From contig OZ243927.1 of assembly GCA_965213925.1 (NCBI GenBank), forward strand, positions 1,600,001 to 1,664,000: DNA of 64,000 bases, written 5' to 3'. Of this stretch, positions 1 to 64,000 are shown one piece after another; the stretch's first letter is position 1, and the number at the start of each line of letters is the position of its first letter. The position numbers and the translations under genes were made by a program. The notes beneath the pieces are model-generated. The model searched no databases. It was not told the DNA's origin and saw nothing but the letters and a program-made list of their open reading frames with translations. This DNA comes from Trueperaceae bacterium (GTDB lineage: Bacteria; Deinococcota; Deinococci; Deinococcales; Trueperaceae).

Positions 1-1386
1 CAACCCAGCGACGAAGCGCTGCTTTTGGAAATTTCTAAACAGCGCAAGGTCGCCCCGCTTTTAGGCGAACGCCTCGGCAAGCAGACCTTCGCCGTGCCAC
101 TGGCGCACCGAGGGCTCATCAAGCAAGCCCTGTTAGAAGTCGGCTGGCCTGTGGAGGATTTAGCGGGCTACAAGGATGGGTTGGAGCTTTCCGTCGCCCT
201 AGCGAACACCTTGCAGGTGCGTTCTTATCAAGAGGACGCGGTGGAAGCGTTCTATCTTGGGGGTTCCCGGCAGGGCGGCTCCGGCGTCGTCGTGTTGCCA
301 CCTGGCGCGGGCAAGACTATCGTGGGTCTCGTCGCCATGACGAGGGTCGGTCAGCGCACGCTCATCCTGACGACGAACCGCACCAGCGTCAGCCAGTGGG
401 GGCGCGAGCTTTTAGATAAGACGACGCTCGCGCAAGAGGACGTGGCGGAGTACCGCTCCAACGCGAAGAAGCTGGGTCCGGTCACGCTCTGCACCTATCA
501 GATGCTGACCACGCGCAAAAGGCGCAAAAAGGGCGAAAAGGAGACCGAAGCGGTCTACCCGCACATGCAGCTCTTTCGCGAGCAGGACTGGGGGCTCATC
601 GTGTACGACGAGGTCCACCTCTTGCCCGCGCCCGTGTTCCGCCTCACCGCCGAGGTGCAGGCGCGGCGGCGCTTGGGGCTTACCGCAACGCTGATTCGCG
701 AGGACGGGCGCGAGGGGGACGTGTTCTCGCTCATCGGTCCGAAACGCTTCGACGTGCCGTGGAAGGACCTCGAGTCGAGCGGCTGGATCGCCAACGCGCA
801 CCTCTGCGAGGTACGCCTCAAACTGTCCGAAGAAGAGCGCCTCAGCTACGCGGTCTCCGAACCCGCGCTCAAGTTTCGCATCGCCGCTGAGAACCCGCGC
901 AAACGTGAGCTGGTTGAGCGCATCTTAGCGCACCACCGGGGCGAGCCGAGCTTGGTGATCGGGCAGTACCTGCACCAGCTAGAACTCATCGCGAATGACC
1001 TAGACGCGCCGCTCATCACGGGCGAAACCCCGCAGAGCGAACGCGAACGGCTCTTCGCCGCGTTTAGGGAGGGCGGTGTGGAGACGCTCGTCTTATCCAA
1101 AGTCGGTAACTTCGCGCTCGACTTGCCCGACGCGCAGGTAATGATTCAGGTCTCGGGCGCGTTCGGCTCACGCCAGGAGGAGGCGCAACGCTTGGGGCGC
1201 GTGCTGCGCCCGAAACGTGCGGGCGTCGGCGCTTACTTCTACAGCTTAGTGACGAGGGAAACCAAAGAGGAGGACTTCGCGCATCACCGGCAGCTCTTTT
1301 TGACCGAGCAGGGCTACGGGTATAGGATTATGGACGAGGCGGAGTGGTTGGAGCCGGAAGTAAGGGATGCGAGCGCACTGAACTAG
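1..1386 (+). CDS. XPB/Ssl2/Rad25-like DNA repair helicase (5' end lies outside the window)
   Basis: Walker A LPPGAGKT, DEVH box, GLTAT, QRLGRVLRPK motif VI, and bacterial XPB-like C-terminus RQLFLTEQGYGY; frame is open to the window edge. Confidence 0.9.
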   Translation, partial: QPSDEALLLEISKQRKVAPLLGERLGKQTFAVPLAHRGLIKQALLEVGWPVEDLAGYKDGLELSVALANTLQVRSYQEDAVEAFYLGGSRQGGSGVVVLPPGAGKTIVGLVAMTRVGQRTLILTTNRTSVSQWGRELLDKTTLAQEDVAEYRSNAKKLGPVTLCTYQMLTTRKRRKKGEKETEAVYPHMQLFREQDWGLIVYDEVHLLPAPVFRLTAEVQARRRLGLTATLIREDGREGDVFSLIGPKRFDVPWKDLESSGWIANAHLCEVRLKLSEEERLSYAVSEPALKFRIAAENPRKRELVERILAHHRGEPSLVIGQYLHQLELIANDLDAPLITGETPQSERERLFAAFREGGVETLVLSKVGNFALDLPDAQVMIQVSGAFGSRQEEAQRLGRVLRPKRAGVGAYFYSLVTRETKEEDFAHHRQLFLTEQGYGYRIMDEAEWLEPEVRDASALN

Positions 1387-1548
1387 CAAACATAAGCGAC
1401 TGAGTATGAGTATAGAGTATCGGGAGGAAGCAGTTGAAAGCAATGAGTTGAAAGTGGAAAAGCTTTTTGGTTTTCACTCACTACTCACCGTTCGTCCAGC
1501 TCGACTGGATTGCTCGGTACTCATTGCTTTTTACTTAAAGGAGTTTTC

Positions 1549-1809
1549 ATGTCCGCTAAACCTAGACGAAATCTCAAGTTTAATTCGCTCGAGCCTTTTC
1601 CCGCTCCTAAAGAGGTCGTGCTGCACGAGGGCTTGACGCTCGTCGAGGTGTCGGACGAGGCGGAGCTGAGCGCCCTACAAGCCGACGCCCGCTTGAAAGA
1701 TTTCATCTTGGCGCGGCTCTCACCCACCGAAGCGGTGGTGCTGCCCCAGCATCACCAGAGTTTTCTCAAGGCGCTGCTCAAGGCGGGGCATACGCCCAAA
1801 GTGGACTGA
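1549..1809 (+). CDS. Small protein resembling a stand-alone subdomain of XPB/helicase-associated proteins
   Basis: AAGGAG RBS before ATG 1549; segment LQADARLKDFILARLSPTEAVV...LLKAGHTP resembles the region before the XPB helicase core. Confidence 0.65.
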   Translation: MSAKPRRNLKFNSLEPFPAPKEVVLHEGLTLVEVSDEAELSALQADARLKDFILARLSPTEAVVLPQHHQSFLKALLKAGHTPKVD

Positions 1810-1812
1810 GCG

Positions 1813-4574
1813 GTGCCGAGAAATAGCCTATTAGAATTACTTGGTGAGTTGAGCGGCGCGCGTGAGGCAGAGACGGACGAAGGCGTTTCACCGGAACTGC
1901 TCGAGAAGCTTCGCGTGCTGGGCGTGAGCGTCGGTACCTCGGGGCTCGATAAGGTGACGCTCACTTCGTCACCCGGCGCGGCGTCGGTACCTGCGAGCGA
2001 AGGCGTAGGGTTAGAGCCCATGCTGCAGTACATGAACGTAGACCAGCTCAAGCAGGTTGCTAAGCGCTTTAACGAAGAGGCAAACGCGAGTCGCATGGCG
2101 GAGAGTAAGAAAGCTGTCAAACAGGCGCTTAGTAAGCCCGCAGCGCTGAAACAGATGGTAGCCGCGCTCAGCCCGCTCGAGCGCGCGCTCTTAAACGAAG
2201 TCAAACGGCGCGGCGGCGCGGCGGACGGCTGGTCGCTTATCGTTTACGCCGCCTTACGCGGTTTGAAGCCGAATAAGCGAGTAGGTAGCGGCAGCGTCTA
2301 CAAGCAGCAACTCAGCAGCGCTTTAGGGCTCGAGTATCTAGGCGTGCTGATTCGCGACGGGCTGCTCATCCCCGCGAGCAACCTCGCGTCGTGGTTTTTG
2401 CGCTATCAGTATTATATGAGCGAGAGCAGCCCCGAAGACGACGTTTTGCTCGCAGACCCGCGCCTCCTCGCGCAGCTACCGGACGAGCCGCCCCCAGAGC
2501 TGCAACCGCTCGCCCTTGAACCGCCCGCCCTTGAATCACCCGGTGGCGTCACGCTTACAGCGGTGCATCCAATGCGGACGTTGCTCGAGCTGTTCGACCT
2601 CTTGTCCCTCGTCACCGAAGAGGGCGGCGTGCAAATTACGCAGCGCGGCACGGTCAGCAGAACGCTGCTCAAACGCTTGGCGAAACGCAGACCGAACTTG
2701 GACAAGCGCATAGAAATGCTGCTGCATTTAGGCGTAACATTAGGGCTCTTCGATCCGCCTATAAGCGAATCTAGTAAAGACCCCTGGCGCGTCAACTTCA
2801 CCCGCCTACACGCCCTTAGAAGTGCCCCGCTCGCGCTGACCTATAGCTTCGCCATAGACGCCTCGCTGCAAATCCCCGAGGCGGAAGACGCTAGGGGCTC
2901 GGGCGCGTCCAGCTTGATCTCGAAAGAGGTGGCGAAGCGGGCACTTTTGGAGAGTTTGGAGGCGTTGCCAGAGGAAAGCGTGAAGCTGGACGCGGCGCTG
3001 GCGGCGCTGTGGGAGCGGGCGCTCAAGTACGTGGCGAGGGCTCCGCGCTGGGGCGACGACGCCGAGCCCAAGCGCCCCGCTTGGTTTACGGGCGTGCTGC
3101 AAGGCGCGTTTCACGAACTGGGTTTAGTGGCAACGGCGGAGCTAAAGGGCGTAAGCGAACCGCAAAAGAAAGCTCGCGGCGGCGTCAAGGTGATGGTTAA
3201 TGGAGAGATTGTGCCAGCGGCGTCCCTCTACAAAGATGACACCGCGCACAAGTACGCCGTCGCGCCCGCATTAGGTTTCGAATGGTTTCAGCGTGGGCGA
3301 GCCTTGCAAGAGGTCACGACGCCGCCCGAAATAACGCAGCTTCGCTCACTTAGGGGACTCGAGCCCGAGACGGGCAAACCCAACGAGCCTAGCTTGCTGA
3401 TTCAGCCGAACTTCGATATTTTAGTCTACCTGGATAAACTCACGCCCGCCGCGATGACCGCGCTCAGTTGCGCCGCCCTCACCCGCGTAGACGCGCAAAC
3501 GGCGAGCTACACGCTGAGCCGGGGGAGCCTCTACCGCGCCCTCGAGACCGGACTAGACCTAAAGGGCTTACTCGACCTCTTGAATGAGCACAGCATGGGC
3601 GTCCCCGACAACGTCACGCAGAGCCTGCGCGACTGGGCGTCACGCCGCGAGCGCTTGCGCGTGCAGGAGGATGTGCGGCTGCTCGAGTACGCCAGCCAAA
3701 AAGAGCGCGACGCCGCCTTGAAGAAGTTGACGGAAAGAGGTGCGCGTGCCCTCGCCGAGCGGTTCATCTTGCTAGAAAGAGGTGCACAACTCCCTAAAGT
3801 CAAGGTGCGCCACCCCTACGACCGTGCGCCGAGCCGTACGCTGCGCTTTTTACCCTCGGGACACTTCAAGTTGGAGGGTGCCACCGATTTAGCCGGACGC
3901 GCCGTCTTAGCGCAACTCGCTACTCAAGACGAAAAAGGGTACCACCTCGACGTGGATAAGGTTCGCGCCGGAGCGCTCACCCAAGCCGCCCGCGACGCGC
4001 TTACCGAACGGGCTCAAGGCGGTCTGCCGCCGCAGCTAGAAGCGCTCATTAACGTGTGGAGTGGCCAGAGCGCCGCGCCCACCGTCGCGACGATTCGCGT
4101 CTTTCAGCACCCGAGCGCGGCGGCGCTCGCCAAACACCCCAAAATCGCGCCGCACTTGGGCACAGCCATCAATGAAACGAGCTTTTTGGTTCAAGAGGGG
4201 CATGAGGAGCGGCTCGAGCAGCACCTCTCCGAGCTTGGTATAGAACCCGCCGAACGCTTCAAAGCGGACGTCAAACCGCAAGTCATCGACAGCAGCGCCA
4301 TGCAGACCGGGCTCAACACCCGCAAGATGCGCGAGTTAATCGAGGCGGCGATTGCGCAAGGGCGGGGCTCGAGCTGCGCTACCACCACGAAAAGACGAAC
4401 TACAACCGCTACGGTTACGACAAAAAAGTCAAGGGCAAGCTCGTCACGGAAAAGGTCACGCCCGAGTCGGTGACGTATTCGGGCTCGACGCCCTACGTGC
4501 GGACGAGTGCGCCGGGTAAGAAGGGGAGTTTTGAGATTCGGGTTGGGTATATTGAGGGGATTGCGGTGCTGTAG
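1813..4574 (+). CDS. Helicase-associated (XPB N-terminal-like, Helicase_C_3) domain protein with WYL-like C-terminus; apparent frameshift near 4364-4367
   Basis: LLIQPNFDILV...YTLSRGSLYRALETG...VPDNVTQSLRDW motif; adding one G in the GGGG run restores GRGLELRYHHEK...IRVGYIEGIAVL* ending at 4574. Confidence 0.75.
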
Positions 4575-4577
4575 GTG

Positions 4578-4655
4578 AGGAGTAGTCAGTGGTCAGAATT
4601 CAGTGGTCAAATAGCTTGTCTGCTGACTACTTACTACTGATTCCTGACTACTCCT
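4578..4655. repeat. Imperfect inverted repeat built from short tandem units, between convergent genes
   Basis: AGGAGTAGTCAG...CTGACTACTCCT with internal GTCAG/CTGAC units. Confidence 0.55.
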
Positions 4656-4684
4656 CCTTTCGACCTCTTACTTCCTCACGCAAC

Positions 4685-5881
4685 CTAACCTCTAAACTGT
4701 GACAAATACGCCCTCGAGATAATCAGATGCTGAATCTCGTCTGTTCCCTCACCGATTCTCGTAAGCCTCGCGTCGCGCCACATCCGCTCGACGTGGTACT
4801 CCTTGATGTAGCCGTAGCCGCCCAAAATCTGAATCGCGTAGTCGCACGCCTTGACCCCGGCGGTGCTCCCCTTGAGCTTCGCCATAGACGCCGCCATCGC
4901 GTAGTCCTTGCCCGCGTCTTTAAGCGCCGCCGCTTTGATGACTAAGAGCCGCGCCGCCTCTAACTCCGTCGCCATCTCCGCAATCTTAAAGCTGATGCCT
5001 TGATTGTCCGCAATGGGCTTGCCGAACTGCTCGCGCTCTAAAGCGTACTTCGAGGCAATTTCTAGTGCGCCGCGCCCGAGCCCGATACCCATCGCGCCGA
5101 TGCCGATGCGCCCGCCGTTTAAGACCTCCATCACGTCCTTAAAGGCTTCGCCGCGCGCGCCGAGCAGGTTTTCGGCGGGAACTTCTAAGTTCTCAAAGGT
5201 CAAGGGCGTCGTGTCAGAGGAGTGTAGTCCCAACTTCTCCTCGGGCTTGCCGCGAATCAGACCTTGCGACTCGCCGTCAAAAACGAATGCGCTGATGCCG
5301 TTTGAGGGCGAACGTCCCTCCTCGGCCGCGTCGGTGCGCGCGAGAATGACGTAGGTGCCGCCCACCGTGCCCTGCGTGATGAAAATCTTCGAGCCGCTCA
5401 CGACGAAGTGGTCGCCCATGTCCTCGGCTTTGGTCTTCATCCCCGCCGCGTCCGAGCCGGAGCTAGGCTCGGTGAGCCCCCACGCACCGAGCTTTTCTGC
5501 GCTTGCTAAAGAGGGTAAAAACTCACCCTTTTGCGCCTCGCTGCCTGCAATCTGGATATGCCCGGTGCAGAGCGAGTTGTGCGAGGCGACGGTCAAGCAG
5601 AGCGAGCCGTCCACAGCGGCAATCTCTTCGATGATGCGCGCCATCGTTTCGGTATCTAGCGCGGAGCCGCCGTACTGTTCAGGGACTTGCATCCCCATCA
5701 CGCCGAGTTCGCCGAGTTGTTTAACGATCTCGAGGGGAAACTCCCCCGACTTGTCCCGCTCCAACGCGCCCGGTGCGACTTCGTGATTCAAAAAATCTTT
5801 GAGCGCGCCAATCAGCGCTTTCTGGTCAGCGTCTAGCTCGAACCAGAGGTTGTTTTCAACATTTTGAAGTGTAGTCGTCAT
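4685..5881 (-). CDS. Acyl-CoA dehydrogenase
   Basis: [35 protein letters not shown] and IGEGTDEIQ motifs. Confidence 0.95.
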
Positions 5882-6220
5882 AATTCATTATAGAGCGTAA
5901 ACTATTTTTGGAGCGCAGTGTACATATGTCGGTAAACAAGAAAGCAATGAGAAAAAGACAGTTGAAAGCAATCCAGTCGTACCCGGAGGGCACAGGGCTG
6001 GTTAGGTAATCTTTTGCCGGAGGGCAAAACTTCGTTTGCGTAGTCCTCCTTCGGGAGAAGCGAAGCAATGTACGTCAGTTTTTCCGATTACGAAGTTTTC
6101 GCAGAAGCGAAACGGCGAGCAATGAGTGAAAAGCCCTTGGTTTTTACTTTCAACTCATTGCTCATTGTTATCTTCGCCTTACCGCTTCTCTCTCCACCGA
6201 TAACTTGCTACACTACCCTT

Positions 6221-6602
6221 ATGGAGCACTACTGGGTAAGAGGGATTCGCGGGGCGACGACGGTGGCGCGCGACGAGCCGGAGCTTATTTTAGAGGCGAC
6301 CGGAGAGCTTTTAGAAACCATGCTGCGCGAAAACGGCGTCACGGAGTTCGAGCCGATCGCGTCTATCTTTTTTACGACGACGCCCGACTTATGCAGTACC
6401 TTTCCCGCTGAGGCGGCGCGGCGGCTCGGCATGAACATGGTGCCCCTTAATCTGTAACCAAGAGATTCCCGTGCCGAACCGCCTGCCCTTGGCGGTGCGC
6501 GTGATGATGCAGGTCAACACGCGCAAAAGCCAAAAGGAGATGAAACATATCTATTTACGTGAAGCGGTCAAGCTTCGTCCCGACCTGGTAAGTGCGCAGT
6601 AG
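6221..6602 (+). CDS. aroH: Chorismate mutase, AroH class; apparent frameshift near 6443-6446
   Basis: VRGIRGATTV, SIFFTTTPDL, FPAEAAR; removing one C from CCCC restores VPLICNQEIPVP...HIYLREAVKLRPDLVSAQ*. Confidence 0.88.
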
Positions 6603-6610
6603 TTGGGTTT

Positions 6611-7147
6611 TTACTTATCCCCAAACTTCTCCCTGTAGAGCTTTCGGCAGCGCTCGATTGACTCGTGCGCAGCTTCTTTACCCTGGAAGTCCTCGACATC
6701 GACGCCTTTTTGCATCGCGTCCTTGTAAGAGTTGAAAAACCACTTGAGTTCGTCGCGCTCATAGCGGGGTAGGTCGCCAACCTCTTTGTAATCGCTGTAC
6801 ATAGGGTCGTCCACATGGACGCAGATGAGTTTATCGTCGGTCTCGCCGTTGTCCTTCATCTTGAAAATTCCGATGGGTCGCACGCGCAGCACGCTGAGGG
6901 GAATAACAGCGTTTTGCATCATGACCAACACGTCAATGGGGTCGCCGTCGTCGTCCAACGTCTGCGGCAGAAAGCCGTAGTTCGTCGGGTAAGGGATGGG
7001 CGGATGGAGCACGCGGTCTACGCTGATGATGCCTAGTTCGGGGTCGAGTTCGTACTTCGTCGTGTCGCCGCCCGGAACCTCAACAACAGCGCGGACCTCT
7101 TCGGGTGCGTCGTCGCCTAGGGGGATGTCGTGCCAGGGGTGAACCAT
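6611..7147 (-). CDS. ppa: Inorganic pyrophosphatase, family I
   Basis: HPWHD, KYELD, YPTNYGFLPQT, DGDPIDVLV, DDKLI. Confidence 0.95.
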   Translation of the reverse strand: MVHPWHDIPLGDDAPEEVRAVVEVPGGDTTKYELDPELGIISVDRVLHPPIPYPTNYGFLPQTLDDDGDPIDVLVMMQNAVIPLSVLRVRPIGIFKMKDNGETDDKLICVHVDDPMYSDYKEVGDLPRYERDELKWFFNSYKDAMQKGVDVEDFQGKEAAHESIERCRKLYREKFGDK

Positions 7148-7252
7148 GGTGAATCTCCTTGTTTGCCGGTATCCTCACGGGAGAAGGATACGCGTGAAAT
7201 TGTTTCAGTTTAGACCTGAAAGCGCTCGAGTTTAACAGAGGAAGATGAAAGC

Positions 7253-7702
7253 TCACTGTTCGCGCAACCCTGATTCATCCGTGGCGAAGCCGATGTAAGG
7301 ATTCTCACGCTTCTGCGTCCAAACCTCTTTCAGTTGCGGCGGATAAATGGTGACGCCTTGTACCTCGCCTCGGCTGAACCACCGCGCCTCGGCTAGGTGC
7401 TCCTGCTCGGGAATGCTCGGTTCGCTCCCCCCATCTACCAAGGTCGCAAGAAAGGTCAGCTCTAAGGAACGTTCGTGCTTGCCTTCGCCGTAAAATTCCT
7501 GCACGAAGAGAAGCTCGCCCACCTCCACGTGCAGCCGCGTTTCCTCGAAGACCTCACGCGCGCCGCATTCGGGCAACGTCTCACCCGCTTCCCAACCGCC
7601 ACCCGGCGGATACCAGTAGGGGAGACCTTCATTGCGGACGAGCAGCAAACGCGCTTCGTGCATCACCGCGAGGCGGCAGATAACTCTCGGATTCACTCCC
7701 AC
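7253..7702 (-). CDS. NUDIX hydrolase
   Basis: Nudix box GGGWEAGETLPECGAREVFEET. Confidence 0.9.
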   Translation of the reverse strand: MGVNPRVICRLAVMHEARLLLVRNEGLPYWYPPGGGWEAGETLPECGAREVFEETRLHVEVGELLFVQEFYGEGKHERSLELTFLATLVDGGSEPSIPEQEHLAEARWFSRGEVQGVTIYPPQLKEVWTQKRENPYIGFATDESGLREQ

Positions 7703-7974
7703 GCTTTGACGGGGATGAGTTCGCCGCCGTCTACGGTCGCGTTCTTGACGCGGTGGCTACGGCTCAATGTGACCTCTAACACGGCTTCATCCAGGCTGCT
7801 CGAGCCGATCAGCACCTTGCGCACGAAGTAGCCACCCCCCGGCTGAGCGCTCATCTCACTCGACTTGGACAACCTGACGGGGATGACCTCGCCGTTTCTC
7901 GAGGTGCGCACCCTAGCCAGTAAAAAGTTGCCTTCGTTTTTGAAGTTGGGATTTCTGCGGAGGAAGGAGAACAT
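7693..7974 (-). CDS. Hypothetical protein, 93 aa
   Basis: TACACT box 6 nt before ATG; overlaps the NUDIX start. Confidence 0.7.
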   Translation of the reverse strand: MFSFLRRNPNFKNEGNFLLARVRTSRNGEVIPVRLSKSSEMSAQPGGGYFVRKVLIGSSSLDEAVLEVTLSRSHRVKNATVDGGELIPVKAWE

Positions 7975-8041
7975 GCTCTTAGTGTAACTGAGTTGCGTCT
8001 TTTTGTAGAGCTAGTGCTTTAGAGAAACGAGAGAAAAGAGA

Positions 8042-8096
8042 AAAGGACTGAGGACTGAGTATTTTACTTTCCTCTCAGTCCTCAGTCCTCAGTCCT
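8042..8096. repeat. Inverted heptamer tandem repeat (AGGACTG)n/(CAGTCCT)n, possible terminator after clpX
   Basis: AAGGACTGAGGACTGAG ... CTCAGTCCTCAGTCCTCAGTCCTT. Confidence 0.6.
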
Positions 8097-8115
8097 TATT
8101 CCTCGTTACTCGCCT

Positions 8116-9315
<1,200 letters not shown>

Positions 9316-9316
9316 C

Positions 9317-9940
9317 CTACTCGTCCTCACTGAGCTGACTCGCGCCGATGCGCACGTTTTCTCTTGGGGAGACGACGCGGTCTATGAGCCCGTAATCCTT
9401 CGCCTCGTCGGGCGACATGAAGTAGTCGCGCTCCATGTCCTTTTTGATCTTTTCCTTGTCGAGCCCGGTGTGCTCCTCGTAAAGGTTGAGCATCGTGTCG
9501 CGCAAGAAGAGGATTTCGTTCGCCTGCACTTCGACGTCCGGCGTGTTGCCGCGAAAGCCCGAAGAGCCCTGGTGGATCATGACCCTCGAGTTCGGCAGCG
9601 CCAAACGCTTGCCCTTCTCGCCCGCCATGAGGATCACGGAGCCCATCGACATGGCGATGCCGACACAAATCGTGCTAATCGGCGCGGAAACGAGCTGCAT
9701 GGTGTCGTAAATGGCGAGACCCGCGTAGACCTCGCCACCGGGCGAGTTGATGTAAATCTGAATATCTTGCTCGGGGTTTTGAGCGTCCAAGAGGAGAAGC
9801 TGCGCGACGATGACGTTGGCAACTTCGGAGTTGATGGGCGTACCCAGAAAGATGATGCGCTCTTTCATGAGGCGGCTGTAAACGTCATACATGCGCTCGC
9901 CGCGCCCGGTCTGTTCGATGACGTAGGGGACTAGGGACAT
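9317..9940 (-). CDS. clpP: ATP-dependent Clp protease proteolytic subunit
   Basis: YDVYSRL, YINSPGG, catalytic SMG and MIHQ, ERDYFMS. Confidence 0.97.
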
Positions 9941-10207
9941 AAATCGCTCCTTCTGTAGCAGATATCATCCGGTCGGAGATGATACAAGTCGACAAGATAT
10001 GTAGCGCGCATTTCAGATCGTACCTTTGGCGTCGCCAAAACTTCGTCTGCTACGCAGCTTGCAGAAAGTGTCATTTCGGTCTCATGTTGAATGATAACCG
10101 TTTTGGTCTGAAGCGTACTCGCTATATAAAATATCACTATTGCCAGTATTCACGTCCCCGCGTTCCTTTGCCGTTATCGGGGTCACGTAAACCACGGGGA
10201 TTTAGGG

Positions 10208-11704
10208 CTACTCAGTCGATTCGGCGGCTCGAGGCTCGGCAGGTTCATTCGTATCCACGTCCGCCTCTGCTGTCTCCACATTCGTGTCCGCGCTCGCAGC
10301 GGTAGTCTCGGTGTCCTCTGATTCACCCGGCAACGCTTCGTCCTCGTCATCTTCACCTAAAAGCTCACGCACGCTCTCGCGCACCGCCTTGTCCCGCGCG
10401 AGTAAAAAGCGGTAGTTCTCCACCCCTTCGCGCCCGAGTTCCTGCCTGAGCTTTGCAACGTTGCTCTGCTGACGTTGTGCCATGTAGGTCAGGGCGGCGT
10501 CTAGTTCTTCGCTTGTGACCTGCGTGCCGCGCACCTCTAAGAGCTTTTCCAGCACCAAGTCACGCTTCACGCCCGTCGTCGCAGCTTCGTCCAACTCGTC
10601 CTCGAACTCCTGGCGCTTGTCGTCCTCTTCCAAGCTCTGCAAGTACATCTGCATGTTCATGCCGCGCCCTTGCAAATCCTGCGCCAAGTTCTCCAAGAGG
10701 TTGCGCTTGCGCCGGTTGATGAGACTCTGCGGAAGGCTCAGCTCAGTTTCCTCCACGAGCTTGCCGATAAACTCCTCTTGCTGCTCGGAGAAAATCTCTT
10801 GGTCCATCTGCGCCTGGAGGCTCCTGCGGATTTGCGCTTCGGCTTCTTCCCAGGTGCCAAAGCCGAGCGTCTGCGCGAACTCGTCGTCCGGCTCGGGTTT
10901 CTCCTTCGCTTTGATATCGCGGATAACGACGTTGAGGACGGTTAGCTCGTTGACTTCTGCGTCTTCTTCGGCTTGCGCGTCTTGGCTCGAGTCCGCCGCG
11001 ACCTCTTCCGCACTCTCTTCGGACTCACCTTCCGCTAAAACTTCGACCTCTTCGTCCTCGTCTTCGATCTCGGGCGGCGTCGGCACGTCCAACTTCAAAG
11101 CGACCTCGTCGCCGATCAACTTGCCGTAGAACTGCTCCGCGAGGGTGTCGCCCACGCGCTCCAAGTCGATGGGCATGGTGGAGCCTGCGGTTTCGCCTAG
11201 TGACTCGACGGTCAGATAGTCGCCCGCTTCGGCAGGACGCTCGACGGGAACGAGCGTAGCGTTCTCGCTCTGCAGGTTCTCGACCGTCTCTGCGACCATC
11301 TCGTCGGTGACGGGCACGCCCTCCGTGTCGATGACGATGTCTTCGATATTCGGCAGCTTGACCTCGGGGTAGAGTTCGACCTCAACCTCGAACGTGTAGT
11401 CCTCGTTCTCGACGGGCTCGTGCGCGTGGAAGTTGGCGCTGACGGGATTCAGCTCTAATTCTTGTGCTGCTTGCGGATAGTACGTCTCAACTAAAGCGTC
11501 GCGCACCTCTTGGGCGACGGCGTCCTTGCCGACCCTCGCTTCGATTACACCCCTGGGCGCTTTGCCGGGGCGAAAGCCGGGCACCTTGACCTGACGCGCT
11601 AAGCTTCGCAAAATTGTGCTGTACGCCTTGTTGACCTCTTCGGCGGGCACGTCCACCTTGAATTTGGCGCTGACGCCTTGTCGTTCTAAAATCTCTGTTT
11701 GCAT
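10208..11704 (-). CDS. tig: Trigger factor
   Basis: Ribosome-binding signature VPGFRPGKAP; tig-clpP-clpX synteny. Confidence 0.95.
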   Translation of the reverse strand: MQTEILERQGVSAKFKVDVPAEEVNKAYSTILRSLARQVKVPGFRPGKAPRGVIEARVGKDAVAQEVRDALVETYYPQAAQELELNPVSANFHAHEPVENEDYTFEVEVELYPEVKLPNIEDIVIDTEGVPVTDEMVAETVENLQSENATLVPVERPAEAGDYLTVESLGETAGSTMPIDLERVGDTLAEQFYGKLIGDEVALKLDVPTPPEIEDEDEEVEVLAEGESEESAEEVAADSSQDAQAEEDAEVNELTVLNVVIRDIKAKEKPEPDDEFAQTLGFGTWEEAEAQIRRSLQAQMDQEIFSEQQEEFIGKLVEETELSLPQSLINRRKRNLLENLAQDLQGRGMNMQMYLQSLEEDDKRQEFEDELDEAATTGVKRDLVLEKLLEVRGTQVTSEELDAALTYMAQRQQSNVAKLRQELGREGVENYRFLLARDKAVRESVRELLGEDDEDEALPGESEDTETTAASADTNVETAEADVDTNEPAEPRAAESTE

Positions 11705-12296
11705 ACCGTCTCCTGACCTCTTCCCGGTGCCTTCGTAAGTTCACCCTTGCTGAGCGTATCCCACACTTGTGCCAGTATCGGCTCGGCCAAGGATTTCAGC
11801 TCGCTTTACAAAGTTTTTGCACGGAACTTCATCTACCAACGTGCGCGCTGAATCTGCGAATTTCTTGACCATGAGCGTTCTCGACCAGATGAAATCCCGC
11901 TCTCAGCGAAGCCTAGCGGGGTGGCTGACGCCTGAACGCGCAAAGCCTTCCCGGTTACCGTTCATTCCGAAAGGGAAACTTCGTAACCGAAGGAACCCGC
12001 TCTATCTGTGTAAATTCTAACCTCATGTCGCGAACGACAAAGCAGTGTAGTCTAACAGGTTGTTTGGATGTGCGCCAAAGCGTGAGGAGACAGAAGCGAG
12101 CAGCTCAGGGCGTTCTAGGGGCGTTTGGAGGCTGTTGTTTGCTCGAGAAGGCTCTTTTGGCGGTTATCAGTGGAGTACGAAGTTGTGCGCAGCAACGCTC
12201 TCACATGTTGCAATGCTCCCTGCAAGCGCTGCTGGTTAGGATTAGCGCGAAAGTGCTTCTGTCACGCACCTAAAGTTCAACCGCTATACTTTAGCT

Positions 12297-12701
12297 ATGG
12301 GTGAAGGAATTCTTGTACGTCTTCTAGCCGACGCCGTCATGGTGCTGCACTTCGGCTTCATCCTCTTCGTGGGTTTAGGGGCGCTGCTGGTACTGTGGCG
12401 CAAATGGACCGCGTGGATTCACCTTCCCTGTGTGCTTTACGGCGCGGCTATCTCCTTCTACGGCTGGACCTGTCCGCTCACCCCGTTAGAACAGACCCTC
12501 CGCCGCTCAGCCGGTAGCGCGGGGTACTCAGGGAGTTTCATCGAGCACTATCTGGGCAGGCTCATCTATCCCAGCAGTTGGCACGCTATCCACCTCTATC
12601 TGGGCGCGTTCGTCCTGCTCTTTAATGCCGGTCTTTATATCTGGTTGTGGCGGCGGCAAAGAGCGGCGCTCACCTCAGGTTCTTCGCGTGCGGTTGAATA
12701 G
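12297..12701 (+). CDS. DUF2784 family membrane protein
   Basis: LADAVMVLHFGF, WTCPLTPLE, FIEHYL motifs. Confidence 0.85.
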   Translation: MGEGILVRLLADAVMVLHFGFILFVGLGALLVLWRKWTAWIHLPCVLYGAAISFYGWTCPLTPLEQTLRRSAGSAGYSGSFIEHYLGRLIYPSSWHAIHLYLGAFVLLFNAGLYIWLWRRQRAALTSGSSRAVE

Positions 12702-12716
12702 ACCCAGAAGCTATCT

Positions 12717-13055
12717 ATGATTTGGTTTTACCTCGTCCTCGGTTATCTCGTCCTTGCCGCGACGTTGAGTGCGCTAACGCGCAGCGTCCAGAAGGGCGCG
12801 AAGCGTGCTGGACTTGTGGTTTTTGGCGCAGGGCTGCTCTTCAATCTCTTAAACCCTTCCGGGCTTGACCTCCGCCTCGCGCTTACGTTCGCCGCTGGGC
12901 TCGCCTGCTTCGGCGGGTGGGCGCTCGTTGCGTCCTTGCTGAGCTACGACGACACCTTGCAGGAGCACTGGGACGCGGCGCAGGCTGAGGCGGCTCAGAA
13001 GCGGGAGGCGGAATCAGGTGAGGACGCGGGCGACGTACCGGAGCGTGGAGCTTGA
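12717..13055 (+). CDS. Hypothetical membrane protein
   Basis: Three hydrophobic segments and an acidic tail; follows DUF2784 gene closely. Confidence 0.6.
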   Translation: MIWFYLVLGYLVLAATLSALTRSVQKGAKRAGLVVFGAGLLFNLLNPSGLDLRLALTFAAGLACFGGWALVASLLSYDDTLQEHWDAAQAEAAQKREAESGEDAGDVPERGA

Positions 13056-13092
13056 GCGGCGCTCGAGGCGTACACGCCTACAGGTGCGTTCA

Positions 13093-14649
13093 CTAGAATT
13101 TCACCTCATGCGACCCTTCGGGGGGAAGCGCTAAAAACCGCTCCACCACGCTTTTCGCGCCGAGTTTCAAAAAGAAGCTGAAGGGGCTCAGCACGCGCTC
13201 TTGGGGTTTGCCAGTCGGCAAGAGGTGCGCTCTCAACCTTTCGAATTGCTTTGACACAGTGGCGTCCTGCTTACGGAGCGCGCGCGCGCTTTTGAAGCGG
13301 AGCAGCTCTACCGTCTTGCGCATATGATTTTCACCGCGCTCCACGGTTGACCTTAAGGTTGGGTCGATCGCAGAAACGTGTCCGATAAGGTCGCTCGTCA
13401 ACCTCTCCAATTCGTTCAAACTCGCCTCGAACGCTTCGCCGTGACCTCTTAATTTTAGAAGCAAGTCATCGTAGATCGTGTCGAAGTCAGTCTGCACCGC
13501 CTCGGCGGAGAGGTCGTACTTTTCCAGAATGCGCCGCGCGGGTGGCTCTAACATGGTGACCTCCATGCGCGGGTAGATGAGGGGCATCGCGACGCCGTGG
13601 GCTTCGTAGACGCCTCTTAACTGCGCGAAGTAGCGCAGCTCGCCCGGTCCGACGACGGTGGCGGCGGTGGGCAGCGCGGCGTCTTGGGTAACTGGGCGCA
13701 AGCCTGCGGCGGGGGTGAGGCGGCTCGGTTCTTCGTCTAAAACCTTTTTCAAATCATCCGAGGTGTAGAGGTTGCTTTCGGTGTAGAACTCGCGTCCGTC
13801 AAAGCGGAGTAAGCGGCGCTTACCCTCCTCTTCCAAAAAGAGGTTCGTCGCCTCTTCGCCGCGCCCGAGTTGCGGCGCGAAGCCGAGGTCGCGCAGCCTC
13901 TCGCCCGCCTCGTTGATGGCTAAAGAGGAGGCCCTAGGACGGTCTAACTCGGTCTCTACGACGGAACGAAAGAGGGGCGCAATATCGGGCTCTAAGGGAT
14001 TGATGATGACGAGCCCCTGGTCTCCTAAGAGGTTGTAGAGCATCGCGGCGAACCAGTCCGCAAAGGTCTCGGCGCGTTTAGCGGAGCGCGTCAAGAGGTC
14101 AACAGCTTCGTCCCGGTAAGCGCCGTGTGCGTTCACGCTTTGCAAAGAGGTCGTGACGCGCTCTACCCAGTCGTTCTCTAAGCCGATTCTCCCGGCGGGC
14201 ACGTCGGCGGGCAGGGGCAGCTCGAGCTTATGAAGGTCTTCGTCTAAGTCGAGCAGAAAGGCGTGGTCGATTTCGGCGCTGTCGCCGTCTTGAGACGCGA
14301 GCCAGAAAACCGGCACAACGGGCTTCTCTTCGGCGCTGAGCTTCTTCGCCAAGTTGACCGCCGTGACCGCTTTGGAGAGGGTGTAGAGCGGTCCCAAGAG
14401 GAGGCCGACCTGTTGCCCGGTCACGACGGCGCGGCTCTCGGGGTGTGCCAGAGCGTCTAAAGACGCAAAAACGGCTCCGGGCGCGCCCAGTTTCTCGGCG
14501 TAGCGAGCTAACGCTCGAGTCAAAACATCCCGAGGAATAGAACGCGGTATATTGAGAGACGCGGCGAGCTGCTGAGGCTCGAGATCGAAAAAGGACGACA
14601 GCGCACCCCGTGCGTAGCGTTTCTGAAAGGAGGACGGAGGTATAGACAC
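13093..14649 (-). CDS. bshC: Bacillithiol biosynthesis cysteine-adding enzyme
   Basis: VVTGQQVGLLLGPLYTLSKA, VPVFWLASQD, LRPVTQD, GPGELRYFAQ, PQERV. Confidence 0.93.
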   Translation of the reverse strand: MSIPPSSFQKRYARGALSSFFDLEPQQLAASLNIPRSIPRDVLTRALARYAEKLGAPGAVFASLDALAHPESRAVVTGQQVGLLLGPLYTLSKAVTAVNLAKKLSAEEKPVVPVFWLASQDGDSAEIDHAFLLDLDEDLHKLELPLPADVPAGRIGLENDWVERVTTSLQSVNAHGAYRDEAVDLLTRSAKRAETFADWFAAMLYNLLGDQGLVIINPLEPDIAPLFRSVVETELDRPRASSLAINEAGERLRDLGFAPQLGRGEEATNLFLEEEGKRRLLRFDGREFYTESNLYTSDDLKKVLDEEPSRLTPAAGLRPVTQDAALPTAATVVGPGELRYFAQLRGVYEAHGVAMPLIYPRMEVTMLEPPARRILEKYDLSAEAVQTDFDTIYDDLLLKLRGHGEAFEASLNELERLTSDLIGHVSAIDPTLRSTVERGENHMRKTVELLRFKSARALRKQDATVSKQFERLRAHLLPTGKPQERVLSPFSFFLKLGAKSVVERFLALPPEGSHEVKF

Positions 14650-14798
14650 GGTCGTAGACTACCGCGCCCCTCTGCGCGCAACCGTCAGGTGCACTGCAGC
14701 CTCGTCACCCTCACCCCACCTGTACAATTTAACTTAACATGTGTATTATGTTACATATACTTTATTTACTTATCCGGGGCAAATAGGTAACAATAGGG

Positions 14799-15554
14799 AT
14801 GATGATGACTGATCAACTCAAAACGGTCGAAGTTCTCGGTTACCGCGTGGCCAACTGTACCTTAGCGGAGGCGGCGCAGTGGAGCGTGACCCACTGCCTC
14901 GGCTCACAACTGAGTGCGGTCTCGTCCAGACTTCTCGTCACGCTCAATCCGGAAATCGTGGTGCAAGCGAAAGCCCGCCCGGACCTAGCCGGAGCGCTTC
15001 GCAACGCCGACTTGACCGTAGCGGACGGCGTCGGCATCACTTGGGCGGCGCAGCGAGCCGGCATGAGGCTGCCCGAGCGCGTGCCGGGCATCGAACTGAT
15101 GGAGGAGATTCTAGCGCTAGGCGGCGCGTCGCTGCGCACTTACTTTCTGGGTGCCAAGCCGGGCGTCGCGCTCAAAGCCTCCAAGGTCGCCTACGAGCGC
15201 TACGGCACGACGGTCGTGGGCGTGCAGCACGGCTATTTCAAACGCCCCGACGAGGTCGAGCGGATCATCGAGCAGATCGCCGAGAGCGGGGCGCACCTCC
15301 TGCTCGCGGGTCTAGGCGAGGGGCAAGAACTCTTTTTGGACACGCACCGCAAGGCGCTCGGCGTGCCGCTCATGATCGGGGTCGGCGGCGCGCTCGACGT
15401 GCTCTCGGGCGAGGTCAAGCGCACGCCCGTGTGGACGCGGCGGCTGCGGCTCGAGTGGGCGTACCGGGTCGGCTCAGACCGCACGCGGTGGCACCGCTTG
15501 CCGAGGCTTGCCCAGTTCATACGGCTCGTGCGGGAGCGGTCGTCAAGTCATTAG
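14799..15554 (+). CDS. WecB/TagA/CpsF family glycosyltransferase
   Basis: TLNPE, ADGVG, RVPGIEL, HGYF, GVGGALD, LEWAYR. Confidence 0.92.
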   Translation: MMMTDQLKTVEVLGYRVANCTLAEAAQWSVTHCLGSQLSAVSSRLLVTLNPEIVVQAKARPDLAGALRNADLTVADGVGITWAAQRAGMRLPERVPGIELMEEILALGGASLRTYFLGAKPGVALKASKVAYERYGTTVVGVQHGYFKRPDEVERIIEQIAESGAHLLLAGLGEGQELFLDTHRKALGVPLMIGVGGALDVLSGEVKRTPVWTRRLRLEWAYRVGSDRTRWHRLPRLAQFIRLVRERSSSH

Positions 15555-15779
15555 ATCGCGTTGACGGTTTACACCGTTTCCGGTATCGAGCCGTTCCACT
15601 AGGCTTTGCCTGAGAGCGAAATTTTATCCCTGAAAGCGCGTGCTGAGTGACATTTTCGCAAGTGAGGGTGGTGCAAACCAGGTGGTACCTGCTCATTAGT
15701 GCGGATAGTCGCCTGTGACGTTGTCGCAAGGGCTGGCGACGCTCTTGGCTATAATGACCGGGGGGTATAGGAGTTATTC

Positions 15780-16775
15780 ATGAACAACTCGGACTTTCAA
15801 GGCCCGCTTTTCATCGTCGGCTGCGGTCGTAGTGGCACGAAACTGCTCAGAAATCTACTCAATAATCATCCGCAGATAGGGATTTTGGGCTTCGAGACTA
15901 ACTTCATTCCGTTTTTCGTCAAACGCTTTGGCAAAACCCCCGACTTCTCGGACGAAGCGACGCTAAGAGCCGTCTATGACGCGCTCACGCAGACCGCTTG
16001 CTATCAGTCTCGCCAGGCTGAAGGCGTCACGATGTCTTATGAACAGCTTAAAGCCCGTCTCGAGGGGGTCGACACCGAGCTTGCCTGGCATCACGTCATC
16101 GAAGGTATCGTCAAATTCTACTTGAACGCGCCTTCCGTTTCTATCTGGGGCGACAAATCGCCCGACTACACCGTTCATATCTCGCTGCTTAAAGAGGTCT
16201 TTCCGCGAGCACGCTTTATCCATATCATTCGCGACCCTAGAGACCGCAGCCTCTCGGCACGCAAGACCTGGGGTAAAAGCGTCTTGCGCTCGGCGCACGG
16301 CTGGTCTAAGGTGATGGAGCTTATGGAGAAGGCAAACGTGCGCGCCGACCCTAACTACTTAGAGGTTTTCTACGAACAGCTTATCGGAGAACCGGAAAAG
16401 GTCATGCGGGGTATCTGCGACTTTTTGGATGTTCCTTTTCACGAAGATGTGCTCGTTGTAGACCAGCCCGCCGAGGCCGTGGGCAAAACGAAAAGGCTCA
16501 CCGAGTTCGTTACGAGCAACAAGGCTAAGTACCGAAAGGAACTCTCGCCCTTTGAGATTCGCAGAGCGAGCGAGATTACCTACCCTTACCTCGAGGCGTT
16601 TGGTTACCCCTTAGAGGACGCAAAGTCGCACCGCGAACTTAGTCCGCTCTTTTTGAACGTTCTCAAGGTGACTGACGGGCTCTCGACACTCCGCATCCAC
16701 ATGCAGAAAAAGGGCTTCGCCCAAGGGTTGCGCTATTACGTCAAGCGAAACCGCGAGAAAATGAGGTCATTCTGA
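15780..16775 (+). CDS. Sulfotransferase family protein
   Basis: PAPS-binding FIVGCGRSGTKLL, WGDKSP, IHIIRDPRD, YEQL. Confidence 0.92.
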   Translation: MNNSDFQGPLFIVGCGRSGTKLLRNLLNNHPQIGILGFETNFIPFFVKRFGKTPDFSDEATLRAVYDALTQTACYQSRQAEGVTMSYEQLKARLEGVDTELAWHHVIEGIVKFYLNAPSVSIWGDKSPDYTVHISLLKEVFPRARFIHIIRDPRDRSLSARKTWGKSVLRSAHGWSKVMELMEKANVRADPNYLEVFYEQLIGEPEKVMRGICDFLDVPFHEDVLVVDQPAEAVGKTKRLTEFVTSNKAKYRKELSPFEIRRASEITYPYLEAFGYPLEDAKSHRELSPLFLNVLKVTDGLSTLRIHMQKKGFAQGLRYYVKRNREKMRSF

Positions 16776-17327
16776 ACGGAGCGAAGTGGCGTGAAAGCGT
16801 CTTCCATTCCCAACTAGCCGAGATTGCAAGCAGAGTTTTGGCATCGCCAAACGAGACCCTTACGCCATTATTGTTCTCACTTCGTTCGGACCCGCCAGAC
16901 TACGTCCTACTGCGTGAATAGGGTGACATCAGTAAGAGAGTATCGATACTTAATTAACGGTGTACTTAGTACACTGTTAGCTAAAATAACGAGTGATGTC
17001 ATTCTGAGCGGAACGCAGTGGAGCGTAAGAATCTCTGACCTTGCTGACTCCTCTGACAGAGATTGCGAGTTACAAAGTTTTGGCTATTGCCAAACGAGAC
17101 CCTCACGCCTTCGCCGAAGCTTCGCTCTACTTCGTGAACAGGGTGACAACAACGTCGCAGAATTTACTTAACAGAGTACTCAGTACACTGTCAGCTAAAA
17201 AATGACTCATGTCATTCTGAGCGTAGCGAAAGAATCTCGTCTCGCAATCTCAACTCGTTGAGATTGCGAGACGAGGCCCCTCGACTGGGCTCGGGGTGAC
17301 ATCAGTGAGAAGGCGTTAATACTTAAC
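16766..17327 (+). repeat. Three tandem copies of a MITE-like palindromic element (family 1)
   Basis: Each unit has a core GTCATTCTGA...GGGTGACA; junctions read GTGTAC-TTA-GTACAC and GAGTAC-TCA-GTACAC. Confidence 0.8.
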
Positions 17328-17433
17328 CTTTGCGAGCGTCGCTGCTGTGACTATGCGCACGGGACATTCTTTTAATCGCATTCTATAATATGACCATTCT
17401 AAAGCTATTGCAGTGTTTGCATAGCAGTTCCAC

Positions 17434-17598
17434 AATATACTGAGACAGATTACCGCAGGTCTCTGTCCGTAGGACTAGCGGGATTTCATCTCCGAAAGTG
17501 CGTGTTACGTTTCTGAAAGCTGCTCCGCGTGAGCGAGCAGTCTGAAAGCCCGTAGGGACGCAAGTTTGCTGCCTAGCAACAGTAACTCGTAGAGTGAG
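17434..17598 (+). repeat. Dispersed repeat family 2, copy with an internal insertion
   Basis: Aligns to the reverse complement of 44776-44894 (TAGCGGGATTTCATCTCCGAA; ACGCAAGTTTGCTGCCTAGCAACAGTA). Confidence 0.75.
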
Positions 17599-17645
17599 AG
17601 TGTTTCAAACTAGATGATACCTGCTACCAGTAGGAAGGACGTACG

Positions 17646-19361
17646 ATGTCGAAAGCGGTACTGGTCTGCCCGAGAAATGCGGATGACGTCTCCTGGACGG
17701 GGCTACGTGAGCGCCTAACGTGCCTGAGTGAGCGGCTACTCCCAGATAATATCGAGGCTCAGCAGCCTCTCTACCTCGAGCATGAGGGCGTCAGCGCCGC
17801 TGTCTATAACCCCAATGGAACGGTATTGGCGCAGCGAGCAAGCCTGATGCTGGGTCAAATGCTCGGCTCTTCGCCGGACTGGTGGTGCCCTGGGGCGAGC
17901 GTGCCCGAGGGCACCTTCGCCCTTTTCCGCAGCGACGCAGAGGGTGTCGAGATCGTAAGCGACACGCTCGCCTCGCGCACGATCTGGTACGTGCAGACGG
18001 ATACGGTCTTCATCGCGGCGACCTCACAGCGTGCCATCGTCGCGCTACTCGGCAGCTTCGAGCCTGACGAGAACGCCCCGCTTTGGATGCTTTCGGCGGG
18101 TCATCTAGGCCCTAACAACGTCTGGGACCGGCGACTCAAATGCCTTCAGGGGGACGCGCGCCTCCGGCTCGACCGGGCTGCGTGGCGTCTCAGCGTCGCG
18201 CAGACCCCCGCGGTGTTTCAACCCGAAAGTCTCAGCTTGGAGGAGCACAAGCGGCGGCTGAAGGAGACCTTAGAGGACGTATTAGGGAGCCTCGACCTCG
18301 ACTACAGCAAATGGGCGCTACCCCTTTCCGGGGGTTACGACAGCCGAGCTATCTTGATGGGCTTGGGGAAACGCGAGGGGCTCCAGACGCTTACGTGGGG
18401 CGGGGAGAGCGCACTAAAGGATAAACAGGGCGACGCTTACGTCGCTAAGGCGCTGGCTGCGCACTTTGGCGTCCAACACCACTACTTCGAAACGGATTCT
18501 TCGGACGAGCCTACCGAGGTCATCTTCCGCCGCTTCGTCGTCGCGGGCGAGGGCAGAATCGACCATATTCACGGCTACGCCGACGGCTTCGAGACCTGGA
18601 GACGCCTGTTCGAGGGGGGAACCGAAGGGGTTGTTCGGGGTGACGAGGGGTTCGGTTGGAGGCGAGCCGGTGCAGCGCGTGATGTCCCGCGTTCGGTGGG
18701 ACTTTTTCTCGTAGACGACTTTCAGAACCTGGGGACGCACTTGCCTACGCAGTCTCTTCCAGAGAGGCTCCATCAGCGTCCGGGGGAGAGTCTAGCGCTC
18801 TGGCGCGACCGCCTCTATCACGAATTCAGAGTTCCCTCCGTGCTCGCCGCGCTGAGTGACCTCACCTGTCCGTATGTTGAACTCTTCAACCCTCTTATCG
18901 TCGGTAGGCTGGTGAAGCTGGTGCGGACTTTGCCCGACGAGTTAAGGACTGACAAGCAACTCTTCAAAGACGTCGTCTCCGAGGAGGGACCCGACATCGC
19001 TTTCGCAACGCGCGCGGCGACGCGTGCTGGTGGCGACCTGCTTAAAGACGCGCAAGTCGTCGCGTATCTGCGCGACGTGCTCGAGTCGCGCCAAGTCGCA
19101 GACCTTTTTCCTGCGCCCTTCGTCGGCTACGTCGCTGAGAATTTAAGCGTCGCCGCCTCTAAGGGTAGAGATTCGGCGTTCAGTCGGCGGCGACTTCTGC
19201 AGGCGCTTAAACGCCGCCTCCCAGAAAGGGCACAGCGCCTCGGTAAGCGTGCGCTGCAACAGCCCACCATGCCGCCCAACCGAAGTGCCTTCCGAATCTA
19301 CCTCGTCGCCGAGATGCATGAGACGCTCACCTCCGACGCAGCCTTTTTAGGCGTGACGTGA
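17646..19361 (+). CDS. Asparagine synthetase-related protein (PP-loop ATP pyrophosphatase)
   Basis: LPLSGGYDSR PP-loop, RGDEGFG, GATase-like N-domain (SDTLASRTIWY) lacking the N-terminal Cys. Confidence 0.8.
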   Translation: MSKAVLVCPRNADDVSWTGLRERLTCLSERLLPDNIEAQQPLYLEHEGVSAAVYNPNGTVLAQRASLMLGQMLGSSPDWWCPGASVPEGTFALFRSDAEGVEIVSDTLASRTIWYVQTDTVFIAATSQRAIVALLGSFEPDENAPLWMLSAGHLGPNNVWDRRLKCLQGDARLRLDRAAWRLSVAQTPAVFQPESLSLEEHKRRLKETLEDVLGSLDLDYSKWALPLSGGYDSRAILMGLGKREGLQTLTWGGESALKDKQGDAYVAKALAAHFGVQHHYFETDSSDEPTEVIFRRFVVAGEGRIDHIHGYADGFETWRRLFEGGTEGVVRGDEGFGWRRAGAARDVPRSVGLFLVDDFQNLGTHLPTQSLPERLHQRPGESLALWRDRLYHEFRVPSVLAALSDLTCPYVELFNPLIVGRLVKLVRTLPDELRTDKQLFKDVVSEEGPDIAFATRAATRAGGDLLKDAQVVAYLRDVLESRQVADLFPAPFVGYVAENLSVAASKGRDSAFSRRRLLQALKRRLPERAQRLGKRALQQPTMPPNRSAFRIYLVAEMHETLTSDAAFLGVT

Positions 19362-19389
19362 GCGTGTCGGCAGAACCTAGCCCCCTTTA

Positions 19390-19569
19390 GTACATTGTCA
19401 ACTAAAGAATGAGTGATGTCATTCTGAGCGGAGCGAAGCGGAGTCGAAGAATCTCGTCTTCCAATCTCGACTAGCTGGGATTGGAAGACGAGACCCCTCG
19501 ACAACCAAGCTTCGCCGTACTTCGTGAACAGGGTGACAACAGTGATGCAGAACTTAGTTGTCAGTGTAG
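19390..19569 (+). repeat. MITE-like element, family 1 copy
   Basis: Termini GTACATTGTCAACTAA / TTAGTTGTCAGTGTAG with core TGTCATTCTGAGCGGAGCGAAGCGGAGTCGAAGAATCTC...GGGTGACA. Confidence 0.8.
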
Positions 19570-19784
19570 TGAGCCTACCGGCAGAATATAGCTCCCCTTA
19601 GACCGATCCGCCGTGATTTCTGCAACGTGTTTCTGTGATGTATCTCTGCGGCTACGCGCACGCGCCTGCTAAGATACTTAGCGGTACCTGAAAGGTACTT
19701 AGGTAAGGAGCAGCGTGTCAACACAACCACAGATAGAATCACGTCGGCGCGAAGATAAGCAGATGAAACCAACGAGGCTAGCGC

Positions 19785-21110
19785 ATGGCTTCTAGTTCTG
19801 CTCCCGCCAAGAGGAGCTTCATCCGCGACACGATAAGCGTCATGAAAAGCCGCGTGTTCATGCTCGCGCTGTCTTTTATTACAGGGGTCGCCCTCGCGCG
19901 GTTTTTGGGTCCGGAAGGCAAGGGCATCTACGCGGCGATCCTCGTTTTTCCCTCGCTTATTCTCAGCCTGGCCGACCTGGGCATCCGGCAGGCGACGATC
20001 TTTCAGCTCGGTAAGAAGAAATACTCAGAAGAGGACGTGGTCTCAGTCACGATGTTCTTTTTAGTCGTCTCGAGCTTGCTGAGCCTGGTGGTCGGGGCGG
20101 GCGTGTACTACGTCGTCGACAACCCCAACTTCACCTTGCCGCTTATCTTACTCGCGCTCTCGAGCATCCCGACGAGCCTCATCAACTCGTACACCAAAGG
20201 TATCTTTCTGGGCAAAGAGCAGGTGCAGCGTTTCTCGTTCACGAGTTGGCTCACCGCGTTCGTCAGGCTCGTGGGGATTCTCCTGCTCGTCGGCGTGGCG
20301 GGCTTTTACGTTACGGGAGCGCTCGTCGCGGGGCTTCTGGCGAGCGTTTCTTTGGCGCTCTACTCGCTCTGGCTCGTCTCGAGGCACACCTCGCTCAAGG
20401 TCGGGTTCGAGCCCAAACTGGCGCGCGAGATGCTGGGGCTGGGCGTCGTCTACGCCGCCGCGCTGTTTGTGCTCGGGCTCAACTACAAAATCGATATCGT
20501 CATCTTGCAGCAGCTCAGCTCCGCCGCCGAGGTCGGGCAGTACGCCCAGGGCGTCAACCTGGCTGAACTGCTATGGCAACTGCCGGCTGCGCTCAGCGTC
20601 GTGCTCTTCTCGAAAGGGGCCAACGCGAAAGACTCGCAGGCCTTTTCGCGCAACGTGACCAAGCTCATGCGCGTGACGCTCGTCGCCGCTTCGCTGGGCA
20701 GCGTGGCGCTCTTTTTCATCGTCGACTACTTTATCCCGTTCGTCTACGGTCAGGCGTTCGCCCCGAGCGTGCTCGTGACGCGGCTGCTCTTGCCGGGCGT
20801 CGTCGCGTTCACCATCTACAAGGTGCTCAACATGGATTTAGCGGGCAAGGGACGCCCCTGGCTCTCGCTCTACGTCGCGACGCCCGCCGTGCTTTTCAAT
20901 GTCGTTCTCAACGTGCTGCTGATTCCACGTTTCGGCGCGAACGGTGCGGCGCTCGCCTCGACCATAAGCTACAGCGCGGCCGTTCTCGCCTTTCTCGTCG
21001 TCTATTCGAGGGCCGTCCACATTCCGCTCCGGGACATCTTGCGGTACCGCCGGAGCGACTTCGACTTTTTAGATAAGCTCGCGGCGAAGGCTAAAGCGTC
21101 TAGGGGCTAG
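19785..21110 (+). CDS. Polysaccharide flippase (Wzx/MOP family)
   Basis: About 12 TM segments; LARFLGPEGKG, LNYKID, EVGQY, LIPRFGANGAALASTISY. Confidence 0.9.
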   Translation: MASSSAPAKRSFIRDTISVMKSRVFMLALSFITGVALARFLGPEGKGIYAAILVFPSLILSLADLGIRQATIFQLGKKKYSEEDVVSVTMFFLVVSSLLSLVVGAGVYYVVDNPNFTLPLILLALSSIPTSLINSYTKGIFLGKEQVQRFSFTSWLTAFVRLVGILLLVGVAGFYVTGALVAGLLASVSLALYSLWLVSRHTSLKVGFEPKLAREMLGLGVVYAAALFVLGLNYKIDIVILQQLSSAAEVGQYAQGVNLAELLWQLPAALSVVLFSKGANAKDSQAFSRNVTKLMRVTLVAASLGSVALFFIVDYFIPFVYGQAFAPSVLVTRLLLPGVVAFTIYKVLNMDLAGKGRPWLSLYVATPAVLFNVVLNVLLIPRFGANGAALASTISYSAAVLAFLVVYSRAVHIPLRDILRYRRSDFDFLDKLAAKAKASRG

Positions 21111-21130
21111 CGCGCGCTTAGGAGAAACAC

Positions 21131-22393
21131 ATGAAGATTTTGTTCGTCGACATGCACGCCGGCATAGCGGGTCACACGCGCACCGCAACGACCCTCGCTC
21201 AAGCCTTGCAAAGGCGCGGACACGAGGTCTCTTTTGCAGTAGCAAAGGACTCGAGAACCGACGTTATCGAAGCCGCCCAATTGCCTATTCACCGCGTTCC
21301 TATGCGTTGGGCGGGGCGCTATCCCGACTTAGAAAAGCTCATCGGCAGCCTGTATGAGCGCGGTGAGGTCGACGTCGTTCACTCGTTCAACTCAAGAGGT
21401 CTGCCCGAAGCAGCTAAGGCCGCTAAGGCGCTAGGCGTTCCTGTTTTTCAGACTATCTGCGGAGGTAGGGCGCGGCACGACGTCTTGGAGACAAAGCCTA
21501 TTATCTCGCTCAGCCACGAAGTCAAAAAGACGCTTCTCAAAAGGATGCCTTTACGCGATGAAGATATTCACGTGATTCCGGCTCGCCTCGACTTTGCGGC
21601 GATGCTGCGCGCTGCAAAGAGCAAGGATACAGAGGCAACCCACAGGCGCTTTCGCGAAAAATATGCGCTGCCGCCGACTTCAAAGGTTGTCTTGCGCATC
21701 GCCCGCGTCAACCAGAAATACAAGGGCAGTTTGCTGCAGGGCGCGGACGCGGTCGCCCGGCTCCGCGAGGAGGGCTTCGACGTCCGCTTCGTCCACATCG
21801 GCTTCGCGACGCCCGAGAATGCGGCGGACTTGGAGGAGGTCAGGGCGCATTTTGACGAACTCAACCGCGCCGCGGGCGAAGTCGTGGCGGTGAGCGCGCA
21901 AGACGAAGCGCCGCACGCGCCCGACTACTCGGAGCTGGCGGACATCGTCATCGGTTTAGGTCGCACCGCTTTTGAAGGAATGCTTTTTGAGAAACCTGTT
22001 CTCTTGGTCGGCTCGAGAGGCTTTGCGGGCTTGGTCGGACGCGACGACACCGAGCAACTTGCGTTTTACAATTTCTCAGGTCGGAACCTCTCTAGCGCTA
22101 AACCGTACGAGCAGAGCGTGACGGAGCTGACGGCTACGCTGCGCGAGTTGCTCCGAGACGAAGCGCTGCGCGCGCGCGTGGGCGAGTTCGGTCGGCGCTA
22201 CGTGTTAGAAAACCTCGACGCGAACGCCGCCGCGCGGCGCTACGAGGTGCTCTACACCTCCTTCTCGAGCGCCAACTACCCGTCGGACGCGCAGCTCGCC
22301 AAGTTCCTCAACCTCACGCCGAGGCGTGTCCTAAGGACGCTGCTGCCCGAACCACTCCACCGGTATTATCGGCGGCTTCGTCACGCGCGGTGA
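21131..22393 (+). CDS. GT-B fold glycosyltransferase, GT4-like
   Basis: N-terminal GIAGH, LAQALQRRGHEV, DVVHSF, GRTAFEGMLFEKPVL. Confidence 0.85.
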   Translation: MKILFVDMHAGIAGHTRTATTLAQALQRRGHEVSFAVAKDSRTDVIEAAQLPIHRVPMRWAGRYPDLEKLIGSLYERGEVDVVHSFNSRGLPEAAKAAKALGVPVFQTICGGRARHDVLETKPIISLSHEVKKTLLKRMPLRDEDIHVIPARLDFAAMLRAAKSKDTEATHRRFREKYALPPTSKVVLRIARVNQKYKGSLLQGADAVARLREEGFDVRFVHIGFATPENAADLEEVRAHFDELNRAAGEVVAVSAQDEAPHAPDYSELADIVIGLGRTAFEGMLFEKPVLLVGSRGFAGLVGRDDTEQLAFYNFSGRNLSSAKPYEQSVTELTATLRELLRDEALRARVGEFGRRYVLENLDANAAARRYEVLYTSFSSANYPSDAQLAKFLNLTPRRVLRTLLPEPLHRYYRRLRHAR

Positions 22394-22440
22394 GTTCTCT
22401 CGAGCCAACCCTGACGCCGCTCACCGCACCAGTTACGGTC

Positions 22441-23100
22441 TCAAAGGTGAGCCTCCAGCCACGCGCCTACCACCGAATAGCCCGCGCGCGGCACGCGGTG
22501 CTTGCCCGGCAACTCTAACCAGGTGACGTCCCGTGCGCGCCGCTCCAACTGCGCCTTAAAATGACGCGCACGCTCCAACGGGTACGCTTCGTCTTCGGTG
22601 GGGGCGAGGTGTAGAACGGGTACATCCAACGTTTCATCCTCCGACCAATCCGACGGTGTCGCCCCCGCCACCGCAACAACGCCGCGCACGCGCTCGGGGT
22701 GCGCGGCGGCGAAGCGGTAGTTGAGGCTCACGGACTGCGAAAAGCCGAAGAGAAACGCGCCCTTTCTGTCGGTCCAGCCTTCACGGTGAGCGTGCTCTAT
22801 CACATGCGTCAAAAAGAGGTGATGGTTGCGCACGTCCTCTGCGGGTTCGTACGAACTTACCCAGCTAAAGCCCGCCCCCAAACCCCCTTCTCGGCGGATA
22901 TGGTGCGGGTGCGGCGCTTGCAGGGCGGCGAGCGTCCAGTCGCTTTGCGTATGGTCGCGGATACCTTGTGCGAAGCGCAGCGCCGCTTCCTTGTTCTGTC
23001 CGTAGCCGTGCAAGGCGACGAGGAGCGGCGCAGGTTTGTCGGGAACGACGAGGTCGTAGCGGTAAGAGATGGGAAGCTGGAGCGTTTCACTGTGAATCAT
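22441..23100 (-). CDS. Alpha/beta hydrolase (phospholipase/carboxylesterase-like)
   Basis: LHGYGQ, GFSQS nucleophile elbow, Asp in EDEAYP, GKH. Confidence 0.85.
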   Translation of the reverse strand: MIHSETLQLPISYRYDLVVPDKPAPLLVALHGYGQNKEAALRFAQGIRDHTQSDWTLAALQAPHPHHIRREGGLGAGFSWVSSYEPAEDVRNHHLFLTHVIEHAHREGWTDRKGAFLFGFSQSVSLNYRFAAAHPERVRGVVAVAGATPSDWSEDETLDVPVLHLAPTEDEAYPLERARHFKAQLERRARDVTWLELPGKHRVPRAGYSVVGAWLEAHL

Positions 23101-23117
23101 AGGCGCAGCATCGGGGG

Positions 23118-23693
23118 CTAGCGAAAGACGCCGAACGTGTACGCGACGAGCCCCAGAAGCTCGCGCAGGGCGTAGCCGAGGCGGAGCGGTCCCGTGTCGA
23201 CAGGTACGACGCTCGCGTCAAACCCTAGGTGCGCCGCGAGCCACTGCGTCCGGTAGGCGTGCATGTCGTCGGTGACGATCAGGACGCGCTCATGTTCGAT
23301 GAAGGGGCGGCTCAGCTCGAGGTTTTGAAAGCTGCTGCGACTCTTCGTCTCGGCTAGTAGGTGTTCTGCGGGTACACCCTGCGCGGCGAGGTACGCGACG
23401 CCCGCGTCGCCCTCCGTAAAGCGGTCCCCTTCCTGTTTGCCCCCGGTCACGACGATGCGCTCGGCGCAGCCCTGCTCGTAGAGCGTCAGCGCTTCGTCCA
23501 GCCTCCTTGCGAACGCCGGCGAGGGCGTGCCGTCGTACTGCGCCGCGCCCATCACCAGGAGCGTGTCCGCTGAGCACGCGACCTGCGCGGCGACCGGGTA
23601 CCACCAGATGCCGAAAGCGCTCTCTAAGGTGACGACGAGCAGCAGGAGCGGCGCGAGTCCGACCACGCGGAGCCCTGGGGCGAGCTTGCGCAC
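23118..23693 (-). CDS. YdcF/DUF218 family protein
   Basis: VMGAAQY, RLDEA, VTGG, ETKSRSSFQN, TDDMHAYR, LRE. Confidence 0.9.
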   Translation of the reverse strand: MRKLAPGLRVVGLAPLLLLVVTLESAFGIWWYPVAAQVACSADTLLVMGAAQYDGTPSPAFARRLDEALTLYEQGCAERIVVTGGKQEGDRFTEGDAGVAYLAAQGVPAEHLLAETKSRSSFQNLELSRPFIEHERVLIVTDDMHAYRTQWLAAHLGFDASVVPVDTGPLRLGYALRELLGLVAYTFGVFR

Positions 23694-23694
23694 C

Positions 23695-25002
23695 TCAGTC
23701 CTCGACGCCTGCGTCTACGCCGACGTTTGCAGGGGCGGGAGACAAGCGCGACTCGATCGCACGGGCGTGCGCCTCTAATCCTTCCGCGCGCGCCATCTTC
23801 GCCGCGTACGGTCCGATCTCCTGCAGCGTTTTTTGACCCAAATTCACTAAAGGGATGACCTTCTGGAAGTCGCGGACGTTGAGCGCGCTAGAGAACCGCG
23901 CCGTTCCCCCCGTCGGCATTACGTGGCTCGGCCCGGCGGCGTAGTCGCCTAGCGCCTCCATGCTGTATTCGCCTAGGAAGATACCGCCCGCGTGTTTCAC
24001 CTGCGGCACGAGCGACCAGGGGTCGCGGGTCAGCAAGCAGAGGTGCTCGGGCGCGTAGGCGTTGGCGACCTCCAAGCCCTCCGCCAAGTCCGCGACGAGC
24101 ACCGCGAAGCCGCGCATTTCGACGGATTCCTGAGCGCTCTCCTTCGTCGACAACGTCTGCAGTTGCCGCTCTAGCTCCCGCTCGGTCGCCTCTAAAAGTG
24201 CGCGGCTCGGCGTGACGAGCACGGGTTGCGCGCCCGCGTGCTCGGCTTGCGCTAAGAGGTCCGCCGCGACGTGCTGTACGTCAGCGGAGTCGTCCGCCAA
24301 GACGAGCGTCTCGGTCGGGCCGGGCAGCGACTCGACGCCCACGTCGCCATAGACGAGTTGTTTGGCGAGCACGACAAAGCGGTTGCCGGGTCCGACGATT
24401 TTGTCCACCTTGGGGACCGTCTGCGTGCCGTAAGCGAGCGCCGCCACCGCCTGCGCGCCGCCCAAACGGTAGACCTTGGTGATCCCTAAAAGCGACGCCG
24501 TCACCAAAATCTCCGGCGCGACGCTGCCGTCTTCTCGCGGCGGCGTCGCGACGACGACCTCTTTGGCGCCCGCGACCTGCGCGGGCACCGCCGTCATGAG
24601 GAGCGTGCTGAAGAGCGGGGCGCTGCCCCCCGGCACGTAGCACGCCACGCGCTCCAAGGGTCGCACCAGTTGACCTAACAAGGAGCCGCCCGTTTGCTCT
24701 AAAAAGCCGCCCGCAGGCTGCGCTTCGTGGAAGGCGCGGACTCGAGCCGCCGCCCGCTCGATCGCCCGTTGAAGGTCGCTTGGAACCTGCCGCGCCGCCG
24801 TGCCAAACGCCGCCTCGTCCATGAGAAAGGTCTCGAGTTTAACGCCGTCGAAGCGCGCGGTCAGTTCACGTAGCACCGCGTCGCCCTCTTCGCGCACCCG
24901 CCGCAAGGTCGTCAAGACCGACTCGCGCGCCGCCGCGTCCTCATCAGCCGCGCCGCGCCGCAAGGTGCGCGCCGCCTCGTCTTTGCCGTGTAGAACTCGC
25001 AT
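23695..25002 (-). CDS. hisD: Histidinol dehydrogenase
   Basis: YVPGG, GGAQAVAALAYGT, KIVGPGN, DLLAQAEH, APEHL, GDYAAGPSHVMPT; TATAGT box 6 nt before ATG 25002. Confidence 0.97.
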   Translation of the reverse strand: MRVLHGKDEAARTLRRGAADEDAAARESVLTTLRRVREEGDAVLRELTARFDGVKLETFLMDEAAFGTAARQVPSDLQRAIERAAARVRAFHEAQPAGGFLEQTGGSLLGQLVRPLERVACYVPGGSAPLFSTLLMTAVPAQVAGAKEVVVATPPREDGSVAPEILVTASLLGITKVYRLGGAQAVAALAYGTQTVPKVDKIVGPGNRFVVLAKQLVYGDVGVESLPGPTETLVLADDSADVQHVAADLLAQAEHAGAQPVLVTPSRALLEATERELERQLQTLSTKESAQESVEMRGFAVLVADLAEGLEVANAYAPEHLCLLTRDPWSLVPQVKHAGGIFLGEYSMEALGDYAAGPSHVMPTGGTARFSSALNVRDFQKVIPLVNLGQKTLQEIGPYAAKMARAEGLEAHARAIESRLSPAPANVGVDAGVED

Positions 25003-25090
25003 CGTGCCACTATAACGCTTTCCGACGTTGCCGAGCCTGCAGCGCGCAGACATGTGAAGCTTGTGACATCTTCGGGCCAGCCCTAGCCCG

Positions 25091-25663
25091 TCAAATCAGG
25101 TCTACGTCTAACTTCTTGGTCAGCTCGAGCAAATTCGCCACGCTGAGCCCCACCACGTTGAAGTAGCACCCGTGAATCTCGCGGATTAGAGCCGCGCCGT
25201 AGCCTTGGATAGCGTAGCCGCCCGCTTTGTCCATGCCTTCACCTGTGGAAACGTACCAGTCGATTTCGCGGTCCTCGAGATTCCGAAACGTAACCTCCGT
25301 CGAGACGACGCGCGCGGCGACCTCTTCGCCCCTTTGCACGGCGTGTCCGGTGTAGACGCGGTGGGTCCGTCCCGCGAGCCGTTCTATAAATGCCTGCTTC
25401 TCCTCCCTATCCACGGGTTTGCCGAGCACGCCTTTGTCCAGCGTCACTACCGTGTCGGCGGCGATGACTAGCGCGTCAGGGTGCTCCGCGGCGATCACGG
25501 CGGCTTTGGCAGTACTCAGACGGCTTACGAGTGCGTCCGGCGTTTCGTCCGCATGGGGCGTCTCGTCAATGTCCGCCGGAATAACGTCGAAGGTCAAGCC
25601 TAACGTCTGCAAGAGGTCGCGGCGGCGGGGGGAGGCGCTGGCGAGGATAAGAGGGGGGTTCAC
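25091..25663 (-). CDS. maf: Maf family nucleotide pyrophosphatase
   Basis: LILASASPRR, ADTVV, LGKP, DKAGGYAIQG, NVVGL. Confidence 0.95.
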   Translation of the reverse strand: MNPPLILASASPRRRDLLQTLGLTFDVIPADIDETPHADETPDALVSRLSTAKAAVIAAEHPDALVIAADTVVTLDKGVLGKPVDREEKQAFIERLAGRTHRVYTGHAVQRGEEVAARVVSTEVTFRNLEDREIDWYVSTGEGMDKAGGYAIQGYGAALIREIHGCYFNVVGLSVANLLELTKKLDVDLI

Positions 25664-25811
25664 AAGGTCAGTTTACCCTTTAGCTGGAACGCCCGAATAT
25701 ACGCCCCTGTTTCGGTCATATGTGTTTCGGTCATCAACCCAATAATTTGAACTATTTCACATTTCGTCGCCTTTCTCAGCAAACAAGCGTGGAGGCTCCG
25801 TAGACTGTGGT

Positions 25812-27584
25812 GTGATGTTCTTAACCCGGCAGCGGCTTCTACTCCTGATGAGCCTTTTCGTGATGAGCCTCGTCCTCATCGCCCTCAGCCAGCCCTGGGG
25901 ATTCAGAGCGATTCCTGTACCCGAGGCAAGCGCCGAAGTCGTCAACCCTTATGGGGGCGCGTCTCTAGCGGACTACGGACGCTTTTACGAAGCGGTGCGG
26001 CAGGACGATACGGAGGCGCTTAAAGCGCTTCTGAACCGGGGGACGCAAGACTTCTTGACGTACCGCGTCCTGTTGACGCTTGCCAGAGACGCGCTCCCCG
26101 CCGCCGAGCGCGTGGGCTACTACCGAAGCGCGCTCGAACTCAAACCGAGCGACCCGCTGGCGAGAGAGGAAACGCGGCGTCTGCACCTCGAGCTCGCCCA
26201 GACCGCCGAGAACGCCGGACTTATAGAGGAGGCGGTCGCCGCGTACGCGCAGGCGTTGCCCTTGAGAGAGGCGGTCGCGGGGCTCGAGCGACTCGAGTCC
26301 GACCCGCTCAAACTGGCGAATATTTTCTTGCAACATAGGGGTTACGAGGACGCGCTAAGGGTGCTGGACGGCCGCGCGGTCCCCTCCATCGAAGCGCCCG
26401 CTTACCGCGCTTTGGGCGAGCACGAACGCGCTTTGGAGGCCTACAGGCGCTGGTTAGAGGAGGTGCCGGGCAGCTTAGCGGCGCGCTACGGCGAGGCGTG
26501 GTCGCTTCTGTCACTCGGTCAAAACGAGGCGGCGGACGCGCGTTTTGCCTCCTTGCCGGGCGGTGACGCGCTTTACGGGCGAGGCGTCGTGGCGCGGCGC
26601 GAAGGCGACGTAGACGCGGCGGTAGACTTCTTCGTGCGAACGGGCGAAGCGCGGCGTTTGTGGCAGGCGACGGACTTATTAGAGGCCTATAGCCGCGCCG
26701 AAGACGCCATTCCTATCTACCTAGAGCTTGCCGCGACGCGAACGAGCTACGCCGACGACGCGGCTTACCGCGCGTTCATCCTATCAGAGCGCTACGGTGA
26801 TGAGGCGTCAGCAGACCGGGCTAGGGCGCTGCTGCCCGCATTTTCCTACTTCGGGCTCGTGACAGGGCGCGGGCTCGAGCTTCCTCAAACCTCCTCTTTG
26901 CCCGAGGTCGCGTCCCCCGTTTTAGACCTCGCTGACGCACTCGCAGGCGCTCACGACAGCGAGGCGGCGGTGGGCGAGCTGCTCTTCGCGCTTAGGGAGG
27001 CGAGAGGTGAGGCGGCGACGGTCACGGTCGCGGAGAAGTTGCAAGCTTTAGGTGAGTTTCGTAAGAGCGCCCGCGCCGCCGAAGCGTACCTAGAGCGCGG
27101 CAGCCGCGACCTGCGCACCTGGCGAGCCGCGTACCCGAAGGCGTATCCGTCGCTGGTCAACGCGCAAGCCGCGCTTAGAGGGATAGACCCCGAACTCATC
27201 TGGGCGGTGATGCGCAAAGAGTCGCGCTTTTACCCTCGGGCGGTCTCGCATACGGGCGCGAAAGGACTTATGCAGTTCGTCTCGCTCACGTGGGATTGGG
27301 TCGCCGAACTGCTTGGGGAGCCGCCCGGCGACCCTTTTGACCCCGAAGACAACATCCGCTACGGCGCGTTCTATCTGCGCTGGCTCTCCGACTATTTCGG
27401 CGGCGACCTGGAGCGCGTCGTACCCTCTTACAACGGTGGGCAGGGCTATATCGGGAGGCTCTTCGAGGCCGCACCTGTCAGCGGCGACAAAACCGAATTC
27501 TACCGCTTCATCAGCCGCGCTGAGCCGAGGGAGTATCTCCAAGCTGTTTTGCTCGACTACGAAATCTACAAGGCGCTCTACTGA
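25812..27584 (+). CDS. Soluble lytic transglycosylase with TPR-like repeats
   Basis: N-terminal anchor; AVMRKESRF, GAKGLMQF, NIRYG, SYNGG. Confidence 0.9.
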   Translation: MMFLTRQRLLLLMSLFVMSLVLIALSQPWGFRAIPVPEASAEVVNPYGGASLADYGRFYEAVRQDDTEALKALLNRGTQDFLTYRVLLTLARDALPAAERVGYYRSALELKPSDPLAREETRRLHLELAQTAENAGLIEEAVAAYAQALPLREAVAGLERLESDPLKLANIFLQHRGYEDALRVLDGRAVPSIEAPAYRALGEHERALEAYRRWLEEVPGSLAARYGEAWSLLSLGQNEAADARFASLPGGDALYGRGVVARREGDVDAAVDFFVRTGEARRLWQATDLLEAYSRAEDAIPIYLELAATRTSYADDAAYRAFILSERYGDEASADRARALLPAFSYFGLVTGRGLELPQTSSLPEVASPVLDLADALAGAHDSEAAVGELLFALREARGEAATVTVAEKLQALGEFRKSARAAEAYLERGSRDLRTWRAAYPKAYPSLVNAQAALRGIDPELIWAVMRKESRFYPRAVSHTGAKGLMQFVSLTWDWVAELLGEPPGDPFDPEDNIRYGAFYLRWLSDYFGGDLERVVPSYNGGQGYIGRLFEAAPVSGDKTEFYRFISRAEPREYLQAVLLDYEIYKALY

Positions 27585-27660
27585 ATTTCAGCACGAAACA
27601 CGCCCGAGCACCGTCCTAAAAAACGCGCAGCTTCTCACCCTGCGCGTTATGCTCTTCTGG

Positions 27661-28458
27661 ATGAGCCAAACCCATAAAGCCATTGAGAACCCGGCGGTTC
27701 AATCCGTGGACCGAGCGCTGACTATCCTAGAGGTCTTAGCCGAGCGCGGCTGGTCGAGCGTGAGCGAGGTCGCCGAGCATTTAGAGATTCATAAATCGAC
27801 GGCGTCGCGGCTCTTGGCGACCTTGGCGCAACGCGGCTTTGTCGAGCAAGAGGCGGCGAGGGGACGCTACCGCTTGGGCTTCGGCGTGGTGCATTTGGCG
27901 AGCGCCGTTACCACCGAACTCGACCTCGCCCGCCTCGCGCAGCCCATCTGTGAGCGGCTTAGCCAGCAGACCCAAGAGACAGTCAACGTCGCCGTGCTAG
28001 ACACCTCCTCGGAGAGCTATGAGGTCGTCAACGTCGCGCAGGTCATCGGCTCCTCGTCCGTCGTAAGCGTCAACTGGCTCGGCAGGCGCAACCCGCTCCA
28101 CTGCACCTCGACGGGCAAAGTATTGCTCGCGTTCTTGCCCCACATAGAGCAGGCGCAGGTGCTAGCAGGACCCCTCGAGCAACCGACCGAGTACACCGTC
28201 ACCGACGCCAAACGCCTGCAGGCGCAACTCCGCACAGTGCGTTCGCTCGGCTACGCGGTGACAGAGCAGGAGTTAGAGCTTGGTCTCAACGCCGTCGCCG
28301 CGCCTGTTTACAACTTTGGCGGTCACGTCGTCGCCGCGCTCAGTGTGGCAGGACCTTCGTACCGCATGTCGAGAGAGCGCTTGCCCGAGGTCGCGCAGAG
28401 GGCTCAAAACGCCGCGCGCAAGCTTTCGGCGCAGTTGGGGTTTCAGGCAGAAGAGTAG
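27661..28458 (+). CDS. IclR family transcriptional regulator
   Basis: VQSVDRAL, HKSTASRLL HTH, PLHCTSTGK, GYAV..QE, AVAAPV. Confidence 0.93.
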   Translation: MSQTHKAIENPAVQSVDRALTILEVLAERGWSSVSEVAEHLEIHKSTASRLLATLAQRGFVEQEAARGRYRLGFGVVHLASAVTTELDLARLAQPICERLSQQTQETVNVAVLDTSSESYEVVNVAQVIGSSSVVSVNWLGRRNPLHCTSTGKVLLAFLPHIEQAQVLAGPLEQPTEYTVTDAKRLQAQLRTVRSLGYAVTEQELELGLNAVAAPVYNFGGHVVAALSVAGPSYRMSRERLPEVAQRAQNAARKLSAQLGFQAEE

Positions 28459-28580
28459 AGGTGAGCAAAGAAGCCGGAAGCAACAGGCATAGTCGACGGG
28501 CTAGCCGAGGCGGAGGGCTTTGGCGCACCGTTTTTCGCCGACGCTGGGTGTCGCCCTGGGGCTCGAGCCTCAAAACTGGC

Positions 28581-28617
28581 AAAAAAGAGGTCGTTTCGTA
28601 AGAAAGCGACCTCTTTT
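28581..28617. terminator. Bidirectional intrinsic terminator
   Basis: AAAAAAGAGGTCG...CGACCTCTTTT between convergent genes. Confidence 0.75.
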
Positions 28618-28641
28618 CGTGACGTGTTGACGTGACGCTGA

Positions 28642-29514
28642 CTACTCGTCTTCTTGCATCTGCTGCGCGACAAGCGCGTCTACTGAGGTGACAACGGATA
28701 GGGGTGCCTCGCTGTCTTCGGTCGGCGCACCCGCGAAGAAGGTATAGATCACGCCCGAGGCGATCTGCACACCGTTCAAGTTAAGGACCTCGTCGCCGCC
28801 GTCGGCATTCTGCACCTGAACTTGGTAGGAACCTTCGGGCACTTCGGCGTATTCACCCGCGGAGCCGAAGGAGAGACCCGAGGCGAGGTTCATACCGCTC
28901 TGCATGGCCTGGCTGCCGCCCGTCTGACCGCCGCCCGTGCCGCCGCCGGTGCTGCCACCCGTGCTGCCACCCGTGCTGCCGCCCGTTTGACCGCCCTGCG
29001 CCTGCTGCTGCGCCACGATGTTGACCGAGGGGGCGCTAGGTGCGGCGTGGACAACGCGGACTAACGCGCTGCCTGCGGGGGGGAGGCTCGAGAGGTTATC
29101 GGTCAACACCTGAAGCTGCACGTTCATCGTCTGCTCGCCCGAGCCGCCCGTCTGCGAGCCGCCCTGTGAACCTGTCGCGAGCACCGTGTAGTACTGCCCC
29201 GCTTCTAAGGTGACGCTGCTGGACGTGAGGGGTTGCGCCTCGACGTCGCCGCCTGTTTCATCTTCGGAGGGACCTTGTCCCTCTTCGTACACGTCCACTT
29301 GGTGCTCGCCGGAGGGGAGGGCGCTGTAGCTCGAGACCGTCCCCGCCTCGACCCCTTGCAGCGCCTGACTACCGTCTACGTAGATATCGACGTTCGGTCC
29401 GCCTTGTGCCAAGTGTGCCACGCGCACGGCGGCAGATTGGGAGCCCTGCTGGGCGTTTGCGCTCATGAATGCTAAGGCGATGAGTAGGGCGAGAACTACG
29501 AGTCGTTGTCTCAT
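28642..29514 (-). CDS. DUF4397 domain secreted protein with Gly/Ser/Thr-rich linker
   Basis: Signal peptide; VRVAHL..GPNVDIYVDG and VRVVHAAPSAPSVNI; GGST repeats. Confidence 0.85.
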   Translation of the reverse strand: MRQRLVVLALLIALAFMSANAQQGSQSAAVRVAHLAQGGPNVDIYVDGSQALQGVEAGTVSSYSALPSGEHQVDVYEEGQGPSEDETGGDVEAQPLTSSSVTLEAGQYYTVLATGSQGGSQTGGSGEQTMNVQLQVLTDNLSSLPPAGSALVRVVHAAPSAPSVNIVAQQQAQGGQTGGSTGGSTGGSTGGGTGGGQTGGSQAMQSGMNLASGLSFGSAGEYAEVPEGSYQVQVQNADGGDEVLNLNGVQIASGVIYTFFAGAPTEDSEAPLSVVTSVDALVAQQMQEDE

Positions 29515-29891
29515 ATTTGTCTCCTTCTGTAGCTGCTGATTTGCTCTAAGTTGGCTACGTAATTTTTGCGTAATTTTTACGTGATGTTCTTGGACGTACG
29601 AAGTTGACTCCAGTCGACACCTCCTTTTGCGACGACGCTATGACGAAACGCGGCAAGTAAAACCCAGCCCCCTTTCGAACTTCTCTCGTTTATGAGAGTA
29701 CCTTTCTAGGCTAGGACACCTGGCGCTCAAAGTCTGGGCGTAGCCTTACAAAAGTGAAATAACCCTCTTTTGAAAGAGTGGCAGGTATACCCGCTGACGC
29801 CGGGCTTACGTAGTTTTGACCTTTCGCGTTTGCGAAAACTTCGTAACCGTCAGACAGGTCATCTGGTCAGCTACGCTCTCACTAAAGAGGT

Positions 29892-29925
29892 TGTTGCTAG
29901 GCAGCAAACTTGCGTAACTGGCACG
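29892..29925 (-). repeat. Partial copy of dispersed repeat family 2
   Basis: 34 nt identical to 44793-44826. Confidence 0.75.
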
Positions 29926-30040
29926 CACTTCAAGTGACGATATCTGCGGAGAAGCGTTGCTGCGCATGGTTTCACCCAAGCAAGGAGAAGTGGAGCTGCT
30001 AGAGGGTTTAATGAAGATGCAGTTTGGGAGCGAAGCCAAC

Positions 30041-30067
30041 AAAAAGCCCTCTCCGAACGGAGAGGGC
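30041..30067 (-). terminator. Intrinsic terminator after the chemosensory cluster
   Basis: GCCCTCTCCG-AA-CGGAGAGGGC hairpin with T-run on the minus strand. Confidence 0.75.
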
Positions 30068-30097
30068 GCGAGGGGTGGGACGTGCTCGTGTCGGGCT

Positions 30098-30907
30098 TTA
30101 CGCCGCTTGCAGCGTGAGCGCTCCCGCAAGCTCGGGAAGCTGCTTACGCAAGAGGTAGCGCACGATGTTCAGTGCGCCCGCATCTTTGAGGCGTAAGACG
30201 AGCGAGGTGTCTTTGTCCACGCGGCTCAGATAGAGCGCTTGCTTGTCGTACTCTAAAAAGAACCCCTCTAAGGACGACGCGCCCACGTGCGAGCCCAGCG
30301 CGTTCGCGCCGGAGAGCATAAAGGCGCAGTAGCTGCCCAAAACGTCGGGTGAGACGCTGCTGTCGCCGAGCTGCACCAAGCTCTCGCCCTGGCGGGTGAC
30401 GAGCGTCGCCGCCAAGATTTCTTGCTTGTCCATAAAGGGCTGCAAGTGCGTTTCTAGGCCGCCCTGAGGCTGGGCTTGTGGCTGCGCTTGCGGAGCGGAC
30501 GCGGGCGCGCTCTCTTGAGCAGGTGCGCTCGTGCTGGTCCGAGCTGCGCCTAGCGCCGCTTCGATTTTCGGAAAGATATCGTCGGGCGTAAAAGGTTTTT
30601 TGACGACGCCGACCGCGCCCGCCTCTTGCGCTTTGCGCTCGACTTCGCCGTCGACGACGCCGGAGATGAGCATGACGGGGGTGTCGGCGTGCGTGTCACC
30701 TGTTTTGACGCTTTCGCAGAGTTCAAAACCGCTCTGACCGGGCATGATGACGTCGGCGATGATAAGGTCGGGGGAGAGGCTTTGCAGGGTCTCCAGGGCG
30801 TCTTCGGCGCTCTTAGCGGCGACCACGTCCATCTTGCGGGTCTTGAGGATGCGCTCTAACGCCTTACGTACGCTTACGCTGTCGTCAACGATTAAAATCT
30901 GGGGCAT
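30098..30907 (-). CDS. Response regulator receiver fused to a Roadblock/LC7-like domain
   Basis: IVDDS, ADVIMP, KKPF; C-terminal ILAATLVTRQG...FFLEYDKQALYL pattern. Confidence 0.8.
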   Translation of the reverse strand: MPQILIVDDSVSVRKALERILKTRKMDVVAAKSAEDALETLQSLSPDLIIADVIMPGQSGFELCESVKTGDTHADTPVMLISGVVDGEVERKAQEAGAVGVVKKPFTPDDIFPKIEAALGAARTSTSAPAQESAPASAPQAQPQAQPQGGLETHLQPFMDKQEILAATLVTRQGESLVQLGDSSVSPDVLGSYCAFMLSGANALGSHVGASSLEGFFLEYDKQALYLSRVDKDTSLVLRLKDAGALNIVRYLLRKQLPELAGALTLQAA

Positions 30908-30926
30908 GGTGTGACCTTTCTTTCGC

Positions 30927-31718
30927 TTATCTTCTTACGGGATGACGCGCGGCTTCGCGCTCATGGTCGAGTTCGACTGCCACTTTGAGCAGCAGTTCTT
31001 GGACGGTCGTGTAGATGGTATGGCTGTTTTTAGGTAGCGCCGCCTCGCTAGGCTCGAAGAAGAACTCGGCGTCCTTGTGTTTGTCCGCCTCTGCGAAGAT
31101 ACGTACGACTGCGTCCTCGCCTACGACGCCTTCGAACTCGGCGTGGACGAAGCGTCCCTTCTCGAAAAACATCGCTGACTCGGTGTCGCCTAAAAGCACG
31201 TAGAGCCTGCCCGAGTTCTCCTTCTGGGTGAGCGAAACGACCAGGTCGAAAAGCGTAAAAACCTCTAAAGTACCACTGACTTTCGCGTCGTTACGCTGCA
31301 AGTTCGAGCGCAGCCGGTTGCGCGGCACCTGCCGGTCTTCTCTGATGTGACCGTTGGCGATAAGTAGCTCGAAGGCGGCTTTGAGAATGTCGGCGGGGTG
31401 GGCGCGCTCCTCTAAAAATTTATCCGAGTCCGAAGAGGCGAGTTGCGTCGCGTCGGGGTCTAAAAGGATAAAGGCGACCTCTTTTGCCGACGTGTCGTCA
31501 CGCACGATCTCGTGAAAGTCGAGACCGCTCATGTCGCCTAGCTCTTTGCCGCTGATGATGAGGTCGGGCGTGTCGCGCTCTAACATAGTGAGCGCGTAGA
31601 GCGCCCCTTCCGCGTTCTCGATTTCTAACTCACCACCGAAGCGCTTGGCAAAACGCTCGTGCAGCGACCTTGCAAACGTCACGTCGGTCATCGCGGTGAG
31701 CACCTTCACCGAGCCCAC
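30927..31718 (-). CDS. Degenerate receiver plus DUF4388 (PatA-N-like) domain protein
   Basis: SGTLEVFTLFDLVVSL, SGRLYV, MFFEKGRFVHAEF. Confidence 0.8.
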   Translation of the reverse strand: MGSVKVLTAMTDVTFARSLHERFAKRFGGELEIENAEGALYALTMLERDTPDLIISGKELGDMSGLDFHEIVRDDTSAKEVAFILLDPDATQLASSDSDKFLEERAHPADILKAAFELLIANGHIREDRQVPRNRLRSNLQRNDAKVSGTLEVFTLFDLVVSLTQKENSGRLYVLLGDTESAMFFEKGRFVHAEFEGVVGEDAVVRIFAEADKHKDAEFFFEPSEAALPKNSHTIYTTVQELLLKVAVELDHEREAARHPVRR

Positions 31719-31981
31719 CTGCGTACATATATAGAATTAAAGCGTGCCTTATTGGGCTTCATCACTTCATCTATCTTCCTACACGGGGTGCGCCTTAGCT
31801 GCGAAAAAGCTATCATTGCCGCGTTCAGCGCGGTGCTTACGCGTACGTGTGGGGCTTTGCACCTTAAGGGCTTGTCGTTATAAGTCGTCATAAGTTTAAG
31901 GGGTTCTATAAGAATGAGGTCGTCAAGTCTCCTTGCGCTGGGGCTGCGGTGACAGCTCGAGTCGTCACTGAAAACTTAGAA

Positions 31982-32008
31982 GAAGGGCTAGCCGTGCGCT
32001 AGCCCTTC
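31982..32008. terminator. Stem-loop downstream of the cheA-like gene
   Basis: GAAGGGCTAGC-CGTGC-GCTAGCCCTTC; no clear T-run. Confidence 0.5.
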
Positions 32009-32032
32009 GCTGTTTCAGGATGTCACCCTGGC

Positions 32033-35000
32033 CTACAGCGTTTGCTCCAAGTAACCTAAGAGCTTGCTCTCGTCCACAGGCTTGCTCAGGTACTCGTTGG
32101 CACCGAGCGCAAAGGCTAGGTCCATGTGCTTAGCACCCGCGCGCGTCGTCATGACGCAGATGGGCGTCGTTTCGGTCTCGCTACGGCGGCGCACCGCTTC
32201 AATCAACTCGTAGCCGTTCATACGCGGCATCTCCAAGTCGGTCAAAATCGCGTCGAAGGTTTCACCGCGCATGACGATGTCAAAGGCGTCCTGACCGTCC
32301 ACGGCTGTCGTAACGTCGTAACCGGCACGCTCCAACATCTTGCCGACCACGCGCCGCACGCTGACCGAGTCGTCCGCGAGTAGCACGCGCTGGACGCTCT
32401 TGGGCGTGAAGACAGGGGTTTGCGCACGCACTTCGGCGGGCTGGTTGGCTTCTTTCGCCAAGCGGGTGAGTCCGGTGGGCTCGAGCAGCAACACGACTTC
32501 GTTCGTGCTCGAGACCGTCGCCCCCGAGAGGTAGTAGAGCTTGGCTAAGGTGTCGCCCAAAGGCTTGATGACGACCTCGTCAATTTCATCGAAGGCGTCC
32601 ACGATGAGCGCTAAGCGTTCACCGGCAGCCTCGAGGATGACGAGCGACACCGTGTCGGTCTCCGCACTCGGCAAGCCTAAGAGGTCCGCCAAGTTATAGA
32701 TCGGCACCGCCTGACCTTCGAAGGCGACGCTGCCCTCGTTCGCGCGTTCACGCGAGATCGTGCGAAGCTCGCGCACCGTGTTGAGCGAGAAGGCGTACGC
32801 CTGACCGCTTACGCGCACCGTCAAGGCTTCTGACACGAGGAGCGTCAAGGGCAGCTTGAGCGAGAAGCGCGTGCCCTGCCCCGGCTTGGTGAAGACCTGA
32901 ATCTCCCCTTTGAGCCGCTGGATATTGGTCGCGACCGCGTCCATCCCGACGCCTCGACCCGCTTCCGTGGTGACGGACTCAGCAGTCGAAAGACCGGGGA
33001 TGAACATGAGTTGGAGCGCCTCTTGGTCGTTCATGGCGTCCACGTCGTCCTGCTTTCGGAAGCCCTTCTCGACGGCTTTGCGGCGCAAGCTGTCGGCGTT
33101 GACGCCCGCGCCGTCATCTTCAACGTCGATGACGATGCTGTTTCCTTGCAGGTACGCGCGTAAAGAGACTGTTCCTTCGGGCTCCTTACCTTGCTTCTCG
33201 CGCACCTCGCGCGGCTCGACGCCGTGCGCGATGGCGTTCTTGACCAAGTGGAGCATGGGGTCGGTGATCTCTTCCAAAATCGCGTTGTCGATTTCGGCGC
33301 TCTCGCCGCTCGTCTTCATGCGGTAGGCTTTGTCCGCGCTGGACTGCACCAAGCGGCTCAGGCGGCTGAAGAGCTGCCCGACGGGAACCATACGCGCCCG
33401 GCTGACCTCGCTGCGCAGCGCACGCGAAATCTTCTGCAAGTTCTCGGTCTCGTCCTCGAAGCCCTCGACGATGTTGCTGAGCTGACCCTGAATCTCGTCC
33501 AAGTCGTTCGACATCTCGGCGATGGAGCGTGCCAAAATGTTGAGGTCGTTATAGGTGTCGAACTCCAACTCGTCGAACATCTCTTGGACGGGCGCGTTAG
33601 TTTTCGGCGCTTGCGTTGCCTGTTTTTGCCCGCTCTGCTGGCGCAACTTTTCGGCGCTCTGCGCGGCTAGGCGCGGGTTCAAGTACTGCTCCTCGAAGTC
33701 GTTGATGGTGCGCGTCATGCGTCCCTGGCTGAGCGCCAAGAGCTGACGGATTTCGCCTAACTGACCGAGCTGAAGCCCTAAGCGCGAACGCTGCGCAACC
33801 GTTTCACCCGCTAAGTTCATCAGCGTGTCGAGCTTGTCCAAGCCGACGCGAATCGTGCGGACGCTCTTGGGCGCACTGCGAACGGGCGCGACCTCTTGGA
33901 CGGCCTGTTGCACGGCGCTGGGCTGAGCCGCTTCTGCTGTAGGCAGCGCAATCCCTAAGAGCGACGCTAAACGGGTCTGCAACTCGGGTAGGCGCGTCTC
34001 GAGTTCCGTCTCGTCACCCTCAGCCGCGCTAAGCATCATCGCCATAACGCGCGTGCCCTCTAAGAGCGCCTCATGGACCTCTCTGTCAAAGGGCAGTTCG
34101 GTCTCGCGGACCTCCGCCATCAAGTCTTCGACCAAGTGACCCAAGTCGCCCAGAGGCTGGAGGTCGACCGTGTACGACGAGCCCTTGATGGTGTGCGCGG
34201 AGCGGAAGAGCTGCGCCATCTGCTCGTCGCTCAGTTCGCCCGCTTCGGGGTTCACCTCGGCGAGCGTGTCCTGCATGGCGTCTAGGTGCTCCTCGACCTC
34301 GGGTTTGAAGTACTCCCAGATGTCGGCGGCGTTGGCGGCGTAGAAGGCGCGTAAATCTGCCGTAAGTGTTGCAACGGGCATAACCTCTTCGGGTTGTACC
34401 TCTTCGCCCAAATTTTCAGAGGCAACGTCAGCGCTCTCGAGCCCCTCTTCTTCAACCTCTTCTTGCGGCATCTCCTCGCCTAAGAGTTCGGCTAAGCGCC
34501 TGCGAACATCTAAGAGGCTATCTTCTAAGCCGACCTCACGCCCCTCGGCGGTCTGGATCATCTTCTCTAAAGTGTCCGTTCCGTCGGATAAGGCTTGCAC
34601 GGTGGGCTCGTCGAAGGGTTTATCCGCTTCGCGCACGCCCATCATGAGGTCTTCTAACTTGTGCGCGAGGTCGCCGAAGGGGTTCAGCCCGACCATGTAC
34701 GCCGCACCCTTGAGGGTGTGCATGGCGCGGAAGAGTACCGTGATGCTCTCCTCGTCGATCTCTTTGCCGAGCGTGTCGCGCACCAACTCGACGTGCTCTT
34801 CGACCTCTAAGGGGAAGAACTCCCACACGTCGCCATTCTGCACGCGGAAGCGGCGCAGCTCTTGGGTGAGCGTGACTTTCGCCGCCTCTTGCGCAATTTG
34901 CTCCTTCTGCCCTTGCCCCGCTTTGCGGATGAAGAGCGCGGGGTGCGCCTTGACGAGTTCCATGAGCAGCCTGCTGCCGCCCAGCTCGACTAGCTCGAGC

Positions 35001-35353
35001 CCCAAGTCGCCCTCTTCTTCGCCGCCCGAAATGCGCCCGAGTGCGCCTTGCAAACAGACCGTGACCTGTTCCAAAAAGCCTAACAAGCGCTCCGAGTCGG
35101 CTTCGGCGATTTCGTGACCGTTCTCTAAAAGCTGCTCGACCATCTCCGCGAGTTTGGAGACCTGCGGGTAGCCGTACAGCGCAGCCGTTCCCTTGAGGCG
35201 GTGGCTGACCACCGCCAGACTCTTGATCGTGCCCTCTTGCTCGCCCGCTTTAAGCTCCTGGGTGGCGCTTTCAAAGGTCGAAAGCGCGTCCCAGGCGTCG
35301 AGCAAGAAGCTCTCTTGGAGGTCGTTAGGGGTGTTGTTTACGTTATCCATCAT
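32033..35353 (-). CDS. CheA-like hybrid chemosensory kinase (three Hpt, HATPase, CheW, receiver)
   Basis: HRLKG, HTLKG, HTIKG; HLVKNAIAHG; DDGAG; GRGVGMD; TDLEMP receiver. Confidence 0.93.
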   Translation of the reverse strand: MMDNVNNTPNDLQESFLLDAWDALSTFESATQELKAGEQEGTIKSLAVVSHRLKGTAALYGYPQVSKLAEMVEQLLENGHEIAEADSERLLGFLEQVTVCLQGALGRISGGEEEGDLGLELVELGGSRLLMELVKAHPALFIRKAGQGQKEQIAQEAAKVTLTQELRRFRVQNGDVWEFFPLEVEEHVELVRDTLGKEIDEESITVLFRAMHTLKGAAYMVGLNPFGDLAHKLEDLMMGVREADKPFDEPTVQALSDGTDTLEKMIQTAEGREVGLEDSLLDVRRRLAELLGEEMPQEEVEEEGLESADVASENLGEEVQPEEVMPVATLTADLRAFYAANAADIWEYFKPEVEEHLDAMQDTLAEVNPEAGELSDEQMAQLFRSAHTIKGSSYTVDLQPLGDLGHLVEDLMAEVRETELPFDREVHEALLEGTRVMAMMLSAAEGDETELETRLPELQTRLASLLGIALPTAEAAQPSAVQQAVQEVAPVRSAPKSVRTIRVGLDKLDTLMNLAGETVAQRSRLGLQLGQLGEIRQLLALSQGRMTRTINDFEEQYLNPRLAAQSAEKLRQQSGQKQATQAPKTNAPVQEMFDELEFDTYNDLNILARSIAEMSNDLDEIQGQLSNIVEGFEDETENLQKISRALRSEVSRARMVPVGQLFSRLSRLVQSSADKAYRMKTSGESAEIDNAILEEITDPMLHLVKNAIAHGVEPREVREKQGKEPEGTVSLRAYLQGNSIVIDVEDDGAGVNADSLRRKAVEKGFRKQDDVDAMNDQEALQLMFIPGLSTAESVTTEAGRGVGMDAVATNIQRLKGEIQVFTKPGQGTRFSLKLPLTLLVSEALTVRVSGQAYAFSLNTVRELRTISRERANEGSVAFEGQAVPIYNLADLLGLPSAETDTVSLVILEAAGERLALIVDAFDEIDEVVIKPLGDTLAKLYYLSGATVSSTNEVVLLLEPTGLTRLAKEANQPAEVRAQTPVFTPKSVQRVLLADDSVSVRRVVGKMLERAGYDVTTAVDGQDAFDIVMRGETFDAILTDLEMPRMNGYELIEAVRRRSETETTPICVMTTRAGAKHMDLAFALGANEYLSKPVDESKLLGYLEQTL

Positions 35354-37689
35354 GCATTCAGGCGGAAGCGCGAGAGACTCTCAGAAAGTTGGGCGGCGAG
35401 CTGCTGCAATTTCTCGGCGGCGTCACGCCCTTGCGTCACGCTACCTTGTGAGGCTTGCGAAATCTCGGTCATGGTCTGAACGATCTCGTTCACGCCCTCC
35501 ACGCCCTGCACCTGCTCCTGCGTTGCTCGTGAGATGAAGCGGGCGAGTTCGGCGGACTTCGTGGAGATGTCTGCAATCTCGCGGAGGCGCTGTCCGGCTT
35601 CGGTGGCGACCTTGTAACCCGTCTCCACCTCTTTCGACCCGCTCTCGGTCAGTTCGGCGACCTCGTTAATCTCGCTCTGAAGCTCACGGATAATTGAGGC
35701 GACCTGACGCGCCGCGTTCGCGGAGTCTTCCGCCAGTTCTTGCACCTCGGTTGCCACAGTTGCGAAGCGTTTGCCCGCTTCACCCGCACCTGCCGCCTCC
35801 AGTGACGCGGAGAGCGCCAAGAGGTTCGTCTGCGAGGCGATGCGCGAGATCGAGCGGACGATACCGGAAATCTCGTCCGAACGCTGCGTCAAGCTCTTCG
35901 TACGTTCGGTAATCGACTGCACCTCGTTACGGATGCCCTCCATACCTTTAAGCGTGTTCTGCACGGCGGTTTCACCCTGGCGCGAGGCTTCCAGCGCCTG
36001 CGTCGAAGCGTTCGCCGACTCGTCCGCCTGCTGCGCCATCTTACGAATCGAGTCCGTGACCTGCTCGGTCTCGGCGCGTGCCCGCTCCGCTTCGGCGGCT
36101 TGCCGCTGGGCGCTCTGCGCGATTGATTCGGTGGTGGCAATCATCTCGGACGCGCCCTCATTCACCGACAGCGCGGCGTCTCTCGTCTGACCTAAGAGGT
36201 ACGCGACCTCTTCGACCATGACGTTAATCGCGTCAACGATGTTGCCGAGAACGTCCTCGGAGACGTTGCCGCGCTTCGTGAAGTCGCCCTCGGCGATGTC
36301 CATCGCGACGTCAAGGAACGCGCCAACGTTGGCTTGGAGTTGGGCGCTCTGCTGGCGCTCGAGTTCGTTTCTCTCCTCAATCTGACGCAGCTCGGTAATC
36401 GCTAGGTTAAACGAGCCCGCCAGTGTACCGAGTTCGTCTTTCGTGCCGACTTTGGCAAAGCGCGAAAAGTCTCCCTTACCGACGCGCTCCGCCACCGTCG
36501 CGAGTTCGTCCACCGGGCGCGTGATCTGCCGCGCGATGTAAACGACGAGCAGTGCAATGAGCGCGAGACCCAGAGCCAGAGCGCCGAGCGTGAGAAAGAG
36601 GCTGCGACGCGCTTCGGCGACTCGAGCGTCTAAACGTTTCACCAGCACGTCGAGCGAAGCGTTGTAGGACGTAATAAAAGCGTCGATAATCTCGGTCATC
36701 TGGTCGAAGTAGAGCGTCGAGCCGTAGGTGAGCGCGTCCGGGTTTTCGGCGTTTAGAAGTGCTTCGTTGGTGAGCGAAAGCGCGGTTGGACCAAGCGGCA
36801 GCGCATCGCTTAGCGCCAGCGAACCGCTCAGTTCTGGGTCAGCGTCGAAGATGTAGCTCGAGGCTAAGTTCACGCTTCTGAGGTAATCGTTGACCTCACC
36901 GACCATCGCGGTAAGCACGGTGGCGTTTTGCTGCGTCATCTGACCGCTCGCCAAGACCCCCGCACCGTAACCGCGCATCCGTCCCAATGTCTCAGTGAGG
37001 TTGGGCAGGTCGCGGGTCACGAGTTCGGAGAGGTAAACGATCTCTTGTCTATTGTCAAACTTGAGTGTGGAGGTGTTGCCCGCTGCGGCGAGCGTCAAGA
37101 AGAGTTCGTTTTGCAGCCAAGCGGTGTGCATGTTGAAGACTTCGCCCGAAGGGAGCGTAAAGAGGTTTTCCTCGATGTTGCGCCAGCCCGCTTCTAGGTC
37201 GGCGAGTTGGCTCGAGAGTTGCAGGTTGTCGTCCACCTGCGTTTCGAACGCCAAAACTTCCGCGAGGTTGGCGTTGACTTGCGCTTGCAAGTTGTCGCGG
37301 CGCTCCGCAACCGATTCGTTACCGTTGCGAAAGGCGTTGGTAATCCCCCGGTGCTGCGGTACGAGTTGCACCAGGTCGCCCGCTTCGCGCAAGAAGAGCG
37401 CTCCCTGGTCTTTTTGCAGCGCCGTGCTCACGTTTTGCTGGAGTGACGCGGCGTAGAAAAACACGAAGATGACAAGGGGTAAGGTGAGCGACGCCGCGAT
37501 AAGCGCCAGCTTCTGCCAGATTTTGAGGTTGGCGAGCAGACTGCCTGATGTGCTGCTACCAGTATTCTTAGCTGCCTTCTTAGGCGCAGCCCGCTTCTTC
37601 TTAACCTTGCGCGTCTTCCGCGCCTTCGTCCCCTCACTCACCCCCTGTTGGGTGGGCTCGAGTCTTTCAATTTCAGGTGTATTGTCCAT
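35350..37689 (-). CDS. Methyl-accepting chemotaxis protein with HAMP
   Basis: Two TM segments, HAMP (DELGTLA), hairpin tip IASQTNLLALSASLEAAGAGEAG. Confidence 0.93.
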   Translation of the reverse strand: MDNTPEIERLEPTQQGVSEGTKARKTRKVKKKRAAPKKAAKNTGSSTSGSLLANLKIWQKLALIAASLTLPLVIFVFFYAASLQQNVSTALQKDQGALFLREAGDLVQLVPQHRGITNAFRNGNESVAERRDNLQAQVNANLAEVLAFETQVDDNLQLSSQLADLEAGWRNIEENLFTLPSGEVFNMHTAWLQNELFLTLAAAGNTSTLKFDNRQEIVYLSELVTRDLPNLTETLGRMRGYGAGVLASGQMTQQNATVLTAMVGEVNDYLRSVNLASSYIFDADPELSGSLALSDALPLGPTALSLTNEALLNAENPDALTYGSTLYFDQMTEIIDAFITSYNASLDVLVKRLDARVAEARRSLFLTLGALALGLALIALLVVYIARQITRPVDELATVAERVGKGDFSRFAKVGTKDELGTLAGSFNLAITELRQIEERNELERQQSAQLQANVGAFLDVAMDIAEGDFTKRGNVSEDVLGNIVDAINVMVEEVAYLLGQTRDAALSVNEGASEMIATTESIAQSAQRQAAEAERARAETEQVTDSIRKMAQQADESANASTQALEASRQGETAVQNTLKGMEGIRNEVQSITERTKSLTQRSDEISGIVRSISRIASQTNLLALSASLEAAGAGEAGKRFATVATEVQELAEDSANAARQVASIIRELQSEINEVAELTESGSKEVETGYKVATEAGQRLREIADISTKSAELARFISRATQEQVQGVEGVNEIVQTMTEISQASQGSVTQGRDAAEKLQQLAAQLSESLSRFRLNA

Positions 37690-37766
37690 GTAAAATGTTT
37701 TCTCCTAGATGTTCAGCCGCGCCCCCCAAAGAAGCGCGGCTGAGAGAAGAGGTTGGTTGATTGCTG

Positions 37767-37998
37767 TGTCACCCTGAGCCGAAGGCGTGAGGGTCTCGTC
37801 CCGCAATCTCAGCAAGAGGAGTCGGCAAGGTCAGAGATTCTTACGCTCCACTTCGTTCCGCTCAGAATGACAAATTGTTATGTCACCCTGTTCACGAAGT
37901 AGAGCGAAGCTTCGGCGAAGGCGTGAGGGTCTCGCCTTTCACTCTCCGCTAGAGGAGTCAGCAAGGGCAGAGATTCTTTCACTGCGTTCAGAATGACA
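37767..37998 (-). repeat. Two tandem cores of repeat family 1 without outer termini
   Basis: TGTCACCCTG...CAGAATGACA at 37767-37872 and 37881-37998. Confidence 0.8.
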
Positions 37999-38007
37999 AG
38001 GGGGGCG

Positions 38008-40401
38008 TTAGTTCAAGCGGAAGCGCTCCAAGTTCGAGGTGAGGTTAGACGCCAACTGCTGGAGTCTCTCCGCCGTCTGGCGACCCTCTTGTCCCGTCTC
38101 ACGTGCGCGGACCGAAATCTGCGCCATCGACTGGACCTTAGAACCTACTTGTTCCACGCCTGATACCTGCTGATCCGTAGCGGCTGAAATCTGCTGGGCG
38201 AGTTGCGCGGACTGGGTGACGATCTCCGCAATTTCACGGAGACGTTCCCCCGCTTGCGTGGCGACGCGGTAGCCGGTTTCCACCTCGCGCGTTCCGTCCT
38301 CAACCGAGCCGATAACTTCTTGAACCTCTGCCTGAACGTTCTTAATCAAACCGGCGATACGCTGGGTGGCGCGCTCACTATCCTCCGCCAGCTTGCGCAC
38401 CTCACCTGCAACGATGGCGAAACGGCTGCCGGCTTCCCCTGCACCCGACGCCTCGATCGCGGCGTTAAGCGCCAAGAGGTTCGTCTGCGCGGAGATGTTG
38501 GAAATGGTATCGACAATCTCGGAAATTTCCAAGGAGCGGTCCCCTAAGCTCTTGATACGCTTCGAGATCGACTGCACCTCGCGGCGGATGCCTTGCATAC
38601 CTTCCAGGGTGTCCGTCACCGCGGCTTCACCTTGGCGGGACGCCTCGAGCGCACGCTGAGACGCCGTAGCGGACTGCGACGCACTCTGTGACATCTGGCG
38701 AATCGAGGTCGTGACCTCTTGAACGTTGTGCTCTGCGAGCTGCGCTTGGCTCGCCGCTTCATCTGACGAGGCGCTAATAGCGTCGGTAATGTTAAGCATC
38801 TCTTGCGAACCCTGGTTGACCGAGAGGGTGGCTTCTTGAACGTCACGGAGGAGGTACGCGACCTCTTCAACCATCAGGTTAATCGCGTCAACAACGTTCC
38901 CGAGAACGTCTTCTGAAACTGCGCCGCGCTTGGTCAAGTCGCCGTCGGCGATGTCCATCGCGACGTCGAGGAACGAACCGATGTTCGCCTGGAGCATTTC
39001 ACGCTGGCGGCGCTCTTCGTCGCGGTCTTCCTCGGTCTGCACCATGCCGCGCAGACGGACCGTCGTCTGGTTGAGCGAGTTCGCTAAGAGCCCCAGCTCA
39101 TCGTTGGATTTAATGTCGAGAAGTTGCGATAAGTCACCGCGTCCGATGCGGCGAGCGGCGAAGGTGAGCTTGTAGAGCGGCGCGGTGATGCTGCGTGCGA
39201 AGAGCACCGCTAAGATACTGGCGACCACTGCGGCGATACCACCGATGATGATCGCTTGAATCGTGATCTGATAAACGGCGGCGAGCGCTTCGCCGACTTC
39301 CTGGCGGATGACGACGACGAAGCCTAAGTCTGCGACGGCACTTAAAACCTGCTCCTCGAGCGTTCCCGCACCTTCGGCCACGTCCTCGTCCGCTGTAACA
39401 GCCTTGTAGCTATAAAGGACCTCTTGACCGTTGCCACCGATAAATCGATCTGAGCCCTGCGCGGCTTGGGCGAACGCTGCCGTAAACGCAGCAACGTCAA
39501 GTTCGCTGTTTTCCACGTCGCGGGGGTCGTAAATGATGCTGCCGTCCGCCTGCGCGAGCACGGCGTAGCCGGTCTCTTCGAAAGCAGGTTTTGCGACTTT
39601 AGTAAAGAGCGCGGAAGCGTCGAGCGTCGAGCGAAGAACGCCGATGATCTCTTGTGAGGATTCTGCGTACATAGGCACGGCGATGTCGAGCGCCACCGAA
39701 CCCGCACTGGCGTCAAGCTCGGGCGGCGAGATATAGACTGCGCCCGCGCCACCATTCCAAGCGGCTTGCCACCAGCCCTCGTCAGCCTGGTCGTAGTCAC
39801 CGAGCGTACCCGAAGAGGCGACGGTTGCACCGTAGCGGTCTGTAATGAAGACCTCTAAGTGCTCGCTAAAGCCGCTCATGAACTTATCAAATACGGTGAC
39901 AGCGGGCGTCACTGCGGCGTCGGTGAGAACCTGAAACTCGGCGGCGGTTGCGCCGGTTTGCGCGTAGAGTGCGTCTAGTGCGTCGATGCTGAGTGCGATT
40001 TCTTCTTCGCTACCCGTGTAGCTGGCGTTACGCGCTTCGATAGCTTGGCTCAGAATCTCTGAAAAGGAGAGCACCTGAACGCGGCTCGCCTCTTCAGTGA
40101 AAAAGAGGGACAAAATATCGGCGAGTTCTTCCGCAGAGGCAGTCTGCTCTCGCGTAATCTCTTCAGTCAGCGCGGTGCGCGTGTTTGTCGTAACAGTGAC
40201 GATGGTCGCGAGGAGCGCCACACCTAGAAGGCTGATGATAATCGCGGGCAGCTTGACCGAGAGCGACAAGACGCTCATCTGGTTTTCGCGCGCGCTCGCG
40301 CGCTTCTTGCCGCCTTTTTTCACCTTCCTGACCTTTTTAGTCTTAGGCGATGCCCCTGCGTTTTGCGGGGGGATGACTTGGGGTTCGGATTGATCCATCA
40401 A
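38008..40401 (-). CDS. Methyl-accepting chemotaxis protein with Cache sensor domain and HAMP
   Basis: [47 protein letters not shown]. Confidence 0.93.
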
Positions 40402-40408
40402 GGGCTCC

Positions 40409-40876
40409 TCATATGACCTCGAGCTGCTGCTCGAGGGCCTTAAATAGGGTGGGAATATTGAGAACGGTGACGCTTTCGCCCGACTGCTTGACCTCGCCTA
40501 AGCCATAGTGCTGCATTTCGGCGGAGGCGCTTTTAAGGGGCATTAGAGCAGAGCGGTCGAGCGCCGAAAAGCCTACGACCTCATCGATTTTGAGCGCTAC
40601 GAAGCGGTCTTCATAGGTGATGAGCGCGGCGAGGTCGGCTTTATTCGAGCCGCCTTCAAGCGCTAAGAGGGGCGCGAGGTCGATGAGCGGCAAGACGCTG
40701 CCGCGCACCGCGAAAACTCCTAAGAGGCTCTCAGCGGAGCGCGGGACGGGCGTGAGGTTGGGAACCGTCACGACCTGCTGCATGTAGCCGCCTTCAATGG
40801 CGAAAAGCTGACCGCCTAGGCGGAAAAAGCAAGCGGCATTGACCGTGGGTGCGGCTTGAGGTGCTGCTGACGGCAT
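40409..40876 (-). CDS. cheW: CheW/PilI-like coupling protein
   Basis: [25 protein letters not shown]. Confidence 0.9.
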
Positions 40877-41236
40877 TTAGACGTGGTTCTGGACAGCCGA
40901 AAGGATGGAGTCGGGTGTGAAGGGCTTGGTCACGTAGTCAGCGGCACCTTGGCGCTTACCCCAGCGGATGTCGGTGTCTTCGCTCTTGGAGGAAACCAAA
41001 ATCACGGGGATGTCTTTGGTGGCGGCGTTGCGGCGCAGACCGCGCAAGACTTCGTAGCCGTTACGCGCGGGCATGACGATATCTAACATGATGAGGTCGG
41101 GCTTGTCCGCCGCGACTTTGTCCTCGACGGCGGTCGCGTCGGTATAGCTGCTCACGGAGTGGTTCGCGCCTTTTAAGATGCCCGCGAGCATATCGATGGT
41201 CGCCTGTGAATCGTCGATCAGAGTGATCTTTGCCAT
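40877..41236 (-). CDS. Single-domain response regulator, PilH/CheY-like
   Basis: IDDS, LDIVMP, DIRWGKRQGAADYVTKPF. Confidence 0.9.
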   Translation of the reverse strand: MAKITLIDDSQATIDMLAGILKGANHSVSSYTDATAVEDKVAADKPDLIMLDIVMPARNGYEVLRGLRRNAATKDIPVILVSSKSEDTDIRWGKRQGAADYVTKPFTPDSILSAVQNHV

Positions 41237-41772
41237 GTGTGTTTCCTCCTCAGGAAAGTGGACGTGTGTCCAAAAAATAGAGATGAAGTGTAAAGAGTAA
41301 AGTCCGACAAAATTCTTACGAAACGCGTCTATGGGTGTTTGAATCCTTCAACCTCAGTCGTCACACTCCTCGTGTAGTCGCCGCTTGCGTAGATGGTATG
41401 GAATAAATGCGTGTCGAACAGGTACGAGGCGGCTTTACGCCCTCAATTATGAGTCGTGAGGGTGCGGCTAGGCTGGTAAGTTTTCAACGTGAACAAGGGG
41501 GGATTTTTCACTCTTGAACGCGCCGCACAGCGCACCGCTGAGCGCGTTTCTGAGAAATTTGAGAACGTGAGTCGCGAGAGCTGCGCCCACAACGTACTCC
41601 GTCAGCAAACCGGGATAGGGCAAGGTTCAGCCCGCGCTTTTGCTCGTCCGCCGGATGTGAAAAATCAACTGTGTAGGGCTCACAGCAGGAAGTGGCTTGC
41701 GGCGCAGCAAAAAGTAAGAGGCGATTAGAGATCGCCTCTGTATCGTCAAACTGGTTTTAAGGTGTAGTCTTA

Positions 41773-41934
41773 GTGCAGCGTTAAGTAAAAAGTGAGTTGT
41801 GTCATTCTGAGCGGAGCGAAGCGGAGTCGAAGAATCTCTGACCTTGCTGACTCCTCTGACAAAGAATGCAAGGCGAGACCCCTCGACTGGGCTCGGGGTG
41901 ACAACAGTGTCGCATTCCTTGCTTAACGGTGTAG
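41773..41934 (+). repeat. MITE-like element, family 1 copy
   Basis: Termini GTGCAGCGTTAAG / CTTAACGGTGTAG; core closely matches the 17.0 kb and 19.4 kb copies. Confidence 0.8.
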
Positions 41935-42005
41935 CTAGTGTAGTTAAAGAGGTTCATGAACAAGTCAAGAGGTTGCAACGCTCTGTCATGAGTCCTCCGA
42001 ATTTG

Positions 42006-42320
42006 TCAGTCCTTCGCGCTCGCTTTAGCGGTCTCTTTGGGCTCGCTCTTTTTATCGCTCTTACTCGTCTCTTTACCCTCGGTTTTACTCTCGGACTTAC
42101 CCACGTCGTCCTTCTTCTCGCTGGTCGTCTCTTTGGGGGAGCTGGTTCTCGAGTCGGTCACGTAAAAACCCGAGCCCTTAAAGGCGATGCCCACAGGCTG
42201 AATGAGGCGCTTGACGGGCTCGCCCGTTTCGGGGTGCTCGGTCAAGGCGCTCTCAGTAATGCGCTGCTGAAGCTCAAAGGTCTCGCCGGTGATGAGATTT
42301 TTATAAACGTAGACAGGCAT
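42006..42320 (-). CDS. FmdB-family zinc-ribbon-like protein lacking cysteines
   Basis: MPVYVY...IAFKGSGFYVTDSR and a low-complexity tail. Confidence 0.85.
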   Translation of the reverse strand: MPVYVYKNLITGETFELQQRITESALTEHPETGEPVKRLIQPVGIAFKGSGFYVTDSRTSSPKETTSEKKDDVGKSESKTEGKETSKSDKKSEPKETAKASAKD

Positions 42321-42491
42321 GGGCTGGTCCTCCGCAAAACGCAGTACCCCATAGGGGACATAAGTCATCTCGTTGCAGATGCTCTCGGTCGGTCAAGGGG
42401 TGTTCCGTGCGCATAGGGTGAATGATGTTCGGGTCGTATCGCTGCAGCGATAACAAGCGATTCACTATATCATCCCTGTTAAGCTAGGGCG

Positions 42492-43487
42492 ATGTCGGAC
42501 GCTGCACAACCCTCTAAACTCGCCATCGTCGGCGCAGGCGCGTGGGGCACGACGCTCGCGGTGCTGCTCGCTCAGGTCAACCCGGAGCAAAGGGTCATCC
42601 TCTGGGCGCGGCGCTCCGAATTTGCCGAGCAACTCCGCGAAGCGCGCGAAAACCACGTATATTTGCCGGGCTTGCCGCTACCTGCGAACGTATACGTCAC
42701 CTCAGCTTTAGAAGAGGTCGCGGGCGCGCAAACGTTCGTCGTCGTACCGAGCAAGGGGCTCCGGGCGGTGATGGAAAGCTTGCCCTCTGTTCCCGCGCTC
42801 ATCTGTTGTGCGAAGGGGCTGGAACTCGGCTCGTTCAAACGTTTTTCTGAGGTACTGGGCGAGTATCAGCCGGGCGCAACGCTCGCCGCGCTCTCGGGTC
42901 CCAACTTGGCGAAAGAGATTGCGGCAGGGTTGCCCGCCTCGGCGACGGTAGCGTCAAAAGATGCGGGCTTAGCGCAAGAGGTCCAACAAAGACTCTCCGG
43001 TCCGACCTTCCGCGTCTACACGAGCCGCGACCTCATCGGCGTCGAGGTCAGCGGGGCGCTCAAAAACGTGATCGCGTTAGCCGCGGGGATGTGCGATGGG
43101 CTCGGGCTAGGCGACAACGCCAAAGCGACCATCATTACGAGAGGTCTCGCCGAAATCGTGCGCTTAGGCACGCATTTGGGCGGCGATATGCCGACCTTTT
43201 ACGGGTTGGCGGGTTTAGGGGACGTCGTGGCAACTTGCTCGAGCCCCGGCTCCCGCAACCACACCGCCGGGGAGCGGGTCGCTAAGGGTGACACCCTGGC
43301 GGACTTAGAGCGCGACAAGCTCAACGCGGAGGGGATTCCCACGGTGCGGGCGGTGGTCGCTTACGCTCAGAAAGAGGGGCTCGAGCTGCCGATCTCAAAA
43401 GAGGTCTACCGCGTCGTGTTCGAGGAGAAGTCGCCCCGGCAAGCCCTCCATGACCTCATGACGCGGGGGACGAAGGCGGAGTGGTGA
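42492..43487 (+). CDS. gpsA: NAD(P)H-dependent glycerol-3-phosphate dehydrogenase
   Basis: GAGAWGT, SGPNLAKE, GALKNVIA, GLGDVVATC, SRN. Confidence 0.96.
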   Translation: MSDAAQPSKLAIVGAGAWGTTLAVLLAQVNPEQRVILWARRSEFAEQLREARENHVYLPGLPLPANVYVTSALEEVAGAQTFVVVPSKGLRAVMESLPSVPALICCAKGLELGSFKRFSEVLGEYQPGATLAALSGPNLAKEIAAGLPASATVASKDAGLAQEVQQRLSGPTFRVYTSRDLIGVEVSGALKNVIALAAGMCDGLGLGDNAKATIITRGLAEIVRLGTHLGGDMPTFYGLAGLGDVVATCSSPGSRNHTAGERVAKGDTLADLERDKLNAEGIPTVRAVVAYAQKEGLELPISKEVYRVVFEEKSPRQALHDLMTRGTKAEW

Positions 43488-43500
43488 GCGGTTGCGGGTA

Positions 43501-43549
43501 GCAAGGGGTTGAAGCAAGGGGTTACAACCCCTTGTTGGTGCCCCTTGTT
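43501..43549. repeat. REP-like short palindromic repeat between convergent genes
   Basis: GCAAGGGGTT twice, followed by CCCCTTGTT twice. Confidence 0.55.
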
Positions 43550-43609
43550 AGTGAAGGCTGCTTTCCGCATGAGATGAACCTCATTTGCTCGAGCTGCGTT
43601 TAGGTATGG

Positions 43610-44332
43610 TTAGGCACGGTTCTCCGCGTACCAGGCGCAGATGTCCGTCAGTGGACATTCTGCACATTTGGGCGCTTTCCATACGCACACCCTTTGACCG
43701 TGGAGGAGCAGCGCGATATGAAAGTTGTAGAGAATGTGCGGATTTTCCGGTAGGAGCTTCGCGAGCGGTTTGTGCGCCGCCGTGGACGACCTGACCTTCC
43801 CAGAGATGAGCCCGACGCGCTGGCTGACGCGGTAGACGTGCGTGTCTACAGGAAGAATGGGTTTGCTGAAGCAGAAGAGCAGAACGAGCGCCGCCGTTTT
43901 GATACCGACGCCGGGGAGCGCGGTGAGCCACGCTAAGCCCTCGTCTACAGGTAGGTCTTTCAAAAAGTCGATCTTCGCTTCGCCTCGCTCCTCCATAATC
44001 TGCGCCAGCGTCTTCTTGATCTGCGGCGCTTTCACTTCGGGATAGTTCGAGGGCGCAATAGCCTTGGCAAGTTCCCCTTCCGGCGCGTCCCTTATCCCCT
44101 CCCATGAGCCGAAGCGCTCCCACATCCGCTTGTAGGCAAGCTCCTCGTTCGCCCACGTTGTGCGCTGCGATAAGATGGTCGAGATGAGTTCGTGCAGGGG
44201 GTCACGGCGCGGGGTGAGGTCGCGCTCACCGTAAGTTTCGACTAAGCGGGTGTAGACTTCTCTGGTCGTTGTGTCGCCGATGGTTTGCGCAGACTGCATA
44301 GGAGTAGCTTGCCGAGAAATGCTTGTAGTCAC
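43610..44332 (-). CDS. Endonuclease III-like HhH-GPD glycosylase with 4Fe-4S motif
   Basis: ILSQRT, LPGVGIKTA, PVDTHV, C-x6-C-x2-C-x5-C. Confidence 0.92.
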   Translation of the reverse strand: MTTSISRQATPMQSAQTIGDTTTREVYTRLVETYGERDLTPRRDPLHELISTILSQRTTWANEELAYKRMWERFGSWEGIRDAPEGELAKAIAPSNYPEVKAPQIKKTLAQIMEERGEAKIDFLKDLPVDEGLAWLTALPGVGIKTAALVLLFCFSKPILPVDTHVYRVSQRVGLISGKVRSSTAAHKPLAKLLPENPHILYNFHIALLLHGQRVCVWKAPKCAECPLTDICAWYAENRA

Positions 44333-44401
44333 AAGGGGTAGGGCTGCTTTTACGCGATCAGCTTACGAAACGTTTTGCGGGGAGAGCGGTACGCTAGAGG
44401 T

Positions 44402-44671
44402 GTGGCGAAGTTTGAATATATCCAGCTCGAGGTCGTTCCGGGCAGGGGTGGCGACCTCTCCGTTCTTCTGACCGAGCGTGACGGCATAGACCGCTTCGCG
44501 ACCTCTTTTGCCAATCTCGTTCCCTTCTTGAACGAACTCGGCAGTGACGGCTGGGAGGTCGTAGGGATGCTGCCGACGAGCAGCAAGGCGAAGGGTCGCG
44601 TCTATCAGGGGGTCGAGGCGGAACTCGAGGTCGAAGGCCGCGCCTACTTGCTCAAGCGCGAAATTCCTTAG
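44402..44671 (+). CDS. Hypothetical protein, DUF4177-like
   Basis: KFEY...LNELGSDGWEVV...YLLKR pattern; GAGG before GTG. Confidence 0.65.
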   Translation: MAKFEYIQLEVVPGRGGDLSVLLTERDGIDRFATSFANLVPFLNELGSDGWEVVGMLPTSSKAKGRVYQGVEAELEVEGRAYLLKREIP

Positions 44672-44775
44672 AATAGATATGAGATGCTCGCTCAAATAGC
44701 TTTGTCTATTGTTCCCGGAATCATTATTGCGATTCTGACCTCATACATCAGAGTGCGCAAAGCGATGCGAAGCAA

Positions 44776-44894
44776 CTCACTCTATGAGCTACTGTTGCTA
44801 GGCAGCAAACTTGCGTAACTGGCACGTATGTTCGGAGATGAAATCCCGCTAGCCTGTACAGGCTGAGACCTGCGACAATCTGTTTCAGTCTATT
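44776..44894 (-). repeat. Dispersed repeat family 2 copy
   Basis: Reverse-complement match to 17434-17598. Confidence 0.75.
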
Positions 44895-44934
44895 TTGGAA
44901 TTGCTAAGTGGAACCCGTTGAGAGGAGCTACCCT

Positions 44935-45297
44935 ATGATCGCAGTTGCCAACCGAATCTTTGTGAACCCCGACTACGCCGAGGCGTTCGAGGCGCGGTTT
45001 CGTGACCGCGCTGGGCTCGTTGACGAGATGCCCGGCTTTATCTTCAATCAGGTCTTGCGTCCGAGCCAGCCTGGAGACCCCTATATCGTCATGACCTACT
45101 GGGAGTCGCACGAACATTTCAAAGCGTGGACGGAGTCCGAAGCGTTCAAGCAGGGTCACGCGAAGAGCGGGTCACTGCCCAAAGAGGCGTTTTCGGGGCG
45201 GAACAAGTTGGAGATTCATCAAGTCATCCAGGACTCGCGCGAGCCGGACTTGGTGCCGGAGCCGCCTTTAGAACTCGGCGAAAACGTGCATGGGTAG
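44935..45297 (+). CDS. ABM-family monooxygenase, IsdG/HmoA-like
   Basis: ANRI, FEARF, MPGF, TYWES, AWTESEAFKQGH; GAGGAG RBS. Confidence 0.85.
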   Translation: MIAVANRIFVNPDYAEAFEARFRDRAGLVDEMPGFIFNQVLRPSQPGDPYIVMTYWESHEHFKAWTESEAFKQGHAKSGSLPKEAFSGRNKLEIHQVIQDSREPDLVPEPPLELGENVHG

Positions 45298-45378
45298 GTC
45301 TGAGCCCGCCAATTTGCAGACGACCTCCTAATCTGCCTATCCTCTTTTACTTAAAATCGTAACTAAGGAGGGCAAGTT

Positions 45379-45594
45379 ATGGCAGACCATCTAAGCAGCG
45401 ACCCGTTGGAGAGTCCGGCAGCCTCGAGGCAGTCCTACAAAATCCCCGAACTCGCTAAGGAACTCGACGCGACCGAGGAGCAGGTCAAAAAATGGATACG
45501 CGAGGGCAACATCGAAGCGATGTCGGATGAGGAGCACGCCGAGTATCACGCGGACACGATCGAGCAGCTCCGCGCCATGCAAAATAGCGGTTAA
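45379..45594 (+). CDS. Small helix-turn-helix protein (excisionase/MerR-like)
   Basis: YKIPELAKEL..TEEQVKKWIREGNIEA; AAGGAGG RBS. Confidence 0.7.
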   Translation: MADHLSSDPLESPAASRQSYKIPELAKELDATEEQVKKWIREGNIEAMSDEEHAEYHADTIEQLRAMQNSG

Positions 45595-45799
45595 ACTCCA
45601 CCTTTAAGACCGGTAGGACAGACGGCGCAGGGACGAATTTCGAACCTTCCCTGCGCTGTTTACGAGATGAGATAGAAGCTCGAGCTTTTTGGCTGTCACA
45701 TCAGAACGCCTGGCGTTCGTATATTTTGCATACTGATGTGAAGAATCCTTGTTGAATTGCCCAACAACTTCTCAAACTCCGCGTGATAGCATCATCTTT

Positions 45800-46609
45800 A
45801 TGTCAATGAGCGTTCAGGCTCCCGAAGAGGATGTCGTTACCGAAGAAGCTATACTAGATGATGAAGTCGAAGTCGCCAACAGAGGCCCCTCCCTCTACGC
45901 GACAGGCTTGATGAAGAAGTACGGCGGTCGCACCGTCGTCAAAGGCGTGGATTTCCGCCTGGAACCGGGCGAAATTGTGGCGCTTTTAGGACCGAACGGC
46001 GCGGGCAAGACGACCTCGTTTTACATGATGGTCGGGTTTGTCAGACCGAACGTGGGGCGCATCTTCTTAGGCGAAGAGAATATTACCACGTGGCCCATGT
46101 ATAAGCGGGCGCGGCGCGGGCTGGGGTATCTGGCGCAGGAGCCGAGCGCCTTTCGCAAACTCTCGGTGCGCGACAACCTCATGGCGGTTTTGGAGTATCA
46201 GAAGCTCAGCAAGCAGGAGCAGGAGCGGCGGGCGGACGAGCTGCTAGCGGAGTTCGGCTTGAGCGCCTTGGCGAACAGCCGCGCGGACACGCTCTCGGGT
46301 GGGGAGCGGCGGCGCTTGGAAATCGCCCGCAGCCTCACCATTGACCCCGCCTTTATCCTCCTGGACGAGCCCTTTACGGGCGTAGACCCCAAGTCGATCC
46401 GCGAGATTCAGCTCCTCATCGCGGATTTGCGCGAGCGGCGCGGGCTGGGCGTGCTTTTAACCGACCACAGCGTCCGCGAAACGCTGGCCATTGCCGACAG
46501 GGTTTACCTCATGTTCGACGGCAAAGTGCAGTTCGAGGGAACGCCCGAAGCGTTCGCTGAAGACGAGAACGTGCGTACCTACTACTTAGGCAGTGACTTT
46601 CAGCTCTAA
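45800..46609 (+). CDS. lptB: LptB-like ABC transporter ATPase
   Basis: [46 protein letters not shown]. Confidence 0.9.
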
Positions 46610-46657
46610 TTGTGCTAATTTCTAAGGGTTATTTAACGCTCTGAAAGGCTCCGCACT

Positions 46658-47971
46658 ATGCTCTACACTTTAGCGCTCTTCGCCCTACTCACCGCTCTGG
46701 CGGGCGTGATCGCGTATGCGGGCGACGTGCTTGGGACGACGGTGGGGCGGCGGCGTTTGAGCCTCTTTGGGTGGCGTCCTAAACGCACCGGGCAAGTGGT
46801 CGGGGTGACGGCGGGCATCCTCATCATGCTCTCGACTTTGGGCATTTTGTCGGTGGCGTTTCGCGGCGCGGCGGACGCGCTCCTCAACGCGCAGCAGGTG
46901 TCGCAAGAGTTGCGGGCGCTGACGAGGGAAAGAAATACCCTACAGGCTGAAACGGCGCGTTTGCGCGGAGAGATCGAAGCTAGCCGAACCCAACTCGCCG
47001 AAGCGCAAGACATCATCCAGAGCGCTGAAACGGCTCGGGACGACGCTCTAGCTGAAACGAGCCAGCTCCGCTCGACGCAGGTTTCGCTCAATCAGCAGCT
47101 CGGCACAATGCAGCGACGCGCGAGCAATTTAGGTGTCGAAGTCGGCAGTTTAGAGGCGCAGCAGGCTGCTTTAGAAGAATCGAACGAAACCTTGGAGAGA
47201 GAGAATCGCAGCTTGCAAGTTGCCAACGAAGGCTTAGCTGCCGAGAACGCCGCCTTTAGGGATAACGTCAATGAGCGGAGCAACGAGGTCGTGACGTTAC
47301 AAAATCAGCTCAGCGCGTTGCAGCGCGAGTCGCAGCGCCAAGCGCAGCGGCTCGTCGCGGCGCGCGAGCAGATCGAAGCGGTGCAGGGCGGGCGGCTCAC
47401 CTATCGGCGCGGCGAGATCGTCTACAGCCAACCCATCAGCGCGCAAGAGCCGGACGCGGTGCGCGAGTCGCTCGGCGCGTACGTCCAGGAGGCGAACCGC
47501 GCCACTGGAAGCCAAGGCGCGGGCGAAATCATCTTGCGCCGCGACCAGGTGGACAGCTTGACCGAGGCGCTCGTCGCCTCGCCGGGCGAAGACTTGGTGG
47601 TGCTCATCTCGAGCGCGGACCGTTTCGGTTTAGAGGACGTTCAGGTCGAGGTCGAGGCGTACGAAAACCTCAAGCTCTTGGAGAAGGGGCAGCTCATCTC
47701 GAGCCGCCAAATTTACCTGGGTTCAGAGGACGCGCCCGTAAGCCGCGACAACGTCCGCGCCGAGGTCGCCAGGCTGACGCAGGAGACGACGGGGCGTCTG
47801 CAGCGTATCGGGCTCTTCGAGCAGGTGCGCCCCGCACCGAGTCCGGCTGAATTCGACAGCTTCTCCTCTTGGCTGTCGCGGTTAGACGGAACTGTGGTGA
47901 TCGGCGCAGTGGCGCGAGAAAGCGTCTACGTCAACGGACCCGTCGAATTAGAATTCATCATCATGAACTAA
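46658..47971 (+). CDS. DUF3084 domain coiled-coil membrane protein
   Basis: IAYAGD.LG..VGRRRLSLFG.RPKRT N-terminus and a long coiled coil. Confidence 0.85.
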   Translation: MLYTLALFALLTALAGVIAYAGDVLGTTVGRRRLSLFGWRPKRTGQVVGVTAGILIMLSTLGILSVAFRGAADALLNAQQVSQELRALTRERNTLQAETARLRGEIEASRTQLAEAQDIIQSAETARDDALAETSQLRSTQVSLNQQLGTMQRRASNLGVEVGSLEAQQAALEESNETLERENRSLQVANEGLAAENAAFRDNVNERSNEVVTLQNQLSALQRESQRQAQRLVAAREQIEAVQGGRLTYRRGEIVYSQPISAQEPDAVRESLGAYVQEANRATGSQGAGEIILRRDQVDSLTEALVASPGEDLVVLISSADRFGLEDVQVEVEAYENLKLLEKGQLISSRQIYLGSEDAPVSRDNVRAEVARLTQETTGRLQRIGLFEQVRPAPSPAEFDSFSSWLSRLDGTVVIGAVARESVYVNGPVELEFIIMN

Positions 47972-48138
47972 CACGAAGTCTGTATGGCCGGATGTAAAGC
48001 GCGGCGAAGCCACCGAACCATCTTCCCGCGCCACTCGAGCCACGCTGCTTAGCATCCTGGTTCGTTAAGGGGTGACGCCCTTGCCCCGCGAAAATAGCGC
48101 CGCGCACAAACTTGTCCGCGCTCAGATTGCGCTATGCT

Positions 48139-48360
48139 TAGCATTTGTAGGTATCTTTGATGCACCTGTCAAAGATACCCGAGCGGAAAAGAGCCTTTAG
48201 CATAGGTGAAGCACATAGTGCTTTGAGCTTCGCTCTGACCTGTGAGGTAGCATCTTTGAATCTATGGGCGTTGACGTAATGTGCCGTGTACACCGGCTAA
48301 AGGCTTCTCTGCGAGTACCAACAAACGCTCTCAGTGTGTCAATAACGGATGCAAATGCTA
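48139..48360. ncRNA. Candidate structured RNA or leader, unassigned
   Basis: Nested complementary segments; see findings. Confidence 0.3.
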
Positions 48361-48398
48361 GCTAAAGGGGTATATCTAGGGCATTCGAAAGGAGAACG

Positions 48399-49250
48399 AT
48401 GCAGTTTTCTATGGTGAATGGTGAGATCGTCCAGGCGTCCAAAGCGCAGCTTCACGTGAGCGACTTGGCGCTTTTGCGCGGCTACGGGCTTTTCGACTTC
48501 TTCCGCATTAAAGAGGGCGTGCCCCTCTTTTTGGAGGACTATTTAGCGCGGTTTTACCGCTCGGCGGAAAAGCTCGGCCTAGACGTGCCTCTTTCGAAAG
48601 ATGAACTAGAAAGCCTCATCTTCAAACTGCTAGACGCAAACGGCGAGCGTGATTCGAACGTGCGGCTGCTCCTCACGGGCGGTTACTCGGACGACGGTTT
48701 CACCCCGGCCGAGCCGAACCTAGTCGCGCTGCAACACGCGCGCAAAGACTACGACCCCAAACTCTTCGAAGAGGGCGCGTCGCTTATTACACACGAATAC
48801 GTGCGCGACCTCCCCGAGGTCAAGTCCATCAACTACGCCACCGCCGTGCGGCTCATTCCCAACATGAAGCGGGCGAACGCGGTTGAGGTGCTCTATCACG
48901 ACGACGGCAATGTTGCAGAAACCTCGCGCGCGAATATCTTTATTGTCGATCAAGAAGGTACGCTCATCACACCCGCCGAAGGCATCCTAGAAGGCATCAC
49001 GCGCAAGCGCATCTTAGAGTTAGCGGAGGATATGGCGGTGGGGGTGCGGGCGGTGAGTTTAGACGAGGTGATGGGGGCTCGAGAGGTCTTTATCACCAGC
49101 ACGACTAAAGGGGCAATGCCTATCTCTGAAATCGACGGACAAACGATTGGCGAGGGTCGCGCGGGCGAAGTGACAAAGCGGCTCGGTGAGAGGTTCGGTG
49201 AGCGGGTTGAGAGGTACGTTCGGGCTCATCAGCTGGCTGCGACAAGCTAG
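48399..49250 (+). CDS. Aminotransferase class IV (D-amino acid/branched-chain/PabC-like)
   Basis: RGYGLFD, VKSINY, ETSRANIF, ILEGITR, EVFITST. Confidence 0.92.
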   Translation: MQFSMVNGEIVQASKAQLHVSDLALLRGYGLFDFFRIKEGVPLFLEDYLARFYRSAEKLGLDVPLSKDELESLIFKLLDANGERDSNVRLLLTGGYSDDGFTPAEPNLVALQHARKDYDPKLFEEGASLITHEYVRDLPEVKSINYATAVRLIPNMKRANAVEVLYHDDGNVAETSRANIFIVDQEGTLITPAEGILEGITRKRILELAEDMAVGVRAVSLDEVMGAREVFITSTTKGAMPISEIDGQTIGEGRAGEVTKRLGERFGERVERYVRAHQLAATS

Positions 49251-49321
49251 GTTAAGCTTAGGTCGCTATCCATCCCCAATGCTCTCACTGAGTAGGGTGT
49301 TAGCCGTGAAGGGGTACAGAA

Positions 49322-49348
49322 AGAGGCTCGAGCTATTCTCGAGCCTCT
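49322..49348. terminator. Hairpin terminator downstream of tRNA-Met
   Basis: AGAGGCTCGAG-CTATT-CTCGAGCCTCT. Confidence 0.7.
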
Positions 49349-49355
49349 AAAGAGT

Positions 49356-49432
49356 TGGTAGCGATGGAGAGACTTGAACTCTCGACCTCACGATTATGAG
49401 TCGTGCGCTCTAACCAGCTGAGCTACATCGCC
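49356..49432 (-). tRNA. tRNA with CAT anticodon, probably elongator tRNA-Met
   Basis: GGCGATGTAGCTCAGCTGGTTAGAGCGCACGACTCATAATCGTGAGGTCGAGAGTTCAAGTCTCTCCATCGCTACCA; full cloverleaf and encoded CCA. Confidence 0.95.
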
Positions 49433-49750
49433 GTGCACCACGCGCTTTATCCGTTTCGTGTAACCACTTGCCCTCACGACTAGCGGGCTCACGATTGTCG
49501 AGTATAGCCCATAACGCCAGCAGTAGACAAGTGGTTTTGCATCATCCACCGCTCAGCAGGTCAGCGCCCTTGGTTTGTTTGGTTTGTATTTCCAACTGAC
49601 CCGTTCAAGCCTCACCACCGGGGCACTTGCTCGGCTCCCTGGCGGTCGCTTGAGGTCGCAAGTACCCCGCTTCCGCTCCCGCTGGTCGCTCCAGTCGCTC
49701 CTTAGTCCATTAGGGTAGGGGTACTAGCCTAAGCCATGCTTGTTCACTCC

Positions 49751-49774
49751 GGCACACGAATATATTCGTGTGCC
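49751..49774. promoter_or_regulatory. Perfect 24-bp palindrome, candidate operator or recombination site
   Basis: GGCACACGAATATATTCGTGTGCC. Confidence 0.5.
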
Positions 49775-49851
49775 CTTTTTGCGTCCCTCACGAACTTTCC
49801 GACTTTACAAGACCCTGCCAATTGGGGTAGGCTCTAGGCCCAGGAGGAACC

Positions 49852-50160
49852 ATGCGGCGACGTTATCTTCGTCTTCACCCCAAGGTCAGAGCGCGTCGGG
49901 TAGGAGCGGTGTCTACTCCCAGACAGCCTACGCTACTCACCCCTTCGCCTGCGCCAATCTCCGCGCATTCAAGGACGTCTACTACTCGGAACAAGTACCT
50001 CAAAGCCTATGTGTCTCGCACCATGCACGAGCGCTTTCACGCCGAAGCCGCACGTCAGAACAAGACTATGAGCGCCTTGCTCCAGGAGCTAGTTGGCGAT
50101 TATCTAACCCAAATTGAGGTCCAAGAGCGCTGGTCAGCCCTGCGTAGCGCACCCAGATAG
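49852..50160 (+). CDS. Ribbon-helix-helix (CopG/ParG-like) DNA-binding protein
   Basis: AGGAGG RBS; KYLKAYVS-RTMHERFHAEAARQNKTMSALLQELVGDYL. Confidence 0.65.
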   Translation: MRRRYLRLHPKVRARRVGAVSTPRQPTLLTPSPAPISAHSRTSTTRNKYLKAYVSRTMHERFHAEAARQNKTMSALLQELVGDYLTQIEVQERWSALRSAPR

Positions 50161-50221
50161 GTCCTACCGGCCCCATACAGCCTCGACATAGCAGGACGAC
50201 ATTACGAAAGGATCTAACATC

Positions 50222-50560
50222 GTGAATGACGCTCGAGAAATCAAGCGGCTGCAACGCCAAATTCTCGACTTGCAGGGAGACTTGAGTAGGCTGAAAACTA
50301 CCGTTGACACCCAGAAGTACCGCACCGAGAGCGACTTCGACACTCAGACTTACCTGATCAGCAAGCTGGAGCAGGACCTAAAGTGGTTGAAGCGTAAAGG
50401 TGATAGCTCCAGCCAACTATCTTTGGCTACCTCCTCTCGAGAGGTTAGGGGCATTTTTCAACACTTACCGGACCCTTTGCCCTTCTTCGCCGGAGTTCTG
50501 CTCGGCGTTGTGATTGCGAGCCTGCTTTTCATATTCGACATCGCTGCACGCGCCGCCTGA
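50222..50560 (+). CDS. Hypothetical coiled-coil protein with C-terminal TM helix
   Basis: AAGGA RBS; heptad pattern then FFAGVLLGVVIASLLFIF. Confidence 0.6.
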   Translation: MNDAREIKRLQRQILDLQGDLSRLKTTVDTQKYRTESDFDTQTYLISKLEQDLKWLKRKGDSSSQLSLATSSREVRGIFQHLPDPLPFFAGVLLGVVIASLLFIFDIAARAA

Positions 50561-50740
50561 GTTGCGCTTTGCCTGCCCGGATCGAGATGATACCCCCGCT
50601 AGGACTCAAGCCGTGAGAGATGGGCGCACGGCTTCCAAGAACCTTGAGCCCATTCGCCAAAAGAAAAGCAAGTCCAGTGAGCAACAAGAAGAGTAGGTAG
50701 TTTGAGTGTTACGCGCGATGAGTGGTGGAGCCTACGACAT

Positions 50741-51604
50741 CTACGAGATCAGTTTGGAAGGGTGTGCCGCCAGGTCATTAGCGATCTGGCGGGCGATGAT
50801 ATGCGCGTCCTCATAGTCAAGCGTTTCGATCCCGTCGTCACGCAGCAGGTGGAGCAGTTCGTCCGTCTCGCCCGCTTCTACTAGATTGGAGGGATAGTAG
50901 CCAAGCACGGCGAACTTGGCGTCTTGGTAGACGGTATCCAAGCCCGAGGCGCTCCGCACGTCCCGCGCGGTCATGCGGTAGCTCTGCACCGTCCCGGAAG
51001 TTTTCTCGGTGCCCGTAAAGGGGATGAGCTGGTAGTAGTGCATAACGTCGTTCTGATACGCGAAGTCGATTTTAGGTGCAGGGACAGGCGGCTTGACGTC
51101 CTGCTTGACCTCAGGACGCTCGAAGAGCCCAGCCTGTCTAAAGACGCTGCTAACCTGCTTGCGCATGGCTTGGCGCGTGACGCGCAGTCTCTTCGTGCCT
51201 TCTTCAGGGACCGCGACGAACTGGTGAAACAGCTTCTCCAAGGTTTCCTCTGGGTTGGAGGTCAAGGCGGAGCGCGGCTCGCTGAGTTGGATGTTGTTGT
51301 GATAAAAAGCTCTCAGTCTATGAAGCCCTGAAGGGGTCAGGATGCCTTCTGGAGAGACTCCCTCTTCGATAAAACTATTCAACTGCTTATGGTCGAACGC
51401 ATATCTGAGTTTCGTTAGCGCGTGCCTCACGAAATGCCCATCCCAGTTGCTGAGCGCCTTAGCCCTGCTGTCATCGCCGAAGCTCGGCAGGTAACGCAAC
51501 CCTTGAAACCTCGTCTCAGGGCACACGAGAATAACTCCCACGTTGACAAACTCTTCGCGGAGCATGTTGGGTATGTAGCGGACTACTGCGTATAGTGCAC
51601 GCAT
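50741..51604 (-). CDS. DUF3037 domain protein
   Basis: YAVVRYIPNMLREEFVNVGVIL, IQLSEPR, LEKLFHQFV. Confidence 0.88.
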   Translation of the reverse strand: MRALYAVVRYIPNMLREEFVNVGVILVCPETRFQGLRYLPSFGDDSRAKALSNWDGHFVRHALTKLRYAFDHKQLNSFIEEGVSPEGILTPSGLHRLRAFYHNNIQLSEPRSALTSNPEETLEKLFHQFVAVPEEGTKRLRVTRQAMRKQVSSVFRQAGLFERPEVKQDVKPPVPAPKIDFAYQNDVMHYYQLIPFTGTEKTSGTVQSYRMTARDVRSASGLDTVYQDAKFAVLGYYPSNLVEAGETDELLHLLRDDGIETLDYEDAHIIARQIANDLAAHPSKLIS

Positions 51605-51736
51605 CCTCTTCACAACCACTATGTTACCTTTGGTGTCCTTTTGCAACCTCCTCGCCAGGTGTTCAGGCAGTGCCCTGACCCTCTGAGATAGGTAGTTTAG
51701 CAGGGCTTCTGCGTTGGGAAACCGCGCCGATTCAGC
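51605..51736 (-). pseudogene. Probable 3' remnant of a HipA-like kinase gene
   Basis: Startless frame AEALLNYLSQRVRALPEHLARRL directly upstream of DUF3037, where the partner kinase normally ends. Confidence 0.4.
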
Positions 51737-52201
51737 TCATACAACATCGAATGATAGGTTTATCTTGAGTGTTACCGTCTCTGTTTGCTTTGCGAGACCC
51801 TCATCGGGCTCGGGCATTTCTTGGTGATTCTCTTCCAATGGGGGACCTTCGTTTTCGGCTGCATCAAGCTCTTCCAGAGCAGCGGAGATGTTGGCTTCGG
51901 TGGCTTTGCCATACACGATAACCCCGAACCTTATGACATCGGTGATGTCTTGCATGGAGTTGTAGTCGGGGCGTCTCGTGGCGTAGGCGCTCACAGCGGC
52001 GATCATGGTGACTGTAAGCTGACGCGCGTCGAGCGGTACGAGTCCAGGTGTGTTACTGTTCAAGGTCCAGCCCGCGAGGTTGAGGGCATAGTCTGCTGCA
52101 AAGGCTTCTAGCGGCTCTAAGTCCATGAGTTCCACAACTTGTCTAGCATTCTGAGTACGTTCCATATTTATATTCCCTTTCCAAAAGCTGATCTCAGACA
52201 A
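51737..52201 (-). CDS. Hypothetical protein
   Basis: 154-aa ORF; a later ATG (MERTQ) follows AAAGGGA. Confidence 0.6.
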   Translation of the reverse strand: MSEISFWKGNINMERTQNARQVVELMDLEPLEAFAADYALNLAGWTLNSNTPGLVPLDARQLTVTMIAAVSAYATRRPDYNSMQDITDVIRFGVIVYGKATEANISAALEELDAAENEGPPLEENHQEMPEPDEGLAKQTETVTLKINLSFDVV

Positions 52202-52468
52202 CTCCAGTCATCCTTGGGTGCGGCTTTTTCTGGCTGTATTTCGCTGCATCTCCGCAAGTGCACACGGCGGGGCTACATAACCTCTTTTCCGGGCTTCGAC
52301 CTTATCCAACCTACATCTTCAAGTGTTTCGAAGCCGGTCATGGCGCTTGTGTTTGCTAGAGGCACGTTCGTGTAGGTCGAGCCAAACCTGTTTACGCTAT
52401 GCTTCCCTGGCTGCTCCTTCGTCGGCGCACGCGAGGTGGCTGTATAGGTTCTATGGAGCCGTGCCCTC

Positions 52469-53725
52469 TTACGCAGCCTGTCGCACCACAGCCCGCTCCC
52501 GCATCGCTAAAAGCCACTCTATCTCCGTTCGCCGAGCCCCCGAGTCCGGTTCTCCGCGCTGATACGCCAACGCCCAGTCAGCCCGCTCGACGGCTTCGTG
52601 GTAGCGCCCCTCAGCGAGCAGCAGCGCGACCTGCGCTTTGACTTGTTCCCTCTCGTCGCCGTTCAGTTCCGCCCCTCGCCCGAAGTGTACCTGCGCGGTT
52701 TCTTGATCACCGAGGTGGAAGGCGTAGAAATAGGCGGCTTCAAAGTGGAGCGTCGGGTTGAACACGGGGCTGATTGCTTGGGCGGCGGTAAGCGCCTTAT
52801 CTAAGGCATCCTTTGCAGCCTGCACATCTCCGCTGTCCAGGGCGTAGAAGTACCCCGAGATGAGCCCAGGAAAGGCTTCTGCAGGGTTGCGTTCCGGGTC
52901 GAACTGGTCGTAGGGCGCAAGCACACGCAGGTCCCAATCGCGCGGTCTGACAGAACCAAAATAGAGACCCTGGTAGCGGTAGCTCTGCTGTAACCTCTCC
53001 ACGAACGCTGGGTCACGTAAGTTGAGGAGTTGGAGACCATCGAAGAGGAAGTTGCCTACCTTTAGCGGCGCGAGATTACCTAACGCCTGCCACGCCGCGA
53101 ATGTGCCGATGGTCGTCAGCAGAAGCGCAGTGTACAGCTCCCAAGCGTAGAGTTCGTAGGGCTCGAAAGCAGCCAAACCGAGCGCCCGGTGAGCCCCGAA
53201 CGCGGTGACTGCCAAGACGAGTGAGGCGAGCGGACCTGCCAAGAGGATGAGAGCATACCTGCGGCGGAAGTGCGGGTCGTCGGGGTTCTCGGTGTGGAGG
53301 TGAGCCGCGCCGCTCGGCTTGACTCCCGCCCAGTTGTACTTGACCCTGACGCCGCGTTTGTGTGGCTCAATGTGAAGAGGTCCCACCCATATGTACAGCG
53401 TCTTGAAGCCGACCAAGCGCCCCGCTAGGGCGTGTCCCAACTCGTGCACGAAGGTCAGCAGCCATAAGAGGGGCACAGCGAGCAGAAAGGCAACGGCGAC
53501 CCCTTGGCTGTTCAATGCGCCCAAATAGTCGGTGAAAGGCGCGAAGTCGAGGTCGAGGAAGCCGCCAAGCATCCCCAAGAACAAAAAGAGCGCCAAGAGG
53601 ATAAGAACTACGCGCCCACGACCATCTTGTGCCGCGCTTGGTGGTCGGGGTTGCGGCGCGGGCACGTTCTCAGACCCCGTAGGAGTAGGTAAGTCGGTCG
53701 TTTGCGCTTTGCGAGACTGGTTCAT
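52469..53725 (-). CDS. M50 family membrane metalloprotease with TPR-like C-terminus
   Basis: HELGH, LAGPLAS, NLAP...DG. Confidence 0.85.
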   Translation of the reverse strand: MNQSRKAQTTDLPTPTGSENVPAPQPRPPSAAQDGRGRVVLILLALFLFLGMLGGFLDLDFAPFTDYLGALNSQGVAVAFLLAVPLLWLLTFVHELGHALAGRLVGFKTLYIWVGPLHIEPHKRGVRVKYNWAGVKPSGAAHLHTENPDDPHFRRRYALILLAGPLASLVLAVTAFGAHRALGLAAFEPYELYAWELYTALLLTTIGTFAAWQALGNLAPLKVGNFLFDGLQLLNLRDPAFVERLQQSYRYQGLYFGSVRPRDWDLRVLAPYDQFDPERNPAEAFPGLISGYFYALDSGDVQAAKDALDKALTAAQAISPVFNPTLHFEAAYFYAFHLGDQETAQVHFGRGAELNGDEREQVKAQVALLLAEGRYHEAVERADWALAYQRGEPDSGARRTEIEWLLAMRERAVVRQAA

Positions 53726-54461
53726 AGAGATTCCCGCTTAACTCTAGGGCAGCCGAGAGGTTTAAGCGCGTGAAACGGTCACGCCAACTTGCCTCTTCCC
53801 CTGTGAGAAATCGGGCTTGTTAGTTTCTAAGCGCTGCTCAAAAGTACCCCCCTCCCCTCGTAGTTCACGAAGCGGCAGGGGTTTAGCGCCGTGCGCCCGC
53901 TGGCTGCGTTTTATCTCGAGAAACCCTCTCGTTCCCCTACAGACGTTGCCCCGTAACCTCTTTTTGCGCAGGAGTGCAGAACCGCCCCCCTCCGGGTAGG
54001 TCTAAATCGTAAGCCGTTTTGGGCAAGCGCTTTGTCTAAACCAGCCTCGACGTGTCCCCCTGGGGTGATGAGTTTTGTACCGGAGATGCCGACTAATTTC
54101 TCCCCTTGTCTGCCCTTACTTGATCGTCTAAATTGCCCTGAACCGGACCACGCTTGCCCCCACCGCGAGCTTAAACCATGCCCACGCTGTCTTGGCAGCC
54201 GTGCTCTGCCACTGCCTCCACTCATTACGAGTGAAGGAGTTTTACATGAACCATACAGCCCGCTTTTACCGCCACCTCTTCACGCCCATTCAGTCTCTGT
54301 CCTGCCGGATGCTCACGCCTGTTACTCCGTTTAAGAACGCGCAGGAAGCGACAACTCTTCCCATAGGTGGATCACCTTGCCAGCCAGCGCCAACAAGTGA
54401 ATTTCACACCCCTACCGCGCCCCCTGGCTTACACTCAGTTTGGACTATTACCGAGGCAACA

Positions 54462-55520
54462 ATGCACCAAGAATCTCGCCGCCGCACGATCTACCTCATC
54501 GCCATCTCGATTGGGCTACCCACTTTGCTCGTCGTCTGGTGGCTTCAGCACGCTATAGACCCCTTCGTGCGCGTGGCTCACCCCCTGCTCATGGGTTATC
54601 TCGCCTGGGCTGTCATCGCCCTGAAGCGCGAGCGCGTGCCCCTAAAGGTCATCGAACAAGCGACCTTCTGGGTCAACGTAGCCTTCTGGTATAGCAACTT
54701 CGCCTACAGCCTCATCAGCGGTCACACCTTTACGGTGGGCTGGGCTGAGGTCATGAGCGTCACCATGCTCAACTTCTTTATCCTGGCTGTCCTGTCGCAC
54801 TTGGTCTTCTCGACGCGCTTTGGAGGACGGGTCAACTTGGGGCTCCTGGGTCTCTCCGCCCTCATCGGCGTGGGCGGGCTCCTGCCGGACGTGATGCAGG
54901 GGCAGCACCAACAGGAACTCACCTGGCTCATCCACTTCGAACTCGCCTTTGCGGTGCTCATCGGTTTCATCTACGTCGTCGCCAAGAGCAAAGACGATTA
55001 CACCGAAGCCGCACTCCACGCCCAAAACCTGCACACGATGGCGTATGAGGACGCGCTCACGGGGCTACCCAACCGCCGCCGGGTCGAGGGCGAGCTGGAC
55101 TGGCAAATCGAGATCAGCGGGCGCTATGGACGCCCCCTGTCGCTCATCAGCTTCGACCTGGACAAGTTCAAGAGCATCAACGACACGTTAGGTCATGCGG
55201 TGGGCGACGAGGTGCTCACCTCGGTGGCTAGGCTCGTCAAGCCCCTGCTGCGAGCGAGTGACACCTTGGGGCGTTGGGGCGGGGAGGAGTTCGTCATCGT
55301 CGTGCCGGAGTCAGACCTAGAACACGCCTCTGCCTTTGCCGAGCGCATCCGCACTGCCATCCAGCACGCCCAGCATCCGCACGGGCTTGGCGTTACCGCG
55401 AGCTTTGGGGTGGTGACGTGGGAGCCAGGGATGAGTGCTCAGGACCTCTTGGAAGTGGCGGACAGGCGGCTCTACCAAGCTAAGGCGGGTGGGAGAAACC
55501 GAGTGGCAGTGGGTGCTTGA
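54462..55520 (+). CDS. Membrane-bound diguanylate cyclase
   Basis: About 6 TM segments; DALTGLPNRR, DLDKFKSINDTLGH, RASD I-site, GGEEF; GAGG before ATG 54462. Confidence 0.93.
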   Translation: MHQESRRRTIYLIAISIGLPTLLVVWWLQHAIDPFVRVAHPLLMGYLAWAVIALKRERVPLKVIEQATFWVNVAFWYSNFAYSLISGHTFTVGWAEVMSVTMLNFFILAVLSHLVFSTRFGGRVNLGLLGLSALIGVGGLLPDVMQGQHQQELTWLIHFELAFAVLIGFIYVVAKSKDDYTEAALHAQNLHTMAYEDALTGLPNRRRVEGELDWQIEISGRYGRPLSLISFDLDKFKSINDTLGHAVGDEVLTSVARLVKPLLRASDTLGRWGGEEFVIVVPESDLEHASAFAERIRTAIQHAQHPHGLGVTASFGVVTWEPGMSAQDLLEVADRRLYQAKAGGRNRVAVGA

Positions 55521-55635
55521 CGCGCCCCCTGTGCGACGTCAACTTGCCCCGGTGAGGACCTCATCACAGGCGGGCTTACGACCCCGCTTTTCCCCGTCCT
55601 CGCCGGGAGAAGTCACATAGCGCACCTTGATCCCC

Positions 55636-55804
55636 GGTTTGCGCAGCAAACCCGCTACGCAGTAGCGGAACACGTCGGGCAAGGTTCCAATCTCGAGACC
55701 AGTCGGAGTTTGTAAGCCCTGTTTAGGGGCTGTTACCTCTCCACAACCCGCTGTACTGAATCCTGCCGGGAGTGACGCCTTCGGCGAATAGGCTTCGCCT
55801 ATTC
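55636..55804. other. Two pairs of GNA-triloop hairpins on opposite strands, candidate origin or priming signal
   Basis: GGTTTGC-GCA-GCAAACC and CCGCTAC-GCA-GTAGCGG (plus strand); CGCC-GAA-GGCG and GAATAGGC-GAA-GCCTATTC (minus strand). Confidence 0.45.
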
Positions 55805-56106
55805 CATCAATTGACCGGGAAGAGTGGGCTCAACCCTAGCCTAAACCAAACACCCCAATCGGTAGATCAACTCGATCATGCCGGGAGGGAGGAAGCAGGT
55901 ATATAAGCCCTAGCTGGTGGGGTAATAGCAGGATGAAACTCGCCCCCCTTGGAGTTCTTAACCTCTACCCCTGGGGAGTCTATAAACCCCAGCCCCCTCT
56001 ACAGGCATGGTTCTTACCCCCTGAAGAGCGTGAGGTCGAGAAGAACCGACAGGGACGAGGAAAATTGCCTTTTAGTTGAGGCTTGCCGACTTACAACCCG
56101 CGAAGT

Positions 56107-57702
56107 TTACTCTATGAGACCCCCTTCAAGTTCGGTGTGAATGTCCATCTGAGCTGCGGTGTCTTTAACGACCTGCTTAATCTTAGATTCCCACTTGGTT
56201 ATGCTTTTCGTCTTGTAGCTCACCGTGAAGCCATCGAATTGGTAGAGCGTGACTTTGAAAACCTTTTTATTTGGCTCGGCGAGCTGATAAACCGGCGCAA
56301 GTAGTCTCAACTCGGTCTGTTGGGCTCTTCTGGCGAGCACCTGCTTTGCGCTCTTACGTGTGTTGTCACCTAGATATCTGGATTCGATACCGAAGCGCTC
56401 TGCTAGGTTTGACGAGCAAAGCTCCTGCATAATCTTCTCGATCTCTTCTTCGCGAGCATCGAAGAGGTCTTGAATGATCGGAATCGCCTCGAATTTTTCG
56501 TAAAGACTATCGGGTTGACCAGAAGACAACAAGGCGCGTTTGACGTTGTGCTTCTCAGCACCAAAGACTAGCGCGTAGATAGCGGTTTTCAAATCAGGTT
56601 TGATAGTCTGGAGGTCTACTCCAAGCTCGTCCGCTAGATAAGCCCAGGCTGAACCCTGCGTTTCTAGCAGGACTTGAAGGTCCGTGACGCCCCACTTCTT
56701 CGCTACGATAGCAAGCTGAGCCGATTTCAGGTCGTACTCGTACCAGCCACGTGTGAGTTGCCGCCGAACATCTTTCCTAATACTTAAAAGGGAGGGATAA
56801 CTTCCGTACAGCCGCGCTGTCTTCTCTACCGTGTGGATCATCGGCTTCGGGCACCCTAGGATGAAGAGGAGTTGCCCCCAAGCCTGATGCTGGGAGCGTT
56901 CAGTCCTACCCATACAGTTTGCTAGGTGTTGAATTGCAGTCTCGCGGTTCTTCTTCACGATGTCAGAGAACACTTGGATATCGAGCCCGTTCTGGTACTC
57001 GACAATCATCTCGCTATCTGACTTGAGCTTTTCAGACACAATTTCCCAATCTGAGCTAAAGCACGGCATAGGCTTTACAGAGCTGTAAGGGGCAGACAAA
57101 TCTTCTAAATTGGTAAGTTTCTGAGCTGGGAAGAGTGATTGAAGATGGCTGATGGTAGAGGATGAGTCTGCTATGTCGACATGCAAGGGTATCGACGCTG
57201 CCTGCTCGAAAACCGCTCCGCGCCAGTCTGCTTGAATCTGGCGCGTGACCTTCTTGCCGGTCGAGAGGACTACCTCATCCTCTTTGCCCTCTTTAAGGTC
57301 CCGCCACATCAGCTCGCGTAAAGCCTCTGCCTCTGGACCGAGCCCTGTGTTTTCAACCTCACGCGCTTTACCTTGCTTGTACCTTTCATGTGTATGGTCA
57401 GTATACTCGAAGCCCGGCACAACATCCCTTTTGAAAGCCTCTAAGAATCTATAGCCCACGTAGTTTGAATTCGCCTTTTTGCCCTCAAACGAAGCGAGCT
57501 TCTCCCTGGATATCACGATATTGCCCAGCTCATCTTCATCGCCTATTTCATCGCTATCTTTTTCTTCTTTATTGTCAAACTTAGACGGAAAAAGCAAATA
57601 CATCATTAGATGCCAGTATGCCGGGTTCTTCTCCAGCCCTGAATAGGCTTGCACAACTGCTTCTCTAAATCTTCTGCTGCCCGTAGTCCTCGCGTAGCTC
57701 AT
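56107..57702 (-). CDS. Divergent family A DNA polymerase-like protein without exonuclease domains
   Basis: TARLYG, motif A YDLKSAQL, motif B KTAIYALVFG, AQQTE, motif C LYQFDGF in canonical order. Confidence 0.7.
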   Translation of the reverse strand: MSYARTTGSRRFREAVVQAYSGLEKNPAYWHLMMYLLFPSKFDNKEEKDSDEIGDEDELGNIVISREKLASFEGKKANSNYVGYRFLEAFKRDVVPGFEYTDHTHERYKQGKAREVENTGLGPEAEALRELMWRDLKEGKEDEVVLSTGKKVTRQIQADWRGAVFEQAASIPLHVDIADSSSTISHLQSLFPAQKLTNLEDLSAPYSSVKPMPCFSSDWEIVSEKLKSDSEMIVEYQNGLDIQVFSDIVKKNRETAIQHLANCMGRTERSQHQAWGQLLFILGCPKPMIHTVEKTARLYGSYPSLLSIRKDVRRQLTRGWYEYDLKSAQLAIVAKKWGVTDLQVLLETQGSAWAYLADELGVDLQTIKPDLKTAIYALVFGAEKHNVKRALLSSGQPDSLYEKFEAIPIIQDLFDAREEEIEKIMQELCSSNLAERFGIESRYLGDNTRKSAKQVLARRAQQTELRLLAPVYQLAEPNKKVFKVTLYQFDGFTVSYKTKSITKWESKIKQVVKDTAAQMDIHTELEGGLIE

Positions 57703-57840
57703 TGTAAGTTCTCCGCTGTCGTAGATTCATTGACCTCAAAGCCCCACATCACCACAAAGCCCCAGACTCAGCAGTTAAAAACTTCTTGCGAGAGGGAATT
57801 CTCTATACCAAAGCCCACCCATGCGTTAAACTTCTCAAAG

Positions 57841-58122
57841 ATGTCAGCTCAACTCACGACCAACCACGCTAAGATCATCAACGAACTCTGGCAAGCCGCC
57901 GTCAACCTACGCGGCTCAATAGAACCTGCCGACTACAAGCGCTACGTCCTGACGATCATCTTCCTGCGCTTCTTGTCACTGGGCTACGAGCGCAGGTGTG
58001 AGGCGCTTCAAGCGCTGACTGACGACCCCGAGAGCGAGTACCACACGACCGCCCCGGAGGTCGCTGAGAGCATCTTAGAAAACGAGACATTCCTCACGCG
58101 ACATAACTTTTCTCGTGTGTAA
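57841..58122 (+). pseudogene. hsdM: Truncated type I restriction-modification M subunit, N-terminal fragment
   Basis: ELWQAAVNLRGSIEPADYKRYVLTIIFLRFLS; stops after 93 aa without methyltransferase motifs. Confidence 0.85.
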
Positions 58123-58185
58123 CAATACGCTTATTTAACCGGGCTGAAGGGCGTTCTTAGAGGTCTTTGCACCGGCAGTGGAGTT

Positions 58186-61113
58186 TTGACCTTGGCTCAT
58201 GAATTTCAACCAGGCATGATCATTCGGGCGCGGGGCAGACTGTGGCGCGTAGACAGCGTTGACGCTTCGACCGTGACCGGCACGAGCCTCGACAGCCCCG
58301 ACGCTAGATCGCGCCGCTTTTTCGTCCCCTTTGAAGGGCGCGGCATCACGGTTGCGCAGATGGACCTTCCGCCAGCGGTGGAGGGCGACGCGGTCCTGCA
58401 CGACCTCTTCTTACGCGCGACGCGCATGACGATGATGCACGGCACCGCGCCCCTCGCGAGCCTCCAGCGCTCGCGCGTGATCCCCACGAACTACCAGCTT
58501 GTCCCGGTCATGATGGCGCTCGACATGCCCCGCGTGCGTATCCTGATCGCTGATGACGTAGGGCTCGGCAAAACCGTCGAGGCTGGGCTTATCACCTCGG
58601 AACTTCTCGCGCGTAAGCAAGCTGAGCGCGTGCTCGTTCTCACCCCTGCGAACCTCAAGGATCAGTGGCGCGAAGCCTTTTCACACTTTTTCCACCTCAA
58701 TCTCGAGTCGCTAAGCACCCCTGAGATTCGTAAGCTCGGCAGGCGGCTACCGCCCGGCGCGAACCCCTGGTCGCACTTCCCCTTCGTGGCGGCGAGCATC
58801 GACTACGCCAAGCAGGACAGCGTCAAGAACCTCATCTTGAGCCAGAGCTGGGATTTGGTCATCGTCGATGAGGCGCACGGTTCGGCTGCGCCTACGGCGG
58901 GTGCGAGAGGTTCAGGTAACAAAGACCGCTACGAGTTCGTTCAGGACCTCGCTCGCCGCTGCCGCCATCTGGTCCTTGCCACCGCGACCCCGCACAATGG
59001 CTACACCGCCTCGTTCGCGAGCCTTTTGCGGCTCCTCGACGAGACGTATTCCCCGGAGGGTCGTCTCGAACAACCCCTGCAACTCGTGGACGGCGACCTG
59101 CACGAGCCGATCATCCGCCGCCGCCGCGCCGAGCGTCACGTGATTCAGCGCCGCCGCCAAGACGTGCAGAACTGGTTTGTCAAAGAGAATAAGCGCTCGC
59201 CCTTCCCGGAGCGCAACAGCCGCGAGGTGTTTATCGAGCCGAGCCGCCCCGAGCTTGAGGTCTACCACGCCTTCCAGAGCTACCAGCGCTTCATCTTCGA
59301 GGGTAAGGAGAGCAAAGACGTGCACGTGCTGGCTCGCTGGATGGTCATGCACTTTTTGCGCCGCGCGACAAGCTCACCGAACGCGCTCAAGGTGTCTTTG
59401 CGCAAGCGCACCGAGAAGCTGAAGCGCAAACTCGAACGCCCGGACGAGGGCGACGAAAACGAGCGAGTCAGCAGCCCAGTCGAGCAGGCGCTCAAGGGCG
59501 CGACCCTCGATGCGGGCGACACCGACCTCTTCGCAGAGGAAGAACTCGACGACAAGCTCGACAAGCTGAGCATCTTGCAGCGCTCGGAGATAAGGGCGGA
59601 GATAGGCTTTTTAGAGGGCATCTTAGACGCCGTGAACCGCTGGCGACCCGGCTCGGACACGAAGCTCAAAAAGCTCAAGAGCCTCCTGAACGACTACAGC
59701 GAGTTGGGGCGCTATCCCCGCACCATCATCTTCACCCGCTACCTCGACACCATGACCTATTTAGCGAGCGAACTCGCCAAAGAGAAGGTTTTCGACATCT
59801 TCACGGTGGACGGGTCGCTGAGCGACAAAGCGCGCGCCGAGCGCATCCGCGACTTTGGACGCGCCGAGCGCGGCTTGCTGATTGCAACCGACGCGATCAG
59901 CGAAGGGCTCAACTTGCAGTTCGTCGCCAACCAGCTCGTCCACTACGAGCTTCCCTGGAACCCGAACCGCTTGGAGCAGCGCAACGGGCGGGTGGACCGC
60001 TTCAAGCAGCCCGAGGCGGAGGTGCGCATCCGCACCCTGATCAACGAACGCTCCTTCGACCTGGTGGTGTTTCGCAAGCTCATCGGCAAGGCGCAGCGTA
60101 TCCGCGAGGCTTACGGCTTTTTGCCCCCCTACTTCAGCGATGAGAAGTATTCCGAAGACCTCATCGGCGAGTTGATCGACGAGAACCTCACCGAACAGCG
60201 TTTCTTGCAGCCCGGTCTCTTCAACCAAGCGTCTCCCGAAGAGATTACCGAAGAGGAGCGGCTCGCCGCCGACAAGATGCGAGAAGAGTCGTTCTACGGT
60301 CACGCGACCTTTAACCTCCCGGACGTCGAGGAGCGCCTCCAGGCGTCGCAAGACGTCATCGGCAGCCCGAAAGAGGTCGAGCAGCTTGTCGTGCAGGCAC
60401 TTAGATACCTCGACTGGCGCGTGGACGAGCGGCGCGGCGTCTACCACGTCCAGCGCGGCGGTGCTGAGCCTATCGCCGGAGTCCCTGACGACTTGGGGCT
60501 CATCACCTTCGACGCGGACGTCGCGGTTATGAACCCAGACGTCAATCACCTAGACATCGCTCACCCCGTTGTGACGCGGCTGCTGACCTACATCAGGCGC
60601 ATGAGCTACGGCAGCCTCAAAGACGCACGCACGGCGGTCGTGACGCGGCTACTGCCTGCGGGCACCCCGGCGCACGCCGTGTTCCACACCCGCGCCCGCT
60701 ACATAGTCGGGCGAAACGGTGGAGGAGACGGCAAGCAGAGCAGTAGGCAAGGCAGCAAGCAACTCGTCGAGGCGCTCGTACCCGTCGGCGTGGACCTCAT
60801 GACGGGCGAGGTTGCGCCCCACGCGCTCACCCTCCAGCTTTTGACGGCGGAGCCGCGCCCTTCGACCTTTACAGGGGCGTCCGTGCGGACGTTCATCGAC
60901 AAGGCGCTCCACCTCCCCAAGCTGCGCGACATCGTCTCGGCGGCGGTGCAGCGCAAAGGCGAGGAACTGCGCGAGGAGCGCAGAAAGTTGCGTGCCAAAC
61001 TCGAGGAAACCTACCCCAGCCAGTCCACCTGGTTAGAGGGCATCGACGAGATTCACCCAGCCGCCCACGATATCCTGGCGCTGAGCGTCGTCGTCCCGGC
61101 GAGGCGGAGCTGA
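58186..61113 (+). CDS. SNF2-family helicase, DISARM DrmD-like
   Basis: RILIADDVGLGKTVEAG, DEAH, TATPHNG, SEGLNLQ, LPWNPNRLEQRNGRVDR. Confidence 0.9.
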   Translation: MTLAHEFQPGMIIRARGRLWRVDSVDASTVTGTSLDSPDARSRRFFVPFEGRGITVAQMDLPPAVEGDAVLHDLFLRATRMTMMHGTAPLASLQRSRVIPTNYQLVPVMMALDMPRVRILIADDVGLGKTVEAGLITSELLARKQAERVLVLTPANLKDQWREAFSHFFHLNLESLSTPEIRKLGRRLPPGANPWSHFPFVAASIDYAKQDSVKNLILSQSWDLVIVDEAHGSAAPTAGARGSGNKDRYEFVQDLARRCRHLVLATATPHNGYTASFASLLRLLDETYSPEGRLEQPLQLVDGDLHEPIIRRRRAERHVIQRRRQDVQNWFVKENKRSPFPERNSREVFIEPSRPELEVYHAFQSYQRFIFEGKESKDVHVLARWMVMHFLRRATSSPNALKVSLRKRTEKLKRKLERPDEGDENERVSSPVEQALKGATLDAGDTDLFAEEELDDKLDKLSILQRSEIRAEIGFLEGILDAVNRWRPGSDTKLKKLKSLLNDYSELGRYPRTIIFTRYLDTMTYLASELAKEKVFDIFTVDGSLSDKARAERIRDFGRAERGLLIATDAISEGLNLQFVANQLVHYELPWNPNRLEQRNGRVDRFKQPEAEVRIRTLINERSFDLVVFRKLIGKAQRIREAYGFLPPYFSDEKYSEDLIGELIDENLTEQRFLQPGLFNQASPEEITEEERLAADKMREESFYGHATFNLPDVEERLQASQDVIGSPKEVEQLVVQALRYLDWRVDERRGVYHVQRGGAEPIAGVPDDLGLITFDADVAVMNPDVNHLDIAHPVVTRLLTYIRRMSYGSLKDARTAVVTRLLPAGTPAHAVFHTRARYIVGRNGGGDGKQSSRQGSKQLVEALVPVGVDLMTGEVAPHALTLQLLTAEPRPSTFTGASVRTFIDKALHLPKLRDIVSAAVQRKGEELREERRKLRAKLEETYPSQSTWLEGIDEIHPAAHDILALSVVVPARRS

Positions 61114-64000
61114 TGGCGCACGCGCTCAACGCCATCTCTGTATCGGGCAACCTGCTCAGCAACGAGTTTTTGCACACCAGCACGCAGCCCGGCGGGAAGT
61201 TCCAGGCGTTCGACCCGAGCACCTTCGACCCGAGCTGGAAGCGCGAGGCGGACTTCGAGGCGGCGCTGAGCCGCGCCTGGGAAGACCTCAAGGACCGCTT
61301 CGACGAGATTTACCCCAGCCTGCCCTACATGGACCTCCCGGCGGTACGGAGGGGGTGGACGCTGCCCCTCTTGCGGACGCTCGGCTTCGCCCCGGCGTAT
61401 CAAAAAGCGCGGCTCAAGCTCCCGCGTTTGAGCGAAACCTTCCCCATCAGCCACCGTGGATGGGGGACCGACGACGCCCCCGTCATGCACCTGCTCTCCC
61501 CTCAGAGCGACTTAGACAGCAAGCCCGCCGAACGCGGCGCGAAGAGCCCGCAGATGATGGTGCAGACCTTCCTCAACCAGGACAGCACGCAGTCGTGGGG
61601 CATCTTGTCGAACGGCGCGGTGCTGAGGCTCCTCCGGGTCTATCACCACACGAGCCAGGCGGGTTACGTCCAGTTCGACCTCGTACAGCTCTTCTTGACC
61701 CGCGACTACGACGAATTCAGGAGCCTCTACCGCCTCGCACACGCCAGCCGCTTCGTGCCGCGCGGCACGACCTTAGTCGAGGCGAAAGCTGAGTCGGAGG
61801 ACAAGTTAGAGGATGAGGGCGAGGACGAAAACGCGCCCGCCGAAGCGAAACGCCTCCCGGTCTGGCTCGAGGTCTGCTACGAGCACGCCCGCAGCGAGGG
61901 CAGCCGAGCTGAGGCGAGCCTCCGCAAAAACGTCATGGAAGCGCTTATCGTGTTGGGCAACGGTCTCCTAACCCCAGGGCTGCGCCAGCGCCTAATCGAG
62001 CGCCCCGCCGACATGGATATCTACTACCGCCAGCTCCTCCGGGTTGTATACCGCTGCATCTTCCTGCTCTTCGCCGAGCAGCGCGGGCTCATCCGCACCG
62101 ACTCGCCCTTCGCTGAGGTCTACCACGACGAATACAGCCTCACCGCGCTGCGCAACCTCGCCGAGGAGCAGCGCCTAGTGCGCGACCACGGGTCTGATTT
62201 GTGGGAGCGGCTGCTCCTCACCTTCGAGCTGGCTCGCGTCGGCAACGAAGACCTGGGCGTTCAAGCCTTTAACGGCGACCTCTTCGACGCCGAAAACCTC
62301 TACCTCGTCTACGGCAACGTGTTCGACCCGGCGCTGCGCAACACCCGCGACGACCTCCCCCGGCTCACGAACCAAGAGACGCTGCGCTTCATCGAATGCT
62401 TAGGCTTCACCACCGTCAACGGCACCTTGGAGCGCATCAACTACCGCGACCTCAAAGTTGAAGAGATCGGGCACATCTACGAAGGGCTCCTCGACTTCGC
62501 GCCGCACCTCGCCGCGCAAGACCTGATGTCGGAGAGCGGTCCCGTCGCCAAGGGCGCGTTCTACTTAGACGAGCGCAGCACGAGTCGCAAGACGAGCGGC
62601 TCCTACTACACCCCGAAAGAGCTGGTGCAAGAGATCATCAGCCGAGCACTGCTACCCGTCATCGACGAGCGCCTAGCGGCGGCGGACAATACCTTACAGG
62701 CGCAAGAGGAGGCGCTCCTCAGCATCAAAGTCCTCGACCCCGCCTGCGGCAGCGGCGCGTTTCTCATCGCCGCCAACGACGCGCTCGCCAAGCGCCTCGC
62801 CGATTTGCGCTGGCAAGCGGCGCGCGAAGAAGCGCTTAGGAGTGCCGCCGACACCTTTCTTTTCGAGGGGCGCGTAGGCGCAAGCGCCGCCAACCCCTCG
62901 CAGACCCACGAGCGGTACTACGAAGAGGTCCAGAAAGCCAAGCGCGACGTGCTCGCGAGCTGCATCTACGGCGTAGACCTCAACGACATGGCAGTCGAAC
63001 TCGCCAAGGTGAGCCTCTGGATAGACGCCGCCAGCAGCGGCAAACCCCTCAACTTCCTAGACCACCGCATCCGCTGCGGCAACTCCCTACTCGGTGCGCC
63101 GCTGAACTTTATCTACCTGGGCATCAACCCGGACGCCTACAAGGGACGCGGCGACGCTGACAAAGACACCCTAGCGGAGGTCCGCAAGGTCTTCAGCCCC
63201 AAACAGTACGCGGAGCGGCACAAGAGGTTAGACGAAGAGGGGGCGCTCTTCGACCTCAAGATTCAGCTCCCCGACTTAGGCGCGGTGCGCGAGGACTCCG
63301 TGGAGGGCGTGCGGGAAAAAGAGGAACGCTACGAGCGCCTACGCGCCCAAGACGCCCTCGCCAAGTGGCAACTCGTCGCCGACTACTGGACGAGCGCCTT
63401 TTTCTACCCCGTGAAGCCCAACACCGGGACCATCCCCAACCAGAAGAGCCTCAACCTCATCGTCCAGGCGCTAGAAGAGCGCACCACCGACCAGCTCAAA
63501 CAGCTCACGCCCCTCTCCCCGCAGGTGCTCGGGCACATTGCCGCTCTAAAGCACCAGTACAACTTCTTCCACTACTGGTTAGAATTCCCCGAAGCGTTCT
63601 TTGACAGCGCAGGCAACCTCAAGGCGCAGCGCGGCTTCGATGTGATTGTGGGCAACCCGCCCTGGGAAGTTGTACAGCCCGAAGAGAAGAAGTGGTTTGC
63701 GGGACGCAATGAGGAGATAGCCGAAGCGTCGGGGGCGAAGCGGAAGAAACTCATTAAAAAGCTAGAAACCGAAGACCTCGACCTTTACGAAAAGTGGAAC
63801 GAGCACGCTACAGAGACTCACGCGACTGCGAACTTCGTCAAGGCGTCCGGGCGTTACCCCACGTTGAATACTGGCAAGGTCAACCTGTATGCGGTATTCG
63901 CGGCGGGGAATAAAGACCTGACGAGTTCTACCGGACGCACTGGCATCATCGTGCCGTCGGGCATTGCCACCGACAACACGACTAAAGACCTCTTCAGGGA
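61113..64000 (+). CDS. Large N6-adenine DNA methyltransferase (Eco57I/type IIG-like, DrmMI-like); 3' end outside the window
   Basis: Absent from the ORF track; ATG overlaps the helicase [38 protein letters not shown]. Confidence 0.9.

Follow-up and report, generated by a model that had tools for sequence, protein, structure and literature searches.

A minimal family A DNA polymerase relative is a probable backbone gene of a tRNA-integrating, defence-carrying island in a Trueperaceae bacterium

Why a compact polymerase-like gene should lie among defence genes is the question raised by a 64,000-nucleotide stretch of a Trueperaceae genome (the window). The first-pass annotation, made from the letters alone, left the gene between two possibilities: an uncharacterised replicase or primer-independent polymerase of a mobile element, or a nucleotidyltransferase linked to the neighbouring defence genes. 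The reading frame at positions 56107-57702 (P0001) is open on the minus strand only and is intact, with 531 codons. All six motifs previously read from it were located in the translation in the order given: TARLYG (aa 295-300), RKDVR (aa 309-313), YDLKSAQL (aa 323-330), KTAIYALVFG (aa 372-381), AQQTE (aa 460-464), and LYQFDGF (aa 486-492). The gene is also as AT-rich as had been noted, with a GC content of ~50% against ~60% around it (0.507 and 0.493 in the bins at 56-58 kb, 0.57-0.65 in the neighbouring bins). No match to the protein was found among the Pfam (E <= 10, including DNA_pol_A, PF00476), NCBIfam, and PHROGs models, and a direct search of PDB sequences gave nothing usable. Because the DNA_pol_A model is blind to this protein and the link requires profile-profile or structure comparison, we regard it as a distant branch and not as a canonical PolA; a canonical polA gene is present elsewhere in the same genome.

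In the AF2 model of the protein (pLDDT 81, pTM 0.79), the C-terminal ~370 residues adopt the family A polymerase fold. A search of 48,161 chains, performed without Foldseek, placed Klenow at the top (Z 18.0, rmsd 3.9, 307 aligned residues, model residues 162-531); Pol nu scored Z 17.6 and T7 RNA polymerase Z 12.4, each of the best 20 rows was a PolA DNA polymerase or a T7-like RNA polymerase, with Z 7.1 for the first unrelated chain. Foldseek returned 154 matches at E <= 1e-3, the best 50 of which were all family A DNA polymerases (best E 1.1e-7). At the sequence level, only DNA polymerases were matched, namely Pol nu (E 0.0043 with the family profile), Pol theta, and, weakly, DpoZ. Alignment with hhalign to eight Pol I polymerase domains (93%, E 3.4e-7, 230 columns) paired R297 with the TGR arginine, D324 with the motif A aspartate (DYSQIELR), D490 with the motif C aspartate (QVHDE), and K368, K372, Y376, F380, and G381 with the R, K, F, Y, and G of the Pol I O-helix. 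Since the motifs land on these four elements in a profile-profile alignment, their resemblance is not due to chance.

The polymerase core (aa 218-531; positions 56110-57048, minus strand) was delimited by secondary structure, conservation, the Klenow match, and motif mapping. It comprises two thumb helices (218-238 and 242-262), a beta-hairpin carrying R297 (strands 289-291 and 298-300), palm strands bearing D324 and D490, and fingers bearing K368, K372, Y376, F380, and G381. Across 110 homologues, residues R297, D324, Y376, E464, D490, and G491 do not vary, and K368, K372, and G381 are conserved at 90% or more. The proposed family A palm, fingers, and thumb were thus borne out, as was the retention of both catalytic aspartates, and the suspected lack of an exonuclease agrees with the finding that no nuclease or exonuclease family matched the protein (Pfam, E <= 10). 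The gene encodes a genuine minimal DNA polymerase I relative without a proofreading domain, and its product would be expected to be catalytically active and to use dNTPs. The O-helix differs from that of Pol I by a Lys in place of Arg and a Phe (Tyr in some members) in place of Tyr. At the position of the steric-gate glutamate (E710 in Klenow) the protein has Q329, with Gln or His across alignment A1, and the motif C glutamate (E883) is replaced by the invariant G491; these substitutions may make sugar choice and chemistry differ from those of Pol I. The residue aligned with the sugar-stacking F762 of Klenow is an invariant Tyr in the family.

The N-terminal 170 residues (positions 57193-57702, minus strand) form a compact alpha/beta domain that, folded alone, reached a pLDDT of 90 and a pTM of 0.84 and includes an acidic low-confidence loop at aa 45-59. 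Its best matches were MarR-type and iteron-initiator winged helices (Z 3.9-5.3, Foldseek E >= 0.043), and no exonuclease appeared among the best 50 rows of either structure search. Judging from the model, this domain is probably a DNA-binding winged helix, the resemblance being weak (Z <= 5.3). It is followed by a low-confidence insertion (~aa 171-226; positions 57025-57192, minus strand; pLDDT < 50 at 175-188 and 190-225), which is a gap in all 14 other sequences of alignment A1. For homologues at three loci (L004, L006, and L007) and at the viral loci, the match begins at residue ~222-231, the region before ~220 being unmatched. Upstream of the gene, 31-62 nt from the start codon, lie two copies of a 14-nt direct repeat (positions 57733-57764), 18 nt apart and 93% alike; they form a possible operator or binding site, and with two such short copies a chance origin is conceivable. 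The iteron search around the gene yielded short two-copy repeats only.

The polymerase gene lies within a ~32-kb segment at a tRNA-Met gene, and this segment is missing from both of the two congeners. The tRNA-Met gene (positions 49356-49432, minus strand; ARAGORN) is intact and forms the left border; in the congener G257, the same tRNA is found ~500 bp from the phosphoketolase gene, and in this genome the two are ~42 kb apart. A perfect 279-bp direct repeat flanks the segment (blastn, 100% over 279 nt). Its left copy (positions 49372-49650) consists of the 5' 61 nt of the tRNA-Met and the 218 nt upstream, and its right copy (genome positions 1681718-1681996) lies 120 bp from an intact tyrosine integrase gene (Pfam E 1.8e-31). 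This gene is 23 kb from the polymerase gene and 17 kb past the window end, so the earlier statement that no integrase is in view holds for the window but not for the segment. The flanks of the island appear rearranged. Among the contigs of four sequencing runs compared with positions 44001-64000, full cover was found only in the probable source run; two runs with the same species label (X4 and X5) cover little beyond the tRNA and are uninformative on presence or absence.

On the tRNA side of the polymerase gene, the Pfam and PADLOC survey identified a DUF3037/PDC-M66B gene (positions 50741-51646, minus strand), an M50 peptidase gene (positions 52469-53725, minus strand), a GGDEF protein gene (positions 54192-55520, plus strand), and a 154-aa ORF, also within positions 50741-55520; apart from weak similarity of the GGDEF gene, none of these had a DNA match in the two congeners. 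On the other side, the defence genes reported nearby were recognised by PADLOC. A truncated HsdM N-terminal fragment of 93 aa, counted from the ATG at 57842 (positions 57842-58122, plus strand; Pfam HsdM_N E 9.7e-11 for the ORF at 57649-58122; PADLOC MTase), is a type I methylase remnant between the polymerase gene and a DISARM-like operon. The operon contains a DrmD-like SNF2 helicase gene of 975 aa (positions 58186-61113, plus strand; PADLOC DrmD E 2.9e-109; Pfam SNF2-rel_dom and Helicase_C), in divergent orientation to the polymerase gene, and a DrmMI-like N6 methyltransferase gene (positions 61113-64000, plus strand; PADLOC DrmMI E 1.1e-92; Pfam Eco57I and N6_Mtase), which in full encodes 1427 aa and runs past the window to genome position 1665396. 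No helicase or primase partner of the polymerase gene was found within the window.

Related loci were gathered with a 15-sequence alignment; the 110-sequence alignment contained no conserved stretch of 7-10 columns. A related tyrosine integrase was present in 20 of the 29 loci, a large serine recombinase in 3 more, and a small resolvase in 5. The gap between polymerase and integrase genes was 40-502 bp in 8 loci, and a tRNA adjoined the recombinase in 15 of the 27 loci scanned. Restriction or other defence genes occurred in most of the 29 loci, but their kind differed: cargo elsewhere included type I, IIG, III, and IV restriction, McrBC, Mrr, and DUF499/DUF1156, and a DrmD-like neighbour was seen only in this genome and, more loosely (SNF2 with NOV_C), at L065. 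Two loci (L048 and L050) share a tRNA-Ser, an integrase, the polymerase, and a small resolvase, and carry GmrSD with HEPN in one case and an AAA_15 ATPase in the other. With a recombinase as the constant partner, often at a tRNA, and variable defence genes, the mobile-element alternative of the first-pass annotation, a replicase or primase-polymerase, is the better supported, and the proposed link to the defence neighbours was not upheld. The polymerase gene probably belongs to the backbone of an island that integrates at a tRNA, and not to the adjacent DISARM-like system; it is not among the DISARM genes known to PADLOC and does not recur with DISARM. Integrases 65-70% identical were paired with polymerases of 25-27% identity, which indicates that the two genes are not strictly co-inherited. 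Over 17 pairs, the Mantel r was 0.43 (3 of 5000 permutations as high), a value that rests on three close pairs and related hosts and is not taken as support for co-inheritance.

Enzymes of this kind were predicted computationally as TV-Pols, the minimal PolA-like polymerases of transposons as well as viruses (Iyer et al. 2008, Biol Direct 3:39, PMC2579912), so the label "uncharacterised" needs qualifying. The protein resembles them in its size class (400-600 aa), its lack of a nuclease domain, its extra N-terminal globular domain, and all the core features described: the two-helix antiparallel thumb, the hairpin arginine (R297), both aspartates (D324 and D490), and K368xxxK372 (PMC2579912). 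The neighbourhood is also alike: genes of the TV-Pol subset with the extra domain are reported to lie in hot spots that contain restriction-modification operons, close to a gamma-delta resolvase, a transposase, or an integrase of the lambda type (PMC2579912). There are differences. The N-terminal domain was predicted to be all-helical in TV-Pols, whereas the model here is alpha/beta and winged-helix-like; the fingers motif is RxxxK there and KxxxK here (PMC2579912); and, unlike in the TV-Pol comparison, a D5-like helicase is neither fused to the polymerase nor adjacent in the window. The likeness is one of features and not a sequence link to a named member, although Additional file 1 of that paper may list close relatives (PMC2579912).

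The only assayed relative of this kind in the literature that we found is CCPol of SCCmec, an active primer-dependent DNA polymerase that extends primers with dNTPs on its own and, together with the small OB-fold protein MP, acts as a primase using dNTPs (Bebel et al. 2020, eLife 9:e55478, PMC7581432); it works with the DUF927-type helicase Cch2 (PMC7581432; Rice 2023, PMC10061031). Like the protein studied here, CCPol is an exonuclease-less A-family polymerase of an integrative element, encoded beside its recombinase (PMC7581432). Unlike CCPol, the present family has no conserved MP-like partner, a small same-strand ORF being found <= 400 bp downstream in 5 of 22 loci and not in the window, and a Cch/DUF927-type helicase gene adjoins the polymerase gene in 1 of 29 loci (L053) and not in the window. 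No counterpart of the winged-helix-like domain at the N terminus is known to us in CCPol (PMC7581432).

We propose, with a probability of roughly 60%, that this is a TV-Pol-type gene whose product serves the island as replication polymerase or primase-polymerase. The proposal builds on what was observed: a family A fold, catalytic residues that are conserved, linkage to recombinases, cargo that varies between loci, and a segment missing from both congeners. Excision of the segment as a circle by the tyrosine integrase of the island would come first. The polymerase, perhaps guided to a site on the element by its N-terminal domain, would then start DNA synthesis. It could do so in the way Pol I works at ColE1-type origins, from a transcript or nick that it extends, or it could prime de novo like the CCPol-MP complex of SCCmec; completion of the copy would fall to the host replisome or to strand displacement. 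Some observations count against a replicative role. In four virus-classed contigs and one prophage, the homologue sits among virion genes (terminase, prohead protease, and tail proteins) with no recognisable replication module around it. The window also shows neither a helicase nor a primase as partner of the gene, and a DUF927 helicase adjoins it in 1 of the 29 loci.

Since these are defence islands, guilt by association would point just as readily to a function in defence. The polymerase could be a stand-alone defence or counter-defence gene carried as cargo, which makes a nucleic-acid product on infection or interferes with incoming DNA. Reverse-transcriptase-like defence enzymes such as AbiK, AbiA, and DRT form such a product on infection. 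In keeping with this, the polymerase adjoins defence systems in the island loci, and in one prophage its block is oriented opposite to the surrounding virion genes, in a moron-like position. The gene is AT-rich and patchily distributed (26 of 364 genomes of the phylum, neither of the two congeners); it evolves fast (21-42% identity, against 30-70% for the integrases of the same elements), and its region before residue ~220 is unmatched in several homologues. However, the protein had no PADLOC match at E <= 1, and no effector (nuclease, membrane protein, or toxin) is fused to it or consistently adjacent, the small downstream ORF being present in 5 of 22 loci. Recombinases, and not defence genes, recur as its partners, and at L048 and L050 it stays together with integrase and resolvase whereas the cargo for defence is different. 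We consider a defence role unlikely.

Less likely still is a minimal T7-like RNA polymerase or RNA primase that transcribes the genes of the element or lays RNA primers. T7-like and mitochondrial RNA polymerases do match the core (Z 12.4-13.0) in a protein far too short for the promoter-binding N-terminal domain and specificity loop that T7-like enzymes add to it, the 404-aa N4 RNAP II scores Z 9.5, and both the steric-gate and the motif C glutamates of DNA polymerases are missing. However, DNA polymerases score higher (Z 14.9-18.0) and are the sole sequence-level matches. The invariant Tyr at the Klenow F762 position is the residue found in T7 DNA polymerase, where T7 RNA polymerase has Met, and the steric gate is still a bulky residue, Gln or His, and not the Gly of T7 RNA polymerase. 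From the literature, the ancestral dual primase/polymerase activity proposed by Iyer et al. (PMC2579912) would favour this alternative, and the preference of CCPol for dNTPs even for priming (PMC7581432) speaks against it. A decaying relic without present function in this genome is just as improbable: two low-confidence insertions missing from 14 aligned relatives, the broken or split copies in 4 of the 26 matching genomes of the phylum (G035, G101, the second copy in G043, and a fragment in G047), the adjoining truncated hsdM, and the apparently rearranged flanks point that way, but the 531-codon frame is open with every invariant family residue kept, the integrase is also intact, and the 100% identity of the flanking repeat over 279 bp suggests a recent event.

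Returning to the island polymerase reading, we compared the element and its enzyme with other known systems; in the literature, our search turned up no closer parallels to a PolA-type integrative element than pipolins, tycheposons, and PolA surveys. Pipolins, which encode the primer-independent family B polymerase piPolB (Redrejo-Rodriguez et al. 2017, PMC5695915), are alike at the level of the element, being tRNA-integrated islands of ~20-30 kb with direct repeats, a recombinase, a core polymerase, and exchangeable defence cargo (Mateo-Caceres and Redrejo-Rodriguez 2024, PMC11551731); the family A fold found here shows that the present island is not a pipolin. The replication modules of tycheposons are labelled as primases, primase/polymerases, and helicases, and the main text of that study does not mention a PolA-fold enzyme (Hackl et al., bioRxiv 10.1101/2020.12.28.424599). 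Both tycheposon layouts are also represented in our 29 loci. The protein shares its fold and catalytic motifs with bacterial Pol I but has neither a 5'-3' nor a 3'-5' exonuclease domain and no DNA_pol_A match, and it fits none of PolA1, PolA2/APEX, PolA3, and PolA1-like as recent surveys describe them (Timinskas et al. 2026, PMC12926913; Czernecki et al. 2023, PMC10201439).

More tentatively, and rather doubtfully, a single polypeptide made of the winged helix and the minimal PolA core might recognise the island origin and prime de novo, with no partner and no helicase. Such an enzyme would make these widespread tRNA-inserted defence islands self-replicating, as a family A counterpart of pipolins, and would represent a third structural class of primases beside DnaG and AEP, without the MP subunit that CCPol needs. 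Islands that shuttle defence genes are usually described by their integrase alone; here a gene for a minimal enzyme of the Pol I fold emerges as a probable second backbone gene. Should this enzyme prime or start replication once the island is excised, this would explain how small islands without capsid or relaxase genes persist and amplify, and a compact polymerase or primase free of proofreading would become available for study. The gene is also a practical marker for finding such defence-carrying islands.

The family is very large (1026 clusters at 50% identity) and unnamed in Pfam, NCBIfam, and PHROGs; in the literature found, its kind is known from one computational prediction of 2008 and one assayed SCCmec relative and is barely tested. 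Two candidate readings of the matches were rejected. That many of the matches in the phylum are pseudogenes was not sustained, as several are intact ORFs and one is an annotated CDS. A portal protein identity for the viral-contig homologue between terminase and protease was dropped because portal genes lie elsewhere in G364 and G365 and the matched part in viral contigs is the polymerase core. The profile of family alignment A2 gave nothing at E <= 1 against Microcystis phage LMM01, a TV-Pol carrier according to the 2008 study (PMC2579912); this is a weak negative from a loose first look without candidates. In a BFVD fold search, virophage helicase/primase/polymerase proteins ranked 38 and 43, no better than ordinary phage PolAs. 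A tblastn search with three family members found 0 matches in 50,697 deposited phage genomes and 1 in 72,556 plasmids, an integrated copy on a Deinococcus peraridilitoris megaplasmid that is annotated as "hypothetical protein".

At positions 56107–57702, only the minus strand is open, for 531 residues, and the plus-strand reading is full of stops. The first-pass annotation had described a compact polymerase-like gene here, and its observation was confirmed: the six motifs it had claimed were all found, in the order claimed, namely TARLYG (residues 295–300), RKDVR (309–313), YDLKSAQL (323–330), KTAIYALVFG (372–381), AQQTE (460–464), and LYQFDGF (486–492). The AT-richness of the gene was likewise borne out, its two 1-kb bins having a GC content of 50.7% and 49.3% versus 57–65% in the adjacent bins. 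In sequencing run X1, one contig (depth 3.7, shorter side 99 letters) connects 55904 to 57872, leaving out 1967 nt including the entire polymerase gene, and small indels are also seen at 55845–55852. A related strain without the polymerase gene, or with a diverged version of it, may be the origin of this contig.

The polymerase had no match in Pfam or among PDB sequences (E ≤ 10), nor in PHROGs, PADLOC, or NCBIfam (E ≤ 1). Relatives were found by a word-indexed search (15 proteins, query included) and by an exhaustive search, which gave 1026 clusters (50% identity) at E ≤ 1e-3, of which 707 reach E ≤ 1e-10 and 118 reach E ≤ 1e-30; of the 150 clusters listed, almost all are 430–530 aa long. A profile of the 15 sequences matched human Pol nu across the O-helix region (E 0.0043) and, weakly, Pol theta at motifs A and B (E 0.19–0.91), with one unrelated protein at E 0.62 in the same search. 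In an alignment of 110 of 159 sequences, from which evident fragments and proteins above about 560 aa were excluded, R297, D324, W353, Y376, E464, D490, and G491 are invariant, and K368, K372, G381, Q461, R313, and R417 are conserved at 90% or more. Compared by hhalign with eight Pol I polymerase domains from this genome and its relatives, the alignment gave a 93% probability (E 3.4e-7, 230 columns). R297 corresponds to the Arg of Pol I TGRLSS, D324 and Q329 to the Asp and Glu of DYSQIELR, K368, K372, Y376, F380, and G381 to the R, K, F, Y, and G of the O-helix, and D490 and G491 to the Asp and Glu of QVHDE. Both catalytic Asp are therefore kept, as had been proposed, D324 and D490 being invariant and aligned to the Pol I motif Asp. 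At motif C the family consensus is QHDG, with the His-Asp of Pol I, in place of which the window's copy has Phe-Asp.

The AlphaFold model built from the 15 sequences (pLDDT 81, pTM 0.79) is of low confidence only at an acidic loop, 45–59, and at 175–225. Foldseek against the PDB returned 154 matches at E ≤ 1e-3 (best E 1.1e-7, TM 0.38), and the 50 matches listed were all family A DNA polymerases. In a wide fold search, a comparison with 48,161 chains made without Foldseek, the best 20 matches were all PolA DNA polymerases or T7-like RNA polymerases. Klenow matched residues 162–531 of the model (Z 18.0, rmsd 3.9, 307 residues); Pol nu (Z 17.6), the apicoplast polymerase (17.1), Pol theta (16.7), T7 DNA polymerase (14.9), yeast mitochondrial RNA polymerase (13.0), and T7 RNA polymerase (12.4) scored lower, and the first unrelated protein had Z 7.1. 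With these fold matches and the invariant D324 and D490, the two points on which the first-pass annotation had staked its proposal, a Pol A fold and conserved Asp residues, are both upheld, and we consider the family A polymerase fold secure, with very little room for doubt.

Folded alone from a 90-sequence alignment, residues 1–175 form a compact domain (pLDDT 90, pTM 0.84) with no Foldseek match at E ≤ 1e-3 (best E 0.043) and a top score of Z 5.3 in the wide fold search. Its weak matches are nearly all winged-helix DNA-binding domains: MarR-type regulators, OmpR-type domains, ORC2, and the iteron-binding initiators Pi (Z 4.4), RepE (4.1), RctB (4.0), and RepA (3.9). With scores this low, a winged-helix identity is no more than a hint. 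Neither N-terminal search had a DnaQ-type or FEN-type nuclease among its best 50 matches, in agreement with the exonuclease-less description. The insertion at residues 171–226 is missing from the other 14 sequences of the first alignment.

Judged by its features, the protein is a member of a kind predicted in 2008, the transposon-virus polymerases (TV-Pols). In the available text of Iyer, Abhiman and Aravind (2008, PMC2579912), these are minimal family A polymerase relatives of 400–600 aa, for which primase and polymerase activity was predicted; their thumb consists of two helices, a beta-hairpin bears an Arg, the palm has two Asp, an RxxxK motif is present, and a nuclease never is; a subset has an extra N-terminal domain, neighbours a lambda-type integrase, gamma-delta resolvase, or transposase, and also sits in hot spots with restriction-modification operons. 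Every one of these core and neighbourhood features recurs in the family studied here, except that a Lys takes the place of the RxxxK Arg. A link by sequence to a named TV-Pol did not emerge: Microcystis phage LMM01 had no match to the family profile, a weak negative, and in the viral fold search the virophage helicase/primase/polymerase proteins, at ranks 38 and 43, did not outdo ordinary phage PolAs. CCPol of SCCmec was placed among the TV-Pols by Bebel et al. (2020, PMC7581432), whose available text describes it as the sole TV-Pol assayed by then, extending DNA and RNA primers with dNTPs and priming de novo solely with the small protein MP. Unlike in the CCPol-MP pair, an MP-like gene is not conserved here, since a small same-strand ORF lies downstream of the polymerase in only 5 of 22 loci, and there is none in the window. 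The large branch containing the protein, where function is putative, has no name in protein libraries, and the accessible parts of recent bacterial PolA surveys (PMC12926913, PMC10201439) do not describe this group. An ordinary polA is present elsewhere in the same genome.

Using our own ORF calls and blastp clustering, we compared 29 loci: eight from a scan of species-representative genomes, one plasmid, 19 from genomes of the same phylum, and the window's own. A tyrosine integrase cluster, found in 20 loci, is the sole protein cluster besides the polymerase that recurs widely; in another three, its place is taken by a large serine recombinase. Of the 27 loci scanned for tRNA genes, 15 have one directly beside the recombinase. 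Five loci have a small serine resolvase close to the polymerase, and the polymerase-integrase gap is 40–502 bp in eight, cargo lying between the two elsewhere. The remaining neighbours vary by locus, the cargo including AlwI with Dam-type methylases, MmeI and Eco57I type IIG enzymes, type III and type I systems, McrBC, Mrr, GmrSD with HEPN, DUF4007, DUF499 with DUF1156, AAA_15/AAA_21 ATPases, HerA, and SNF2-NOV_C. The set of tRNA-Ser, integrase, polymerase, and resolvase is common to loci L048 and L050 at identical spacing, with different cargo. The general layout, in which an integrase by a tRNA marks one end, the polymerase is either its neighbour or at the opposite end, and the cargo is exchangeable, is that of tycheposons (bioRxiv 10.1101/2020.12.28.424599) and pipolins (PMC11551731), the latter with a family B polymerase, as far as the available text of these reports goes. 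One observation fits this picture less neatly: integrases 65–70% identical are paired with polymerases just 25–27% identical, and the polymerase is therefore fast-evolving or exchanged. At one locus of the 29 (L053, 10636–13677), a 1013-aa DUF927 helicase gene is the immediate same-strand neighbour of the polymerase homologue, a pair that recalls CCPol-Cch2 of SCCmec and the TV-Pol/D5-helicase linkage.

To the right of the polymerase gene, and divergent from it, lies a defence operon encoding a DrmD-like SNF2 helicase (58186–61113), a 1427-aa DrmMI-like methyltransferase that extends past the window end, a 1938-aa protein in which DEAD and Helicase_C domains are joined to an MrfA Zn-binding (DUF1998-type) domain and whose best PADLOC matches are DruE, two UvrD/GajB-like helicases, a 248-aa ORF, and a NERD protein. 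This operon (58186–64000, continuing in L002, 5113–19999, and L012, 373–2867, two records of this genome) differs from textbook DISARM. A 295-aa tyrosine integrase follows it (genome 1680711–1681598, 17 kb beyond the window). The island is flanked by a perfect repeat. Its left copy (49372–49650) takes in 61 nt from the 5′ end of tRNA-Met plus 218 nt upstream; the right copy, 100% identical and with a truncated tRNA, is found 120 bp past the integrase gene. Window positions 49850–64000 had no DNA match in two congeneric genomes, weak GGDEF similarity excepted, and the distance between the tRNA and the phosphoketolase gene is about 500 bp in one congener versus about 42 kb here. By family profile, the gene is present in 26 of 364 genomes of the phylum (this genome counted), in 24 of 125 in one family, in one of 127 others in the window's own family, and in neither congener.

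From this genomic context and the one assayed relative, we infer that the gene probably (about 60%) encodes the polymerase, perhaps a primase-polymerase, that replicates the tRNA-Met island, the DISARM-like system being the island's cargo. A stand-alone polymerase of defence or counter-defence appears unlikely; defence genes do adjoin it, and they change from locus to locus. An RNA-making enzyme is a still weaker candidate, and a relic is just as improbable.

Set against the island replicase reading, the virion-gene position of some homologues does not fit neatly. In four IMG/VR contigs and one prophage (L013–L016 and L004), the match covers the window's protein only from residue ~230 on, the homologues (546–575 aa) having unmatched N-terminal regions, and all five lie among virion genes (terminase, prohead protease, tail). 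Two near-identical contigs have the homologue flanked by large terminase and prohead protease genes; in a third the protease is close by, and in the fourth tail genes adjoin it. The prophage has it in an opposite-orientation block of four genes that separates lysis from terminase genes. Around none of the five was a replication module recognised, the contigs being estimated as only 31–72% complete, and none of 50,697 deposited phage genomes matched three family queries. Insertion of a TV-Pol element, reported for a phage genome in the available text of Iyer et al. (PMC2579912), would explain these positions.

A plain att pair does not account for all that is seen at the island's flanks. Beyond the 279-bp repeat, 1.3 kb per side are 83% alike and a further 97 nt 82% alike (window 49372–51191 and 53894–53990 versus genome 1681718–1683324, L012 5718–7324), including a small ORF and a DUF3037 gene, which is complete at the left end but reduced at the right to a fragment of 126 aa. 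This likeness past both repeat copies suggests tandem or rearranged related islands at the tRNA-Met site, not one clean insertion. The repeat spans the 5′ part of tRNA-Met; att sites usually occupy the 3′ part of a tRNA.

The stretch 50741–55520, within the segment missing from the congeners, encodes a DUF3037 protein (PADLOC candidate PDC-M66B, E 1e-14), a 154-aa ORF, an M50-family peptidase, and a GGDEF protein, and may be another cargo module. A truncated HsdM N-terminus (57842–58122) adjoins the polymerase gene, the C-terminal part of a type I R subunit (T1RH-like_C, E 2.1e-36) is found 30 kb off (L012 11296–12039, genome 1687296–1688039), and homologue locus L060 has an intact HsdM-HsdS pair adjoining its polymerase; the DISARM-like cassette may thus have replaced a type I system at this site. 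Finally, pieces of about 85–170 nt at 44748–44920 and 48190–48360 match dozens of sites in both congeners at 75–98% identity and look like a dispersed intergenic repeat family.
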